NCBI GenBank assembly: GCA_964565795.1
Contig: CAZMGC010000002.1
Coordinates: 1-57,853 of the forward strand
Origin: an uncultured Gammaproteobacteria bacterium
Lineage (GTDB): Bacteria > Patescibacteriota > Microgenomatia > Levybacterales > UBA12049
DNA length: 57,853 bases
Direction: 5' to 3'
A model generated the notes under the pieces. That model did not search any database, was not told where the DNA came from, and saw only the letters and a program-made list of their open reading frames with translations. The translations under genes were made by a program, and so were the position numbers. Positions 1 to 57,853 of this stretch are shown here, one piece after another (position 1 is the stretch's first letter; the number at the start of each line of letters is the position of its first letter).

Positions 1-1
1 A

Positions 2-1852
2 GATCCATTAACAGTAACAATCGACGTAACTGTAGACGAATTATTATAATTCATAAAAGGCCCAGATTTCCCAACAGCCGGCAGCATTTACGATATAGCA
101 GAAATTAAAAATGTTTACACAACTGGAAGAGGCCGAATTTTAATTCGCGGAAAAGCTGATATCGAAGAAATTGGACAGGGAAAGAGTGCAATTATTATTA
201 CAGAGCTTCCATATCAGGTTAACAAAGCACTACTTGTTGCTAGAATTGCAGAGCTTGTAAGAGAAAAGAAAATCGAAGGAATATCCGACCTTAGAGACGA
301 ATCAGACAGACATGGAATTAGAGTAGTGGTTGAGCTAAAAAGAGACTCTTCTCCAAAAAGAGTTCTTAACAATCTATTCAAATATACTAGCCTTCAAACT
401 ACATTCTCAGCAAATGTCGTAGCGCTTGTTGATAATACACCACAAACCCTTAACCTCAAATCAATTTTGGAGGAATATATTAAGCACAGGTATCTTATTA
501 TTAAGAAAAGATCTGAGTTTGAACTCAAACAAGCTAAGGCAAGACTTCACATCTTAGAAGGACTTAAAATCGCAGTTGATAATCTTGATGCTGTAATTAA
601 AACGATTAGAGAATCCAAAACCCAAGAAGATGCTAAGGAAAACTTGATGAAGAAATTCAAGCTTTCAGAACTTCAAGCTGTAGCTATTTTAGACCTTCAA
701 CTTAGACGCCTTGCTGCTCTTGAGAGACAAAAAATTGAAGATGAATATCAAATGGTTAAAGAAACAATCGCGTATCTTGAGGACCTCTTGGCACATCCTG
801 AAAAAATCCTAAAGATTGTAAAGGATGAATCCAGCTATCTTAAAGAGAAATATTCCGATGAAAGAAGAACTAAGGTCTATAAAGGAAAAGTTGGAGAATT
901 CTCAGAAGAAGATCTAATTCCAAATGAACCAACAGTAATTACATTAACCACTACTGGGTATATCAAACGTCAATCATTAACAAGCTTCAGAACTCAGCAA
1001 AGAGGAGGAAAAGGAGTCAAAGGGATGACCACTAAAGACGAGGATGGAATCATGAACATACGCTCCACCATGACTCACGACAATATTCTTTTCTTCACAA
1101 ATAAAGGAAAGGTTTATCAGACAAAGGCTTATGAGATTGACGAGTCTTCTAGAACCAGCAAGGGCACAGCGGTGGTCAACTTAATCAATATAGAAGCAGG
1201 GGAAAAGGTAGAGTCATTTATCACTTATAACAAGGATGATGAATTTAAGCATGTATTCTTAGCTACCAGAAATGGAACTGTTAAGAAAACAGCAAAGTCT
1301 GAGTTTGAAAATATCAGAAAATCAGGAATTGTTGCTATAAAACTTGATAAGGGAGACGAGCTCGCATGGAGCAATCCAACAACCGGCGCAGACGATATTT
1401 TAGTTTACACTAGAAATGGAAAATGCATCAGATTTGACGAGAAATCCATAAGACCTCTCGGACGCGCTACTCGCGGAGTAAGAGGAATAAAACTCTCAGG
1501 AGATGATTTAGTGGTTGGTATGGACGTAGTTAAAAAAGATGACAATCCAGAATTACTAACTATAATGGAGAACGGTTACGGAAAGAAAACTTTAGTAAAA
1601 GAATTTAATGCGCAGAGTAGAGGAGGAATGGGAGTAAAAATCGCAGAAGTGACAGCTAAGACCGGAAAAGTAGCTTCTTCTCAAGTTATTCCACCAAACG
1701 CTAAAGAGGTAATCATAACTTCAATTAAAGGCCAGGTTGTAAAACTAGAGATTGACAGTATTCCAAAACTCTCACGCGCTACCCAGGGAGTAATCTTAAT
1801 GAGATTCTCCAAACAAGACGACAGAATCGCAGCTATAACCTGTGTTGAATAA
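2..1852 (+). CDS. gyrA: DNA gyrase subunit A, 3' ~1.85 kb (5' end outside window); frame interrupted by an in-frame TAA at 47-49
   Basis: Frame-2 translation from nt 2 reads DPLTVTIDVTVDELL*FIKGPDFPTAGSIYD...ITELPYQVNKALLVARIAELVREKKIEGISDLRDESDRHGIRVVVELKRD and continues into listed ORF 326-1852. These are canonical GyrA segments followed by C-terminal repeat blades. Confidence 0.93.
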
Positions 1853-2695
1853 ATGAAATTAGACGGCAAAGCAATTTCCTCTGAAATCCTAGAAATACTA
1901 AAACAGCGTGTCGAACTTCTCAAAAAGAAAAAAATAACCCCTACTATGGCCATAATCCTAATGGGTGACAATGAAGCTTCTAAAATTTACGTGAGACAAA
2001 AAGGACTTAAGGCTGAGGAAATTGGTGCAAAAGTTAAAGTTTTTCCGACTTCACGAGAAACAACGCACGAAGAATTAACCAAATTAATCAAAAAGCTTGA
2101 TAAAAATCCTAAAATTCATGGAATTATTATCCAAAGACCAGCTGGCCCAAATGTAGACGTAGATTCTTTAACTGAGCTTATTTCAGGCATAAAAGAAGTA
2201 GACGGATTTGGAAAACACTCCAAATATCCAGTCCCCGTAGCAGAAGCTTCATTTCTTCTCATAAAAAAAGCTTTTAAAGAAGGCAACCATACAGATAAAT
2301 TTACTAAATGGATCAAAGACCAAAAAATTGCAGTTATAGGAAAAGGGGAGACTGCAGGAAAGCCTATTATCGATCTTTTAAAAAAGCACAAGCTTAAACC
2401 TCAAGTAATTGACTCCAAAACCCCAAATAAAGAAAAAATATTAAAAGAAGCAGACATCATAATTACTGCCGTCGGAAAAACTATTCTTTCCACAAAACAA
2501 TTCAAAAAAGGAGTAATCCTTGTAGGAGTTGGACTATATACTGATGAAAATGGAAAACTAAGAGGGGACTACAATAACTCAGATGTCGAAAACGTGGCAA
2601 GCTTTTACTCGCCTACCCCAGGTGGAGTAGGACCAGTAAATGTAGCATGCCTTATGGAAAATTTAGTTAAAGCCGCCGAAAACTCTACTAAATAA
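1853..2695 (+). CDS. folD: bifunctional methylenetetrahydrofolate dehydrogenase/cyclohydrolase
   Basis: N-terminus MKLDGKAIS...ITPTMAIILMGDNEASKIYVRQK and C-terminal TPGGVGPVNVACLMEN are typical FolD. The ATG directly abuts the gyrA stop. Confidence 0.9.
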   Translation: MKLDGKAISSEILEILKQRVELLKKKKITPTMAIILMGDNEASKIYVRQKGLKAEEIGAKVKVFPTSRETTHEELTKLIKKLDKNPKIHGIIIQRPAGPNVDVDSLTELISGIKEVDGFGKHSKYPVPVAEASFLLIKKAFKEGNHTDKFTKWIKDQKIAVIGKGETAGKPIIDLLKKHKLKPQVIDSKTPNKEKILKEADIIITAVGKTILSTKQFKKGVILVGVGLYTDENGKLRGDYNNSDVENVASFYSPTPGGVGPVNVACLMENLVKAAENSTK

Positions 2696-2750
2696 TCTTG
2701 TAGTTAAAGCTCTAAATCAAACAAATATTACTACGGCAATCTAATCTTCG

Positions 2751-2780
2751 TTGACTTATTAACTTATAGTGTGTTAAAAT
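2751..2780 (+). promoter_or_regulatory. sigma70-type promoter, -10 close to start codon
   Basis: TTGACT (2751-2756), 18-nt spacer with TGn, TAAAAT (2775-2780), then 9 nt to ATG 2790. Confidence 0.55.
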
Positions 2781-2789
2781 CCCCGCACA

Positions 2790-3239
2790 ATGAATAATAA
2801 TGAAAATATTGAACTTAATTATTGGGGAGAAGGTTTTCAAAATATCTACACAAAACCTGATCCAAATAAAAGAACCATAAAGCAGAAGCTCGCAATCGTT
2901 ATTTCATTTATATCAGTTCTCGCTATTTTACCCACAACAATTTTTGCGATTACAAATTTTAATCCTGTTAATGACCAAAAACTTACGGCAAGAGTAACTA
3001 ATTTTGAACCAACGCAAGCAGTAAGCGAAATACCAACTCCTACTACAACACCACGAGTTAAGGACGTAGTTGTTAAAGGAATCGAATCTAATAAAGTAAA
3101 AGTTATTAATAATGATAGCTATTGGAAAATATCTAAAAGAACTTGCGGAACTGGTAAATATTATCTTTCGATAAAAGAAAAGAATGATAATAAAGCGCTT
3201 TATAAAGACGACTTTGTAATCGTAGATTGCAGTCTATAG
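2790..3239 (+). CDS. hypothetical membrane-anchored protein with LysM-like C-terminal segment
   Basis: One hydrophobic helix (LAIVISFISVLAILPTTIFAI). The C-terminus SYWKISKRTCGTGKYYLSIKEKN resembles LysM. No closer family recognised. Confidence 0.6.
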   Translation: MNNNENIELNYWGEGFQNIYTKPDPNKRTIKQKLAIVISFISVLAILPTTIFAITNFNPVNDQKLTARVTNFEPTQAVSEIPTPTTTPRVKDVVVKGIESNKVKVINNDSYWKISKRTCGTGKYYLSIKEKNDNKALYKDDFVIVDCSL

Positions 3240-3254
3240 TTAGCTTGTCTCCAC

Positions 3255-3284
3255 TTGACAAACCCCTAAGATAGTATTTAGATA
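3255..3284 (+). promoter_or_regulatory. sigma70-type promoter, -10 close to start codon
   Basis: TTGACA (3255-3260), 18-nt spacer, TAGATA (3279-3284), then 9 nt to ATG 3294. Confidence 0.5.
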
Positions 3285-3293
3285 TATATATCC

Positions 3294-4073
3294 ATGGAAA
3301 AAAGAGGAGTTGACCTTATTGGTGCCATTGTCGTTTTTTTTGTACTTCTGTTTGTCTATACGAAATTCATAGGACCTATTCCATTTGCAGTAAATAATGT
3401 AAACACAGCCACAACTGATGTTTTTCAAGCAACTGGTACTGGAAAGGCCTCCTCGGCCCCAGATCAAGCAGTAATTAACTTGGGAGTTACTTCTCAAGGG
3501 ACTTCTGTAGAGCAAGCACAAAACCAAGCAAATGAAGCCTCCAAGAGAATTATAAATGCCCTTAAAGAACAGGGAATTGAAGAAGATAATATTAAAACCA
3601 CAAATTATTCCATAAATCCTAACTATAGCTTTACAGGAGATAATCAAAGAATAACCGGATATACAGTTTCTCAAAATTTCGAAGTTGAATTACCAATCGG
3701 AAAAACAAATCAGGTAGTTGATACTTCTACTAAAGCAGGTGCAAATATGGTTGGGAGCATTTCATTTAAGCTAAATGACAAAAAGCAAAACGAATTAAAA
3801 AATGAAGCGAGAAAAGAAGCAGTAGAAATGGCAAAAAAATCTGCTGAAGGACTTGCAGACGCATCCGGAATAAAACTTGGGAAAATCATAAATGTGACAG
3901 AATCCACAGGAATGATAGGTATGCCTATGCCATTTACTGTAGCTGCAAAAGCAGTAGACTCAGCCCAAGGCGGAGACGTCTTAATTCAAAATCCAGAGGG
4001 GGAAGTCAGCAATATTACTCCAGGCGAAAGCAATGTTGAAGTAACTGTAATTCTTACTTATCAAACTAATTAA
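3294..4073 (+). CDS. SIMPL/DUF541 (YggE-like) periplasmic protein
   Basis: N-terminal anchor, then the pattern ...AVINLGVTSQG.SVEQAQNQANEASKRIINALKEQGIEEDNIKTTNYSINP... and ITPGE..VEVTV, typical of the SIMPL family. Confidence 0.75.
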   Translation: MEKRGVDLIGAIVVFFVLLFVYTKFIGPIPFAVNNVNTATTDVFQATGTGKASSAPDQAVINLGVTSQGTSVEQAQNQANEASKRIINALKEQGIEEDNIKTTNYSINPNYSFTGDNQRITGYTVSQNFEVELPIGKTNQVVDTSTKAGANMVGSISFKLNDKKQNELKNEARKEAVEMAKKSAEGLADASGIKLGKIINVTESTGMIGMPMPFTVAAKAVDSAQGGDVLIQNPEGEVSNITPGESNVEVTVILTYQTN

Positions 4074-4074
4074 G

Positions 4075-4212
4075 ATGTCTAAGGACGAACAGAAGTTTCA
4101 AAAAGCATTTTTACTACAAGTTAGAGCCACATTAAAAGGCGACTATGAACTCGCAACAAAAGCTAGGACTAAAGTAAATTTTTACAGGAAGAAAATAGAC
4201 GACAGAAATTAA
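4075..4212 (+). CDS. possible small ORF (45 aa), not in ORF track
   Basis: ATG overlaps the previous stop (TAAGATG). Translation is MSKDEQKFQKAFLLQVRATLKGDYELATKARTKVNFYRKKIDDRN. There is no homology evidence. Confidence 0.3.
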   Translation: MSKDEQKFQKAFLLQVRATLKGDYELATKARTKVNFYRKKIDDRN

Positions 4213-4216
4213 CTAC

Positions 4217-5164
4217 TTATTCATTTCCGCTATGAAATGACTTATGAACTTCTCTAAGCTGCTTATTTGTTATGTGGGTATAAATCTGAGTAGTCGCAAT
4301 ATTCTTATGTCCGAGCATCTCTTGTACACTTCTCAAATCAGCCCCGTTAGTAAGTAAGTCCGTAGCAAAACTGTGCCTCAAAGTGTGAACTGTAGCATCT
4401 ACTGGTATCCTGGCTTGCCTAACATATTTCTTTACAACTCTCTCAACGCTTCTGGCAGTAAGCCTCATTCTTTCACCATTATTTTCTTCTATTACAGCAC
4501 CTGAATAACGTATAAACATAGGCTTATATGCGTCTTTTCTGTGATTGAGGTATTTTTGTATCCAGTCAGCAGCCCTATCTGAAACGAACACAATTCTTGA
4601 ACGTCTGCCTTTACCTATGATTCCAAACTCCTTGCGGTCTAAATTTATCTGGTCGCGGTTAAGACTTACAAGCTCAGACACACGAAGTCCAGTCGAAAAT
4701 AAAAGCTCCATAATTGCGCGGTCTCTTACTCCTTCTTCCTTAGAAGTATCAGGGCTGGTAACCAGTCTTTCTACTTGATCCCGCTCTAAGAACTTTAGAG
4801 ATCTGCTTTCAGTTTTTGGTAGATCAATTTTGGATGGCTCAAGAGCTTTTATGTCATTTTTTATAAGAAATCTGAGAAATGAACGGAGGGCGATTATGTA
4901 ATAATTCTGCGTAACCCTCTTAAGCCCTGCGCCTTTGTCGTCAGTTTTATTAGAGAGAAAAACTCTGTATTTTCTTATATCTGAAAGGTCTATGTTCTCG
5001 AGATTTTTATTAGGAATTGTTTGCATGTACCATGCTCGGAAGACTTCTAGGTAATGTCTGTAGTCTCTGATCGTAAGCTTACTGCAATTTTTTTCAATCT
5101 CGAGGTATTCTAAAAAATCATTTGAATATCTTAAAAGCTTTTCTTCCATAATACTATAAGTCAA
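4217..5164 (-). CDS. tyrosine recombinase, XerC/XerD family
   Basis: Has the SAM-like N-domain (LEYLEIEKNCSKLTIRDYRHYL). Catalytic motifs are present: GLRVSEL, HTLRHSFATDLL (HxxR) and GHKNIATTQIYTH (nucleophile Tyr). Confidence 0.88.
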   Translation of the reverse strand: MTYSIMEEKLLRYSNDFLEYLEIEKNCSKLTIRDYRHYLEVFRAWYMQTIPNKNLENIDLSDIRKYRVFLSNKTDDKGAGLKRVTQNYYIIALRSFLRFLIKNDIKALEPSKIDLPKTESRSLKFLERDQVERLVTSPDTSKEEGVRDRAIMELLFSTGLRVSELVSLNRDQINLDRKEFGIIGKGRRSRIVFVSDRAADWIQKYLNHRKDAYKPMFIRYSGAVIEENNGERMRLTARSVERVVKKYVRQARIPVDATVHTLRHSFATDLLTNGADLRSVQEMLGHKNIATTQIYTHITNKQLREVHKSFHSGNE

Positions 5165-5352
5165 AATTTGAAGCTAAATTTCTTGAAAAACACCAATTAG
5201 CAGAAGTTAGGGGAGAGTGCCACGTTTGAAAAATTTCTATATCGAAGTGGATCAGACTGTATCCAGTAATCTTAGCTATTTCAGGCAGATAATAACTCAT
5301 TAATAATAAACGCTTTCATTCTGCGATGATCCTAGCGTTGCAAAATGAAAGG

Positions 5353-5382
5353 AAATTGTAAGACGCTAGCGTCTTACAATTT
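5353..5382. repeat. 30-bp perfect palindrome (11-bp arms AAATTGTAAGA / TCTTACAATTT around CGCTAGCG)
   Basis: AAATTGTAAGACGCTAGCGTCTTACAATTT equals its own reverse complement. It lies between the divergent xer gene and ORF 5439. Confidence 0.95.
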
Positions 5383-5401
5383 AATTATACGACGCGGGGA
5401 A

Positions 5402-5430
5402 TTGTATAGTCAAGAGAGATAGATTATAAT
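5402..5430 (+). promoter_or_regulatory. sigma70-type promoter driving a leaderless start
   Basis: TTGTAT, 17 nt, TATAAT (5425-5430), then 8 nt to ATG 5439. No Shine-Dalgarno. Confidence 0.55.
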
Positions 5431-5438
5431 GGCAGCTT

Positions 5439-5846
5439 ATGTTTATAGAATTAGCGATTGCTATTGATCAGAAAAACAACACAAAACCATTAACCGAAAA
5501 AATTGTTAAAAAAGTTGCAGCAAGTCTAACAAATCTAGACGATGACCCAAGAGGAAGATCACTAACGATGCTTGGGGTAAAACTAGGAAGTATTCCGGTA
5601 CTAGAAGAAGGTGTAATTACTCATCACGAACATGTAACCAGATATGTTTACTTCTTCGAATCTTCAAGTCGCTTGGATCCTCTACAAGTTACAGGTGTGG
5701 CGATAGATGGAAGAACAATCACTGAATATACATATAGACGAGAACAGCCAGAATCACATACCATGAGGAACATCTCACTATCTAGAGCTTGGGAATTATT
5801 TAGTGAAGTTGACAAAAGAGTTCCGGTTCAATTTCCAGCTGTTTGA
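5439..5846 (+). CDS. hypothetical protein (135 aa), G+C-richer accessory gene
   Basis: Long ORF with its own promoter. No family recognised. Confidence 0.6.
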   Translation: MFIELAIAIDQKNNTKPLTEKIVKKVAASLTNLDDDPRGRSLTMLGVKLGSIPVLEEGVITHHEHVTRYVYFFESSSRLDPLQVTGVAIDGRTITEYTYRREQPESHTMRNISLSRAWELFSEVDKRVPVQFPAV

Positions 5847-5871
5847 AATAAGATCCTTTGGATGATATAAA
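5843..5871 (+). promoter_or_regulatory. sigma70-type promoter (extended -10) driving a leaderless start
   Basis: TTGAAA (5843-5848, overlapping the upstream TGA stop), 17 nt ending in TGa, TATAAA (5866-5871), then 6 nt to ATG 5878. Confidence 0.6.
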
Positions 5872-5877
5872 TTAATC

Positions 5878-6651
5878 ATGCCAGAAGGAATACATAGACG
5901 AGATATTAGACCGTCACAAGGTGCATTTAGATCAGTCGATCAGGTAAACTCTAACAACCCTAGACTACAGCAAGCAAGAAGAATAACCTCATCTAAAGAC
6001 CACGGTTCAAACGTGCGTCACAGAATAAGAAATATTGCTCTAGCATTAGGAATAATAGCAGGTGGTGGAAGCGGAATCGCACACATTGTTGACGAGGTTA
6101 ACAAACCCCCCGCAGAAACACTTCAGAACTATCAAAACCTAATTACTCAAATCGACATGAACAAATATCTAGTTGAGATCCACAAAGATGGCGAAAAAGA
6201 TTTAGTAGTACGACATGATCCTTACATACCAGACTTTGATGATAGACAAGAAGGCAGAGACAATTATATTGAGATGAATGACATAGTCTCAATAAATGGT
6301 ACCCCTTGGGATGGCAAAGCTCCATTTATTATTGAAAACACTCCGGTTGTAATAGCCACTGATCCAACCTCTGGAATTCTTACTGCACCCTGGTTTGCTG
6401 TTGAATTAGAACACAAAAGCCCTCTGGGAGATATCACTAAAACAGTTGGTTTTATGAGCCATAGTGCTGCTACAGACTCCCACATCACACCTCTTGAATC
6501 TGATGGTGGTATGGTAAATGCTCGGTTCGAAAATGGGCAAATTGTGGGAAAAAATGAATCTGGAGATACAGTGGTGCCTAATGATAAAATAGGCTTAGCA
6601 TCTATCGCAACACACACTTTAACTACTCAGGTTGGAAACCCACAATCTTAA
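5878..6651 (+). CDS. hypothetical membrane-anchored protein (257 aa)
   Basis: Basic N-terminus, then one TM helix (IRNIALALGIIAGGGSGIAHIV). The C-terminal tail IATHTLTTQVGNPQS is shared with ORFs 41695-41982 and 39980-40762. Confidence 0.65.
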   Translation: MPEGIHRRDIRPSQGAFRSVDQVNSNNPRLQQARRITSSKDHGSNVRHRIRNIALALGIIAGGGSGIAHIVDEVNKPPAETLQNYQNLITQIDMNKYLVEIHKDGEKDLVVRHDPYIPDFDDRQEGRDNYIEMNDIVSINGTPWDGKAPFIIENTPVVIATDPTSGILTAPWFAVELEHKSPLGDITKTVGFMSHSAATDSHITPLESDGGMVNARFENGQIVGKNESGDTVVPNDKIGLASIATHTLTTQVGNPQS

Positions 6652-6658
6652 TTTTAAC

Positions 6659-6687
6659 TTGACATATTCTCGGCCTATAGTTATAAT
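6659..6687 (+). promoter_or_regulatory. consensus sigma70 promoter driving a leaderless start
   Basis: TTGACA, 17 nt, TATAAT, then 8 nt to ATG 6696. Confidence 0.7.
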
Positions 6688-6695
6688 AAGCGCCT

Positions 6696-7157
6696 ATGTC
6701 AGACAGATTAAAACACGCACCTGAATCAGCTATTAGATTCGCTGTTAGTCATCCAAGAGCAACTAGACTAGGTGCGCTTGCACTCTCCGCTGCGCTTGCT
6801 ACAACAGCTGTGACACCTGAAGGCCAAAATCCACTAACAAGAATCAAAATTGGAAGTAATGATCCAGAAATAATGACTCAACTTGAAGAAAACGATGGGG
6901 CTTTTCTCAGAGGCAGACCTAACTCTAACAGTGCACCAGTTGCAAGGGCCCCTATAGGAGAAGCTTTCACTGTAATAGGGCTCGTAGAAGATGGCAGATG
7001 GGTTAAAGTTAAACTAGACCCTAAGGAAAACATTCCAGACATTGATATGAATTATGGATTACTACCTAAAAATGATAAAGGAATTACAATAATTCCTAAG
7101 GAAGTTTATATTAAAAGACCTCTTGTAAAGGAAGTCTTCCCTAAACCTAAGAAATAA
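6696..7157 (+). CDS. hypothetical exported protein with SH3b-like segment (153 aa)
   Basis: Signal/anchor-like ATRLGALALSAALATTAVT. GRPNSNSAPVARAPIGEAFTVIGLVEDGRWVKVKL resembles a bacterial SH3 domain. Confidence 0.6.
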   Translation: MSDRLKHAPESAIRFAVSHPRATRLGALALSAALATTAVTPEGQNPLTRIKIGSNDPEIMTQLEENDGAFLRGRPNSNSAPVARAPIGEAFTVIGLVEDGRWVKVKLDPKENIPDIDMNYGLLPKNDKGITIIPKEVYIKRPLVKEVFPKPKK

Positions 7158-7233
7158 GCGAATTTTAGAAATACCTACCAACTCCGTGAATAACCTCTAC
7201 TCTATGCCTGGATGAGTACGATAGTAATTAAAA

Positions 7234-7253
7234 TTTAGCTTCATTTAGCCTCA
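7234..7253 (+). repeat. tandem 10-bp iteron-like pair TTTAGCTTCA TTTAGCCTCA
   Basis: Core TTAGCYT recurs on + at 7235, 7245, 7413, 7594, 7676, 7982 and 8041. It recurs on - at 7893-7899 and at 5171-5177 beside the xer start. Confidence 0.8.
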
Positions 7254-7391
7254 AAAATATAATAATTATATATCCTATAGCGGGGGAGGGATCATATTTT
7301 AAGCAATTGGCAAATACTTAAGAGAGTTAGGCGATAAAAGATAAACGTAAGTTAAAATTCAAGTAAATATATGAGAAATATTCGAAAGAAA

Positions 7392-7553
7392 AACAGGTCT
7401 TCTCCGGGTATATTAGCTTCCGTGACGTCGTAAAAGTATTATTCTACGACGTTATCAGTTTCTACTTCCTAGCGCCTATAATGTCCATATTTTAAGTATA
7501 TGCTTTTGTGGAGAGAATGATAGGAGTCACTACGTTTGTTTAGAAGACCTGTT
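7392..7553. repeat. 12-bp long-range inverted repeat enclosing internal hairpins
   Basis: AACAGGTCTTCT (7392-7403) pairs with AGAAGACCTGTT (7542-7553). Inside it, ACGTCGTA/TACGACGT (7425-7432/7445-7452) form an 8-bp stem with a 12-nt loop. A second 8-bp stem with a 12-nt loop lies at 7641-7668. Confidence 0.8.
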
Positions 7554-7624
7554 GCATCTCTCCGGTAACTAGTTGGTTATTGCATTAATGTGCTTAGCCT
7601 TACACTACGCTCTTCTAAGAGGAG

Positions 7625-7633
7625 TTATCCACA
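7625..7633 (+). promoter_or_regulatory. perfect DnaA-box consensus TTATCCACA
   Basis: Exact 9-mer. A one-mismatch inverted box TGTGGCTAA lies at 8053-8061. Its function is unproven. Confidence 0.3.
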
Positions 7634-8138
7634 TAGGTCACGATTAGACTGCCATATCAATCTAATCGATGATTTTTAGCCTCAAAATCTTAAAGAACAG
7701 TGTTCGTATTTTTTTCGCAATAATAAGGTGACACGTTTAAAGAGAAAGGTATAATTCTTCAGATAATATAGATGCGATTTATTCCCGATACAGGTGAGTT
7801 CTTAAAATTACATATGTGTCTTCTACTCTAAAGACGTATGGGTCTATATAGCTGTGAAAATTACTCAAAAAACCTGTGAAATTGCGACGTCGAGGCTAAA
7901 ATTTGTACATTTTAGTCCTATAATAATTTGATGAATTACTGTATCAGACTATATCACCCTTCTATACATCAAACTATATCATTAGCCTCACTTACCCCTC
8001 TCCTCTTCCCTGTCTTCCACAGTCAAAAAAATTTTCTATTTTAGCTTCAACTTGTGGCTAACTATTTTTAATTCTGAGCCTAATAAAAATGTAATTAGTG
8101 ATTTTAAAGGCTTTATAAGCTATCTCACTTCCCTTTTT

Positions 8139-8942
8139 CTAGGTCCAAGAGGTAAATACGACTAAAACAATAAACACGAATACAGCTACCCAAATATACT
8201 CCCAAAGCACAGATTTAAATAATCTTTTCTCAAACCAAAGATGAGAAAGCCCAACAATAATGTAATAAAATCCAGTTAAGAAAAGTGATATAACGAGTGG
8301 CTTACTTGGCCAAAACCACAACAAAAATGACATTTGAGTAAGCGCTGTACTTAAAAACAATCCCCAGATTATTTCTGTTTTCGCTTTCTTTTCGAGTGTA
8401 TAAGTCCACAATGAATGGACTATTAAAAGAAAAGAATAAACGAAAATTAAAGGTAAAATTATAAAGAAACTTAACTGCGAGCTAAACACTGTATTTGTGA
8501 AAAAAGCGTATATGAAAATTGACAAAACAAATGACACTGTCCTAGCACTTGATAATAATGCAATAGTTCTAACTGATGAGATTGTGAAAATGTTTTGGCT
8601 TAAAAATGCTGAATAGAGTCCAATCGAGTAAAGAATAGTTAAAAATATTTGCACAAGAAGACGGGGCGGCAAAGAGAAGTAGAACAAACCGAATGCTAAT
8701 GTATAAAGAAAGGGTAAAATGAAAACTTGCGGTGTGAAATTACCTTTCAAATCCTTTCTAAGTGCCCAATATAAAAACCCGTTGGTAAAAAAAGCAATTA
8801 GCACTACTAAATAAATTCCTGATCTTGTCAGAAAATGTTCAACTAGAAAAAGGCAAACAGAAAGAGTTAAAACACCGACTGCAAAACGTTGTCTTTTTGT
8901 GAAAATATTCTTTTTAAGCAAAGCAGAAGTTTTAAGCTTCAT
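8139..8942 (-). CDS. polytopic membrane protein, unknown function
   Basis: About 7-8 hydrophobic helices. It sits directly downstream of yebC with no gap. Confidence 0.7.
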   Translation of the reverse strand: MKLKTSALLKKNIFTKRQRFAVGVLTLSVCLFLVEHFLTRSGIYLVVLIAFFTNGFLYWALRKDLKGNFTPQVFILPFLYTLAFGLFYFSLPPRLLVQIFLTILYSIGLYSAFLSQNIFTISSVRTIALLSSARTVSFVLSIFIYAFFTNTVFSSQLSFFIILPLIFVYSFLLIVHSLWTYTLEKKAKTEIIWGLFLSTALTQMSFLLWFWPSKPLVISLFLTGFYYIIVGLSHLWFEKRLFKSVLWEYIWVAVFVFIVLVVFTSWT

Positions 8943-9665
8943 TTAAAGACTGAGATTGGAATAAACTTTTTGAACATCATCCATATCCTCAAGCGCTGAA
9001 AGAAAATTAACAATTTTTTCTTTCTGTTCTTCCCCCACTTCAACAGTATTTTTTGGTTTTCTCGAAATTTCAGCACCTGTTACACTTAACCCCTGTGCCA
9101 TTAATCCTTCTTTTATCTTAGCTAAATCTGATACTTGAGTATATACTCCCACCTCTTCTCCTCTATCCTCTACATCTAATGCGCCCAGTTCTGCAGATAA
9201 CAAAAAAATATCGTCAAGAGATTTATCATTTTTTATAACTGTAATTTCACCTGACAGATCAAATTGATATGCAACAGCACCGGGTCCTGCGAAGCTTGCA
9301 CCTGATTTATTAAATAAACTTTTTACCTCAGAAGTTGTTCTATTAGTGTTATCTGTTACTGCTTCGACTAAAACTGATACTCCTCCTGGAGCAAATCCTT
9401 CATATGTTAATTCTGATAAATCCCCTGCTTCTTTACTGGTAGCGCGTGCAATTGCTCTTTCAATATTATCCTTTGGCATATTGGCACTTCTAGCAAGCTC
9501 AATTGCAAGCCTAAGTCTTGGATTTTGATCAGGGTCTCCTATTCCCCCACCCTGTTTCACTGCAATAGTTATTGCATTAGAAATTTTTGTAAAAGTTGCA
9601 CCACGTTTTACGTCTGCAGCCCCCTTTTGTCTTTTAATTGTTGACCATTTAGAATGTCCACTCAT
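8943..9665 (-). CDS. yebC: YebC/PmpR family DNA-binding regulator
   Basis: MSGHSKWSTIKRQKGAADVKRGATFTK... is the hallmark YebC N-terminus. Confidence 0.9.
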   Translation of the reverse strand: MSGHSKWSTIKRQKGAADVKRGATFTKISNAITIAVKQGGGIGDPDQNPRLRLAIELARSANMPKDNIERAIARATSKEAGDLSELTYEGFAPGGVSVLVEAVTDNTNRTTSEVKSLFNKSGASFAGPGAVAYQFDLSGEITVIKNDKSLDDIFLLSAELGALDVEDRGEEVGVYTQVSDLAKIKEGLMAQGLSVTGAEISRKPKNTVEVGEEQKEKIVNFLSALEDMDDVQKVYSNLSL

Positions 9666-9696
9666 AATTTAATCTTAATATTTTACCATTTGATTA

Positions 9697-9725
9697 TTGA
9701 CTTTTGCAATTTGTAATAGTAAAAT
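9697..9725 (+). promoter_or_regulatory. sigma70-type promoter
   Basis: TTGACT, 17 nt, TAAAAT, then 18 nt to ATG 9744 (a short leader with no SD). Confidence 0.5.
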
Positions 9726-9743
9726 TTTTCAATTAAATCCTCA

Positions 9744-10439
9744 ATGAAAATAACTTCAAATCTAGCCATTCAAGCAACTCTTAAAGGCAACTGGGATGAA
9801 GCTATTAAATTAAATAAATCTCTTCTCGACGAAAATCCAAAAGATGTTGAAGCACTTAACAGAATGGGACTTGCCTATACAATTTTAGGGAAAAGTAAAT
9901 CTGCTAAAAGCACTTATCAAAAAGTATTAGAAATTGATCCACTTAACTCAATCGCATTAAAAAATTTGAGTAAATTAACTTCAGACTCATCTGATGAAGA
10001 AGCAACAATTGTAATAAACATGAATAATATATTTATTGAAGAAACAGGAAAAACAAAAGTAGTTGATTTAATTAATTTAGCACAGGCAGAAGTTCTCAAT
10101 ACGCTTAGAACCGGTCAATCATTAGATTTATCAGCTAAAAGATTAAAAATTTTTATTTCTCAGGGTAAAAAATACATAGGAGTCCTACCTGATGATATAG
10201 GTAAAAGATTGATAAAGTTTTTAAACGGCGGAAACAAATATGAAGCATTTGTTAAATCATCAAATCATCAGAATGTTACTATTTTCATAAGAGAACTCAA
10301 GAGAGCAAATAAATTTAAAGATCAACCTTCATTCCTTCATGTTATTGAGAAAAAATTAAGCCTTAAAAAGGCTAGTAAAGGGAAAGGCAAGAAAAATTTG
10401 GATTACGAAGAAGATGATTCAGAAGAATCTGAAGAATGA
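9744..10439 (+). CDS. TPR-repeat protein with acidic C-terminal tail
   Basis: TPR-like AIKLNKSLLDENPKDVEALNRMGLAYTILGKSKSAKSTYQKVLEIDPLN. The tail is DYEEDDSEESEE. Confidence 0.75.
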   Translation: MKITSNLAIQATLKGNWDEAIKLNKSLLDENPKDVEALNRMGLAYTILGKSKSAKSTYQKVLEIDPLNSIALKNLSKLTSDSSDEEATIVINMNNIFIEETGKTKVVDLINLAQAEVLNTLRTGQSLDLSAKRLKIFISQGKKYIGVLPDDIGKRLIKFLNGGNKYEAFVKSSNHQNVTIFIRELKRANKFKDQPSFLHVIEKKLSLKKASKGKGKKNLDYEEDDSEESEE

Positions 10440-10573
10440 AATATTACCCTCCCCTTAGAAATATCTCTTTGCGCTTCATTTAATTCTTTTTTATTCTTCT
10501 CTTTCTTTAATGCCAAAAATGCCCAAAGAAATGATAATATCCCAATTGCAACAACCCAAATAAATATATTCAT
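10403..10573 (-). CDS. possible small membrane protein (56 aa), not in ORF track
   Basis: ATGA overlap with the stop of the upstream gene. It begins MNIFIWVVAIGILSFLWAFLALKKEK. The 3' part is antisense to the TPR gene tail, so its true extent is uncertain. Confidence 0.3.
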   Translation of the reverse strand: MNIFIWVVAIGILSFLWAFLALKKEKNKKELNEAQRDISKGRVIFHSSDSSESSSS

Positions 10574-11349
10574 TTATCTTGATCCTCACCTAATATAACA
10601 ATTATGTCTGCAATTGAACTTGTTTCGTGTTTTACTGCTTTAATATTTAGCACTTTTGATAATTTTTTTATAGTATATGACTCCTCCTGATAGTAAATTA
10701 CCGAATTCTCTAATTTATCTTTTGAAGAATTAACCAAAACTACATTTCCTCCTAAATTAGTGATGGTTTTTGCAATTTTATTTCCGAGACCTCCAATTTC
10801 AGTAGAATTGGTAACTTGAATACTGACTTTATCTCGTGAGATTGTTTCATCAATAAATTCATTTGAAGAAACCTTATTCAGCTCACTTTCCTCATCTAGG
10901 CTTAGATTTTTATGTGAAAAGTTTTCTCCTTTTACCCCAAACGAATATAGACTAAGCTTAAATAAATCTAGAACATTTAAGCTTGAATCCAGACTTCTTT
11001 TATTAAATAACATTTTCGAAAAAATACTTTTTGACTCAGACGAAAAATCAGAATTTGTTTCTACGAAGACATCTACAGGTATCGAAAACTTATCAACTAC
11101 ACTAAGGCTTTGTGCATTTTCAAGTCTTATTCCGAACTGTTCGCCGGTTTTAGGCGAAACAGTAATTATGTCTACATTTTCATCATTCAACACCGCAACC
11201 GTGAATCGATTTTTGAGATCAAACTCACTTTTTCTAATTATGTCAAAAGTCTTAAATGCGACTGAAATAATAATAATTAGGAGTATTAAGAGTCCAAAAT
11301 AAAGAGCGAGATTATAGCTCTTTATCGTCTCTTTTTTTGCTTTTCTCAT
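10570..11349 (-). CDS. LytR_C (LytR/CpsA/Psr C-terminal)-domain membrane protein
   Basis: N-terminal TM. The C-terminus VTNSTEIGGLGNKIAKTITNLGGNVVLVNS is typical of LytR_C. The start is placed at ATG 11349, which overlaps the upstream small ORF stop (TAATG). Confidence 0.65.
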   Translation of the reverse strand: MRKAKKETIKSYNLALYFGLLILLIIIISVAFKTFDIIRKSEFDLKNRFTVAVLNDENVDIITVSPKTGEQFGIRLENAQSLSVVDKFSIPVDVFVETNSDFSSESKSIFSKMLFNKRSLDSSLNVLDLFKLSLYSFGVKGENFSHKNLSLDEESELNKVSSNEFIDETISRDKVSIQVTNSTEIGGLGNKIAKTITNLGGNVVLVNSSKDKLENSVIYYQEESYTIKKLSKVLNIKAVKHETSSIADIIVILGEDQDK

Positions 11350-11483
11350 TACCAATCTTTTTTCTTTTTAGAGATCAGCTCAGGCATGACATAAGTAGGA
11401 GCATTTGAAGAAATCACTTTTCCCTCCTTACCTTTTTTTGCCTTTTTCTTTTCCCCTTTATAAAATCCACCAAATCCTGGCAT
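11349..11483 (-). CDS. small basic protein (44 aa), not in ORF track
   Basis: A strong SD (TAGGAGGTGA) lies 5-6 nt upstream of the ATG. Translation is MPGFGGFYKGEKKKAKKGKEGKVISSNAPTYVMPELISKKKKDW. It is translationally coupled to the next gene. Confidence 0.5.
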   Translation of the reverse strand: MPGFGGFYKGEKKKAKKGKEGKVISSNAPTYVMPELISKKKKDW

Positions 11484-11507
11484 ATACTCACCTCCTAATT
11501 CAGTTTA

Positions 11508-12236
11508 TCAATTTTTTGAACTTGAAATCAACTTCAAAAATCGTTTTAAATCATCTGATAATTCACTTTTATACATAACTTTCTCACCATTTTTCGGATC
11601 TAAAAATGAAATCGCTTCCGCATGAAGGAACACTCGAGGTAAAATTTTCCTATCAGAATTCGAAACTTTTCTACCACCATAAAGTGGGTCTGAAAAAATA
11701 GGATGATTTATATGCTTCAAGTGCACTCTAATTTGGTGTGTCCTACCTGTTTTTGGAAATAGTCTTACCAAAGTAAGTGTTTCTCTTTCAAATTTAAAAT
11801 AACCTTGCACTTCGTAGTTAGTAAGCGCTTCCCTGCCCCCTGCTAAAACTCCAAATCTTTTTCTATTCCAGGGTAATCTTCCCACGGGAACATTAATTTC
11901 TCCTGATTCTGGCTTAATTTCTCCATGAGAAAGCGCAAGATAACTTTTCTCAACAATTCTCTCTTTAAATTGTCTCTGAAGTTCTCTAAATGCTGTGGAA
12001 TTTTTAGCGATAATTAAAGCTCCCGATGTTTCTTTATCAAGCCTATGAACAATTCCTCCCCTATCTAAAAATTCTTGATCTGGATCTGATTTGTTAATTT
12101 TATTTTCTTTTTCAATTAAATCCTGAAGGGTTATTTCGTTAGTAGTAGTATCAGATCTATTAACAGTAATTCCTGCAGGTTTTTCGATCACTAAATAATC
12201 ATCATTTTCAAATAAAATTTTCAGATTATCTTCCAT
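11508..12236 (-). CDS. RluA-family pseudouridine synthase
   Basis: The catalytic motif HRLDKETSGALII and the C-terminal block RTHQIRVHL are present. Confidence 0.88.
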   Translation of the reverse strand: MEDNLKILFENDDYLVIEKPAGITVNRSDTTTNEITLQDLIEKENKINKSDPDQEFLDRGGIVHRLDKETSGALIIAKNSTAFRELQRQFKERIVEKSYLALSHGEIKPESGEINVPVGRLPWNRKRFGVLAGGREALTNYEVQGYFKFERETLTLVRLFPKTGRTHQIRVHLKHINHPIFSDPLYGGRKVSNSDRKILPRVFLHAEAISFLDPKNGEKVMYKSELSDDLKRFLKLISSSKN

Positions 12237-12924
12237 TTTTAATTGAAATTCTACCCGTTAATTCCTGCTTAATAATTATTCCCATCGAAATAAATAGAAT
12301 TGCTGCAAGGATAAAATTTTCCTTGTGTGTTAAAAAATAGCTGGTTCCAGGATTATCAATAGCACTTGATAGAAGTGAAATCAACGAAAAGAAAACCAAA
12401 AATAAAGCACTTATTGTTCCATCTTTTATTTCTAAAGAACTAGCTTTTGGATATAGATAAATATTTGATGCAAAAAGAATCAAAGAGTACAAAACAAACT
12501 TAACAATAGTTCCGGTTGTAAAATCCTGGGATAAAAGAAAGTAACCCAAAAAACCAAATGGCAATACGAAAATAAATGCCATCGAGAAAAAATCAAAGAC
12601 TCGGGCACGAGGAATTTTTTTTCTCCTGCAGAAGAAAAACAATGCAAATGCTCCCCCAAGAATTGCCCCTGTTATTGATAAACCCGGGAAATAAGGAAAA
12701 AGTAAAAAACCTAATGGATTTATAAAAACTGGGTCCGGATTCATTAAGACATAAAACAGACGCGAGAATAAGAGTGAAACTAAAGAGCATGCAAATACTG
12801 CATTAAAAATATCTTCGAGGGTTATATTTTTTTTAATTAAGACATAATCATCATTTGCCAAATGATAAATTCTATAAAGAAATAAAACTAAACAAACTAA
12901 TAAAACTAAAATAAAAAATTGCAT
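12226..12924 (-). CDS. polytopic membrane protein, divergent Lgt-like
   Basis: SRLFYVL...FPGLSITGAILGG...RRKK...DFF..A parallels prolipoprotein diacylglyceryl transferase blocks. The GR.GNF.N.E block is not recognisable. Confidence 0.45.
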   Translation of the reverse strand: MQFFILVLLVCLVLFLYRIYHLANDDYVLIKKNITLEDIFNAVFACSLVSLLFSRLFYVLMNPDPVFINPLGFLLFPYFPGLSITGAILGGAFALFFFCRRKKIPRARVFDFFSMAFIFVLPFGFLGYFLLSQDFTTGTIVKFVLYSLILFASNIYLYPKASSLEIKDGTISALFLVFFSLISLLSSAIDNPGTSYFLTHKENFILAAILFISMGIIIKQELTGRISIKNGR

Positions 12925-12925
12925 A

Positions 12926-14179
12926 TTATTTAAATTTAAAAATCCTCAATAACGCTATTATAATCACCGATACACCAATTAAAGTGATTACTTTTGAAAC
13001 CCCGATCAAATCCGCTAATGCTCCAACCCCTAATATGGGTACAATTGAAACAAGTCCCACTAAAGTATTAAGCGATCCATAGATTTTACCACGTTGTCTG
13101 TCAGTAGTCTCTTCTTGGATTAATGTGTTAGAAGGTACAAAAACCAGCGAAAACGCAAATCCTACTATTACGGCTAGAATTATTAATAAATGAACATCAT
13201 TTATGATCAAATGGTATGGCAGATTATTATTGATATTTTTTATCATTTCTTGAGATGTTAAAAGATATCCGTAAGGGAAAAGAAGTATTACTATTCCAAT
13301 AATTAAAAGTCCAATTTTGGCTAGGGTCTGTTTAGACTTATTGTGCCAAAAATTACCAATCGCAACTGCTCCAATACTCATTCCTACAACTGCTGGAGTT
13401 ACAAAAAGAGCAGGAAATTTTTCAACTTCTATTTTAAGAATATGCTCAGCGTATCCAGGCCCTATTACTGCAATCACAAGTATTAATGTCTGCAGGAGTG
13501 TTAGTAGAAAAAGTGAATGGTAAACTTTATCTTTCTTCGCCATAAAAGCAAATGCATCTCTAACTTCTTCGAGAATATTAATTTTTATTTTTTCTTTTGG
13601 CTGGTTAAACTTTAATCTAATAAATAATGCAAAAATTGCTGACACTGCAAAAAGAAAAGTAATTAGAATAAAAACATTCGTTTTTCCAAATAAAAGTAGT
13701 AATGGTCCAGATAATGCATAAGCAACGATTATAGAACCAAAAATCCCCATACTAAAAAGTGCATTTGCTGAAATTAAATTTTTCTTAGGAACTAAAAGCG
13801 GAATTATTGGGGTTTCTGCTGGAATAAAAAATTGAGTTATGAGAGAAATTAAAAAGCTTAGAGAATAAACTAAAAATAATTCATGTGAAATAAGAATTAA
13901 AGGAAATGCTGTGAGCGCCCTAAGAATATTTGTATAAACCAAAACATTTTTTTTATTCCATTTATCAACATATACCCCCGCGATAATTCCAAATAGAATT
14001 GAGGGCAAAGTAAATGACAGCACAACCCCAGCTACTGCTGTGTTCGATTCAGATAACTGAAACACGACAATTAAAAGAGTGAAATTAAGAAGATTCATTG
14101 CGAACTGAGAGAAAAATTCAGAAATAAGGAGATACGAAAAAGAAGGAATAGAAAGAACCTTTAAAAAGGGGTTGGCCAT
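12926..14179 (-). CDS. MFS transporter
   Basis: About 12 TM helices. The start is placed at MANPFLKVL (ATG 14179), just downstream of the efp stop, rather than at the overlapping upstream start. Confidence 0.8.
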   Translation of the reverse strand: MANPFLKVLSIPSFSYLLISEFFSQFAMNLLNFTLLIVVFQLSESNTAVAGVVLSFTLPSILFGIIAGVYVDKWNKKNVLVYTNILRALTAFPLILISHELFLVYSLSFLISLITQFFIPAETPIIPLLVPKKNLISANALFSMGIFGSIIVAYALSGPLLLLFGKTNVFILITFLFAVSAIFALFIRLKFNQPKEKIKINILEEVRDAFAFMAKKDKVYHSLFLLTLLQTLILVIAVIGPGYAEHILKIEVEKFPALFVTPAVVGMSIGAVAIGNFWHNKSKQTLAKIGLLIIGIVILLFPYGYLLTSQEMIKNINNNLPYHLIINDVHLLIILAVIVGFAFSLVFVPSNTLIQEETTDRQRGKIYGSLNTLVGLVSIVPILGVGALADLIGVSKVITLIGVSVIIIALLRIFKFK

Positions 14180-14183
14180 AAAA

Positions 14184-14744
14184 TTAATTGACTTTTTGTG
14201 AATATTCTCCGGTTCTCGTGTCAATTCGCACCTTGTCCCCTATCTTTATAAAAAGAGGCACGCGTGTTTTTAACCCATTATCGAGCGTAGCGTCCTTATA
14301 AATATTTGACGCCGAATTCCCTTTTACTCCTGGATCGGCATCAGAAATAACAAAGTCCATTTTTGGAGGAAGATTAAGAGCTAATACTTCATTATTTAAA
14401 ACTGAAACATTAAAGCTCTCCCCTTCTTTTAGATAAGCTGCGTCAGGTCCAATCAGACTCAAAGGCACAGAAATCTGCTCAAAAGAATTTGGATCCATAA
14501 AAAATGCATTCTCTGAATCTTTATATAAGTATTGAACATCTCTTTTGAAAACTTGAACGTTATTTACTTTAGCATTATTCGTAAACCCTTTTTCTGTAGT
14601 TGAACCTTGTCTGATATTTTTAACCTTTACTTTAATATTTGCGGATCCTCTACCCATTTTAATATGCTCATATGAAAGCACTTGATAAAGTTGTCCATTT
14701 TCTTCAAAAATAGTTCCAGCTCGAAGCTCTTGTACACCTATCAT
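14184..14744 (-). CDS. efp: elongation factor P
   Basis: LRAGTIFEENGQLYQVLSYEHIKMGRGSANIKVKVKN and the C-terminal KVRIDTRTGEY are typical EF-P. A GGAG SD lies upstream. Confidence 0.92.
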   Translation of the reverse strand: MIGVQELRAGTIFEENGQLYQVLSYEHIKMGRGSANIKVKVKNIRQGSTTEKGFTNNAKVNNVQVFKRDVQYLYKDSENAFFMDPNSFEQISVPLSLIGPDAAYLKEGESFNVSVLNNEVLALNLPPKMDFVISDADPGVKGNSASNIYKDATLDNGLKTRVPLFIKIGDKVRIDTRTGEYSQKVN

Positions 14745-15697
14745 TTATTTCTCCTAACTCGGATTAGCCCCGATCCGACAACAATCTGTATTCCTTTTTT
14801 TTCAATTTCATCTAAAAATAAATTTGCCCCTATTGAATCAGATGCCATATGTCCAGCGTTAATTACATTCATGTGCATTTTTTTTGCTTCTTTTAGTCCA
14901 TCTTCTGGAATATGCATGTCAACAATTGTTCCGACTCCAACCCTTGCAAGCTCTGCATAGGCTTCTTTGGAAGGATTTGTTCCGCCTGTAAAAAAGATTG
15001 CTACTTTTCCAACCCTACTCTTTGGTCCCCCAGAAACAATTTCAGGTGCATTTTTTCCTTTTGCTGCCTCCTGATATTCAGGCAGCTCCATTAAATATTC
15101 TACTATTTCATCTACGGTTTCGAATTCTCTCTTTGAAAGATAATTCTCCATAAAATGATCCCCTACATTGTCCCAGACAGTGTGTAGATTCATTAAAGGC
15201 ATATTTAAAAGTCGAGCTGTATCTGTGATTTGATTATGGTTACTAGGATGAATCTTTCTCTTAACGTCGTCCATTCTTTCCTTCATTAGGGCGTCCATGA
15301 TATTTACCGGAACACCAACTTTTGCATAACTATCTATCTGGATATCCATCACATCATGTAAAGCTGCTAGAGAAATCCCAACTGGATGATGTCCGACTAC
15401 AGCATCTATTTTCTGACCTTTTTCATTCAATCTATCTGCTAGGAGTATTTCTGTTGCATCTGGATCTATACCTACCAAAATTTTTTTAATTTGGGTTTCT
15501 CCGTCTCCGAACAGAATTCTGGTATCGGAATACGGATTTGTAAGTGTTTCTTCGTCGAAGTACTTTTTCTTTTTTGGAGAAAGTTCTGTAAACTCTTTTT
15601 TTCGCCTTTTTAATATCTCCTCTACTCTTTTTCTTCCTCTGGGATCAGCATCAATCGCCATTTGAATTGCCAAGTCGTAAATTTGTTGAAGTGTCAT
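14741..15697 (-). CDS. NIF3-like (GTP cyclohydrolase 1 type 2 family) metal-binding protein
   Basis: VVGHHP, NLHTVWDN and the GHMASD-type metal ligand blocks are present. Confidence 0.7.
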   Translation of the reverse strand: MTLQQIYDLAIQMAIDADPRGRKRVEEILKRRKKEFTELSPKKKKYFDEETLTNPYSDTRILFGDGETQIKKILVGIDPDATEILLADRLNEKGQKIDAVVGHHPVGISLAALHDVMDIQIDSYAKVGVPVNIMDALMKERMDDVKRKIHPSNHNQITDTARLLNMPLMNLHTVWDNVGDHFMENYLSKREFETVDEIVEYLMELPEYQEAAKGKNAPEIVSGGPKSRVGKVAIFFTGGTNPSKEAYAELARVGVGTIVDMHIPEDGLKEAKKMHMNVINAGHMASDSIGANLFLDEIEKKGIQIVVGSGLIRVRRNK

Positions 15698-15744
15698 AAG
15701 GGAAAGTATATAATATCTGAGGCCAAAAATAAAGATTTAAACGA

Positions 15745-15827
15745 GCCGAGGTGGCGGAATGGTATACGCGGTAGTCTCAAAAACTACTGGTCGCAAGACC
15801 TTGAGAGTTCGAGTCTCTCCCCCGGTA
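15745..15827 (+). tRNA. tRNA-Leu (anticodon CAA), type II with long variable arm; no encoded CCA
   Basis: Folded by hand. Acceptor is GCCGAGG/CCCCGGT, with one A5xC68 mismatch and G1.U72. The D stem has 3 bp. The anticodon stem is GTAGT/ACTAC with loop CTCAAAA. The variable hairpin is GGTC-GCAA-GACC. The T arm is GAGAG-TTCGAGT-CTCTC and the discriminator is A. It closely resembles E. coli tRNA-Leu. Confidence 0.9.
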
Positions 15828-15841
15828 CTAGCGGTAAACAA

Positions 15842-15880
15842 AAAAATAGACTAGCTTCCAAATTTTGCTAGTCTATTTTT
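15842..15880. terminator. bidirectional rho-independent terminator
   Basis: A 14-bp stem AAAAATAGACTAGC/GCTAGTCTATTTTT with A and T runs on both sides. It lies between the convergent tRNA and ORF 15908. Confidence 0.75.
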
Positions 15881-15907
15881 GTTTCGAAACAAAAATCCTG
15901 GAAAAAC

Positions 15908-16219
15908 TTAAACAGTTCCTCCTGGTGTTCCTGTGTCTCCTCCACCTGGTTGCTCTGGTGCAGGCATTCCTGCGTTTGGATCAACTGCTGGTGTAGGTTC
16001 TGGTGTTGGTGCTGGTTCTGGTGCAGGTGGCGGCGTCCAACCTTGATTAGGGTCGACTGCTGGCGCTTGTCCTACTCCTGGATCAGCTGGTGGTGGAGTT
16101 ACTCCGCCTACTGCTGGATCCTGTGCTGGTACTCCTCCCCCCATCCCTGGATCTTGAGGTGGCATTCCACCTGCATTTGGATCTGGAGTTCCAACTGTTG
16201 GGTTATTTTGATCGTCCAT
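15908..16219 (-). CDS. Pro/Gly-rich low-complexity protein (103 aa)
   Basis: The start is placed at MDDQNN, preceded by SD AAGGGGGTGA. The protein has repetitive DP..G/PP motifs. The antisense ORF 15950-16261 is a shadow. Confidence 0.6.
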   Translation of the reverse strand: MDDQNNPTVGTPDPNAGGMPPQDPGMGGGVPAQDPAVGGVTPPPADPGVGQAPAVDPNQGWTPPPAPEPAPTPEPTPAVDPNAGMPAPEQPGGGDTGTPGGTV

Positions 16220-16336
16220 AACATTCACCCCCTTTCGCCTCAAGTCACCCTGAGGTATTAGTTTTCCTATCATATCGGTCTTAATAAAAAATGTAAATAT
16301 ATCAATCGCAGGTTGGACAAGCTTTATACTTTAATT

Positions 16337-17695
16337 TTAGATAACTGTAGCTTGTGTTGGTTCAGCGGGTGGAGCTGAAGAAGTCTCTTCTCTTTTTCTT
16401 TCCATATTATAAAATCTGATTCGATCTCCCCTAAATAGAAGGTCTACTTCTCCTTGTGGACCATTTCTATGCTTAGCAATTGAAAGCTTAGTTTGCATAA
16501 CGTCAGCTATTTCAGCATCCGGTCTATATAAAAACATAACCACGTCTGCGTCCTGTTCGATAGCTCCTGACTCTCTGAGATCTGCAAGTTGCGGTTTCTT
16601 CTCTCCCCTATGCTCAACTGCACGAGACAACTGAGACAGTGCCAGAACTGGAATCTTAAGCTCTCTGGCTAAATTTTTAAGAGCCTGAGAAACGATTGAC
16701 ACTTCCTGAACTCTATTATCATAATGTTTTCCTGGGTCAACTAATTGAAGGTAGTCTACGATAATTATTGAAACGTTATGTTCAAGCTGCAATCTCCTAG
16801 CCTTTGTTCTAATCTGAGAGACTGATATTCCAGGCGTGTCATCAATGTAAATTGGCGCATCTGCCAAAACCCCCATAGCTTCAGACAATTTTGTAAAATC
16901 AGATTCAGTTAATCTTCCTGTTTTAAGTCTCCAGGCATCAACATCAGCTTGTCCAACTAAAAGACGGTCCACTAATTCTTCCTGGCTCATTTCAAGAGAA
17001 AAAATACCAACTGATTTTTTTTCATTTACTGCTATGTGCTGCGACATATTTACAATAAACGCAGTTTTCCCTTGTCCAGGACGAGCTGCTAAAATCAAAA
17101 GATTGGAAGCCTGCATTCCTGAAAGAATATTATCTAAATCAGTAAAACCGGTTTTTACTCCTCTAAGTCCAGCACCCGATTTATGAAGCTCATCGATTCT
17201 GTCAAAACTTTCCGCAAGTCCAGCTTTAATCGGCATGAATCCTTTTATGGTGTGTCCCTGCGTAATTGCAAAAACTGAAGCCTCAGCTTTATCTAAAAGA
17301 TCTTCTGCTTCCTTGTCCTCCATAAAACCCATCTCTGCAATATTTGAACCCAAACCGATTAGCGCTCGCTTCATAGAGTCTTCCTGAATAATTTGAGCGT
17401 AATGTTCAACATTTGCAGCCGTAGGAACGGCATTAAAAAGTTCAGTTAAATAAGACGCATCAATTTTGGCTTTTAGACTTTTAAGTTCTTTAGTGAGAGT
17501 TAAAATATCAATTGGTTTATTTGCATCATGAAGCGAAAGCATTGCTTCAAAAATTTTTCCGTTGTTGTCATCGTAGAAGTCCTTAGGCTTCAATTTTTCT
17601 GAAACTAGTCCGATAGTTTCTTTACTAAGTAAAATCGCGCCCAATACACTTTGCTCTGCTTCCTCACTATGTGGTGGAACTTTAGATGTAGCCAT
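16337..17695 (-). CDS. dnaB: replicative DNA helicase DnaB
   Basis: PPHSEEAEQSVLGAILL, Walker A ARPGQGKTAF, and the blocks IIVDYLQL and LRESGAIEQDADVV are present. Confidence 0.95.
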   Translation of the reverse strand: MATSKVPPHSEEAEQSVLGAILLSKETIGLVSEKLKPKDFYDDNNGKIFEAMLSLHDANKPIDILTLTKELKSLKAKIDASYLTELFNAVPTAANVEHYAQIIQEDSMKRALIGLGSNIAEMGFMEDKEAEDLLDKAEASVFAITQGHTIKGFMPIKAGLAESFDRIDELHKSGAGLRGVKTGFTDLDNILSGMQASNLLILAARPGQGKTAFIVNMSQHIAVNEKKSVGIFSLEMSQEELVDRLLVGQADVDAWRLKTGRLTESDFTKLSEAMGVLADAPIYIDDTPGISVSQIRTKARRLQLEHNVSIIIVDYLQLVDPGKHYDNRVQEVSIVSQALKNLARELKIPVLALSQLSRAVEHRGEKKPQLADLRESGAIEQDADVVMFLYRPDAEIADVMQTKLSIAKHRNGPQGEVDLLFRGDRIRFYNMERKREETSSAPPAEPTQATVI

Positions 17696-17761
17696 AAGTT
17701 TTAAAATAATAGTTCAAGCTCTAGGAAAAAACAATGACACAATCAATAACAAACTCTAGTT

Positions 17762-18292
17762 TTAGCCTAACAAAACTAATTCCATTTCCTGCGGGAGCTT
17801 GTCTGAGGTTGTTGAGTATTTGTTCGCACTTACTGCTTCTTCTTTCCCTAATGATTTTGCAACTTCTGCCTTTTTAGAACCATAAACAAGTAGGACATTT
17901 GGCTCAAGCGCTGTTAAAATAGAATGATTAAATTCATCATTTGAATTAATAACTACCATTTGTGATTCTTCTATCTTGTCATGAATTTTTTCTATGGTTG
18001 TCCCACTCCCTACCAAAACCTTAACATTATCCACATCAATTCTAGCGATTTGATCAGTCTCAATTCTGGTTACTGAAATTTTTACTCCGCTTACTTCATA
18101 CTCCCCTGGGCCTTTTATGGTAATCCTACTTCCTTCAATTTTAGCTTCACTAAATTCAGGACTCTCTTTTAAGCGAATAATTGCATCCGCTTCTGTTTTT
18201 GAAGTAGAAGAAGTAGGATTAATTACTACTGAGGCATTTTTACCTTTAACTTTAATTGTATTTTCGTTTAGTATTGCTATGTCCATTTGCAT
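17762..18292 (-). CDS. hypothetical protein (176 aa)
   Basis: Long ORF with a faint resemblance to a degenerate MBL-fold protein. No catalytic motif seen. Confidence 0.55.
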   Translation of the reverse strand: MQMDIAILNENTIKVKGKNASVVINPTSSTSKTEADAIIRLKESPEFSEAKIEGSRITIKGPGEYEVSGVKISVTRIETDQIARIDVDNVKVLVGSGTTIEKIHDKIEESQMVVINSNDEFNHSILTALEPNVLLVYGSKKAEVAKSLGKEEAVSANKYSTTSDKLPQEMELVLLG

Positions 18293-18401
18293 ATCCTACC
18301 ATGTGTAAGTTTTCTTGACAAGATAAATATTTAAGTAGTATCATGAGCCTTACTTTAAATGTCGAAGGCCAAAAGCCCTGGCAGTATAAATCCTCGGTCT
18401 T

Positions 18402-18827
18402 ATGAAAAAAGAAAAAATTATCCTTTCTTTTATCGCTGCCTTAATTGGAATTGCTCTTGCAATTGCCGCATTCTTTATTTACCAATCTACTAAGAAAGTA
18501 GATCCCTCGGATATTAAAAAAATTTCCATAGAGGACCCTTCCCCAACACCAGGGTCATCTGTTTTCATAACCGTTGAAAGACCAACGGATGAAGAAGTTA
18601 CAGATGAGAGAATTATTACTATTTCCGGAAAGACAATTCCAGATGCTAAAATAATAGTATTAACAGAATCCAGTGAAGAAGCTGGAGTAGCAGCAAGTAA
18701 TGGAAATTTCTCGACTGAAATTTCACTGGATGATGGCGAAAATATTATTGAAGTGAACGCTATTACAAAAACTGGTGAAGTTGCGAAAACTAAACTAATC
18801 GTAACTTACTCAACAGAAACTTTTTAA
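18402..18827 (+). CDS. membrane-anchored exported protein
   Basis: N-terminal TM (IILSFIAALIGIALAIAAFFIY) followed by a beta-rich domain. Confidence 0.65.
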   Translation: MKKEKIILSFIAALIGIALAIAAFFIYQSTKKVDPSDIKKISIEDPSPTPGSSVFITVERPTDEEVTDERIITISGKTIPDAKIIVLTESSEEAGVAASNGNFSTEISLDDGENIIEVNAITKTGEVAKTKLIVTYSTETF

Positions 18828-18828
18828 T

Positions 18829-19581
18829 ATGTTTAAAATTTTTATAATTACATTAATATTATTAACTCTCTCTATTCCCCAAGCATATGGACAAACAAAA
18901 ACTCCTACAAAAAATGCCATACCCACAAGCGACGAGATTGAAAAAATTACAAATAAAGTGGATGCGTTAAAAAATAAAGTTGCTTCTCGAGTAGCTGAGC
19001 TCAATTTGGTTGAAAGAAGAGGAATAATGGGGATTGTTGAAGACTCTTCAGATACTCAAATAACTATTATCGATTTAAATAATAAAACTCGAATTATTGA
19101 TGTAGATGAATTGACTAAATTCTCCTCCGAAGACGATGATTCTTTTGGAATTTCAGATATCAAGAAAGGTTCTAAAATCTCAGCACTTGGTCTTTACAAT
19201 AAAGAGTCTCAAAGGCTTTTAGCACGTTTCGTAAATGAAAAAAATCTTCCATTGTTTCTACATGGAATAATTTCAGAAGTTGACGAGGATAAATTCACTG
19301 TCACTCTTCTAACAGAAGAGGGTAAAGAATATTTAGTAGATGTTGAAAATATAACTAAAACTTTTAGTTATGATGACGGTGAACTTGAATCCTCTGGTTT
19401 TTCAAAAATTGAAAAAATGCAAAACTCAATTGTAATAGGATTCCTAGATCCGAAAGAAAACAATAGATTAACCGCCTCAAGAATAATTACATTTCCTGAT
19501 TTACCTAAAAATCCAAGAATTCAAATAATTGACAACGACACTAAATCAACCCCTACCCCTACTCCAAAAGAGGAAGAATGA
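18829..19581 (+). CDS. secreted hypothetical protein
   Basis: Signal-peptide-like MFKIFIITLILLTLSIPQAYG. It is adjacent to, and coupled with, its neighbours. Confidence 0.65.
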   Translation: MFKIFIITLILLTLSIPQAYGQTKTPTKNAIPTSDEIEKITNKVDALKNKVASRVAELNLVERRGIMGIVEDSSDTQITIIDLNNKTRIIDVDELTKFSSEDDDSFGISDIKKGSKISALGLYNKESQRLLARFVNEKNLPLFLHGIISEVDEDKFTVTLLTEEGKEYLVDVENITKTFSYDDGELESSGFSKIEKMQNSIVIGFLDPKENNRLTASRIITFPDLPKNPRIQIIDNDTKSTPTPTPKEEE

Positions 19582-20630
19582 ACCAAGAATTAAAGAAAAT
19601 TTTAGAAAAAGTTAACGCCATTATCATTTCATCTCCATCAAATATTATTTACTTAACGAAGTTCTCTGGTTTTTCTGAAACAGAAAGAGAATGTTTTTTG
19701 CTAATTACAAAAAATAAAAATTTCCTAATAACTGACAGAAGATATTCAGAGGCAGTTGAAAAAATCACAAAGAATTTTACAGTAATCGATACTGGTGTTG
19801 GCATGTTTTTAAAAAAAGAAGCAAAAGAGCTATTTAAAAAACTAAATTTAAAAACATTGGGATTTGAAGAAAATGATTTGAAAGTAATTGAATATAGATC
19901 TCTCAAAAAAATAACTAAACTCAAGCCTATTGACCTATCTCAAATTAAAATAATTAAAAATGAAGACGAAATTAAAAATATAAAACTTGCATGCGAAATT
20001 GCCGATCAAGCATTTAATGAAGTAATTAAAAAAATAAAATTAGGCATTACAGAAAAAGAAATCTCTAACTTAATAGAGTCTTTTATAAAAGAAAAGAATG
20101 CAGATATCTCCTTTAAACCAATTGTCGCTTTTGGGAAAAATTCTTCAGTTCCCCATCATCAAACAGGAGAAAGTAAACTTAAGAAAAATCAAATAATTCT
20201 ATTAGATTTTGGAGTAAAGAAAAATAATTACTGTTCAGATATGTCACGAACTATTTATTTTGGGAAAGCGCCTGATAAGTTTATAAAAATACACAATACT
20301 GTTTTATTAGCACAGAAAAGAGCCATAAGCGAAATTAGGGTAGGTGTTAAAGCTTCAAAAATTGATAATTCTGCAAGAAACTTCATACTTGATGCTGGAT
20401 TTCCAAACATTATTCACTCTGTTGGACATGGAATCGGCATAGATGTTCACGAAACACCATTTATATCCCCGAATTCCAAAGACACTATTCAGGAAGGCAT
20501 GGTTTTTTCAGTTGAACCAGGAATATATATTCCTAACTATGGCGGAGTTAGAATCGAAGACTTAGTATTAGTAAGAGCAGATAATGTAGAGTTGATTTCC
20601 CACTCAAATAGAGAAATAATAGAGCTATAG
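19578..20630 (+). CDS. M24-family Xaa-Pro aminopeptidase
   Basis: HSVGHGIGIDVHE and GGVRIEDLVLV metal-ligand blocks are present. The ATGA start overlaps the upstream stop. Confidence 0.85.
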   Translation: MNQELKKILEKVNAIIISSPSNIIYLTKFSGFSETERECFLLITKNKNFLITDRRYSEAVEKITKNFTVIDTGVGMFLKKEAKELFKKLNLKTLGFEENDLKVIEYRSLKKITKLKPIDLSQIKIIKNEDEIKNIKLACEIADQAFNEVIKKIKLGITEKEISNLIESFIKEKNADISFKPIVAFGKNSSVPHHQTGESKLKKNQIILLDFGVKKNNYCSDMSRTIYFGKAPDKFIKIHNTVLLAQKRAISEIRVGVKASKIDNSARNFILDAGFPNIIHSVGHGIGIDVHETPFISPNSKDTIQEGMVFSVEPGIYIPNYGGVRIEDLVLVRADNVELISHSNREIIEL

Positions 20631-20634
20631 CTCT

Positions 20635-21639
20635 ATGTTAGATGAACTTAAAAAAGATCTTTCTTCATTAAAACTCCTAATTACCCTGGGAACAATTGCA
20701 GTTGGAATTTATTTATTTGAATACGTAGTTAAATTTTTAAGGGACTTTTCGGACATAATAATAATTCTATTTTTCGGTTGGCTTGTGAGCTTCATACTGG
20801 AACCTTTTGTAGATATTTTTACCAATTATTTAAAAGTTCCAAGAATTATTTCTACAGTTATTGTCTTTGTTTTAGCGGCAATTTTAATCGGGTTAACTTT
20901 CATAGTCTTTATTCCAGATCTTGCAATTCAATTTAAAACTCTTGAACAATTACTTCCCACTTTTAAAGAAAGCGCGCCACCAGTTGTAGCTGATGGAATC
21001 GATAATTTTACTAAATCTATTGGAAGCTATACGAACATTATTCCTTCAGTTACACAGTTTCTGGTTAATTTAGTCACAATTCTTATACTGTCATTTTATT
21101 TAGTGATTGATAAAGACAATTTAAATCGAAGAATGTTTGCGCTAACCCCACGAAAATATCACGATGAAATGAGATTTGTGCAAAGGGTTATCGACCAGTC
21201 ATTTGCCTCATTCGTAAGAATTCAAATTTTATGGGGAGTAATTGGCGGAATTATTACCTGGATAATTCTTACAATTTTTGGAATTAATTTTGCTGGGTCA
21301 ACATCACTAATTGCAGGAATTTTAACTGCCATCCCAGTAATTGGCCCGATAATAGGAGTTATCCCTCCCCTATTGGTAGCTCTTGTTGAAAGACCAGATC
21401 AAGCGTTGTTAATATTCTTAATTATTTTTATAATTCAACAATTCATATTTAATGCTATTGGACCAAAAATAATTGGAAGTGCATTTAGCATAAATCCTGT
21501 AATTGTTATCCTCTCCCTATTAATAGGCATTAAGGTGGCAGGTGCAACTGGAGCAGTTTTTGCAATTCCAATTGCAAGCATAATCATTATAGTTGGTCGC
21601 GAATTTTATAATTTTCATTTCAAAGAAAGAGAAGATTAA
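20635..21639 (+). CDS. AI-2E (PerM) family transporter
   Basis: Polytopic protein with a C-terminal GATGAVFAIPIAS block typical of the AI-2E family. Confidence 0.75.
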   Translation: MLDELKKDLSSLKLLITLGTIAVGIYLFEYVVKFLRDFSDIIIILFFGWLVSFILEPFVDIFTNYLKVPRIISTVIVFVLAAILIGLTFIVFIPDLAIQFKTLEQLLPTFKESAPPVVADGIDNFTKSIGSYTNIIPSVTQFLVNLVTILILSFYLVIDKDNLNRRMFALTPRKYHDEMRFVQRVIDQSFASFVRIQILWGVIGGIITWIILTIFGINFAGSTSLIAGILTAIPVIGPIIGVIPPLLVALVERPDQALLIFLIIFIIQQFIFNAIGPKIIGSAFSINPVIVILSLLIGIKVAGATGAVFAIPIASIIIIVGREFYNFHFKERED

Positions 21640-21649
21640 TACTATGAGC

Positions 21650-21678
21650 TTGACAAAGAAAATACAATATGCCACAAT
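21650..21678 (+). promoter_or_regulatory. sigma70-type promoter of a non-coding leader
   Basis: TTGACA, 17 nt ending in TGc, CACAAT. It starts 11 nt after the upstream stop. Confidence 0.45.
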
Positions 21679-21684
21679 ACATTT

Positions 21685-21802
21685 AATGAAAAACGGATTA
21701 AACACATCATATTGGTATCATGTTCGTCTGAACGGCGGATGTGATTTTCGTGTTTAAAAATTAAACAAAAAGAAATCATGACCGCCGAAAGGCGGTTTTT
21801 TT
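21685..21802 (+). ncRNA. candidate cis-regulatory leader (terminator/antiterminator) or small RNA, about 118 nt
   Basis: No ORF. Stems are CACATC/GATGTG (21703-08/21738-43) and GTTC/GAAC (21722-33). CGGCGG (21733-38) can pair with the terminator 5' arm CCGCCG (21782-87). Confidence 0.35.
21781..21802 (+). terminator. rho-independent terminator
   Basis: ACCGCC-GAAA-GGCGGT followed by a T7 run. Confidence 0.8.
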
Positions 21803-21830
21803 ATGCTTTAAAAAAGCATGTAAACAGAAT

Positions 21831-22910
21831 ATGAAAAATCAAAATAAACAACAAAGAGTAATTTGGATGATGGATGAAACAATCGCTAATGCGCATCCAA
21901 TAAATTGGGGAAGAGTTAGAGAGCTTGAGGCGAGTCTAGTTGCTGCTATCGGGAGCCCTGATTTTAATCATGTTATTGCTGATCCTATACCTTTACTTAG
22001 AAATTTATCTAGAGGACTTAAGAATGAGGATTTTAGTTCAGTAATTGATTTAACTGGATGGATGACCCCTGCATTGCAGGAATTATTCCCTCAAATACCT
22101 GTAGACAACAGTTTTTCGTTAAGTAGAGTGAGGGTTGTTTCTTCTCCAGGTCTCGAAACGACAGGATATAAGGTAAGTCTTTTTCCAGAAGAAGTTGAAG
22201 ATCTTCGTGAAAGATTGGATTTAGAAAAACCTCTTATAGTGGATGATGTGAGTTTTAGTGGTTGGACAAGTAAAAAAACCATGGATATTTTGGGAATAAA
22301 TCCAGCTTCCGCTACTCATGCATTTCTTTTAACAAACGATGGAGATTTGGGAAATAATCCAGGCGCAGTCGGTCTTCTCCAGGGAGTGGGAGGAAGAGTA
22401 ATATCTGGTGGAACAATTACTACTCCTCAAGATGATGGATGGCACCTAAAGGATTTGCATCAAAATCCAAATCTTTCCGAGTCATTTGTTCTTTCAATGT
22501 TATTTCAGGAAATTGTAGGAAGTGACGGAATGGATTCGCAGTCCGCTAGAGATTTTTTCAGAAGAAGTACGGTAATGAGAATTATATTTCCTGATCATCT
22601 TACGTCTGATCAAATAAGAAGACTTATGAATGAGGGAAGATTTATCACAAAAGATGGAAATCCTCCAGACGGAAATGAAATACATGCAAGAAATCCATTC
22701 CTATGGGCAAGCCCATATTTTCAAGCGCACGTCGACATGGCAAAAGTTATTGCAAATAACGAGACAGTCATAAAAACATTGGGAGAGCTAAGAAGTTTGA
22801 CGTCTGATTCTCAAGGAAGAGATGAAGCAAGTCTTGAACTTCAAAGAGTAGTGAGAAGTGAAATCGCAGAACCCGTAGAGGGAAATTTAGGTAGAAGGGA
22901 AAGATTATGA
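21831..22910 (+). CDS. phosphoribosyltransferase-like protein (359 aa, atypical architecture)
   Basis: The PRPP-binding-type motif EKPLIVDDVSFSGWTSKKT is present. The rest is not assignable to a known PRT subfamily. Confidence 0.6.
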   Translation: MKNQNKQQRVIWMMDETIANAHPINWGRVRELEASLVAAIGSPDFNHVIADPIPLLRNLSRGLKNEDFSSVIDLTGWMTPALQELFPQIPVDNSFSLSRVRVVSSPGLETTGYKVSLFPEEVEDLRERLDLEKPLIVDDVSFSGWTSKKTMDILGINPASATHAFLLTNDGDLGNNPGAVGLLQGVGGRVISGGTITTPQDDGWHLKDLHQNPNLSESFVLSMLFQEIVGSDGMDSQSARDFFRRSTVMRIIFPDHLTSDQIRRLMNEGRFITKDGNPPDGNEIHARNPFLWASPYFQAHVDMAKVIANNETVIKTLGELRSLTSDSQGRDEASLELQRVVRSEIAEPVEGNLGRRERL

Positions 22911-23572
22911 ATGAACATAAAATAATTTTTGATATGGATGGAACTCTGTACCACCTAGACAAAACAAAAGGACAAACTTTTGGACAATCTAGGCTTAGGA
23001 GAGAAATTCACGCAAATGTAATTCATTTTTTTGGCGAAAAACTTTCGCTTAGCCCCACGGACTCTGAGCGGGAACACGACAGAATATCTGAAGAATTTAA
23101 AGGGGAAGTAAGTATTGGCGTGGAAAATGAACTAGGGATCTCAAGATCAGAATATTTTGCGGCGACTTGGGATCTTATGCCTGAAGAATATGTTGAACCA
23201 GATCCTGGTCTTCGTGGAGAGCTTGAAGACTTAAGAGGAAGAATCGCAGTTCTTACCGCAGCCCCTAGAATTTGGGCTGCGCGAGTTCTATCTTTTCTAG
23301 ACATAGAAGATTTATTTGATGGGAAAATTTTTACTGGTGAACCAAACTTAAGAAAACCAGATCCTAATGTTTTTAGGATGGTTGCCATGAGTCTTGACGC
23401 ACAACCAGAAAATGTTTTCTCTATTGGAGACCAGGAACATACGGATATAGTTCCAGCAAAAAAAATAGGAATGAAAGCTGTAAAGATTGGTCCTGGGGAA
23501 ACAGTTGCCGATTTTCAGGCAGAAGATGTAAAACAAGCTCTGGGAATTTTAAGAAGAGGAGGATTTATATGA
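22907..23572 (+). CDS. HAD-superfamily phosphatase (nucleotidase-like)
   Basis: Motif I IIFDMDGTLY, motif II VLTAAP, and motif IV SIGDQEHTD are present. The ATGA start overlaps the upstream stop. Confidence 0.8.
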   Translation: MNEHKIIFDMDGTLYHLDKTKGQTFGQSRLRREIHANVIHFFGEKLSLSPTDSEREHDRISEEFKGEVSIGVENELGISRSEYFAATWDLMPEEYVEPDPGLRGELEDLRGRIAVLTAAPRIWAARVLSFLDIEDLFDGKIFTGEPNLRKPDPNVFRMVAMSLDAQPENVFSIGDQEHTDIVPAKKIGMKAVKIGPGETVADFQAEDVKQALGILRRGGFI

Positions 23573-24486
23573 AAAAAATAATTATTGATACAGATCCAGG
23601 ACAGGATGATGCAATGGCTATAATGTTAGCCATTAAAAGTCGTGCTTTTGAAATACAAGCTATTACTACAGTTTGTGGAAATTCAACTGTAAAAAACACT
23701 ACGCGAAACGCTAGATTTATTCTTGATGCATTAGGACGAAGTGAAATCCCTCTATACTCAGGAGAAGCAAAACCTTTAAAGCGTCCTTTAATTCAGGCAG
23801 TTGTACATGGGAAAAGCGGACTTGAGGGTATTGATCCAACAAATAATCCAGTGCTTACTGGAAATGCTCCGGATAAGATAATTTCATTTGTTAAATCAAA
23901 TCCCGGAAAAATTACAATCGTTACCTTGGGTCCTTTAACAAACATAGCCAAGGCAATTTTAATAGATAAAATAACAATGAAAAAAGTAAAGGAACTGGTA
24001 ATTATGGGAGGAGCTATTAATGTAGCTGGAAATAAGAATAGAGTGGCAGAGTTTAATATCTTTGTTGATCCTGATGCTGCTGATATTGTATTTAATTTTC
24101 CTATTAAAAAAACTATTGTCCCACTAGATGCATGTAATAATGTGCGATTTCAAATAAGAGATTTTATGAAAATTAAAAACAATAGGCTACGCAATTTATT
24201 AGTTAATATGAATAAACCCTATATCAAAAACCTTGAAAAAGATGCAGGCATTAAAGCTGCTCTAATGTATGACCCATTAACCATATTTTACTTGTTAGAA
24301 AAAGATGCTTGCCTCACCTTTAATGATAACGTTCAAATAGAAACAGTTGGCGGAATAACAAGGGGCATGACGGTCGTTGATAAACGAAAAATTAAGGACG
24401 GACTTATACCTAACACAACAATAGTTAAATACATAAATGAAAAGAAGTTTCGCAAATGTTTCTTAGATACCCTAAACAATGAATAA
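23569..24486 (+). CDS. nucleoside hydrolase (IUNH family)
   Basis: The N-terminal fingerprint IIIDTDPGQDDAMAIMLA is present. The start overlaps the upstream stop. Confidence 0.88.
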   Translation: MKKIIIDTDPGQDDAMAIMLAIKSRAFEIQAITTVCGNSTVKNTTRNARFILDALGRSEIPLYSGEAKPLKRPLIQAVVHGKSGLEGIDPTNNPVLTGNAPDKIISFVKSNPGKITIVTLGPLTNIAKAILIDKITMKKVKELVIMGGAINVAGNKNRVAEFNIFVDPDAADIVFNFPIKKTIVPLDACNNVRFQIRDFMKIKNNRLRNLLVNMNKPYIKNLEKDAGIKAALMYDPLTIFYLLEKDACLTFNDNVQIETVGGITRGMTVVDKRKIKDGLIPNTTIVKYINEKKFRKCFLDTLNNE

Positions 24487-24519
24487 CTATTTTTTAAATC
24501 ATTATAAGGAATAGCTTTG

Positions 24520-24528
24520 TGCTATTAT
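24520..24528 (+). promoter_or_regulatory. extended -10 element 6 nt upstream of hisS ATG
   Basis: TGcTATTAT, then TAATCT, then ATG 24535. No SD. Confidence 0.45.
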
Positions 24529-24534
24529 TAATCT

Positions 24535-25743
24535 ATGAAAGTTGAACCCAGAACACTAAAAGGATTTAGAGATTTCTTGCCTAAAGAAGCAAGAAAACGC
24601 TCATACGTTTTAAACATCTTAAAAGAGGTGTTTGAGTCCTATGGCTTTGAACCACTTGAAACTCCAGCACTTGAATACGACGACATTTTATCCGGAAAAT
24701 ATGGGGAAGAAGGAGATAAATTAATGTATAAATTCGTGGACAACGGCGATAGAAAAGTTGCCATGCGGTATGACCAAACAGTTCCTCTTGCGAGAGTCAT
24801 AGCTCAGTATCAAAACGACCTCCCTCTTCCATTTAAACGCTATCAGATTCAAAATGTCTATCGCGCAGAAAACACACAAAAAGGTAGATTTAGAGAATTT
24901 CTGCAAGTAGATATTGACACAGTAGGCTCCACTTCCCTTTTAGCTGATGCGGAAATAATTTCTATCGCAATAAAATGTTTTGAAAAATTAGGATTTAAAA
25001 ATTTTAAAGCAGAAATAAATGACAGAAGAATTTTTCAAGAACTTATCAAAAATAAATTGTTTGATGGAAGTTCGCGTATATTAGGTTTACGAGCAATTGA
25101 TAAACTTGGAAAAATTGGTTAAGAAGGCGTATTAGAAGAACTAGGAAAGGCGGGGGTAGATAAAAACCAAAGAAAATTATTATTAAACACCATAAAAAAT
25201 CTTGTACCAGACAAAGATTTTTCAAATATTTTTAACTTTCTAAAAGATCAGGGCATAAATGAAAATAATTTTGAATTTAACCCTACACTTGCACGTGGAC
25301 TCGATTACTATACAAGTGCAATCTTTGAATTAGTTTGTGAAGATTATCCAGCTGGATCACTTGGCGGTGGTGGAAGATATGATAATTTAATTGGAATGTT
25401 TGCGAATCAAACAATACCTGCCGTGGGATTTGCTTTTGGTTTTGACAGAGTCATGGAAGCGATGACAGAACTCGGTCTCTTCCCTACTGATTTAGAAGAA
25501 GCAAAAGTTTTAGTCACGAACACAAATCCCAGCTCACCAAAAATCGCAAATGATTTAAGAGATAGAGGAATCAAAACAGAACTATACATCGATGAAAAAG
25601 ATTTAGATAAACAGCTTAAATATGCTGACAAAAAACAGATACCGTATGTTTTAATAGTAGAAGAAACTCTTACTTTAAAGAATATGAAAACTGGAGAAAA
25701 AAAAGAAATTACCTTAGATCAACTGTCCGATGCAATTAGGTAA
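24535..25743 (+). pseudogene. hisS: histidine--tRNA ligase interrupted by a single in-frame TAA (25120-25122)
   Basis: ORFs 24535-25122 and 25396-25743 are in the same frame, and 25123-25395 is open. The continuous translation is ...AIDKLGKIG*EGVLEELGKAGV...LARGLDYYTSAIFEL...GGGGRYDNLIG...AVGFAFGFDRV. This covers class II motifs 1-3 and the anticodon-binding domain. Confidence 0.9.
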
Positions 25744-26644
25744 AGTCCAACTTTCAATTCTCGCTCTTATAATAGCCAATGTTATTTGGGGCGCATCTTT
25801 CCCCATTTATAAATGGGCTCTTGATGATATCCCCTCACTTACTTTTGTATTTTTAAGATTTTATATCGCAGCACTTATACTCCTTCCTTTTGTTTATAAA
25901 GATTTAAAAATTCAAAGAGAAGACTGGCGGGATTTATTTTTATTATCATTCGTCGGAATTACGGTATCAATTTCATTACTAATTCTGGGTCTGAAACTAT
26001 CTTCAAGTATAAATGCTCCTATCATAATGTCCGCCGGTCCTGTCGTTCTAATAATTGGCTCTCTTTTTTATCTTAAAGAAAAGCTAAAAAGAAAAGTGGT
26101 TTTAGGAACATTAGTCAGCCTTATCGGAGTATTACTAATTGTAATTTTACCTGTTTTTAAAGAAGGACTTGATGGAAGCGTTTTGGGAAACTTATTTTTA
26201 GTCGGAGCTGCGATTACTTCTGTAGTACATGCACTATTACTTAAAAAAATTATGCCAAAATATAAACCACTTGTTGTAGCTTTCTGGCAATTTTTAATTG
26301 GCTCTCTCCCTCTTCTTCCATTCTTTTTTATAGAGTTAAACCAAACATATTGGACCTCGGACATAAATTTGAAAATATTAATGGGGATCTTCTTTGGGTC
26401 AATTCTCGCAACTGCTATCGCTCATTCTATTTATGCATATGGGATTAAATTCATAAAAGCTTCGGAAGTAGGAGTATTCACTTATGTAGACCCAGTCGCG
26501 ACAATCATCGTTGCAGTTCCACTTCTCCACGAAGAAATCACTCCACTTTATGTTGTAGGTGCATTCTTTGTTTTCCTTGGAATATTTGTGGCCGAGGGGC
26601 GCCTACACTATCATCCACTTCATAAACTTAGACGAAGTAATTAA
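25730..26644 (+). CDS. EamA/DMT-family transporter
   Basis: Ten TM helices. ALIIANVIWGASFPIYKWAL is typical of EamA repeats. Confidence 0.8.
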   Translation: MQLGKVQLSILALIIANVIWGASFPIYKWALDDIPSLTFVFLRFYIAALILLPFVYKDLKIQREDWRDLFLLSFVGITVSISLLILGLKLSSSINAPIIMSAGPVVLIIGSLFYLKEKLKRKVVLGTLVSLIGVLLIVILPVFKEGLDGSVLGNLFLVGAAITSVVHALLLKKIMPKYKPLVVAFWQFLIGSLPLLPFFFIELNQTYWTSDINLKILMGIFFGSILATAIAHSIYAYGIKFIKASEVGVFTYVDPVATIIVAVPLLHEEITPLYVVGAFFVFLGIFVAEGRLHYHPLHKLRRSN

Positions 26645-26943
26645 CCTCGTCTTCCATGAGCCCTAGGTGCTGGCGCAGTAGCTTCTTGAGGGACTTGGAG
26701 TACACCTTGAATAACCTCACCACTATGTCCTGCTGCTAATAATAGGAATCTTGCACTTTGATCTGGTGCTACATGAAGACCCGACATTAGTCCTTCCGCA
26801 ACTTGAGGACTAGCGTTTCTATTTCCCTTCAGTAACCTGGAGATTGAACTATGGTCCACACCAGATGCTTCGCCCAATCTTCTTTGGGAAAATCCCTGAG
26901 CCGCCATTCTTAAACCAAGTTCTGATGCAAATTCCTTTGTCAT
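26641..26943 (-). CDS. XRE-family helix-turn-helix protein (100 aa), G+C-richer
   Basis: FSQRRLGEASGVDHSSISRLLKG is an HTH_3-type motif. It has its own leaderless promoter. Confidence 0.75.
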   Translation of the reverse strand: MTKEFASELGLRMAAQGFSQRRLGEASGVDHSSISRLLKGNRNASPQVAEGLMSGLHVAPDQSARFLLLAAGHSGEVIQGVLQVPQEATAPAPRAHGRRG

Positions 26944-26950
26944 AGTGAGG

Positions 26951-26980
26951 ATTATATAATTTTATTTTTTAAGAAGTCAA
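26951..26980 (-). promoter_or_regulatory. consensus sigma70 promoter driving a leaderless start
   Basis: On the minus strand: TTGACT, 18 nt, TATAAT, then 7 nt to ATG 26943. Confidence 0.6.
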
Positions 26981-26991
26981 GACAGGACAAT

Positions 26992-27582
26992 CTAATCGAC
27001 GACCTTTAACTTCGGCCATTTTTTAATCCACTTTTTTTCTTTTACTCTTCTTTGAAAGACCCCTGGATCAAATGCAAATACTTTTTCATAATCTGGTATT
27101 GGCTTAACTAGAAAATTTAGAAGATCCTCAGTTCCATGCGGAGCAAGTAAGATTAGTTTATTGTTTTTCAAACGGACAGCAATACATGTCGCAGTCTCTG
27201 ACCATTCTGATAATGCTTCTTCACTATTTTTATATGGAATTCTTTGGTGATAGTTATGCATTCTTGATTGATTTGTAACTGACCACTTAACTCCTGGAAA
27301 AATTTTACCCAATCTCTCCTGATAACTATCTTCTGACTTCGTACTGTAACTATCTCCCTCTTCTTCTGAAAAATCTTTTTTATCAAAGTAGATAAGATCA
27401 ATATCGGGGACTGGAGTTCTTGCCCTATAACCATGCATGTAATCCCAAACTTTAGAGCGAATAAACCCTCCTCCGATCCACCAGTCAGGCAAATTCAAGG
27501 ACTCTGCGGCTCTTAGAACATTCATCATCCATTTGTCTTCGCGAATCAAATTTAGAATGTCTTCTTCAGTGAGCTTCTTCAT
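26992..27582 (-). CDS. nucleotidyltransferase family protein (DUF925/NTP_transf_6-like)
   Basis: WWIGGGFIRSKVWDYMHG...PDIDLIYFD matches that family as recalled. Confidence 0.65.
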   Translation of the reverse strand: MKKLTEEDILNLIREDKWMMNVLRAAESLNLPDWWIGGGFIRSKVWDYMHGYRARTPVPDIDLIYFDKKDFSEEEGDSYSTKSEDSYQERLGKIFPGVKWSVTNQSRMHNYHQRIPYKNSEEALSEWSETATCIAVRLKNNKLILLAPHGTEDLLNFLVKPIPDYEKVFAFDPGVFQRRVKEKKWIKKWPKLKVVD

Positions 27583-28009
27583 TTAAATAATTTTTCAAAA
27601 TCTCAAATAAACCGTCACCAAATAAAACTGATAATGGCATTTTTTCCATTTCCGAAAAGCTGAACCAGCCTATTTCTGCGCATTTTTCCGGTTCTAAAAT
27701 TTTGGGATTTCCACTTTTTAATCTACAGAGTGCTGGTATCGCAACCCAATGTTTGTCTTCTTCTGGGATTATGTGATTTAAAACTCCAAGAGGACGGATA
27801 AATTCTACTTCTGCGCCAAATTCTTCTTTAAATTCTCTCTCGATTGCAGCTTTAAAAGATTCATGGCGCTCAAGTCCTCCACCCGGACATTCCCATTTTC
27901 CTCTTTCACTTCGAGCCTTCTCTCCCCTTTTCGCTAAGAACAATCGATTATTTTCGTCAAAAATTACAGCTCCAACTCCAACGCCATCGATTTGTTTAAT
28001 ATTTTTCAT
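27566..28009 (-). CDS. Nudix hydrolase
   Basis: The Nudix box is GGGLERHESFKAAIEREFKEEFG. It overlaps the downstream NTase gene by 17 nt. Confidence 0.85.
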   Translation of the reverse strand: MKNIKQIDGVGVGAVIFDENNRLFLAKRGEKARSERGKWECPGGGLERHESFKAAIEREFKEEFGAEVEFIRPLGVLNHIIPEEDKHWVAIPALCRLKSGNPKILEPEKCAEIGWFSFSEMEKMPLSVLFGDGLFEILKNYLNEEAH

Positions 28010-28030
28010 TTAAAAATTATACCACGTGTA

Positions 28031-28059
28031 TTGTTTTTAGGCTCGATTTAGGATATAAT
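28031..28059 (+). promoter_or_regulatory. sigma70-type promoter driving leaderless rpmE
   Basis: TTGTTT, 17 nt, TATAAT (28054-28059), then 7 nt to ATG 28067. Confidence 0.55.
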
Positions 28060-28066
28060 AATCGAT

Positions 28067-28366
28067 ATGAAACAAGCTTTGCACCCACAATATTTTGATC
28101 AAGCACAAGTTATTTGCGTTTGTGGACATAAATGGACAACTGGTTCTACTCAGGAAGTAATTCACGTGGAACTTTGCTCTAATTGTCATCCATTCTATAC
28201 CGGTGAACAAAGATTCGTAGACACAGCTTCTAGAATTCAGAAATTCCAAACTAGAACTGAAACTGCTAAGAAATATCAGGTTGTAAATAAAGAAAAGAAA
28301 GAAGCTCAAAGAAAACAGGCAGAAGCTCCTAAAACTCTCCGCGAAATGCTTGCGCAAATTAGCTAG
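28067..28366 (+). CDS. rpmE: 50S ribosomal protein L31
   Basis: MKQALHPQYF...VICVCGHKW...CSNCHPFYTG is the L31 zinc-ribbon pattern. Confidence 0.9.
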   Translation: MKQALHPQYFDQAQVICVCGHKWTTGSTQEVIHVELCSNCHPFYTGEQRFVDTASRIQKFQTRTETAKKYQVVNKEKKEAQRKQAEAPKTLREMLAQIS

Positions 28367-28375
28367 CTCCAAAAA

Positions 28376-29260
28376 ATGGACGATTACAGAAAAGCCCTAA
28401 TCGATTCTATTGACGCAAAAATTGCTCAAACCTCTGAGCTCTTGTCTGATCCCGACTTTAAAGAAATGGCAGAGGAAGAACTTCTGGCGCTAAACAAACA
28501 AAAAGATCAAATCATGGGAAATTATGAAAATACTAGCGAAGACGAAGATTCACTTGATGATCGAAATGTAATTCTACAAACAAGTGGCGCTGCTGGAGGA
28601 GAAGAAGCTAAGCTTTGGGGAGATGAACTGCTTAGAATGTATACTAGATTTGGTGAACGCGTAGGACTTAAGTTTGAACAAGTAGATGAAGGAGTTTTAA
28701 GAGTTAGCGGGAAATATAATGGCAAAGGTCCTTTTAATATTTTTAAATATGAAGCCGGCGTTCACAGGGTTCAGAGAATCCCTGCAACTGAAAAAAGAGG
28801 AAGGGTACATACATCTACTGCCACAGTTTCTGTTCTCCCAGAGCTAGAGGATATCGATCTTCACATTAATCCTGCTGACATTGTTTTTGAAGCTTATAGA
28901 TCAGGCGGACATGGTGGACAAAACGTTAATAAAGTTAGTACTGCTGTTCGCATCAAACATATTCCAACTGGAATAGTTGTTACCGCTTCCACCGAAAGAT
29001 TTCAGGGTCAAAATAGAGAAATTGCTATGAATCTTTTAAGAAGTAAACTTTGGGAAATTGAAGTTGAAAAACAACACAGTGAAATTAGTTCACTTAAGTC
29101 AACTCAAGTTGGGCGCGGAACAAGAAGTGAAAAAATTAGAACTTTTAATTTTCCTCAAGACAGATTAACAGACCACAGAATAAATAAATCTTGGCACAAT
29201 TTACCAAAAATAATGGATGGAGAAATTGAAGACATTCTTAATGCAGATTACGAAATATAA
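28376..29260 (+). CDS. prfA: peptide chain release factor 1 (short N-terminal domain)
   Basis: The PAT tripeptide ([18 protein letters not shown]), GGQ ([11 protein letters not shown]) and the block [11 protein letters not shown] are present. Its 294 aa is shorter than typical RF1. Confidence 0.88.
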
Positions 29261-30921
29261 ACTTTCTCTTTTTGTTTGTGCTCCTCAATAAGCTTTAGAT
29301 GATCGTCACTTACTAAAATATTTGCTAAATGATTTCCGCCAGCAATATGCGGCATTATTACATAATCAGCTCCAGCTTTATAAAAATCCTTTGCGTCAGA
29401 TTTATCGAATGCTGCCACAATAACTTTAACGTGGTTAAATTTCTTAATGCCCTTTAAAAGAAGTAAATTATCCTCAGGATCAGATGCAGTTGAAATGATT
29501 AAATCTGCTTTTTCTACATTTACAGCTTGTAAAATTTCAGGGTCTGACATGTCACCAAAAAAAGTTTTAATTTTTCGCTTATTTAATTTTTCAATAATGT
29601 CTGGATCAAAATCTACTACTACAAACTTGGAATTCTTTTTAATAAGCGCATTAAGAATTCCCTCTCCCATTCTATTTGCACCAATTAAAATTACGTGATT
29701 TTTTAATTCTTCCAATTCATTTTCGATGTCTGCAGATTTTCGCTCGAATATTCCCAAAAAACGCACTAATAATTTATATAGATAATTACTATTTGTTATG
29801 AAATAAGTAGAAACAACAAAAGTAATTACGCCCACAAAAGTAATAATTGAAAGAGTTTCTTCCGGAACATGACCAATCTTATTTCCCAGATAAAGCATTA
29901 TTAATGAAAATTCAGAGATTTGAGCCAGAGCCACTCCTGACATAAATGAAGTTCTTTTTTTATACTTAAGAAGCCCAAGGATAATCATTACGATAATAGG
30001 ACTTATTAATAAAACGAAAACTGAAAATACAGACACCGAAAGAAGAATTTGAGATATATTATTAAATGCTAAATCCATTCCTAATGTAACGAAAAAGATT
30101 GTTAAGAAAAAATCTCTTAAAGGTTTTATTTTCGTAATAATTTGAAAACTCTCAATTGAAGAAGCCAATGCAATTCCAGCTAAAAGTCCACCAATTTCTA
30201 TAGAAAATCCTATTAGAGGTGAACTTACTAATGCGGCAATTCCAAATACCCATGCCAGACTAAATAAAAAAAGTGATTCAGAGGAACGGGCAATTACATT
30301 TAGAATTTTTGGGATTATATTTCTACTTAAAAATATTACCCAACCAAATAGAACTACCACCTTAAGAATAGCAACTCCGATTTCAAAAAAGTTTATCGAA
30401 GACCCCCCTACTCCGCTAAAAGTAGAAAGTAAAATTAAAATAAAAATGGCTGTCAAATCCTGTACTAACAGGATTCCAAGGGTTATTTTTCCATAAAGGC
30501 TTTTTAAATCTCTTTTATCTGACAATAGCTTTATTATTAAAATGGTTGATGAAAATGCCAGCGCAATTCCAATGTATATTGAGGTGAGAGCTGAAAAACC
30601 AAGCAGCAAACTAATTCCAAAACCTACAACTGAAGTGAATATCATTTGCAAAGATCCTGCAAGAAGTGCATTTTTTCCAACAGTCTTAAGCTCTTTTATG
30701 TTTAGCTCAAGACCAATCATAAATAGAAGAAGTGTGATTCCAATTGAAGCCAAAGACTGCATTAGTTCATGGCTATGGAAATTAAATAAACCCAATGGGC
30801 CGACTAAAATACCAGTAATTATAAAAGCGAGAATTGAAGGCTGTTTTAGGAATCTAAAAATTATAGAAAGAACTGCGGCTAAAAAAATTACAACTGTAAG
30901 TTCAAGAAAAATACTCTCCAC
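29248..30921 (-). CDS. cation:proton antiporter (Kef-type) with C-terminal TrkA-N domain
   Basis: A polytopic CPA2-like N-domain plus [12 protein letters not shown] (Rossmann GxGxxG). Confidence 0.8.
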
Positions 30922-30953
30922 TAATCTAGTTTATCTTGCCTTACATAACTTTT

Positions 30954-31901
30954 TCAAGCATTGATAGCTGGAACGATCATAATTTCTTCCTCGAGAATAA
31001 TTCCATATTTATCTTTTACTTCTTTTTTTGCGAGCTCTATTAGAGAAACTACATCTTTTGCTTTTGCATTTTTAAAATTAACAATAAAATTTGGATGCTT
31101 TTCAGAAAACTTAGCTCCGCCAATCTCTTTCCCCTTAAAATTAAGCGCCACTAAAAGCTTAGCAACTGGAATTACAGGAAATGGATCTGGTTTAATACTA
31201 TCTTTAAATTCCTCTAATACTTTCCTTGAGACTACTTCAACATCTAAATTCTTAAAAGTACTACCGATACTAGGAAGATCTAGTGGATGTCTATCAATTC
31301 TGTAGTCAATCTTTTCCTGAGTTTTTTCTTTTATTTCTTCTTTATTGCCTTTTTTTAGTTTATATTTAACAGATAAAATTATTTCATTTTTACCATCTCC
31401 ACTTTTAAATACACTTTGTCTGTAACCAAAACTACACTCTTTATGATTTCTCTTTTTTATTTTCAACGTATCAATATCTATGCTTACGACCTCAACTAGA
31501 TTATCTTCCATTTCCCCAAGAAATGCGCCTGCATTACCCCTTATCCCACCTCCGACAGTTCCCGGAAGTCCTCCAGCCCATTCAAGACCAGTCAATGAAT
31601 TTTGCTCACAAAAGGCTACGAATGAATCCACTAAGGTTCCTGAACCTACAGAAATAAAATCCCCTTCCCTTTTAATAAAATTAATAGAATCCTTTATAAC
31701 TAAACCATCAAATCCTTCATCGCTAAAAAGAATATTTGTTCCACCACCTAAAATAAAAATTGGTAAATCCTTTTTTAATTGCCGCCACTCTATTAGACCT
31801 TTTTTCAAATCATCTTCAGATTTAAATTCTAAAAAATAAGAAGCTGGGCCACCAATTTTAAAATTACTATATTTTTTAAGAGGAATATTAGTTTGAATCA
31901 T
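30954..31901 (-). CDS. murB: UDP-N-acetylenolpyruvoylglucosamine reductase
   Basis: KIGGPASYF, LGGGTNILF and GGLPGTVGGGIRGNAGAF are present. Confidence 0.9.
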   Translation of the reverse strand: MIQTNIPLKKYSNFKIGGPASYFLEFKSEDDLKKGLIEWRQLKKDLPIFILGGGTNILFSDEGFDGLVIKDSINFIKREGDFISVGSGTLVDSFVAFCEQNSLTGLEWAGGLPGTVGGGIRGNAGAFLGEMEDNLVEVVSIDIDTLKIKKRNHKECSFGYRQSVFKSGDGKNEIILSVKYKLKKGNKEEIKEKTQEKIDYRIDRHPLDLPSIGSTFKNLDVEVVSRKVLEEFKDSIKPDPFPVIPVAKLLVALNFKGKEIGGAKFSEKHPNFIVNFKNAKAKDVVSLIELAKKEVKDKYGIILEEEIMIVPAINA

Positions 31902-33040
31902 TATTGATTGGGAGTTAATTCAAGTGTAGCGCTAACAGTCCTCGTTTGTCCACTTTTCCAGATCTCAATATTTATAATATCTCCTACTTTTTTCGAAGAA
32001 ATAACATTTGACACCTGATAATCATTATTTATATTTTTACCATCAATTTTTGTAATTATATCCCCTTCTGTAATTTCTGCTTTTTCTGCAGGAGAATTTG
32101 GCACAACAGTTTGAATAAATGCTCCTTCTACGACTTCGTTTTCCTTTGCCAATTCTTTATCAATTATTCTATATGAAACACCCAAGAAAGCTCTGTTAAA
32201 TTGGCCAGTCTTATTAAAGTTATCAATAGAAGCTTTAATAGTATCAATTGGAAGAGCGAATCCTATATTTTGCCCACCACTTGCTACCGCAGTATTTACT
32301 CCTATTACTTGAGAAGAAGAATTAAGAAGTGGTCCTCCAGAATTTCCAGGATTTATTGCGGCGTCAGTCTGAATTACATTGTCTAATTCTTCTGCATCAA
32401 AATAATCTCCTGCTGTTATTCCCCGCCCGAGTCCTGAAATTACACCAGTTGTTACTGTATTAGGAAATTCTCCTAATGCAGTTCCTATTGCTATAACGAA
32501 TTGACCTACTTTAAGATTTGATGAGCTACCTAAATCTACTGGTTTCAAAGCTTGTCCTGGATTTTTTGAAGGATCAATTTTCAATATTGAAATATCATTT
32601 ACTGGGTCTCTGTAAATTTGAAGGACTTCATATCTTTTATTATTATTTGTTACAACTTCATATCTTGCCGAAGTATCCGATACAACATGCTTGTTAGTGA
32701 CAATCAAACCCTCTTTACTAACTATAAAACCAGAACCTATACTCTGCGGCTCCGGATCTGTTGACTCAACTGGCACATCAAAGCCAAAAATTGAAAATGG
32801 ACTTAAATCATAGGTACTGGTTTGAGGAGGAAGATCCCTAGAAATCGTAACTACAGATGGACCCACTTTATTTACCGTGTCTATTACTACTGATTCTTCA
32901 CTTTGAATCCTAACTCTGTCTTCCTCAACCTTTTTTTCATCACTATCTGGGGAAACATTCAGATTAAATTTATCTCCAATATATGAAAAGCCAATAAGGA
33001 ATGTTATCAAAACTAAGACGAGGGCAACCAGTCTTCTCAT
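31901..33040 (-). CDS. HtrA/DegP-family serine protease with PDZ domain
   Basis: The catalytic GNSGGPL is present, along with an N-terminal anchor and a C-terminal PDZ-like segment. Confidence 0.88.
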   Translation of the reverse strand: MRRLVALVLVLITFLIGFSYIGDKFNLNVSPDSDEKKVEEDRVRIQSEESVVIDTVNKVGPSVVTISRDLPPQTSTYDLSPFSIFGFDVPVESTDPEPQSIGSGFIVSKEGLIVTNKHVVSDTSARYEVVTNNNKRYEVLQIYRDPVNDISILKIDPSKNPGQALKPVDLGSSSNLKVGQFVIAIGTALGEFPNTVTTGVISGLGRGITAGDYFDAEELDNVIQTDAAINPGNSGGPLLNSSSQVIGVNTAVASGGQNIGFALPIDTIKASIDNFNKTGQFNRAFLGVSYRIIDKELAKENEVVEGAFIQTVVPNSPAEKAEITEGDIITKIDGKNINNDYQVSNVISSKKVGDIINIEIWKSGQTRTVSATLELTPNQ

Positions 33041-33047
33041 AGGAAAG

Positions 33048-34304
33048 TTATTTTAGCAGCTCTAATACAGCTTTTTCAAGCTGAGTGTCTCTCTCAGGAC
33101 TCTTTGGATCAAGCTTAACTTCTACGTCAGGTTTTAACCCCTCTCCATTCACCCATGTTCCATTTGGAGTTAACCATTTTGCAATTGTAACGTGAATTCC
33201 TGCTCCCTCGCCCAAATCTTCTGCCTGCTGAATTGTTCCTTTTCCAAACGAAGTTTCTCCAACTAATGTTGCTCTCTGATTATCCCTAAGCGCACCAGCA
33301 ACTATTTCTGATGCTGAAGCAGATCCTTTATTTATTAGAACTATAACTGGGACATCAGTTAAGAATCCTTTTCTATTTGCCTTAAGCACATTTTTCCCAG
33401 ACGCATCTTCTTCGCTAACCACATCTGATCCCTCTTCTACGAATTCTGATGCAATAAATACTGCATCTGTTAAATATCCTCCTGGATTATTTCTCAAGTC
33501 TAAAATTATTCCTTCAATTTCAGTGTTATTTAATTTAAGGTTCATGTCATTAATTGCAGCTAACCATTCGGAATTTGTATTGTCTCCAAATTGTGAAAGA
33601 CTTACATAAGCGATATTTACATTGTCATATTTTTTATCAAGCTCAATTGAATCAATCTCTTTACCTTTTTTAATCCATGTCTGGACACTTTTTACAGTTA
33701 TAACATCTCTAATTATTTTTACATCGCGGGTTTTTTCCTCATCCTTGTGAAGAAGTGTTAGTTCAACTGTCGTTCCTTTTTCTCCTCTAATTTTTTCAAC
33801 AGCTTGAGAAAGAGTCATAGAAGCTGTTGATTGCTTGTTAACTGCTACGATAAAATCCCCTGCTCTAACTCCTGCTTTTTGCGCTGGACTTCCATTAATT
33901 GGCGCAACAACTATAATTTTCTGATCTTTCATTCCAAGCTCAGCACCAATTCCCTGAAATTGACCTGCCAAACCCTGTTTGAAATTTTCGTTTTGAACTG
34001 GAGGAAGATATACGGTAAATGGATCGTCCAGTGACTGAACCATTCCGGAAATCGCACCATTCAACATTTTTTGAGGATCTAATTTAGTCTTGTCATAGTA
34101 ATCTTTTTCAAGCTTTTGCCAAACAGTCCAGAACTGTTCGAAATTTACATTTGTTATCTGAGGTGGGGGCTCTTTACTAGCGACACTTATTTGAGGCTTG
34201 AAACCTTTCCAATCGAAGTTAATCTTATTTACCCCAAAGTAATACCCCACTAAGAGTGAGATTAATATCACAAGAACTAATTGGATTCTTGGGGTCTTAT
34301 GCAT
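33048..34304 (-). CDS. S41 carboxy-terminal processing protease
   Basis: PDZ, then LDLRNNPGG and INKGSASASEI (Ser nucleophile block). Confidence 0.88.
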   Translation of the reverse strand: MHKTPRIQLVLVILISLLVGYYFGVNKINFDWKGFKPQISVASKEPPPQITNVNFEQFWTVWQKLEKDYYDKTKLDPQKMLNGAISGMVQSLDDPFTVYLPPVQNENFKQGLAGQFQGIGAELGMKDQKIIVVAPINGSPAQKAGVRAGDFIVAVNKQSTASMTLSQAVEKIRGEKGTTVELTLLHKDEEKTRDVKIIRDVITVKSVQTWIKKGKEIDSIELDKKYDNVNIAYVSLSQFGDNTNSEWLAAINDMNLKLNNTEIEGIILDLRNNPGGYLTDAVFIASEFVEEGSDVVSEEDASGKNVLKANRKGFLTDVPVIVLINKGSASASEIVAGALRDNQRATLVGETSFGKGTIQQAEDLGEGAGIHVTIAKWLTPNGTWVNGEGLKPDVEVKLDPKSPERDTQLEKAVLELLK

Positions 34305-34325
34305 CTAGATAGAATACCTTAAAAC

Positions 34326-34571
34326 CTATCCTCTTGCAATAAACGGCAGTAGGGCTAGGTGTCTTGCGTACTTTATGTTTTTTGTGATTTCATTCTGATG
34401 TCTTGCACAAAGTCCATCCCTACTTCTAGGAACAATCTTTCCTCTTTCTGTCAAGAATTTTTGAAGAACTGAAACTTCTTCAAAAGAAGGAGTTTTCTTT
34501 TCCTCACAGAAAAAACATTTTTTTGGTACTCCTTTTAATATTCTTTTTCTTGGTCTCCTGTCTTTTCCCAT
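34326..34571 (-). CDS. rpsR: 30S ribosomal protein S18
   Basis: CFFCEEKK...LQKFLTERGKIVPRSRDGLCARHQ...IKYARHLALLPF. Confidence 0.92.
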   Translation of the reverse strand: MGKDRRPRKRILKGVPKKCFFCEEKKTPSFEEVSVLQKFLTERGKIVPRSRDGLCARHQNEITKNIKYARHLALLPFIARG

Positions 34572-34578
34572 ATATTAT

Positions 34579-35094
34579 TTAGAAAGGTATGTCATCTGGC
34601 GCAACTTCTTCTGTATCATTTGAAGAACTTTCTCCAGATGGAGCTACCTCTATTTCCTCCTTTTCTTCTTTACCCTCTTCAACGGGTTTTTTTGATTTCT
34701 TTTTTGCCTCTCTTGGCGCTTCTTCTACTTCCTCTTCTTTATCCCCTGACGTTGGTCGCCCCATCGAATCAAGAAGTATCATATCAGAAATAATAATTTC
34801 TGTAGTAGACTTCTGTGTTCCATCCTGAGCATTCCAAGTTCTCGTTGCCAATCTTCCTTCTACAAAGACTTTTTTTCCTTTTGTTAAAAATTGACTACAA
34901 AGTTCTGCCAATTTATTCCAAGCAACAATCCTGTGAAATTCTGCTTCATCTCTCTTCTCTCCCGTATCAGTTGTCCAACTTCTGTTAGTTGCTAATCCAA
35001 ATGAACAAACTGCTGTTCCCTGTGGCGTATATCTTAATTCTGGATCCCGGGTAAGATTTCCAATGAGCTGAACTCTATTTAATGATCGTGCCAT
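34579..35094 (-). CDS. ssb: single-stranded DNA-binding protein
   Basis: OB fold beginning MARSLNRVQLIGNLTRDPELRYTPQG, with the acidic tail ending DDIPF. Confidence 0.93.
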   Translation of the reverse strand: MARSLNRVQLIGNLTRDPELRYTPQGTAVCSFGLATNRSWTTDTGEKRDEAEFHRIVAWNKLAELCSQFLTKGKKVFVEGRLATRTWNAQDGTQKSTTEIIISDMILLDSMGRPTSGDKEEEVEEAPREAKKKSKKPVEEGKEEKEEIEVAPSGESSSNDTEEVAPDDIPF

Positions 35095-35095
35095 A

Positions 35096-35368
35096 TTATT
35101 TAAGTCTTAGTAAAAGGTGTCTTAAAACTTTGTCATCATTGAGAAGCTTAGTCTCAAAACCCTTATCTACGACTTCGTCTGTTGTAATATTCCAGTTATA
35201 AAATGCTCCACTTACTTCTTTTTTGATAGGATAAGCTAAGGCTTTTTGGCCCCAAGACTTTTCTTCGATTTTTGCTTTTCCAAATTGAGATTTAATACTT
35301 TCAACAAGTTTCTTTACTTCCGCTTCTTTAAGAGTTGTTTTAAGTACGAATGTTAATTGGTAAATCAT
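35096..35368 (-). CDS. rpsF: 30S ribosomal protein S6
   Basis: MIYQLTFVLKT...WGQKALAYPIKK. The start is placed at the internal ATG matching S6 N-termini. The track's upstream start (35392) is an alternative. Confidence 0.85.
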   Translation of the reverse strand: MIYQLTFVLKTTLKEAEVKKLVESIKSQFGKAKIEEKSWGQKALAYPIKKEVSGAFYNWNITTDEVVDKGFETKLLNDDKVLRHLLLRLK

Positions 35369-35436
35369 TTTTGTTAGAGTTAATATTAACATAAATTAAG
35401 GCTAAAAACAACCAGATATTGTGTTAAGATAAATTA

Positions 35437-36027
35437 ATGTTTGACGCATTAGTGGTACTAGGAAAAAACATAGGAATTGGTTGGACTAGGGAAAAAATTC
35501 GTAAAACTCCAAATTTTCTTTCTGATAGATCCGAATTAAGCGTTTTTGCTACAGGTTTATTATTTAAAACTGGAAATTTTAATAAGATTATTTTTTCAGG
35601 TGGTAAAACAGCGGGTGTTGATTTCCCCTCTGAGGCCCGTGCAATGAAAGATTTTTTACTTAAAGAATTTCCAGAAATTCCAGGGGACAAGATAATCTTA
35701 GAAGAGAATTCTTTCGACACTATAGAAAATGCTACTGAAGTAAAAAAGATACTTAAGGATATAGGAATTAATCAAACTATTGGGTTAACGACAAATGAAT
35801 TTGCAAAACGAGCAAAAATGGTTTTTAAAAAAGAGGGTTTAAGAATAGATTTTCTTAAAGTTAATGATGCGTTAAAAAGATTAAGCCCTGAAACTTACGA
35901 AAAACATAAATATAAAAAAAATGTTCTTGAGGTACTTTATGAAAACTGGGCTTATCTAATTATTTTAACTCCTATAGCAAGACAGATTGCGCATTATATG
36001 ATTAGAAAAATGAGGTCTAAAGATTAG
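35437..36027 (+). CDS. DUF218/YdcF-family protein
   Basis: GG.TAG...SEARAMKDFL...ILEENSFDTIENA pattern. Extended -10 TGtTAAGAT (35422-35430) lies 6 nt from the ATG. Confidence 0.7.
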   Translation: MFDALVVLGKNIGIGWTREKIRKTPNFLSDRSELSVFATGLLFKTGNFNKIIFSGGKTAGVDFPSEARAMKDFLLKEFPEIPGDKIILEENSFDTIENATEVKKILKDIGINQTIGLTTNEFAKRAKMVFKKEGLRIDFLKVNDALKRLSPETYEKHKYKKNVLEVLYENWAYLIILTPIARQIAHYMIRKMRSKD

Positions 36028-36079
36028 GTTCCAATTTTACTTGTCCTTCCGAAGCTTTAGCGAAGGTGGAAATTCAACC

Positions 36080-37177
36080 TTATGTTCCAATCTTAAATTC
36101 AACTACATCTCCATCTTTTACTATGTAATCTCGTCCTTCTAGCTGAGCTTTTCCATTTTCGCGTGCTCCCTTCCAGCCATTAAACTCCACAAATGGATCA
36201 AATCCGACGACTTCGGCTTTAATAAATTTCTTAATAAAATCTGTATGAATTTCTCCCGCTGCGAGCTGAGCGTTAATGCCTTTACGAATTGTCCAAGCTC
36301 TAACCTCTTTCTCCCCTGCTGTTAAAAAAGAAATAAGACCTAATTCTTGATAAGCTTTTTGAATTAGTCTTTGAAGGCCTGAAAATTCTAATCCCAAATC
36401 TTTTAAGTATTCGATTTGCTCTTCGTTAGACAAGCTCGCGAGTTCAGCTTCAATTTTTGCAGAAATCACGACTACTTTTTCTTGTCTTACATTTAGTTTT
36501 TCAGAGTAATCTTTTGCAATCTGATCAATTTTAGAAGAATTATAATCTGATTCTGAAACATTTAAAACTATAATTTCAGGTTTATTTGTTAGAAGAAATA
36601 AATCGCGGGTCGCTTCTTTTTCTTCTTCCGTTAAATCAATGTCATAAGCTCGTTTTCCAGAATTTAATCCCTCTAGCAATTTTTCTGCACCTGATTTTTT
36701 ATGAGGTTCAAGTTTTCTATTTTCTAAAGTTTTCCCTAGAGTTTGTATATCAGCTAAAGCAAGTTCTGTATTTATTGTTTCATAATCCTCTTTAACTCCA
36801 ACACTTCCCTCGCGGACAATGTCACCATCTTCAAAAGCTCTTACGACATGTGCAATAACTGATACTTCACGGATATGTGAGAGAAATTTGTTACCTAACC
36901 CAGCGCCTTCAGAGGCACCCTTAACCAAACCTGCAATATCTACGAAATTAACAGTCGCGGGTTTAATTGGAGGCAAATTATCCATTTTTTCCTCTGACAT
37001 TGTAATCTCGGCAAGTTTTTCCAAACGAGAATCTGGAACAGGAACTACTCCGACATTTGGCTCAATTGTCGCGAATGGATAATTAGCAACAAGTGCTTGC
37101 TGCCTTTTTAAAAGCGCGTTAAACAATGTAGACTTACCTACATTTGGCAGACCCACAATTCCAATACTTAAATTCAT
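36080..37177 (-). CDS. ychF: ribosome-binding ATPase YchF
   Basis: [18 protein letters not shown], a TGS-like C-terminus. TATAAT (37185-37190) lies 7 nt upstream of the ATG. Confidence 0.93.
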
Positions 37178-37192
37178 GAGGCTAATTATATC

Positions 37193-37222
37193 AAAAAAAG
37201 AACCTCGCTTTGCGAGGTTCTT
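37193..37222 (-). terminator. rho-independent terminator for ORF 37243-37458
   Basis: An 11-bp stem AAGAACCTCGC/GCGAGGTTCTT, followed on the minus strand by a T7 run. Confidence 0.75.
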
Positions 37223-37242
37223 AAAAAATTTTCATTTTATAA

Positions 37243-37458
37243 TTATTTTTTCTTACTCTTGCTTTTCTTAACGTCTTTTTTGATAAGGCCTGTCATCTCA
37301 CCACTTTTACTAACTAAATTATTTACGACGCCGGTTACATTCTCAAGATTCTTTTTATCTTTAAGCGTAACTACTCCCACTACTGCTGCACCAGCTCCAA
37401 CTACTACACCAGTTACTGCTGCTAATAATGGATTTACTCCGTTTTTCTTTTTTGCCAT
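37243..37458 (-). CDS. small Gly/Val-rich membrane-associated protein (YtxH-like)
   Basis: A strong SD GGAGGTGA lies upstream. The hydrophobic stretch is LLAAVTGVVVGAGAAVVGVV and the tail is Lys-rich. Confidence 0.65.
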   Translation of the reverse strand: MAKKKNGVNPLLAAVTGVVVGAGAAVVGVVTLKDKKNLENVTGVVNNLVSKSGEMTGLIKKDVKKSKSKKK

Positions 37459-37517
37459 TTAATTCACCTCCTCTGTATCCAGCATATCATTATTTAATAT
37501 CAGTTGTATATAAAAAT

Positions 37518-37546
37518 TTGACAAACAATTTCACTAAGCATATATT
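37518..37546 (+). promoter_or_regulatory. consensus sigma70 promoter driving a leaderless start
   Basis: TTGACA, 17 nt, TATATT, then 8 nt to ATG 37555. Confidence 0.6.
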
Positions 37547-37554
37547 GAATTACG

Positions 37555-37953
37555 ATGGCTAAAATATTGTTAATTGAAGACGACAAAACTCAAGCTGATA
37601 TTTATCTAACCAGATTACTCGCAGAAGGTTTCGGAGCTGCTTGGGCTCAGGATGGCGAGTTAGGACTTAAGATGGCTTTAGAACACCATCCTACAGTCAT
37701 CGTTCTAGACATAATGATGCCTAAGATGAATGGCATTAGCGTTTTGGAAGCACTTCGTAAAGATCAGTGGGGCGCTACAGTACCTGTTATAATTCTTACC
37801 AATCTTGATCCCACACATGAATTAACAGATAAGGTCTATAGAAATAGCGCTTCCTTCTTTCTCCTGAAGCAAGCTACTGATCCTCAACTTCTAATTGAAA
37901 AAATAAATGAAATTTTATCTAAAACCCCTCAAGAAAACCCCCAAATTGTTTAA
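37555..37953 (+). CDS. stand-alone response-regulator receiver (CheY-like)
   Basis: ILLIEDD, VLDIMMPKMNG (phospho-acceptor Asp) and the ILTN block are present. There is no output domain. Confidence 0.85.
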   Translation: MAKILLIEDDKTQADIYLTRLLAEGFGAAWAQDGELGLKMALEHHPTVIVLDIMMPKMNGISVLEALRKDQWGATVPVIILTNLDPTHELTDKVYRNSASFFLLKQATDPQLLIEKINEILSKTPQENPQIV

Positions 37954-37965
37954 ATTTACATTTTC

Positions 37966-38397
37966 TTAAGATTTTTTCTTTAAAATTTCAAAACCTTTTC
38001 TAATTACATTTCCCTCCTGATCATTATCTTTATAATATTGGTCCACTTCCTCCTCTGTTATCCAAGCGTGTTCTTCGTGGTCTTCGCGGTTTAGTGGAAT
38101 TACCTGATCTGGATTTTTCATCTGTGCAAAATATAAAACTTCTATCACGTGATCGCGCCCTTCATTCATGAGATACGTAAACTCTGCGTAAGGCTCACCC
38201 AAAATTATTTCTATATTAAATTCCTCTATCAGTTCTCTTTTTAGGCAATCTTTTACTGTCTCACCAAACTCAACATGTACACCCGGAAGTTCCCATTTTC
38301 CAGGAAGAAAAGACTTCGTAAGAGCTCTTTTCCCAATCAAAACTTTCCCGTCTTTATGAAGAAAAACACACGCAGTAATTACTTGCCTATTGTCCAT
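37966..38397 (-). CDS. Nudix hydrolase (MutT-like)
   Basis: The Nudix box is GVHVEFGETVKDCLKRELIEEFN. Confidence 0.85.
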   Translation of the reverse strand: MDNRQVITACVFLHKDGKVLIGKRALTKSFLPGKWELPGVHVEFGETVKDCLKRELIEEFNIEIILGEPYAEFTYLMNEGRDHVIEVLYFAQMKNPDQVIPLNREDHEEHAWITEEEVDQYYKDNDQEGNVIRKGFEILKKKS

Positions 38398-38442
38398 GGA
38401 TTAAATTATAACATTTGAACTAAATATTGAGAATTTTAGAAA

Positions 38443-38873
38443 CTAATTTTGCGGATATTCACCAAACTCATTCATGCACTCAGCCGTAAATAAAGCAAGT
38501 GTAATTTTTAAAGTAATCAATTTTTTCCCAGATTCTTTTAATGCACGTAAAGCAGCTAAAGATCTTTTCAAACCGTCAATTATTAAAATTGGCTCGTCTT
38601 CTTTTGTTCTTACTCCAAAAATTGTAAAAAAGAAAAACCATTAGATAAAATTTTTCTTTTATAATCTTCAACAAAGGATTCCTCATGAGATCCTAACTTA
38701 TTCGAAATAAAGTGACTAATTCTTTTATCATTTTTTAATTTCGGAGGATAAAATTCCTTAAGTAAGTCAGGATCAATAATATTGATAATTTTAAAATCCT
38801 TATTTTGCGACTTGTGAAATAAAAGGATAGCGTTTGTGATCCATGCTGACGCATTAGGGTCTACCAGATTCAT
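38443..38873 (-). pseudogene. frameshifted gene of unknown function (weak phosphoribosyltransferase-like C-terminal half)
   Basis: The 87-aa ORF (38610-38873) stops in a T/A-run. A second frame, open from about 38640, continues as ...VRTKEDEPILIIDGLKRSLAALRALKESGKKLITL...EYPQN*. A 1-nt shift in the homopolymer region would join the two. Confidence 0.5.
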
Positions 38874-38879
38874 GAGGCT

Positions 38880-38908
38880 AATTTACTCCCCTTTTGCTTC
38901 GGTGTCAA
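38880..38908 (-). promoter_or_regulatory. consensus sigma70 promoter driving a leaderless start
   Basis: On the minus strand: TTGACA-CCGAAGCAAAAGGGGAG-TAAATT, then 6 nt to ATG 38873. Confidence 0.6.
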
Positions 38909-38937
38909 GAATTTAATTTCAGTTTGAAATTGAAAAG

Positions 38938-38946
38938 TGGTATAAT
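38938..38946 (+). promoter_or_regulatory. extended -10 promoter element
   Basis: TGgTATAAT, then 10 nt to ATG 38957. It is divergent from the 38880-38908 promoter. Confidence 0.5.
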
Positions 38947-38956
38947 CCCACGCATT

Positions 38957-39544
38957 ATGGAAGGAATGCATGGAGGCTACTATGACGGTGGAGCAAGTGA
39001 TACCCGTGAACCAGGAATACTATCTACCGCTGAATTGATCGCACGGGAAGCAGAAGATGAACTAATGGAAATGGTGAGACAAAATCCAGATTTGATAGCT
39101 TATGTTTCTCAAGCCAACATCAGACAGGCTGCTAATCTACTTACCAAGCTTCAAAGAAGGCTAAAACAAGATCCAGGTTATTTTGAAGATGTTCTGAATG
39201 CGCTTAGAAAAAGATCTGCGGATAATCCAGGAGCTCGCGCTCTATACATAGATCCACTATCCCCTTTAGTCTTAACTCAATCACCAGAAGGACTTGAAGG
39301 ATTTATTCCAGTTTTAGGATGCACTCTTCAGGCACTTCACGATTTAAGAGGATATCTTAATGGTCCTAATATAGTTCACTCTGAAGGAGATTATGTTCTT
39401 TATGCTTATGAACAAATGGAAAGAAATCCAGATGCACTTATAAAATATGAACATACTCCAATTGAGTACGTAGCTATGGCTTCTGCCAGCTTTACAAATG
39501 AAACATTCCGCTTCAGAATCCAAGGAGATCAACTAGCATCATGA
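38957..39544 (+). CDS. hypothetical protein (195 aa), G+C-richer
   Basis: The start is placed at MEGMHGG, downstream of the -10 box. The track's 38894 start would lie inside the promoter region. Confidence 0.6.
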   Translation: MEGMHGGYYDGGASDTREPGILSTAELIAREAEDELMEMVRQNPDLIAYVSQANIRQAANLLTKLQRRLKQDPGYFEDVLNALRKRSADNPGARALYIDPLSPLVLTQSPEGLEGFIPVLGCTLQALHDLRGYLNGPNIVHSEGDYVLYAYEQMERNPDALIKYEHTPIEYVAMASASFTNETFRFRIQGDQLAS

Positions 39545-39569
39545 TAATTTTACTCTAAGGCACAACCTG

Positions 39570-39592
39570 CTCCCCTTTTGCTTCGGTGTCAA
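39570..39592 (-). repeat. orphan copy of the 23-nt promoter element TTGACACCGAAGCAAAAGGGGAG
   Basis: Identical 23-mer to 38886-38908. A 19/23 copy lies at 41327-41349 and a related copy sits in the promoter at 41997-42018. This one has no good -10 and points antisense into ORF 38957-39544. Confidence 0.85.
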
Positions 39593-39595
39593 TTG

Positions 39596-39940
39596 TTAGA
39601 ATACTCTTTTAATATGGCTTGGAAAAGATTCAGCAAGCATTGCATTACTTTCATCTATGATTGCTTGTGCCTCGTTAACAGAAAGATCAGCTTGCTTTGC
39701 AGCATCCTCTATGGAATATGCTCCCATCATTCTCCACATAGCTGCCGCATTTTGTAAAGGCAAATGTGCTAGCGTATGAATAAGAGCTCTTCTATAAATT
39801 GCTCCAGTATTTTCATAATCTATCCTAGCTTTATCAATTTTCCTTTGTCTTTGAATATCTATTGGAATGACAGATGAATCAGTTGGCTCTGGCACAAAAG
39901 GTGGCAAAATTTTTAAGTGGTCTGGTCTAGGCCTTTCCAT
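39596..39940 (-). CDS. small sigma70-region-4-like HTH protein (114 aa), paralog of 41346-41651
   Basis: Starts MERPRPDHLKILPP. HLPLQNAAAMWRMMGAYSIEDAAKQADLSVNEAQAIIDESNAMLAESF resembles ECF sigma region 4.2. Confidence 0.6.
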   Translation of the reverse strand: MERPRPDHLKILPPFVPEPTDSSVIPIDIQRQRKIDKARIDYENTGAIYRRALIHTLAHLPLQNAAAMWRMMGAYSIEDAAKQADLSVNEAQAIIDESNAMLAESFPSHIKRVF

Positions 39941-39947
39941 CTCGAGA

Positions 39948-39977
39948 ATATTATTTCACTTTTTATTTCGAAGTCAA
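39948..39977 (-). promoter_or_regulatory. sigma70 promoter driving a leaderless start
   Basis: TTGACT-TCGAAATAAAAAGTGAAA-TAATAT, then 7 nt to the ATG. It is nearly identical to the promoter at 41659-41688. Confidence 0.6.
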
Positions 39978-39979
39978 GA

Positions 39980-40762
39980 TTAGGCGAAGACTTGCTGAGT
40001 AACAAGAGTATGTCGGGCTACTTTTTGCATTTGAGCAAATGCTTCAATGGTAGGAGTTAGGGTATGTGAAATAAATTCAACTGCACTTGCTTGACCTGTC
40101 CCTACTCCTAATACCAAAAGTGCAGAGGGAAGATCTCTTTCTGCGAGACCCACCATCATATTCTGCAAATGCTCAGGGGTATCAAACCCTGAATCGGCAA
40201 ACAATTGTGTTTCTTCTTTCACCACATCTGCTGGCAAATCTACAAGCGTAGCCAATTTGGCAAAAACAGGAAGCACATCTGTCTCTTCAGAAGCAGAATG
40301 TAAAACTTCTAGATCTGCTTCAACACCTTTACTTGTCAGTCTCGGATAAAGACCAAGTACTGCCATTGGCTCTGTAACCTGATCACTAGTTAGTCGAAAT
40401 CTTGTATAAAGCTTCCCTGCTTTACCTTGAGCGATCAGTCTCATTTGCTCTTCATTTGTAAGACCTCTTAATCTATTAAAAAGCTCTCTATCATCTGAGC
40501 CTGCTTTTTCTGGTTGAGCTCCTAAGATCTCTCCGAGGGGACCATCCATAGCTCCTAGAAAAAGTTCGACTAATTCACCATTCATAGGAACGATTCTTCC
40601 ATCATCCAAAACTTCACCAAATGAAGTATTTACACTTGGAACAAATATAACTCTTGCAGATCTGATTAAAGCCGAGTCGCGATTACCTACCGCGCCTCTG
40701 TCTTTCCATTCTTTCCAATATCTTTGATTACCTGGTTCTCTTGCTTTCAACTCTGCGCTCAT
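39980..40762 (-). CDS. hypothetical protein (260 aa), G+C-richer
   Basis: Long ORF. The C-terminal VARHTLVTQQVFA is related to the tails of ORFs 5878-6651 and 41695-41982. Confidence 0.6.
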   Translation of the reverse strand: MSAELKAREPGNQRYWKEWKDRGAVGNRDSALIRSARVIFVPSVNTSFGEVLDDGRIVPMNGELVELFLGAMDGPLGEILGAQPEKAGSDDRELFNRLRGLTNEEQMRLIAQGKAGKLYTRFRLTSDQVTEPMAVLGLYPRLTSKGVEADLEVLHSASEETDVLPVFAKLATLVDLPADVVKEETQLFADSGFDTPEHLQNMMVGLAERDLPSALLVLGVGTGQASAVEFISHTLTPTIEAFAQMQKVARHTLVTQQVFA

Positions 40763-40770
40763 AAATGTGG

Positions 40771-40799
40771 ATTATACTTCCCTTAATCTAGAAAGTCAA
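40771..40799 (-). promoter_or_regulatory. consensus sigma70 promoter driving a leaderless start
   Basis: TTGACT, 17 nt, TATAAT, then 8 nt to ATG 40762. Confidence 0.65.
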
Positions 40800-40816
40800 A
40801 AAAATATATTTCCTGA

Positions 40817-40844
40817 TTGATTAAAATTCACAAAGATATATAAT
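40817..40844 (+). promoter_or_regulatory. sigma70 promoter driving a leaderless start
   Basis: TTGATT, 16 nt, TATAAT (40839-40844), then 7 nt to ATG 40852. Confidence 0.55.
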
Positions 40845-40851
40845 GCCGATC

Positions 40852-41325
40852 ATGGAATCAAGATTCGCTAAAAGAATGGGATATCAAGAAGCAAGACCAG
40901 TGCCTGACATAACAATTGTTAGAAGCTATGTGCCGGCAGATGCTGTAACTAGACTTGGTGCAGAAGTGGAAAGACTTAGAGCTGCTGAATCTAACCCTAC
41001 GGATGATGTAAATCTTCAAATGTATTCAGCTCTTACAGAAAATCTCAGACAAAGAAAACCAATTATGATTGCTCCTGTAGTAGTTGAAGAAACTGTTTAT
41101 CCAATAGTCGTAGTTCTTACTTTTGGAAATCGTGAAGGAACTGGCAGTGCCGAATCATCATTTGGCGTAATGGTAGAAGATGGGGAAGTATTAATAGATC
41201 ACTTATTTAATGGTGATGATCATCAAGGCTCTCCAGAATTAAGAGATGAATACGTAGGAAAATTAAAAGAACATTTAAAGCAGGGTCATAGACTTACATT
41301 TTTTCCTCCACGCCTTCTAACCTAA
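40852..41325 (+). CDS. hypothetical protein (157 aa), G+C-richer
   Basis: The start is placed at MESRF. The track's ATG 40843 lies inside the -10 box. Confidence 0.6.
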   Translation: MESRFAKRMGYQEARPVPDITIVRSYVPADAVTRLGAEVERLRAAESNPTDDVNLQMYSALTENLRQRKPIMIAPVVVEETVYPIVVVLTFGNREGTGSAESSFGVMVEDGEVLIDHLFNGDDHQGSPELRDEYVGKLKEHLKQGHRLTFFPPRLLT

Positions 41326-41345
41326 GCTGCCTTTATGTTTCGGTG

Positions 41346-41651
41346 TCAAGATTTTTTATGCTTAGGAAAAATTTGGCTGTATGTGGGAAAATCTTCCAAG
41401 AGCCTCGTTTTTCCAGCTACAAAGCTATCCCTGAAAACTTCTTCAGACATTCCACTTCTTTTTATAGCATCGTCTACAGATTCAGCACCGGTTGCAGACC
41501 ACATCGCATTCGCCTGATCTAGTGTCAATCTTGAAAAAGCCTTTATTCTTAATCTATATAAAAAAGCTTCTGATCTCTCTTCTCTAGTCATGGGTCTTCT
41601 ATTTTTTACTTCAAGTGGAGGGAGTAGCGTTAAGTGTTTCGGTCTTTCCAT
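41346..41651 (-). CDS. small sigma70-region-4-like HTH protein (101 aa), paralog of 39596-39940
   Basis: Starts MERPKHLTLLPP. LTLDQANAMWSATGAESVDDAIKRSGMSEEVFRDSFVAGKTRLLEDF aligns with the paralog and with sigma region 4.2. Confidence 0.6.
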   Translation of the reverse strand: MERPKHLTLLPPLEVKNRRPMTREERSEAFLYRLRIKAFSRLTLDQANAMWSATGAESVDDAIKRSGMSEEVFRDSFVAGKTRLLEDFPTYSQIFPKHKKS

Positions 41652-41658
41652 TTCGTGT

Positions 41659-41688
41659 GTATTATTTCACTTTCTGCTTCGAAGTCAA
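41659..41688 (-). promoter_or_regulatory. sigma70 promoter driving a leaderless start
   Basis: TTGACT-TCGAAGCAGAAAGTGAAA-TAATAC, then 7 nt to ATG 41651. Confidence 0.6.
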
Positions 41689-41694
41689 TGCTAA

Positions 41695-41982
41695 TTATCC
41701 TTGTGGGTTTTGTGACTGAGTTGTTAGGATTCTTCTGGCGATTGTCCCTCCACCAACACTCATTAATCCTCTTGAATCACCAATTAACACTTGAGGATTA
41801 TTAATTTGTGCAGTAGGTCTTATGTCAACAATTGAGGTTCGGACTCTTCTGTGATTCCCTCCTGCTTGAAAAAATACATCTACTTGATCACCTGGCTGCA
41901 ATTCTCTTACCTTAGTATAGGGTCCCCTTCTTCTGCCATCAAACCCAAGTGATTCTATTGAAATTCCATATCGTTTTTCCAT
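41695..41982 (-). CDS. hypothetical small protein (95 aa)
   Basis: Its C-terminal tail IARRILTTQSQNPQG is shared with ORF 5878-6651. Confidence 0.6.
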   Translation of the reverse strand: MEKRYGISIESLGFDGRRRGPYTKVRELQPGDQVDVFFQAGGNHRRVRTSIVDIRPTAQINNPQVLIGDSRGLMSVGGGTIARRILTTQSQNPQG

Positions 41983-41990
41983 GGCTATGA

Positions 41991-42018
41991 ATTATACATC
42001 CTTTTGCTTAGGTGTCAA
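41991..42018 (-). promoter_or_regulatory. consensus sigma70 promoter driving a leaderless start
   Basis: TTGACA-CCTAAGCAAAAGGATG-TATAAT, then 8 nt to ATG 41982. Confidence 0.65.
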
Positions 42019-42024
42019 TATTAA

Positions 42025-42435
42025 TTAAAAATTTCGGGGGTCTTCTTGCGGATCTGATCTTCTCTGTATTGGCCTTAAATCCATAACTGATCTATCGTTA
42101 AAAACTGTAATATCATATGGAGTTTGGGATCTTGGTGTATTTGGGTCAAATTCTCGCCCCTCTGAATAATTAATTCTGGTGTGTAGTCCTCTCTGTTCTG
42201 CAAAATCCATTAATCTTTTTCCTACAGCCATAATCATCACGCTTCCAAGTAAAGGAAGTGAAACACCAGGATCATCTATTCTTCTATCTGCATAGTCTAG
42301 AACAAATGAAATTCCATAATTTACAAAAGCAGCTGCGCCCACAGTTAAAAGAGTGGCGCCGGCTCCTTTAACCATATCCGATGAAGGTTCTTTAGCTAGA
42401 TCTTTTGATAATGTAGTTACTTCTACTTTCGACAT
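42025..42435 (-). CDS. hypothetical membrane protein (136 aa)
   Basis: Two hydrophobic segments: GATLLTVGAAAFVNYGISFVL and LPLLGSVMIMAVG. Confidence 0.6.
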   Translation of the reverse strand: MSKVEVTTLSKDLAKEPSSDMVKGAGATLLTVGAAAFVNYGISFVLDYADRRIDDPGVSLPLLGSVMIMAVGKRLMDFAEQRGLHTRINYSEGREFDPNTPRSQTPYDITVFNDRSVMDLRPIQRRSDPQEDPRNF

Positions 42436-42441
42436 GAGCGT

Positions 42442-42470
42442 AATCTACTCCTCTTTTATTTTAAAGTCAA
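42442..42470 (-). promoter_or_regulatory. sigma70 promoter driving a leaderless start
   Basis: TTGACT, 17 nt, TAGATT, then 6 nt to ATG 42435. Confidence 0.6.
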
Positions 42471-42510
42471 GAATGGAAGAATTTATATTCTAAAATGCTA
42501 GAATTAATAA

Positions 42511-42732
42511 ATGAAATTATCTGTAGTCGCTCATCCAAATGCTAAAAAAGAAAAAATTGAAGAAGATCTTTTGGGCACACTCCATGTATATGTAAATGAG
42601 CCTCCGCTTAATGGACGCGCAAATTCTGCAATCATAAATTCGCTTTCAAAACACTTTAAAATAAAACGATCAAATGTGATTTTAATTAGCGGCGAAAAAT
42701 CCAAGAATAAAGTATTTGAAATAATAAATTAA
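42511..42732 (+). CDS. DUF167 (YggU-like) protein
   Basis: KLSVVAHPNAKKEKI...HVYVNEPPLNGRANSAIINSLSKHFKIKRSNVILISGEKSKNK is typical DUF167. It has AT-rich native composition. Extended -10 TGcTAGAAT lies 6 nt from the ATG. Confidence 0.8.
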   Translation: MKLSVVAHPNAKKEKIEEDLLGTLHVYVNEPPLNGRANSAIINSLSKHFKIKRSNVILISGEKSKNKVFEIIN

Positions 42733-42735
42733 TTG

Positions 42736-43146
42736 TTACTTCGCGCGCATGCGATTGTTGCGGGGATTATGCTCTAATTCCACCAATCCCAAAGCTTCCA
42801 TAAGAGGAGGCATATACATCCCAAATCTTCCACGAAGTCCTTTTTTTAGTCCGTACCATCCACCGATAGGATTTTTGGGAGACCTAGCCCAAGCTTCCAC
42901 GGTCCCCTCTTTAGCTTCCTTTTGCTCATCTGCACTCCCGAGCTCCATCCAATCTCCATGTTTTTTTAGCATTTCATGAAGATCTTTTATAGCACGAAGA
43001 TCATAACTAAGAGTTGTGGATCCAACTACGCAAACAATCGCAGGCGGATTAAGACTTTCATCTTTATACATGGTGTATTCGCTAGTTCCAGGAGGGGTTT
43101 TTAATTTCCAGGGATTTTCTCGAGTTCCAAGATTTTTATCAGACAT
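42736..43146 (-). CDS. conserved hypothetical protein (136 aa)
   Basis: The blocks ENPWKLKTPPGTSEYTM, GDWMELGSADEQK and GGWYGLKKGLRGRFG...EHNPRNNRMRA look like a widely conserved uncharacterised family. This is from recollection, with no name assigned. Confidence 0.65.
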   Translation of the reverse strand: MSDKNLGTRENPWKLKTPPGTSEYTMYKDESLNPPAIVCVVGSTTLSYDLRAIKDLHEMLKKHGDWMELGSADEQKEAKEGTVEAWARSPKNPIGGWYGLKKGLRGRFGMYMPPLMEALGLVELEHNPRNNRMRAK

Positions 43147-43153
43147 ATCTGTT

Positions 43154-43182
43154 AATCTACATTTCTTTTACTTAAGTGTCAA
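43154..43182 (-). promoter_or_regulatory. consensus sigma70 promoter driving a leaderless start
   Basis: TTGACA, 17 nt, TAGATT, then 7 nt to ATG 43146. Confidence 0.6.
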
Positions 43183-43184
43183 GA

Positions 43185-43466
43185 TTAATTTATAGATTTA
43201 TCTGCAGGTGGTGGGACTGGATTTTGACGAAGAAGATCAAGCTCCTCCCCTAATGGTCTTGTGTCTGGTGTTATTTCTCCAGCTTGCGCAAGTCTTGCCA
43301 TCTCCTCCATCATTCTTATTGCTCCCCTTACGGCATTTCCGTCTCCAAGCAATCTTAAATCTCCCTGCGTAAATCCACCCTTTAGCCTAATAATCTTAAT
43401 AGGTTTTCGTGGTGAATCGAGAGGTTCGTCTGGATTTTTTGGTACTTCTTGTTCTTTTCCTGCCAT
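43185..43466 (-). CDS. hypothetical small protein (93 aa)
   Basis: ORF with its own promoter. No family recognised. Confidence 0.55.
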   Translation of the reverse strand: MAGKEQEVPKNPDEPLDSPRKPIKIIRLKGGFTQGDLRLLGDGNAVRGAIRMMEEMARLAQAGEITPDTRPLGEELDLLRQNPVPPPADKSIN

Positions 43467-43475
43467 ACACGAGGG

Positions 43476-43503
43476 ATTATATTCTTTTAGTTTATGCTGT
43501 CAA
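43476..43503 (-). promoter_or_regulatory. consensus sigma70 promoter driving a near-leaderless start
   Basis: TTGACA, 16 nt, TATAAT, then 9 nt to ATG 43466. Confidence 0.6.
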
Positions 43504-43509
43504 GGCAGA

Positions 43510-44025
43510 TTATTTTCCAAAAGTAGCTGTCACTGCTGTCGGCTGTGGAATTCCAAAGTGAGCAAGAGTTCCCCTGTTTTGTCCTTCATGATGCGCTTCA
43601 TGCGCTCTCATATCCTGAAGAACTGAAAAACCTGATAGACCTGGCTCTGAATATGGAATATCTACTCTTCTACCCCAATTCGCAGGATTTCTAAAGACTC
43701 TTTCAAGTCCCGCTGTTCCGCCGTCAAATAAAGCCAGTAATTCTTCTCGGGAAAGCGCTGAAAGATCAGGTAGTGCTTCTCTTTCTTCAGTTTCAAATGC
43801 TCTCAATCTAACATCTGCGTGTTTTACCTGATGCTCAAGATAAACTCTTTGAGATGCGATATCTACTCCTACAGCTTCACCGAATTGTGCTTCTGTTGTA
43901 ACTGAATAAGCTACTTTATTCGCTCTACGTAAAATTAAAAGCATGTCTACGGATCTATCTATTTCATCTACTAAGGCTTCTGGAATAAGTACTTGCTCAT
44001 GATGTGAACCTGCTTCTGCTGTCAT
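43510..44025 (-). CDS. DinB/YfiT-like (DinB_2) putative metalloenzyme
   Basis: A helical bundle with His ligands. The C-terminal HEAHHEGQ motif is typical of the DinB superfamily. Confidence 0.65.
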   Translation of the reverse strand: MTAEAGSHHEQVLIPEALVDEIDRSVDMLLILRRANKVAYSVTTEAQFGEAVGVDIASQRVYLEHQVKHADVRLRAFETEEREALPDLSALSREELLALFDGGTAGLERVFRNPANWGRRVDIPYSEPGLSGFSVLQDMRAHEAHHEGQNRGTLAHFGIPQPTAVTATFGK

Positions 44026-44031
44026 GCCATA

Positions 44032-44059
44032 ATTATAAGCTCTTTAACCTCGAAGTCAA
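44032..44059 (-). promoter_or_regulatory. consensus sigma70 promoter driving a leaderless start
   Basis: TTGACT, 16 nt, TATAAT, then 6 nt to ATG 44025. Confidence 0.65.
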
Positions 44060-44073
44060 GGCAAGAGCTTTGG

Positions 44074-44102
44074 TTGACAGGAATAATTAAAAGTAGTATA
44101 AA
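44074..44102 (+). promoter_or_regulatory. consensus sigma70 promoter driving a leaderless start
   Basis: TTGACA, 17 nt, TATAAA, then 8 nt to ATG 44111. It is back-to-back with the 44032-44059 promoter. Confidence 0.65.
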
Positions 44103-44110
44103 AATCCACT

Positions 44111-44734
44111 ATGGTAGATTTAGAGCCCAGAAGAAAACGTGGTAAAGAAAAAGATCCTGTAAATTGGCTCGCTATTGATGAAGCTATTGTTTTAAAGCTT
44201 GCTGAACCAGATCCAGAAGATCCAGATAAGAGAAGATATCCAGAGATTGATCAAGCTTTAGCTGAAGCAGTTATCGATGGCGTGGACAAATCGGGACTAT
44301 CAGAAGCTCACATAGAACGGATAAGGGATGGGATGCTTAAAAGAATAATCGACGCAAAAGCACTAACTTTAGCTAGAATTAACAACTATCGGTATTTAAC
44401 CACAAATGTAGAAAGGGCGAGAATGGATGCCTTTCTAGCAACTCTCCGCGACTTAAATCCTGCGACATCATTTGAATCTATGTCTGACTATGCAGCTCTA
44501 TTTACTCAGGAAGTAGCTCGCCCTGTACAACAGGATTCTCAAGTTACATACATAGACCCTACCGCTCCTCCAAAATTTGATCCTGATAGACCCATCGCAC
44601 CTGGTAATTTTTTAGATCATGTTCTCGGAAAAGAAGTGCAAAGATACATCGGGGATCCTCCAAAACCTACTGGAGCCAAAGTGTATTCAAGTCCCCTTCC
44701 AAACAACCATAGAGTTATGGGAAGTAAATATTAA
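44111..44734 (+). CDS. hypothetical protein (207 aa), G+C-richer
   Basis: Long ORF. No family recognised. Confidence 0.6.
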   Translation: MVDLEPRRKRGKEKDPVNWLAIDEAIVLKLAEPDPEDPDKRRYPEIDQALAEAVIDGVDKSGLSEAHIERIRDGMLKRIIDAKALTLARINNYRYLTTNVERARMDAFLATLRDLNPATSFESMSDYAALFTQEVARPVQQDSQVTYIDPTAPPKFDPDRPIAPGNFLDHVLGKEVQRYIGDPPKPTGAKVYSSPLPNNHRVMGSKY

Positions 44735-44763
44735 TACTTTCAATTATTTTATTTAGAAATGAA

Positions 44764-44934
44764 TCAGAGGCTAAGCATCTTCATCACTTCGTAAACAAAA
44801 ACTCCTGGCCAAAATAATGCCTTAATAAGACCCCATACTGTTTCCTGAAATCCAGATGTTACCTGAATATAATAAATCGCGGCTCCTATTATTCCAGTGC
44901 AATAAATTGCGGAGAGACCTGCATTATCTTTCAT
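44764..44934 (-). CDS. small membrane protein (56 aa), not in ORF track
   Basis: A strong SD TAAGGAGGTG lies 6 nt upstream of the ATG. Translation is MKDNAGLSAIYCTGIIGAAIYYIQVTSGFQETVWGLIKALFWPGVFVYEVMKMLSL, with two hydrophobic helices. Confidence 0.6.
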   Translation of the reverse strand: MKDNAGLSAIYCTGIIGAAIYYIQVTSGFQETVWGLIKALFWPGVFVYEVMKMLSL

Positions 44935-44962
44935 AATTCTCACCTCCTTAAAAAATCTTGAA

Positions 44963-45451
44963 CTATAAACTTAATTTTACGAAACCTAAATTTCCGGGAT
45001 TTGCCGCTGCTTTAATTTTTCCACTATCATCATTCATCTCATTACTCAGTATAACTCTTGTTGGATGCTCTCCGGGTGATTCTAAAATACTGTAAATGGG
45101 ATTTACATAAGATGTCCTAATTCCCCCGTTCGTCATTAGAAATAGTTCATTTGCTACAAACCCAGAAAAACCTGTAATTCTATCATTCACAGAGCCATTT
45201 TTAGTTAAAATCAAATCGATTTTTTCTCCGACCACCTGCCCATCCAAAAATGAATCAACGACTTGTCCTAAAAGTAATGCCTCCTGGCCACCGAATAAAA
45301 CTCTGGTTCTACTATTTACATCTGGTAAAATTCCTAAAATTTCAGCTACTACTTGTCTTTGGTCAGGGGTCAGAAGTCTAGCAATTCTTTCATGCTTTGC
45401 CATTTCAGCTTCCCTTACCATAAATCTTCTATAAGCTTCGTTGAAAACCAC
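44963..45451 (-). CDS. hypothetical protein (162 aa; GTG start as listed, ATG 45421 possible)
   Basis: Long ORF. The promoter is positioned for the GTG start. Confidence 0.55.
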   Translation of the reverse strand: MVFNEAYRRFMVREAEMAKHERIARLLTPDQRQVVAEILGILPDVNSRTRVLFGGQEALLLGQVVDSFLDGQVVGEKIDLILTKNGSVNDRITGFSGFVANELFLMTNGGIRTSYVNPIYSILESPGEHPTRVILSNEMNDDSGKIKAAANPGNLGFVKLSL

Positions 45452-45459
45452 TAAGATTC

Positions 45460-45488
45460 AAAATACTCCTTAAATTAATCCAAGTCAA
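45460..45488 (-). promoter_or_regulatory. sigma70 promoter
   Basis: TTGACT, 17 nt, TATTTT, then 8 nt to GTG 45451. Confidence 0.5.
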
Positions 45489-45501
45489 TTTAAGTATAAA
45501 T

Positions 45502-46068
45502 TTATGCGGATCTTAAAAATTGCCTAACATCTTGGTTAAGAGGCCCAATAAAGCTTTTTATAGTATCAGCAGTTCTTGGAGCTAAGGCTCCCGGTATTTT
45601 ATCTCTATCCATTCTGGAAATATCAGGGTACGCAGCTAAAGCTTTTTCGTGCATATTTAATGCTTCGCTTAATCCCATCCAAGCAATTCTATCATGCTCG
45701 TTTGGAGCTGCATTTACCGGATTAAGTCCCGTCGCATCTAGTAAAAAGGATCTTATATTTATCTCCCGACTATGAATTTTTCCTCCATGTATTTCAGATA
45801 AAACAGATGCTGAATCCTTTACATGTAATAGATCACTCCTCTTAATTACAATCCCCAATTCTTCCCATGCTTCTCTTCTTGCGGTGTCTATTAGCGCTTC
45901 TCCTTTTTCTCGCATTCCACCAAAAAAAGCCCACTGATCCCTAAAAGAACTTGTATTGCGATGTCCCAGTAAAACTTCAAGCTCTATTTCCCCAGCTCTT
46001 ACTGGAATTACTTGAGACCCCACTAAAATCACTCTTCTCATTTCTGGAGTTTTTAATCTTTCAGACAT
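45502..46068 (-). CDS. Nudix hydrolase, G+C-richer
   Basis: The Nudix box is GGMREKGEALIDTARREAWEELG. The start is placed at MSERLK (46068), because the listed ATG 46080 lies inside the -10 hexamer. Confidence 0.8.
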   Translation of the reverse strand: MSERLKTPEMRRVILVGSQVIPVRAGEIELEVLLGHRNTSSFRDQWAFFGGMREKGEALIDTARREAWEELGIVIKRSDLLHVKDSASVLSEIHGGKIHSREINIRSFLLDATGLNPVNAAPNEHDRIAWMGLSEALNMHEKALAAYPDISRMDRDKIPGALAPRTADTIKSFIGPLNQDVRQFLRSA

Positions 46069-46077
46069 AGAACTGTT

Positions 46078-46106
46078 CATTATCCCAGCTTTTTAAAATG
46101 TGTCAA
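46078..46106 (-). promoter_or_regulatory. sigma70 promoter
   Basis: TTGACA, 17 nt, ATAATG, then 9 nt to ATG 46068. Confidence 0.55.
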
Positions 46107-46136
46107 GATAATTTTATCGTTTAAAAATCATTTCTA

Positions 46137-46165
46137 TTGACAATGAATACTCACCCAAATAGAAT
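46137..46165 (+). promoter_or_regulatory. consensus sigma70 promoter
   Basis: TTGACA, 17 nt, TAGAAT, then 24 nt to ATG 46190. Confidence 0.55.
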
Positions 46166-46189
46166 CTCTTTACCTCTGCTCGTAAACCT

Positions 46190-47440
46190 ATGAAACCGAT
46201 TACACCTTTTGGCTTACCTATTGGAATAAGTGTAACTATATGGACACTTGTTGGATTAATTAGATTTTTATCAGAAAAACTAATTAAACCAAAAAAGACG
46301 AAAAAGAAAAATAGATTTAAACCCGAGGACATCGCGGTAGTCATCCCTGCGCATAATGAGGAAATAATAATTAGAAAATGCGTAAAAGCAGTTAAAGTTT
46401 TTTTACCTGCGAATCAAATATATGTTATTTCGGATGGATCTACAGATAAAACTTACAGTAATGCGAAAAAAGAAAAATGTCATGTTGCAAAGTTAAAACC
46501 AGGACGAGGAAAAGCAAGAGCCTTAAAATACTTATTTAAAGAATACAGATTATTTGAAAGATACAAATTAATTTTAATAGTTGATGCAGATACGAAAATG
46601 GATAAAGACACACTTAAGTTTGCTTTGCCTATGTTTAATGATAAAGATATAAAAGTTGTTTTTGCTAGTTCGCAAATAAAATGGCCAAAACATATAATGC
46701 CTCGAAGAAAATTATATTATGTTGCATATAGGGATAGACTAAATAGACTTCTCCAGTATTGTTTTGTGTATGGACAAACTTGGAAATACACAAATGTTAA
46801 CTACGTAATTCCAGGATTTGCAACCATGTATAGATCAGATGCATTAAAAAAACTTGAGATTGATACACCAGGTTTACTAATCGAAGATTTTAACTTAGCT
46901 TTTCAATTTCACAAAAAAAAGTTAGGGAAAATTGGCTATGAGCCAAGAATGATCGGTTGGGATCAATACCCCGAATCATTCGTAGATTACTGGAAACAAG
47001 TAAGACGCTGGAATATAGGTTTTTTCCAAACAGTTAAAAAAAATAAAATTTGGCCAAGTATGTTCTGGGTTGCACTAGGAATTTTTTCATTAGAGATATT
47101 ACTCCACTCTTTATTCCTATTAATCTTGCCGTTAGTGCTATTATCAACCCTTTCGAATTTTATAAATATCGGACCTTTTTCAGGAATGATAAATATTTAT
47201 GAGTCTTTACCTTTTTATGAAAGCTACTCTATTTTTGATCTTTTCATAAGTATCTTTTTTATAGATTATATATTTACAATAATCATTGGTATCTGGAACA
47301 GAAAACCGCAGTATTTAATTTATGGTTTCTTTTTTATTTTTATGCACTATGCAACGTCCCTTATCCTCTTGTCTTCAATCTATCCAGGGTTCTTTGGAAA
47401 TTCGAGTGGAAAATGGATATCACCAAAAAGACAGGCTTAA
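46190..47440 (+). CDS. membrane-embedded processive family-2 glycosyltransferase
   Basis: VVIPAHNEE, ISDGSTDKT and VDADT are present, along with the Q(V)RRW motif (KQVRRWNIG). TM helices flank the catalytic domain, as in chitin, PNAG and cellulose synthases. Confidence 0.8.
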   Translation: MKPITPFGLPIGISVTIWTLVGLIRFLSEKLIKPKKTKKKNRFKPEDIAVVIPAHNEEIIIRKCVKAVKVFLPANQIYVISDGSTDKTYSNAKKEKCHVAKLKPGRGKARALKYLFKEYRLFERYKLILIVDADTKMDKDTLKFALPMFNDKDIKVVFASSQIKWPKHIMPRRKLYYVAYRDRLNRLLQYCFVYGQTWKYTNVNYVIPGFATMYRSDALKKLEIDTPGLLIEDFNLAFQFHKKKLGKIGYEPRMIGWDQYPESFVDYWKQVRRWNIGFFQTVKKNKIWPSMFWVALGIFSLEILLHSLFLLILPLVLLSTLSNFINIGPFSGMINIYESLPFYESYSIFDLFISIFFIDYIFTIIIGIWNRKPQYLIYGFFFIFMHYATSLILLSSIYPGFFGNSSGKWISPKRQA

Positions 47441-47446
47441 GATAAA

Positions 47447-48571
47447 TTAGTCATCTAAATTTTCAAGAACTTTCCAGACGCTTTGGTCTTCGTTTCCAAG
47501 CCGCCAAAAAGTTATGCCAGTAAAATTAGCTTTTTTAGCTAATTGTGCCTTCGCATATACACTTTGCGCATTTTCAAACCATACTTCATGTGTTCCATAT
47601 TTAAAAGTTGGAGATTTTTGAAAGTCATCAAATTCGGCTTCATCTTTTTCATTCTCTAAAAGCTCAGATACCTCTTTAAAAGTTAATCCTTTTGCGGGTT
47701 TATCTGTAGACTTATCCCAATCATACCCATACAGTGGTATTCCCAAGAAAATCTTTTCCTGTGGAATTCCAATTGACTGAGAATAACCAATTATTTTTTT
47801 TACCCAACCAATACTTGCAATTGGACCAGGATCATCCTCGTCTGTATGCTCACTGTATCCCATTATCTGTATTTGATCCGAATATTGAGCCAATTTAACC
47901 CAATCCTGAAACCTTGAAACACTTTCTCCTTTTATATTTTCTCCTGTTTTCGGATGTAGAACAGTAGTCAAAATTTTATTTTCATTTTTTAATTCAATCG
48001 ATAATCTTCTTATAAATTCTGAATATTTATCTTTTGTGTCCGAATCAAGCAATTCATAATCAATTATTATTCCATCAAAATTAAACTCACTTAACACCTC
48101 CGTTATATTTTCAATGTGCTTTTGTGTTAATGCTTCACTGTATATTATCTTCTCTACTCTTTTTGAGCTCCAACTATCTGGATTTTCTGGCAAATTTGTA
48201 ATTACCGCACTGACTTTTACATTATTTTCATGAGCAAGCTCAATTAAATCTCTGTCCTCTTCTGCATAACTATATTTAACAACTTCCCCATTTTCTCCTA
48301 TGTAATATAAAAATAAATTAATATAGTCAAAGGAAGAAATATTATCCTTAAAAGATTCAACTGCTGCTTCTTCATCCCAATAAGGAATAGAACCTTTTAT
48401 CAAAAATGGTCTATTATTTATGGTTGGTGTTATTATACTTTTCACTTCTTTCGTATTTGAATTTTCTTTAGTTAAATTTGAACTTCGTAATATGGCTAAG
48501 CCAGTCCAAAAAAAGATTAGAATTAAAACCAATACGAGAAGCTTTTCGTATTTGAAAAGTTTTCTCATCAA
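47447..48571 (-). CDS. GH18-family (chitinase-like) glycoside hydrolase, membrane-anchored
   Basis: FDGIIIDYE corresponds to the GH18 DxxDxDxE block with the catalytic Glu retained. An N-terminal anchor is present. Confidence 0.75.
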   Translation of the reverse strand: MMRKLFKYEKLLVLVLILIFFWTGLAILRSSNLTKENSNTKEVKSIITPTINNRPFLIKGSIPYWDEEAAVESFKDNISSFDYINLFLYYIGENGEVVKYSYAEEDRDLIELAHENNVKVSAVITNLPENPDSWSSKRVEKIIYSEALTQKHIENITEVLSEFNFDGIIIDYELLDSDTKDKYSEFIRRLSIELKNENKILTTVLHPKTGENIKGESVSRFQDWVKLAQYSDQIQIMGYSEHTDEDDPGPIASIGWVKKIIGYSQSIGIPQEKIFLGIPLYGYDWDKSTDKPAKGLTFKEVSELLENEKDEAEFDDFQKSPTFKYGTHEVWFENAQSVYAKAQLAKKANFTGITFWRLGNEDQSVWKVLENLDD

Positions 48572-49404
48572 GAAATTAAAATTGAACGTGCTTCTTTTGC
48601 GGGTACATTAAAAAGGAGATCTAAAATAGATAGATTTGCAATAAATCCATGCTGCTTATTAAATAGTTGTGGATACTCCCTGCATTTCCAATCCTGTACT
48701 TTTATAGATATTCCATTATTTTCAAATAATGAATGATCTACATATGCTGACACCGCTGTTCCACCACAAAAATCTTCATTTGCACCAAGCTCCTTCATGA
48801 ATGCCACAATTTTTTCGTTAGTTTTAAGAGTTGGATCCTTTAAGCTTTCACTTTCTGATGACCTCTTAATTTCCCTAAGTCTTATTAGCTTATCCTTTGC
48901 CAATAGTTCAACCACTTTATCGATATTCAGCATATCTTTATCAAACTTTTTTACACCTATAATTTTCAAAAGACCCCAAAGAGTTGTAGATATGTTTAAA
49001 TCAGCTAAATTTTTGTGCTTTATTTTGAGCAATTCTTCTAACTCTGGAAAGATTTCATCAAACTGTGGAGACTTTGAGTATGCAACCTTAAATGTTTTTA
49101 AATGTCCCTCTATCCACTCAGAGCTATCTTCAATTTTAGTTGAAACGATAGGCAAAAACCCTTCGTGATGAATAGGAATTGATAATAAAAATCTGCCGAA
49201 TGACTGTTTTATGGGAGAATGCGCCTGATATGACTTATCTGTTCCCCCATCAGGATACTTATGTTTTCTAACGAACTGAGCCTCATCTCTAATTGCAAAA
49301 ACATCAGTATTTAATATCCTTGCAAAATAGTGAAGTCTTGGAAAGTACTGGGGCTGGATGCCGGAGTACCTCTTCGTTTTTATTGTCGTTCCGGCCTTTG
49401 TCAT
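48568..49404 (-). CDS. WbqC-like family protein
   Basis: The N-terminus IQPQYFPRLHYFARI...AIRDEAQF is characteristic of the WbqC family. Confidence 0.7.
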   Translation of the reverse strand: MTKAGTTIKTKRYSGIQPQYFPRLHYFARILNTDVFAIRDEAQFVRKHKYPDGGTDKSYQAHSPIKQSFGRFLLSIPIHHEGFLPIVSTKIEDSSEWIEGHLKTFKVAYSKSPQFDEIFPELEELLKIKHKNLADLNISTTLWGLLKIIGVKKFDKDMLNIDKVVELLAKDKLIRLREIKRSSESESLKDPTLKTNEKIVAFMKELGANEDFCGGTAVSAYVDHSLFENNGISIKVQDWKCREYPQLFNKQHGFIANLSILDLLFNVPAKEARSILIS

Positions 49405-49481
49405 TTCGTTTATCTTTTATATCTTTATTTGGAACATAGGTCAATACAATTTAATATATCAAAGTGGGTTACTTTTAAGAC

Positions 49482-50993
49482 TTAAAATCCTGGAAAATAG
49501 TCTGTGACAATTTTATGTGGCTTAATTCCTAAATTTCCTAACAATTTCTTATATCCTTCTACCATAGAAATAGGACCTGAGAGATAAAATGTTCTATTTA
49601 CATAATTAGGAACTTCTTTTTTTATTATTTCAGCCGTAAGTCTTCCTTTATATCCATTCCAATTTATATTTTCAAAATTTTTTGTAAGAATCGGAATAGT
49701 TTTTAAACCAAAAGGCTCGGCATTTTTAAAAACATCGTTATAAACAAAATTTTCTGGTTCTGAATTTGAGAAAAATAAAACAATATCTCTTTTTTCTTTT
49801 CTATCAATAATATACTTTGCCATACCTCTAAATGGAGTTACACCAATTCCACCTGCTATAAAAACTAATTTTTCTTCTGTGTTTTTTGGAATTGTAAAAT
49901 CACCTGAAAGATTTCCTGCATAAATTTTTTGCCCTGGAGAAAGCTTTAATAGAGAATTTTTAAAACTGCTCCCCTTAGTACTTTCTATTCTAACTCCAAG
50001 TTTTACATCTTTTTCCGTAGGACTTGATGAAATCGTGAAATACCTTCTTACTCCCCTGGAATCTGGTCTACGATGACCAAGTGTCCATTCAAAATATTGA
50101 CCCGGAAGAAAAGATAATGATTTTGGTTTTTTAAAAACAAACTCATAAATATTTGGAGAAAGTTGAATTTTTTCGATAAATTCCAAAATCAATCTTTTTC
50201 TAAAACTTACAAAATAAGAAAATATATTTCCTAAAACTAATGCAGTTTCAGAGGTCATGTAAAATGGCCCAATATTAAATTGCACACCTGTTAAAAATCC
50301 CACTAAAGCACCATAAATAATTTGGAGACGTCTACTTGGAGGCATAGTCAAAGGCTCAGTCAGCATGACAGTTCCTAAAAATAATAACGGCCAGGATGGA
50401 ATAGCCTGGCTTAAAATTTTTATAACATCTGAACCATTTAGTATTGCGGAAATCGAGATTGATAAAACTGCGAAAATAAAATAAGAAATAAAAAGAGAAA
50501 ATTTTCTAACTTTTCTTACTATTAAAAGTCCGATGACGAGAACAAATGGAAAAAGAAAAGTATTTCCAATCCACCATTCTCCCTGATATGCGCCAAATAA
50601 ACCCATTAACACTAACGAAAACGCCGCGGGGTTAAAAAAGTGTTTTTTATGAAGCGCTAGAATATACTTGGAACCCATCGCAATTGCGGAGAATAAAATA
50701 TAATTTAAAGGAGATCCTCCAAATTCGTATGGTGTGAGAATTAAAAAAAGAATCAAGCCCGTGATAGCGAAAGATTCAAGATTTGTTTGGACTTTAAAAA
50801 TCTTTGCAAATATAAAATTTGAAATAAAACACGAGAGAAGAATTAAAACCAAACTAGAAATTAGATTAAGAGTTGGAAATGGAACAATTCCAACTCCTGA
50901 AAAGAAAATGGAAATGCACGCAAGAAAAATTAGTCCGTACAAAACAACGCGGTAGGTTGTAAAACTGTTTAGGAGGTTATCTATTGCTCTCAT
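49482..50993 (-). CDS. fusion of RnfD/NqrB-like membrane domain and ferredoxin-NADP-reductase-like FAD/NAD(P) domain
   Basis: The N-domain has HFFNPAA and MLTEPLTMP (RnfD/NqrB-like). The C-domain has RRYFTISS (FAD RxYS) and FIAGGIGVTPF (NAD-binding). Confidence 0.7.
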   Translation of the reverse strand: MRAIDNLLNSFTTYRVVLYGLIFLACISIFFSGVGIVPFPTLNLISSLVLILLSCFISNFIFAKIFKVQTNLESFAITGLILFLILTPYEFGGSPLNYILFSAIAMGSKYILALHKKHFFNPAAFSLVLMGLFGAYQGEWWIGNTFLFPFVLVIGLLIVRKVRKFSLFISYFIFAVLSISISAILNGSDVIKILSQAIPSWPLLFLGTVMLTEPLTMPPSRRLQIIYGALVGFLTGVQFNIGPFYMTSETALVLGNIFSYFVSFRKRLILEFIEKIQLSPNIYEFVFKKPKSLSFLPGQYFEWTLGHRRPDSRGVRRYFTISSSPTEKDVKLGVRIESTKGSSFKNSLLKLSPGQKIYAGNLSGDFTIPKNTEEKLVFIAGGIGVTPFRGMAKYIIDRKEKRDIVLFFSNSEPENFVYNDVFKNAEPFGLKTIPILTKNFENINWNGYKGRLTAEIIKKEVPNYVNRTFYLSGPISMVEGYKKLLGNLGIKPHKIVTDYFPGF

Positions 50994-51012
50994 TTTATTA
51001 TTGTACTAAATT

Positions 51013-51885
51013 TTATTTTTTTATAAAAAGCTCAGCAGGAAAATTCTTAGATTTCTTAAATGTATAATCTGGATATAAAATTAAATATTCAAAATCAAAA
51101 TATTTTAATAGTTTTTCCTGAGAAACAAAAAATAAACACGTAGCTATTCCATCTGCTGTAACAGCATTTTTAGCAATTACCCAAGTCGCCAATATTTCAT
51201 CCGGAGATTTTAAGGAGTTGGCATTAATAATGTGATGAAATTTATCCCATGCTCGCTTATTTCCCGATGACGCAGCAATTGACTGATTTTTTATTTTTGC
51301 AATTCCAATTACCTGTTCGAAATTCCCAGGATGCTCCAGCCCAACGGACAATGATTTTTCATCATTTTTATAATAGATATCTCCCCCACCATCGATTGTA
51401 AAAGTATTTATATTATTTTCTAAAAGTAATTTTGCAATAATATCAATTAGGTATCCTTTTCCCAAACCTCCAAAATCTAAAATAAATGGCTTTTTAACTG
51501 TTAGAGTGGGATAGTCAAATGAATAAATTTCTGAAGACTTAGGAAGTTTCGTAATTTTTCCAGGCTTCAAGCTATAACCTGAATCATATCCGGCTTCATC
51601 AAGAGTTTTTCCAATCAAAAGAGTAAATGCTCCATTTGTAATCAGCTCAAGTTTTTTATAAAGAGAAAACAACTCTTTGGCGTCAGGCGGAAATTTATAC
51701 TCGCCTTTTTTCTCTGAAATTTTCCAAATTAAAGAATCCTTCCGGAATCTCGAATATATTTTATCAAACTCCTCAATCCTTTTAGAAATTATTGAAAGAG
51801 TTTTGCTCTGGGAGATTGGCGCATCAAAACAATCGATTACCCAATGGGTTCCGATTGCTTCAAATGCCAGATGAAAAGAATTCAT
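51013..51885 (-). CDS. apbE: FAD:protein FMN transferase (ApbE family)
   Basis: DFGGLGKGYLID and AASSGNKRAW blocks are present. Confidence 0.8.
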   Translation of the reverse strand: MNSFHLAFEAIGTHWVIDCFDAPISQSKTLSIISKRIEEFDKIYSRFRKDSLIWKISEKKGEYKFPPDAKELFSLYKKLELITNGAFTLLIGKTLDEAGYDSGYSLKPGKITKLPKSSEIYSFDYPTLTVKKPFILDFGGLGKGYLIDIIAKLLLENNINTFTIDGGGDIYYKNDEKSLSVGLEHPGNFEQVIGIAKIKNQSIAASSGNKRAWDKFHHIINANSLKSPDEILATWVIAKNAVTADGIATCLFFVSQEKLLKYFDFEYLILYPDYTFKKSKNFPAELFIKK

Positions 51886-51887
51886 AA

Positions 51888-52385
51888 TTAAGAACTAGCT
51901 TGAGCTTGTGCCTTAATTTCTTCAAGAGCCGTATTAAATCCAATTGGAGTTAAGCTTGAACCAGAGATTTTTCCAAGTTTTACCTCATCTATATTTTTTC
52001 CAACAACTTGTTCTTTATAGTTAGCGATGAAATCTTCTTGGATTTTCTTAGAGATTGGCGCTTTTGCTTGAGCAACTACATCCACATTTTCAATTACTCC
52101 ACCTTTAAGCGTAACAGTAACATCGATGGATTCTGTTCCTGAGTGATATGAATATTCTCCTACTGCTTCATATGTTCCATCTTTATAGTTTCCGGTCATT
52201 GCACCCTGTTCACTTGTTTCCTGTATCGTTCCTGTTGTATCTTGAGGAGTTTCTACCACTGCTTGCTCTTTATTTTTGGATAGAACCAAACCACCAATTG
52301 CAACTGCTGCGATAATAATAACCACCGCAATTCCAACCATAATCATGTTTTTGTTCATTCCAGTTTTTTGTGTTTCTTCTTCCAT
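51888..52385 (-). CDS. membrane-anchored FMN-binding-domain protein
   Basis: SD GGAGGTGA, a TM anchor, then GTYEAVGEY...GG.IENVDV and ISGSSLTPIGFNTAL (FMN_bind-like, flavinylation Thr/Ser context). Confidence 0.7.
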   Translation of the reverse strand: MEEETQKTGMNKNMIMVGIAVVIIIAAVAIGGLVLSKNKEQAVVETPQDTTGTIQETSEQGAMTGNYKDGTYEAVGEYSYHSGTESIDVTVTLKGGVIENVDVVAQAKAPISKKIQEDFIANYKEQVVGKNIDEVKLGKISGSSLTPIGFNTALEEIKAQAQASS

Positions 52386-52454
52386 TTACTCACCTCCAAT
52401 CTATAATTCAAGTTTATTTTATAATTTAATATCCGTTGAATTATAACAAATAAT

Positions 52455-53558
52455 TTAAAGATATTTATTGTAAAATTCAATTGTTTTCTCCATCGCCTCG
52501 GTAAAGGAAGAACCAGTAAAATTATGACCCCCACTCTGATATTCGATTAATTCATGAGGAATTGAAGTTTTATCCAAAATGTTATTCAAATTTCTACTAT
52601 ATCCAATATTTACCACGGGGTCATCAACTGTATGATTTAAGGAAATTGCACCGGTTATTCCATCTAAATAATTTGTGAAAGGAACTTGCTTCCAGAAGGG
52701 ATGATTTGGGTCAAACTGCCCATACATATCACTCAAACGTTGACGTCTATTTCTATTTATATTCTGATCAGACGGAGGACGGTAACTGTTATCATCAATT
52801 CCGTATTTTTGCATGTCTGAATATGTATAGACTGCTCCACCCCAAATCGCAATCGCAGAAATATCAGGTTGTGCTGCTAAGGCGCGCGTTATTACATTTC
52901 CTGCCATAGAATGTCCCCAAAGCCCAACTTTCTCGGGATTTACAAAATTTGAAACTTGAAGCGCTGCTCTAGCATTCAAAGTATCAACTATATAATCAGA
53001 GCCATAATACCCTCCACCCGCTTCCCCGTCACTTTCTCCATGCCCTCTTAAATCAATTTTAAAAACCACAAAGCCATTTCTCGCTAGATAATCTACGTAG
53101 GCGCTATAATTTCCTGTTGTCGTGTATGTAGAAGGAGGAATATAACCATGAACAAAAACGATAGCTGGCCACCCCCCTGCTGGTGCTTCTCCGCTAGGAA
53201 TCGTTAGTAAACCATTAATTTTAAATCCATCTGAATCATAAGAAGTTAAATAACTTGTGTAATTAGAATTCGTGGAATACTGTTCGCGTTCATTTAATTT
53301 ACTTTTATATTCTCTTGCACGAAGCGAAGGAATTGTCATTTCTGAAAATGGATATGGAGTTGGCGTTGGATTAACTGAAGAGGTTATATTGGAAATTTTA
53401 GATGCTGAATCTCCTTTTGAAAGAACAAAATAAAGTCCTCCAAAAACGAAAGCATTAAATCCTATTAAAGCTGCTAATAGAAGAATTATCTTCTTTCTCT
53501 TTTCGGTTGGTGTCAAACCTGGATCATTTGATACCTGAGGTGGCACTTTGTTTTCCAT
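52455..53558 (-). CDS. alpha/beta hydrolase (S9/dienelactone-hydrolase-like), membrane-anchored
   Basis: The nucleophile elbow is GLWGHSMAGN. Extended -10 TGgTATAAT (53567-53575) lies 8 nt from the ATG. Confidence 0.75.
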   Translation of the reverse strand: MENKVPPQVSNDPGLTPTEKRKKIILLLAALIGFNAFVFGGLYFVLSKGDSASKISNITSSVNPTPTPYPFSEMTIPSLRAREYKSKLNEREQYSTNSNYTSYLTSYDSDGFKINGLLTIPSGEAPAGGWPAIVFVHGYIPPSTYTTTGNYSAYVDYLARNGFVVFKIDLRGHGESDGEAGGGYYGSDYIVDTLNARAALQVSNFVNPEKVGLWGHSMAGNVITRALAAQPDISAIAIWGGAVYTYSDMQKYGIDDNSYRPPSDQNINRNRRQRLSDMYGQFDPNHPFWKQVPFTNYLDGITGAISLNHTVDDPVVNIGYSRNLNNILDKTSIPHELIEYQSGGHNFTGSSFTEAMEKTIEFYNKYL

Positions 53559-53605
53559 GAGTTAAAATTATACCAAAAAATCTAAGATATCTTTATTTAT
53601 TAAAA

Positions 53606-54760
53606 TTATTTATGGGATTTAAAAATTCTTAAGTAAACAAAAAAATTAAGAGATTGAAATATTTGAATTATTAAAAGAGCAACAACAGGTGATAATTTAT
53701 CTGCTACAAGTCCTACCAAAAATGCAACAATTCCAAAACATATACTTCCAAAGAATGAATCCAATGACCCCATCGTTGCTCTCTGTTCTTGCTTGAATTC
53801 TTTTTGCATAAGTGATGACTTTGCAACAACTGTAGTCCCATAAAAAAGTGACGTTGTTGACATTAAAACAGGAGTTAAAACTGAAGGAAAAATTGCCGGA
53901 ACAGTAGTTACAAATCTTGCCCATGCGTTCCCTGCTAGAAGCATTTTAAGCTCTCCAAATTTTTTAATTGTTCTACCACTAAAATGAAAACTAATTGCAG
54001 CACCAAAATAAGAAAATATCTTTGCGATTGGAATTGCCCAAGCTGGCCAAACAAGTGAATAAATCGCAGCTTGGAATTGAAACGATACCTCACCAAAGCC
54101 GTACCCTATAATCGAGGAGACACTTAAAAGCCTAAGTTTTGGATTATGTTTAAAAGCCAAAAGAGCTTCTTTTAAATGTAAATAAATATTCCCAGATTTA
54201 CTTGAGTGAACCTTGGGCTCAGTAAAAGCAAAAGAAAGAAAAAAACAGATTACTTGTGGTATTACAGAAAGCCAAACGAGTAGAGAAAAAGAACCCTTGA
54301 GTAAAAGTACAGCACCAATTATTGCCGAAAGACCAAGTGCGATTTGAGACATTTTACTAATCTTTCCATATAATTCTGCATATCTATGTTCTTCGTTATT
54401 TTCTGCTAAAGAGTCATGTATGAATGCGTCATTATTTCCACTGTAGAATGCATTGCAAAGCCCCATAAATATTGATCCAATCGCTAAAATCATGAATGAA
54501 CCCCCTATTGAATAAAAGATTGATGCAATTAATGCAAAAAATGATCCAAGTATTATAGTTTTATGTCTTCCAATTCTGTCAGAAAAAATTCCAGTTGGGA
54601 TTTCAAGAAAAGCTGAAGAAACAGTTATGATCGAGAATACGCTCATTCCAAGCGCATAAGAACCTGAAACCTGTGCAAAATAAAGTATTGCAATCGGAGC
54701 ATAGAATTTAAATTCCGTAAAAAAATTAAACCATGAAAAAAGATTTATATTCTTGTGCAT
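53606..54760 (-). CDS. MFS transporter
   Basis: About 12 TM helices with the GIFSDRIGRHK loop motif. TATAAT (54767-54772) lies 6 nt from the ATG. Confidence 0.8.
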   Translation of the reverse strand: MHKNINLFSWFNFFTEFKFYAPIAILYFAQVSGSYALGMSVFSIITVSSAFLEIPTGIFSDRIGRHKTIILGSFFALIASIFYSIGGSFMILAIGSIFMGLCNAFYSGNNDAFIHDSLAENNEEHRYAELYGKISKMSQIALGLSAIIGAVLLLKGSFSLLVWLSVIPQVICFFLSFAFTEPKVHSSKSGNIYLHLKEALLAFKHNPKLRLLSVSSIIGYGFGEVSFQFQAAIYSLVWPAWAIPIAKIFSYFGAAISFHFSGRTIKKFGELKMLLAGNAWARFVTTVPAIFPSVLTPVLMSTTSLFYGTTVVAKSSLMQKEFKQEQRATMGSLDSFFGSICFGIVAFLVGLVADKLSPVVALLIIQIFQSLNFFVYLRIFKSHK

Positions 54761-54778
54761 AGATGAATTATACTATTA

Positions 54779-55981
54779 TTACTCGTACCTTATTGCTTCT
54801 ATTGGAGAAAGATCTGCTGCTTTTTTAGCCGGGAAAACACCAAAGAAAATTCCAATTACCGATGAGATTCCGAGAGCAGCAACTACGGAAATAAAATTTA
54901 TTCCCGCAGGGAAAAAAGGTTGTATTAAAATTACAATTAATACTGCTATTAAAAGTCCTAATAAACCACCAAACACTGACAGGATAAGAGCTTGTACTAA
55001 AAATTGAAGCAGTATATCTTTTCTAGTAGCCCCTATTGCACGCCTGATTCCGATTTCTTTTGTGCGCTCTGTTACTGTTGCATACATAATATTCATAATT
55101 CCAATTCCTCCGACAATTAAAGAAATCGATCCGATTGCGATTAGAATATAATTAAGAATTGAAAAAATTTGAGTTACAATATTTAAAATTTCTGTCTGTT
55201 CTATAACCTGAAACTCATCCTCCTCATAAGATTTTAAAAAAAGTTCGTTTAAGTCTTTTTTAACCTGGGGTATTGATTCTTCGTTACTTGCTTGAACATT
55301 TATTTGTGTAAATTTTTTGTTAGGATTTAGAGAGTTGATTTTATAAGATACATAACTATAACTATCAAAAGTTGGACCTCCAAGACCACCGCCTCCTTTT
55401 GAATCAAGGACACCAACTACTTGGAAAATTTGATCAGATATTCTTATCTTTTTATTTATAGCTGATTCCTTTGATCCATATAAATCCTCAGCCAACTTTG
55501 GTCCTATCATTACTTTTTTAGCTCTTTTATCAATATCTGATTTTGTTAAAAGTCTCCCAGCTTCTGCTTTTAAATTAAGTACTTTCGCAACATCTTGATT
55601 TGTTAAAATTATAGTTGTAGACTTTTTTTCTCCATTTGCTTCTGCAATTGAAGATTTTTCATAAGTTGGTACTGCATATTTAACATTCGCTATTTTTTTA
55701 ACCTTAGCAACATCTTTTTCTTCAAATCTTTCCCCTATTGATCCAGGATCTTGAAATCCTCCACCATCAGCTAAAACTCTAGATGGTAAAACATAAATAC
55801 TGTTAGACCCCAGATTCTCGAACTGCTGCTCTATGTAATTTCTTAAACCAATCCCAAAAGCAATTAAAAGCACTACTGACAAAACACCAATTAAAATTCC
55901 TAAAGAAGTGAGAAAAGTTCTAATCTTATTTCTTTTGAAATCATCAATCGCTGAATCAAATAAAAAAATAAAGCGCTTCAT
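54779..55981 (-). CDS. ABC transporter permease, MacB/FtsX type
   Basis: An N-terminal TM, a large periplasmic domain, and a C-terminal FtsX block (ERTKEIGIRRAIGA). Confidence 0.85.
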   Translation of the reverse strand: MKRFIFLFDSAIDDFKRNKIRTFLTSLGILIGVLSVVLLIAFGIGLRNYIEQQFENLGSNSIYVLPSRVLADGGGFQDPGSIGERFEEKDVAKVKKIANVKYAVPTYEKSSIAEANGEKKSTTIILTNQDVAKVLNLKAEAGRLLTKSDIDKRAKKVMIGPKLAEDLYGSKESAINKKIRISDQIFQVVGVLDSKGGGGLGGPTFDSYSYVSYKINSLNPNKKFTQINVQASNEESIPQVKKDLNELFLKSYEEDEFQVIEQTEILNIVTQIFSILNYILIAIGSISLIVGGIGIMNIMYATVTERTKEIGIRRAIGATRKDILLQFLVQALILSVFGGLLGLLIAVLIVILIQPFFPAGINFISVVAALGISSVIGIFFGVFPAKKAADLSPIEAIRYE

Positions 55982-56649
55982 GAATCAATTATCTCCCCAT
56001 CTTTCATTTTTATTTGTCTTCTAGCTTCTGCAGCAATTTCCTTATCATGCGTAACAATAAGAATTGTAACCTTTAAATCCTTATTAAGTTCTTCAAGAAG
56101 TTTTAAAATTTCTGCACCTGATTTAGAATCAAGATTTCCTGTAGGCTCATCTGCTAAAATTAATTTAGGTTTCATGATAAGAGCCCTAGCAATCGCAACT
56201 CTTTGTTGTTGACCACCCGAAATCTTATTTGGTCTATAATTCCTGCGCTCAATTATCCCAAATCTTTGCAATAATTCTTCTGCTCTCTGATAAGGATCAA
56301 AATCTATTTTTGACTTAGAATATAATGCAGGCAAAACCACATTTTCTATTACCGATAGTTTATTAATTAAATTAAATTGCTGAAATATAAACCCCACATA
56401 TCTGTTTCTAAATTCTGACAGTGCATCGTCGGAAAGCTTTGAAACATCCTTTTCATCTAATAAGACTTTACCCGAAGTTGGTTTGTCTAAAAGACCAAGT
56501 ATATGCATCATGGTAGATTTACCGCAACCTGAGGGCCCTACGATTGATGCGAATTCTCCGTCTTTTATGGTTAAATTTATTTTCTTGAGGACTTTTGCAG
56601 TATCTTCGCCAATTTCATAATCTTTTTCTACATCGATTAGTTTAATCAT
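55978..56649 (-). CDS. ABC transporter ATP-binding protein (MacB/LolD-like)
   Basis: Walker A GPSGCGKST, signature SGGQQQRVAIARAL, and Walker B ILADEPTGNLD. Confidence 0.92.
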   Translation of the reverse strand: MIKLIDVEKDYEIGEDTAKVLKKINLTIKDGEFASIVGPSGCGKSTMMHILGLLDKPTSGKVLLDEKDVSKLSDDALSEFRNRYVGFIFQQFNLINKLSVIENVVLPALYSKSKIDFDPYQRAEELLQRFGIIERRNYRPNKISGGQQQRVAIARALIMKPKLILADEPTGNLDSKSGAEILKLLEELNKDLKVTILIVTHDKEIAAEARRQIKMKDGEIIDS

Positions 56650-57664
56650 AAACTACATCACCCTCATTTATTCCTTCAGTAATCTCAATATCCTCTTCTG
56701 TTTCTAGACCAGTTTTTATATATCTTTTTTCTTTATTTTTCCCCACTAGAACATAACTTCCATTTTCATCAGATTTAATGAATTTTGAAGAAACATATAA
56801 AGCATTTTCTTTCTCTCGAACTATAAATGTTGCATCTCCTGTCATTCCAATCCTAAAAGAAGGTATATCACCTGTGACAGAAACTTTTACTCTATAAACA
56901 GTCCCAGACTCATTTTCATCTGGAGTAAATGAAATACTTTCAATCTTTCCAGATATTTTTTTGCCCTCAAAAGCATCCAGAGAAATCTCACATTCTTCTC
57001 CTATATCTAGAGAGACTACTTCAGTTTGATCTGCGGAAACCGAAAAATATACGGTGTCAGGATTTACAATTTCAAATAAAACTGTCCCAAAAGTAATATT
57101 ATTTCCTACATAATAATTCGACTTACTAGCAACTATTCCCTTAAAAGGAGCTACTATCACTGAATCTCTTTTTGCGATATCTTTCAACTCTACCGCCAAT
57201 ACAGCCTTATCTAAATCATATTGATTATTTTCTAGAATTCTTTTAATCTCTGAATTCGCAGCATTTTCGGGAGTAGCATTCCCGTTATCTTCTTTAGTTT
57301 GTTCAAAATTATTCCTTTCCTTGGAATAATCCAGGAGTGAGGACTGTAAATTTTTTACGACAGAGAATTGATCGAGAGTTGCTAAGCTCTGATTTTTAGA
57401 AATTTCATCTCCTTCTTCCACACCTATCCAGCTAATCTTACCTGAAACTGGAAAAAATAAATTAGTTTTCTCGGTCGCACTTATCTCACCAGATAAAACA
57501 AGCTCTTCCTTTAGATTTCCAGACTTAACAATTGCAGATTCTTGAGGCGAAGAGTTTCTATTTCTTACTAAAAAACCAATACCAATCAGAGCAATTACTA
57601 ATAAAATTGCTAATATTTTTTTCTTTTTAAGAAATAATCTAATAAAGGCAGTCAATCGGGTCAC
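56642..57664 (-). CDS. efflux periplasmic adaptor (HlyD/MacA family)
   Basis: An N-terminal anchor, lipoyl/beta-barrel-like segments, and an overlap with the ABC ATPase gene. Confidence 0.75.
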   Translation of the reverse strand: MTRLTAFIRLFLKKKKILAILLVIALIGIGFLVRNRNSSPQESAIVKSGNLKEELVLSGEISATEKTNLFFPVSGKISWIGVEEGDEISKNQSLATLDQFSVVKNLQSSLLDYSKERNNFEQTKEDNGNATPENAANSEIKRILENNQYDLDKAVLAVELKDIAKRDSVIVAPFKGIVASKSNYYVGNNITFGTVLFEIVNPDTVYFSVSADQTEVVSLDIGEECEISLDAFEGKKISGKIESISFTPDENESGTVYRVKVSVTGDIPSFRIGMTGDATFIVREKENALYVSSKFIKSDENGSYVLVGKNKEKRYIKTGLETEEDIEITEGINEGDVVYD

Positions 57665-57771
57665 TTAATATAGAATAGCATTTTTTTGTAGCTAAATAAA
57701 TACAATTTTAAGTATTGAAATTAAAAGTAATTTAAAGCTAATTTATATGCTATACTTTGTCTGATTCTGAA

Positions 57772-57853
57772 ATGAAATTATTAAATATTGGATTTATAAT
57801 TCCCTCATATAATGAGTCACAAAACATTATTCTTCTTATTAATAAAATTAGAA
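57772..57853 (+). CDS. family-2 glycosyltransferase, N-terminal 27 codons (truncated by window end)
   Basis: MKLLNIGFIIPSYNESQNIILLINKIR is a typical GT2 N-terminus. Confidence 0.6.
   Translation, partial: MKLLNIGFIIPSYNESQNIILLINKIR

Follow-up and report, generated by a model that had tools for sequence, protein, structure and literature searches.

Cassette array and predicted leaderless promoters

The window, that is, the whole stretch of 57,853 nucleotides that was analysed, comes from a low-GC (~34%) Levybacteria/Microgenomates CPR bacterium with a tiny genome; the original prediction had guessed the CPR affiliation correctly. In a small clade of Levybacteria, the array occupies a fixed chromosomal position, with an oxidoreductase/GT2 block on one side and, on the other, a single-domain response-regulator gene adjoining ychF. 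Table 1 lists its features. All 13 open reading frames reported earlier between 38957 and 46106 were present at their positions; the array takes in 38610-38873 as well, beyond those 13.

Table 1. Features of the array and the adjoining locus (window coordinates)
Feature	Coordinates	Strand	Remarks
Core cassette array	38610..44110	-	9 co-oriented single-gene and 3 opposite-strand units; limits: head gene 44111, tail near response-regulator gene
Terminal cassette	38610..38873	-	87-aa AT-rich ORFan
Promoter module	38874..38908	-	TTGACACCGAAGCAAAAGGGGAG-TAAATT-AGCCTC; ATG of 38610-38873 directly 3'
Opposite-strand cassette	38957..39544	+	195 aa, no recognised function; own extended -10, TGgTATAAT, at 38938-38946
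Orphan module copy	39570..39592	-	-35 and spacer only; identical over 23 nt to 38886-38908; breaks at -10 start
Cassette, family F12	39596..39940	-	114 aa; paralogue of 41346
Promoter module of 39596	39941..39977	-	81% identical over 53 nt to 41346 module
Cassette	39980..40762	-	260-aa ORFan; one homologue (55% identity) among 5.8 billion proteins
Promoter of 39980	40763..40799	-	TTGACT-N17-TATAAT-N8-ATG
Opposite-strand cassette	40817..41325	+	Promoter TTGATT-N16-TATAAT-N7; 157-aa ORFan from 40852
Second orphan module copy	41327..41349	-	TTGACACCGAAACATAAAGGCAG; TGA stop of 41346 inside its TTGACA
Cassette, family F12	41346..41688	-	101 aa; module 41652-41688
Cassette	41695..42018	-	95-aa ORFan; module TTGACACCTAAGCAAAAGGATG-TATAAT, 41983-42018
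Cassette, family F10	42025..42470	-	136 aa, predicted membrane protein; module 42436-42470
DUF167 gene	42511..42732	+	AT-rich; own leaderless TAGAAT promoter
Cassette, DUF6855	42736..43182	-	136 aa; module 43147-43182
Cassette, family F14	43185..43503	-	93 aa; module 43467-43503
Cassette	43510..44059	-	171 aa, weakly DinB_2/MDMPI_N-like; module 44026-44059
Head gene, family F3	44074..44734	+	207 aa; leaderless promoter back-to-back with first cassette's
Small membrane protein, family F2	44764..44943	-	56-59 aa; SD-led here (AAGGAGGTGA)
Family F5 gene	44963..45488	-	162 aa; promoter TTGACT-N17-TATTTT; conserved locus part
Nudix gene, family F13	45502..46106	-	Promoter TTGACA-N16-GATAAT; likely start Met5 at 46068

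Same-strand neighbours, said to lie 38 to 50 nt apart, were separated by 39, 43, 42, 38, 43, and 50 nt, and each gap did hold the TTGAC(A/T)-N16-18-TAnnnT promoter described for it, ending 6 to 9 nt 5' of the ATG. The -35 boxes crowd the upstream stop codons as claimed (0 to 6 nt away, with one stop inside the box), and no terminator lies between units (6 intrinsic terminators were found versus 7.9 expected). The pattern TTGACW-N16-18-TAnnnT-N5-10-ATG matched the window 12 times, compared to 0.50 ± 0.81 in shuffled sequences, and 8 of the 12 matches fell in 38.9-44.1 kb. At 38957, the promoter-to-ATG distance is 10 nt; at 45502, Met5 is probably the true start because the -10 runs into the first ATG.

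The array promoters have no Shine-Dalgarno (SD) motif, and because the -10 ends only 6 to 9 nt before the ATG, the units are predicted to produce leaderless mRNAs. This tight layout is real, but it is organism-wide and not peculiar to the island: a -10 hexamer 5 to 10 nt upstream was found in 19 of 47 non-array genes (background, 9.9% at all ATG triplets), and the layout is common to ychF, response-regulator, and MFS genes. An SD-like motif precedes just 6 of the 47. At the level of sequence, ~40% of the other genes in the genome look leaderless, and leaderless-type starts occur likewise in relatives. The small membrane gene at 44764 carries the SD expected of it; its family is SD-led in most genomes, the exceptions being the leaderless promoters of L149 (full module) and L155 (weaker TTGATA form). 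The same gene style had been ascribed to clusters at 5.4-7.2 kb and 26.6-26.9 kb; these share the leaderless style and amino-acid bias but lack the spacer module.

The leaderless pattern matches that of GeneMarkS-2 'group C' genomes, described in Actinobacteria and Deinococcus-Thermus (PMC6028130, PMC3160421, PMC3898074), in which a Pribnow box lies 6 to 8 nt upstream of the first-gene start codon, SD motifs are missing, and a large share of transcription units is affected. The present case differs in its low-GC (~34%) CPR host, in a -35 unusually near consensus, and in an array-specific spacer without counterpart in those organisms. No published report of leaderless organisation in the CPR group was found.

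Spacer module and base composition

The module, 23 to 42 nt long, has the consensus (a/g)cCTTGACAC-CGAAGCAAAAG-GGGAG, followed by TAAATT or TATAAT, N6-8, and ATG, and in at least 8 genomes it stands 5' of genes unrelated to one another. The spacer strings quoted in the original prediction were all present, and their relatedness proved specific to the array instead of reflecting the organism's general promoter shape: the information content of the purine-rich spacer TTGACACCGAAGCAAAAGGGGAG is 12.4 bits across 28 array promoters versus 3.3 bits across 20 other leaderless TTGAC promoters of the same clade. In cross-validated PWM scans, 27 matches fell in 23.5 kb of arrays versus 4 in 175 kb outside, a density ~50-fold greater inside; the window alone gave 9 matches in the array versus 2 weak ones elsewhere. 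The scanned DNA comprised ~58 kb of this genome and 10 to 20 kb per relative, and further module sites may exist elsewhere in the genome; within it, the prediction withstood its own refuting test as far as the spacer goes, since the motif was not found at most promoters. The pattern TTGACWYNNARNNNAAAG, allowing at most 1 mismatch, was matched 10 times in comparison with 1.8 expected, 7 times in the island. More distant CPR loci, 814 kb in all, gave a single PWM match, and matches in viral contigs were no more numerous than by chance.

Exact module matches of 18 to 23 nt recur across genomes just 78 to 93% identical in YchF protein. Copies from one genome resemble each other slightly more than copies from different genomes do (0.555 versus 0.498; permutation P = 0.013); this excess is small, and every genome carries motif variants of its own. 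The module showed neither dyad symmetry nor a stem-loop (mean fold z = +0.14), unlike attC, dif, or PeSL sites.

The island genes are G+C-richer, as had been described (~0.40 versus 0.35), but only at codon positions 1 and 2. GC3 does not deviate (0.239 versus 0.241 elsewhere in the window, P = 0.95); amino-acid composition accounts for the excess. PHROGs and PADLOC searches returned nothing. Given no synonymous-site deviation, the suggestion of horizontally acquired remains was not supported: the array is neither a prophage remnant nor foreign DNA imported recently. The DUF6855 cassette, with the top GC3 of the array (0.34), is matched at 61% identity by a protein from a Rhodococcus plasmid.

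Turnover of the array and its proposed explanation

Synteny maps of 10 relatives showed that the same locus, between the oxidoreductase and the response regulator by ychF, carries 4 to 18 such units, most of them mutually nonhomologous ORFans, and that the neighbour contexts of families F9 to F16 change from genome to genome. Both locus and module are conserved over several species-level relatives. The cargo, proteins of 85 to 303 aa, is a clade-restricted ORFan pool with occasional recognisable accessory genes, namely, DinB-like, DUF6855, Nudix, SAM methyltransferase, FabD-like, and a YafQ/RelB toxin-antitoxin pair. Among 5.8 billion proteins, 39980, F3, and F12 count 2 to 8 members each. The F13 Nudix gene changes position relative to F2 and F5 in L008 and L151. 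The DUF167 gene adjoins MFS/MacB genes in relatives and has thus been relocated into the array here.

Gene-less copies of the -35 and spacer stop exactly at the -10 position. Two lie in this window (Table 1), and others lie at the array ends in L007, L008, and L014, abutting the response-regulator stop codon; the terminal copy in L014 is the L014-specific motif variant. The inverted 38957 insert has perfect 23-nt direct module repeats on both sides, and the module through ATGAAT is common to two unrelated genes, 38610-38873 and L004:8013. Indels between the window and L004, among them the one that leaves L004 without the 43510 unit, are bounded by the direct repeat TGCCTTGAC and by TCTTGAC repeats; such -35-bounded indels are weak evidence because breakpoints will seem to map to a conserved element under any mechanism. 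The leaderless implication, the hypervariability among relatives, and the gene-less module copies had not figured in the original prediction.

The claim that these are independent single-gene cassettes under a common promoter grammar was supported, and gene content that differs between close relatives suggests that the promoter module is also a swap junction. We lean toward the view that the locus is a lineage-specific hypervariable cassette array whose module may be both expression signal and recombination junction. Each unit would be a complete, stand-alone expression unit behind a near-consensus σ70-type promoter, with its predicted start site at the A of the ATG and its leaderless mRNA translated from the 5'-terminal AUG without an SD, expression being judged from sequence. 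The module would thereby give strong, ribosome-binding-site-independent expression to any ORF placed 3' of it, and it would provide a repeated junction for cassette insertion, deletion, duplication, and exchange. The process may be homologous or short-homology recombination between module copies, Campbell-type via circular intermediates. Alternatively, the modules could stay alike because selection favours an optimal strong promoter or an operator in the spacer.

The last of these leads to a rather unlikely alternative, a dedicated regulon, in which the spacer ACACCGAAGCAAAAGG would be the operator or activator site of a specific DNA-binding protein that switches the cassettes together, and gene turnover would have nothing to do with the motif and would reflect the usual dynamics of flexible islands. 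The array-specific spacer information, a spacer placed where repressors classically act, and the motif variants particular to each genome all fit it. So do the F12 proteins (39596 and 41346), small HTH proteins with a predicted fold resembling σ region 4: their AlphaFold model has a pLDDT of 79, and the best PDB fold matches are nearly all σ-factor region 4, the '-35 recognition' domain, but Foldseek E values are weak (0.4 to 5), and no σ-region-4 match was found in Pfam. F12 is moreover missing from most arrays examined (L004, L005, L008, L014, and L149), the motif is asymmetric, and gene-less copies without a -10 are kept at array ends and by inverted inserts, with no promoter there to control.

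It is improbable that the module is an att site of a dedicated but unrecognised recombinase, such as F3 or a Xer-like enzyme, even though an integron-like arrangement would account for the co-oriented array with N+1 sites and a gene-less terminal site, for a conserved gene that, like intI, is transcribed away from the first cassette, and for the perfect repeats flanking 38957. F3, a family of only ~8 members with no recognised function or fold, is modelled as a bundle of helices plus a disordered tail, has no PDB fold match at E < 1, and does not occur in the arrays of L155 and L014. Neither an inverted-repeat core nor a hairpin is present in the module, and the cassettes bring their own promoters. 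No recombinase is encoded within or adjoining any array examined; the window's only tyrosine recombinase, an XerD-like protein (4217-5164) whose nearest NCBIfam match is XerC/XerD, lies 34 kb away.

We give little credence to a generic strong leaderless promoter whose likeness among units reflects convergent optimisation of -35, spacer, and -10. Leaderless TATAAT-N6-9-ATG starts are frequent throughout the window and relatives, and in many bacteria the spacers of strong promoters run from an AT-tract into G-rich sequence adjoining the -10 (PMC12641261), a pattern that the module partly resembles. For the spacer, however, this explanation is largely refuted by the lack of conservation in the 20 other TTGAC leaderless promoters and the ~50-fold match density in arrays, and the exact matches between diverged genomes and the existence of gene-less copies also oppose it.

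Tandem duplication with rapid divergence, in which the cassettes would be very old paralogues with conserved promoters and proteins diverged past recognition, is just as hard to credit. Neighbouring paralogues with paralogous promoters do occur (39596/41346, 28% identity; 6472/7647 in L008, 27%), and modules are slightly closer within genomes; yet the proteins vary widely in length, the annotated ones mostly share no fold (DinB, Nudix, SAM methyltransferase, FabD-like, YafQ, and DUF6855 are unrelated), single families stand in differing contexts across genomes, and DUF6855 has its close homologue in an actinobacterium. Least probable, with a very slim chance, is a recently acquired prophage, integrative element, or classical genomic island, which would fit the raised G+C and the variable ORFan content but is contradicted by the GC3 test, by the empty PHROGs and PADLOC searches, by the lack of an integrase, tRNA gene, or att-type flank, and by conservation of locus and module in several species-level relatives.

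Comparison with known systems

The variable lipoprotein families vlp/vsp of Mycoplasma are also clustered single-gene units with highly conserved promoter regions, including an A-tract between -35 and -10. Those genes encode surface lipoproteins that are homologous to one another and whose switching depends on slippage within long poly-A tracts, whereas the proteins here are unrelated and mostly without a signal peptide, and the A-tract is only 4 to 5 nt.

Integrons and superintegrons share with the array the co-oriented single-gene cassettes, mostly of no recognised function and including toxin-antitoxin pairs, the repeated junction sequence with its N+1 logic, the conserved divergent gene at the head, and high turnover between relatives. 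In contrast to them, the array has neither IntI nor attC hairpins, its junctions are only 38 to 50 nt, and each cassette has its own promoter, while integron cassettes depend on Pc.

Nearest to the array among known systems are the 'mobile regulatory cassettes' that T4-type phages carry in their hyperplastic regions, the PeSLs (promoter-early stem-loops; Arbiol et al. 2010, PMC2839356; Comeau et al. 2014, PMC4122927). The array differs in lying in a bacterial (CPR) chromosome, in having no stem-loop or terminator component, integrase, or attC, in having no SD because its units are predicted to be leaderless, and in a conservation located in the spacer between -35 and -10. Both systems have short conserved intergenic modules that contain a near-consensus σ70 promoter, begin right after the upstream stop, precede ORFans, and are concentrated in hypervariable regions; in both, modules mark the limits of the indels and replacements that separate close relatives, and module-to-module recombination via circular intermediates has been proposed.

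Promoter anatomy and leaderless gene starts

All 13 ORFs of the original prediction lie where it placed them, and the array contains an additional member, 38610 (see the table below). The oriented upstream regions of nearly every unit read TTGAC(A/T), a 16- to 18-nt spacer, TAnnnT, 6 to 9 nt, and ATG, and no Shine-Dalgarno (SD) sequence was seen in them. The composite promoter-ATG pattern was matched 12 times in the 57.9-kb window, compared to 0.50 ± 0.81 times in dinucleotide shuffles, and 8 of the 12 matches fall within 38.9 to 44.1 kb. Same-strand neighbors are separated by 38 to 50 nt, and each stop codon is 0 to 6 nt from the −35 box that follows; that of 41346, a TGA, sits within a TTGACA. 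Terminator-like hairpins were not above chance, and none lies between units. These measurements confirm the layout originally claimed, and the interpretation given with it holds in part; every cassette has its own predicted −35/−10 promoter. The junction families D1 to D3 were also recovered by an independent repeat search. On balance, the locus is best viewed as a hypervariable array that is specific to a small Levybacteria clade and in which a conserved promoter module links leaderless single-gene cassettes.

Since the −10 box ends 6 to 9 nt before the ATG, transcription would be expected to start on or beside the A of the ATG, and the mRNAs are predicted to be leaderless; from this anatomy, we infer that the cassettes are expressed. 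Reading the purine-rich spacer as an SD sequence for read-through transcripts was rejected because the spacer lies 12 to 17 nt from the ATG, compared to 5 to 7 nt for AAGGAGGTGA in real SD genes. A −10-like hexamer was found 5 to 10 nt upstream of 11 of the 13 array genes and of 19 of the 47 ATG-start genes outside the array, against a background of 9.9% for all ATG triplets, while an SD-like motif preceded 6 of the 47 nonarray genes (background, 10%). The nonarray genes with a leaderless-type −10 include ychF, the response-regulator gene, MFS transporter genes, and a hydrolase gene; in relatives, adk, fabD, and other genes have the same type of start. Thus, the promoter that fills the gap and ends just before the ATG, which had been offered as a mark of the island, is present there but is the general style of the organism.

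In GeneMarkS-2 group C genomes, a −10 box lies about 6 to 10 nt upstream of first-gene start codons and SD sequences are rare (PMC6028130); here, likewise, the −10 box near start codons is far above background and SD sequences are rare. Our literature search found no paper describing leaderless organization in CPR bacteria. This is the first indication from sequence we have found that leaderless gene organization may dominate in a Microgenomates lineage, which bears on gene calling in CPR metagenome-assembled genomes (MAGs). The array always adjoins ychF and a single-domain response-regulator gene, which may be coincidence; according to a report cited in PMC12641178, YchF modulates translation of leaderless mRNAs.

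Coordinates of the features discussed (positions in the window unless a relative's locus is named)
Feature	Position	Strand	Remark
Region of the XerD-like recombinase gene	4217-7157		
Strong promoter in that region	5413	-	Followed by palindrome GTAAGACGC-TA-GCGTCTTA
G+C-rich ORF	15908-16273	-	Adjoins tRNA-Leu(CAA)
ychF	36080-37177	-	
Intrinsic terminator	37198-37222	-	Immediately upstream of the ychF promoter
Array member 38610	38610-38873		Missed by the original prediction
Gene-less module copy	39570-39592		Not listed in the original prediction
F12 gene	39596-39940	-	
Gene-less module copy	41327-41349		Not listed in the original prediction
F12 gene	41346-41651	-	
DUF167 gene	42511-42732	+	Own leaderless promoter
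DUF6855 cassette	42736-43146	-	
F2 small membrane protein gene	44764-44943	-	56 aa
F13 Nudix gene	45502-46106	-	
MFS/MacB junction	54760-54779		Empty in this genome
F2, full module	L149:4088-4258		
F2, TTGATA form	L155:7816-7986		
DUF167 homologue	L149:13096-13320		Adjoins MFS/MacB transporter genes
DUF167 homologue	L155:3788-4012		Adjoins MFS/MacB transporter genes

A variable locus with module copies at its junctions

The window is chromosomal, carrying gyrA, folD, an XerD-like gene, yebC, dnaB, ctpA, and ychF. A YchF scan of the genome collection returned MAGs labeled Candidatus Levyibacteriota, Microgenomates, or Patescibacteria, with 78 to 93% identity. Several TPA MAGs titled "uncultured Gammaproteobacteria/Pseudomonadales" (loci L004 to L007 and L012 to L016) have 55 to 93% YchF identity to this genome, with which they are syntenic, and also to Levyibacteriota-labeled MAGs; they evidently belong to this clade, and their titles look like taxonomic mislabels. 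In a comparative map of 10 relatives' loci, a co-oriented array of varying content fills the interval from an oxidoreductase gene (F1) to the response-regulator gene (F4) beside ychF, with 4 to 18 units. A proximal part is semiconserved and comprises F5 (44963), F2, the Nudix gene F13, a GT2 block, and the divergently transcribed head gene F3 (44111); the stretch from F3 to the response regulator is almost wholly different from genome to genome. Families F9 to F16 recur, with different neighbors in each genome. Both this hypervariability and the leaderless promoter anatomy are evident at the level of the sequence. The annotated first ATG of the Nudix gene overlaps its −10 box (GATAATG), and, as in the L151 orthologue, the true start is likely the ATG at 46068 (Met5), 10 nt past the −10. 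A single intrinsic terminator nearby is convincing; it consists of AAGAACCTCGCAAAGCGAGGTTCTT and a T-run, and its hairpin is conserved in relatives, where it stands upstream of a Nudix gene.

The module shared by the cassettes has the consensus TTGACACCGAAGCAAAAGGGGAG, then TAAATT or TATAAT. The two gene-less copies in the window contain only the −35 box plus the spacer, break exactly at the expected start of the −10, and adjoin opposite-strand inserts. In L007, L008, and L014, gene-less copies follow the last cassette, against the convergent response-regulator stop codon, and the one in L014 bears the L014-specific variant CAAAGCCAAAAGG. On both flanks of the opposite-strand cassette 38957, 23 nt of the module are perfectly repeated in direct orientation, the outcome expected of a Campbell-type insertion at a module, in which a circle carrying one module copy would leave flanking direct repeats. 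Two segments of the window, a DinB unit and a DUF6855-plus-DUF167 block, are extra relative to L004, and both are bounded by short direct repeats centered on the −35 (TGCCTTGAC and TCTTGAC). The unrelated genes 38610 and L004:8013 have the module in common, through ATGAAT; no homology was found that would make 38610 a truncated L004:8013. F2 is SD led (AAGGAGGTGA) in most genomes and has a leaderless promoter in L149, with the full module, and in L155, with a weaker TTGATA form, so that one gene has alternative expression signals. Module likeness was slightly higher within than between genomes (0.555 versus 0.498; P = 0.013). Each of these lines of evidence is weak singly, that from breakpoints because breakpoints tend toward conserved elements under any mechanism; combined, they favor cassette turnover via recombination between module copies, and we infer this role for the module.

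The strongest competing explanation is a regulon, with the module spacer serving as its operator. The array encodes two paralogous F12 proteins of ~100 aa, and the best PDB fold matches of an F12 AlphaFold model (pLDDT 79) come almost exclusively from region 4 of sigma factors, the domain that binds the −35, which would suit a regulon; however, the fold-match E values are weak (0.4 to 5), Pfam gives no support, F12 is missing from most arrays, and an operator leaves the gene-less module copies unexplained. As modeled, F12 would represent stand-alone sigma-4-like mini-proteins, encoded amid promoters whose extended −35 and spacer are unusual. Tandem duplication with divergence accounts for a few paralogous pairs but does not explain the entire array.

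CPR bacteria combine tiny genomes with a very large proportion of genes without known function. The locus suggests a simple route by which they might gain, try out, and discard accessory genes: where a 5′-terminal AUG suffices for translation, a portable 40-nt promoter would be a complete expression signal, and its repeated copies would form a natural shuffling site. It is conceivable, albeit rather unlikely, that the 23-nt −35-plus-spacer module is a true cassette-capture site, the promoter doubling as the recombination substrate of an integrase-independent CPR cassette system not described before, with F12 targeting or regulating the site; with leaderless translation, any ORF joined to such a site could be expressed immediately. 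The locus also supplies a compact promoter and ORFan set, including the putative sigma-4-like mini-protein, for metatranscriptomic or heterologous study.

Module specificity, composition, and cargo

Two position weight matrices (PWMs) were used: one, built from the spacers of the window, was scanned over the relatives, and the other, built from the relatives, was scanned over the window. The former matched the relatives only inside the equivalent arrays; the latter gave nine sites in the window's array and two weak intragenic sites in the other 52 kb. Overall, arrays totaling 23.5 kb held 27 matches, whereas 175 kb of nonarray sequence from the clade held 4; a scan of 814 kb from less closely related CPR loci gave 1. 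The 17-nt spacer holds 12.4 bits of information in 28 array promoters; in 20 other leaderless promoters of the TTGAC type from this clade, it holds 3.3 bits. Thus, the spacers are related, as had been proposed, and in the sequence scanned do not represent the organism's general promoter shape. These values contradict a generic strong-promoter shape, even though general spacer preferences (PMC12641261) are partly echoed by the AT-tract and the G-rich stretch after it. The gene style said to recur at 5.4 to 7.2 kb and 26.6 to 26.9 kb does so in its leaderless starts but not in the spacer module. Metagenome scans gave no matches with the F3 alignment and, with the response-regulator alignment, only distant relatives (≤51% identity), none with modules.

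The higher G+C of the island ORFs was seen at codon positions 1 (0.54 versus 0.46) and 2 (0.41 versus 0.34; both P < 0.001) but not at synonymous sites (GC3, 0.239 versus 0.241; P = 0.95, Mann-Whitney). The excess therefore stems from amino acid composition, not foreign codon usage: Arg, Ala, Pro, Met, and Asp are enriched in island proteins, and Ile, Lys, Phe, and Asn are depleted. With GC3 equal and the locus conserved across relatives, a recent foreign element is contradicted, and with it the earlier suggestion of a horizontally acquired remnant insofar as recent acquisition is meant. At 0.34, GC3 of the DUF6855 cassette exceeds that of every other gene in the array, and the encoded protein shares 61% identity with a Rhodococcus antarcticus plasmid protein. 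An import in the more distant past from a high-GC organism, with synonymous sites since ameliorated, would be consistent with this, and the cassette may preserve a sign of transfer across phyla, with a high-GC actinobacterium as the donor.

Most cassette proteins had no match in Pfam, PHROGs, or PADLOC. Among the recognizable cargo are a DinB-like protein, DUF6855, Nudix, a SAM methyltransferase, a FabD-like acyltransferase, and a YafQ/RelB pair. The 39980, F3, and F12 families have only two to eight members each in a 5.8-billion-protein collection, in agreement with an exhaustive F3 profile search. Searching for strain-level variants of the array by exact protein identity yielded no arrangement but this one. 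The DUF167 gene appears to be a core-like gene relocated into the array.

Comparison with integrons, stem-loop promoters, and genomic islands

Like an integron, the locus is a co-oriented array of variable content. Integrons, however, have an adjacent IntI-type tyrosine recombinase, whereas Pfam found no recombinase domain in any array gene, none lies in or beside any array, and the only tyrosine recombinase gene in the window, the XerD-like gene, is 34 kb away. Integron cassettes are promoterless and served by a common Pc, and at the 3′ end each carries an attC site, an imperfect inverted repeat that forms a hairpin; here, each cassette has its own promoter, and the junctions are 38 to 50 nt long and asymmetric. 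The module showed no hairpin or dyad symmetry (mean fold z = +0.14 versus shuffles) and no matching inverted repeats, so that an integron, attC, dif, or PeSL stem-loop identity was rejected. A recombinase or regulator role for the head protein F3 was rejected, too, since no structural or sequence match was found outside its own tiny family: its AlphaFold model (pLDDT 63), at modest confidence a bundle of helices ending in a proline-rich, disordered tail, gave nothing at an E value of <1 with Foldseek against the PDB, a PDB sequence search gave nothing, and an exhaustive HMMER search returned the same family only.

The promoter-early stem-loops (PeSLs) of T4-type phages share with the module a near-consensus sigma-70 promoter, here of predicted activity, in front of ORFans in hyperplastic regions, as well as indels or replacements among close relatives bounded by module copies, as between the window and L004 and at the 38957 insert. 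PeSLs differ in having a stable stem-loop (terminator/attenuator). Lacking a recombinase, a structural match for F3, and dyad or stem-loop symmetry, the locus is neither an integron nor a strict PeSL; by analogy, its logic is that of the PeSL as a "mobile regulatory cassette" (PMC2839356, PMC4122927). A phage origin was rejected: PHROGs had no match for 10 array proteins, and the 16-mer TTGACACCGAAGCAAA gave 50 single matches in IMG/VR, consistent with chance and none promoter-like. A defense island was likewise rejected, with no PADLOC matches. Among genomic-island traits, presence or absence varies among close relatives; synonymous-site composition is not deviant, and no integrase, tRNA target, or phage or plasmid gene was found.

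Elsewhere in the window, Rfam identified tRNA-Leu only. The ORF beside it has 53% G+C in a 34% G+C genome and encodes a low-complexity, Pro/Gly/Ala-rich product of 121 aa; Rfam gave no family match in that region. The XerD-like tyrosine recombinase falls below the XerC/XerD equivalog cutoffs and lies downstream of a strong promoter, beside three leaderless, Arg/Ala-rich ORFans (5439, 5878, and 6696), and this region may be a second variable one.
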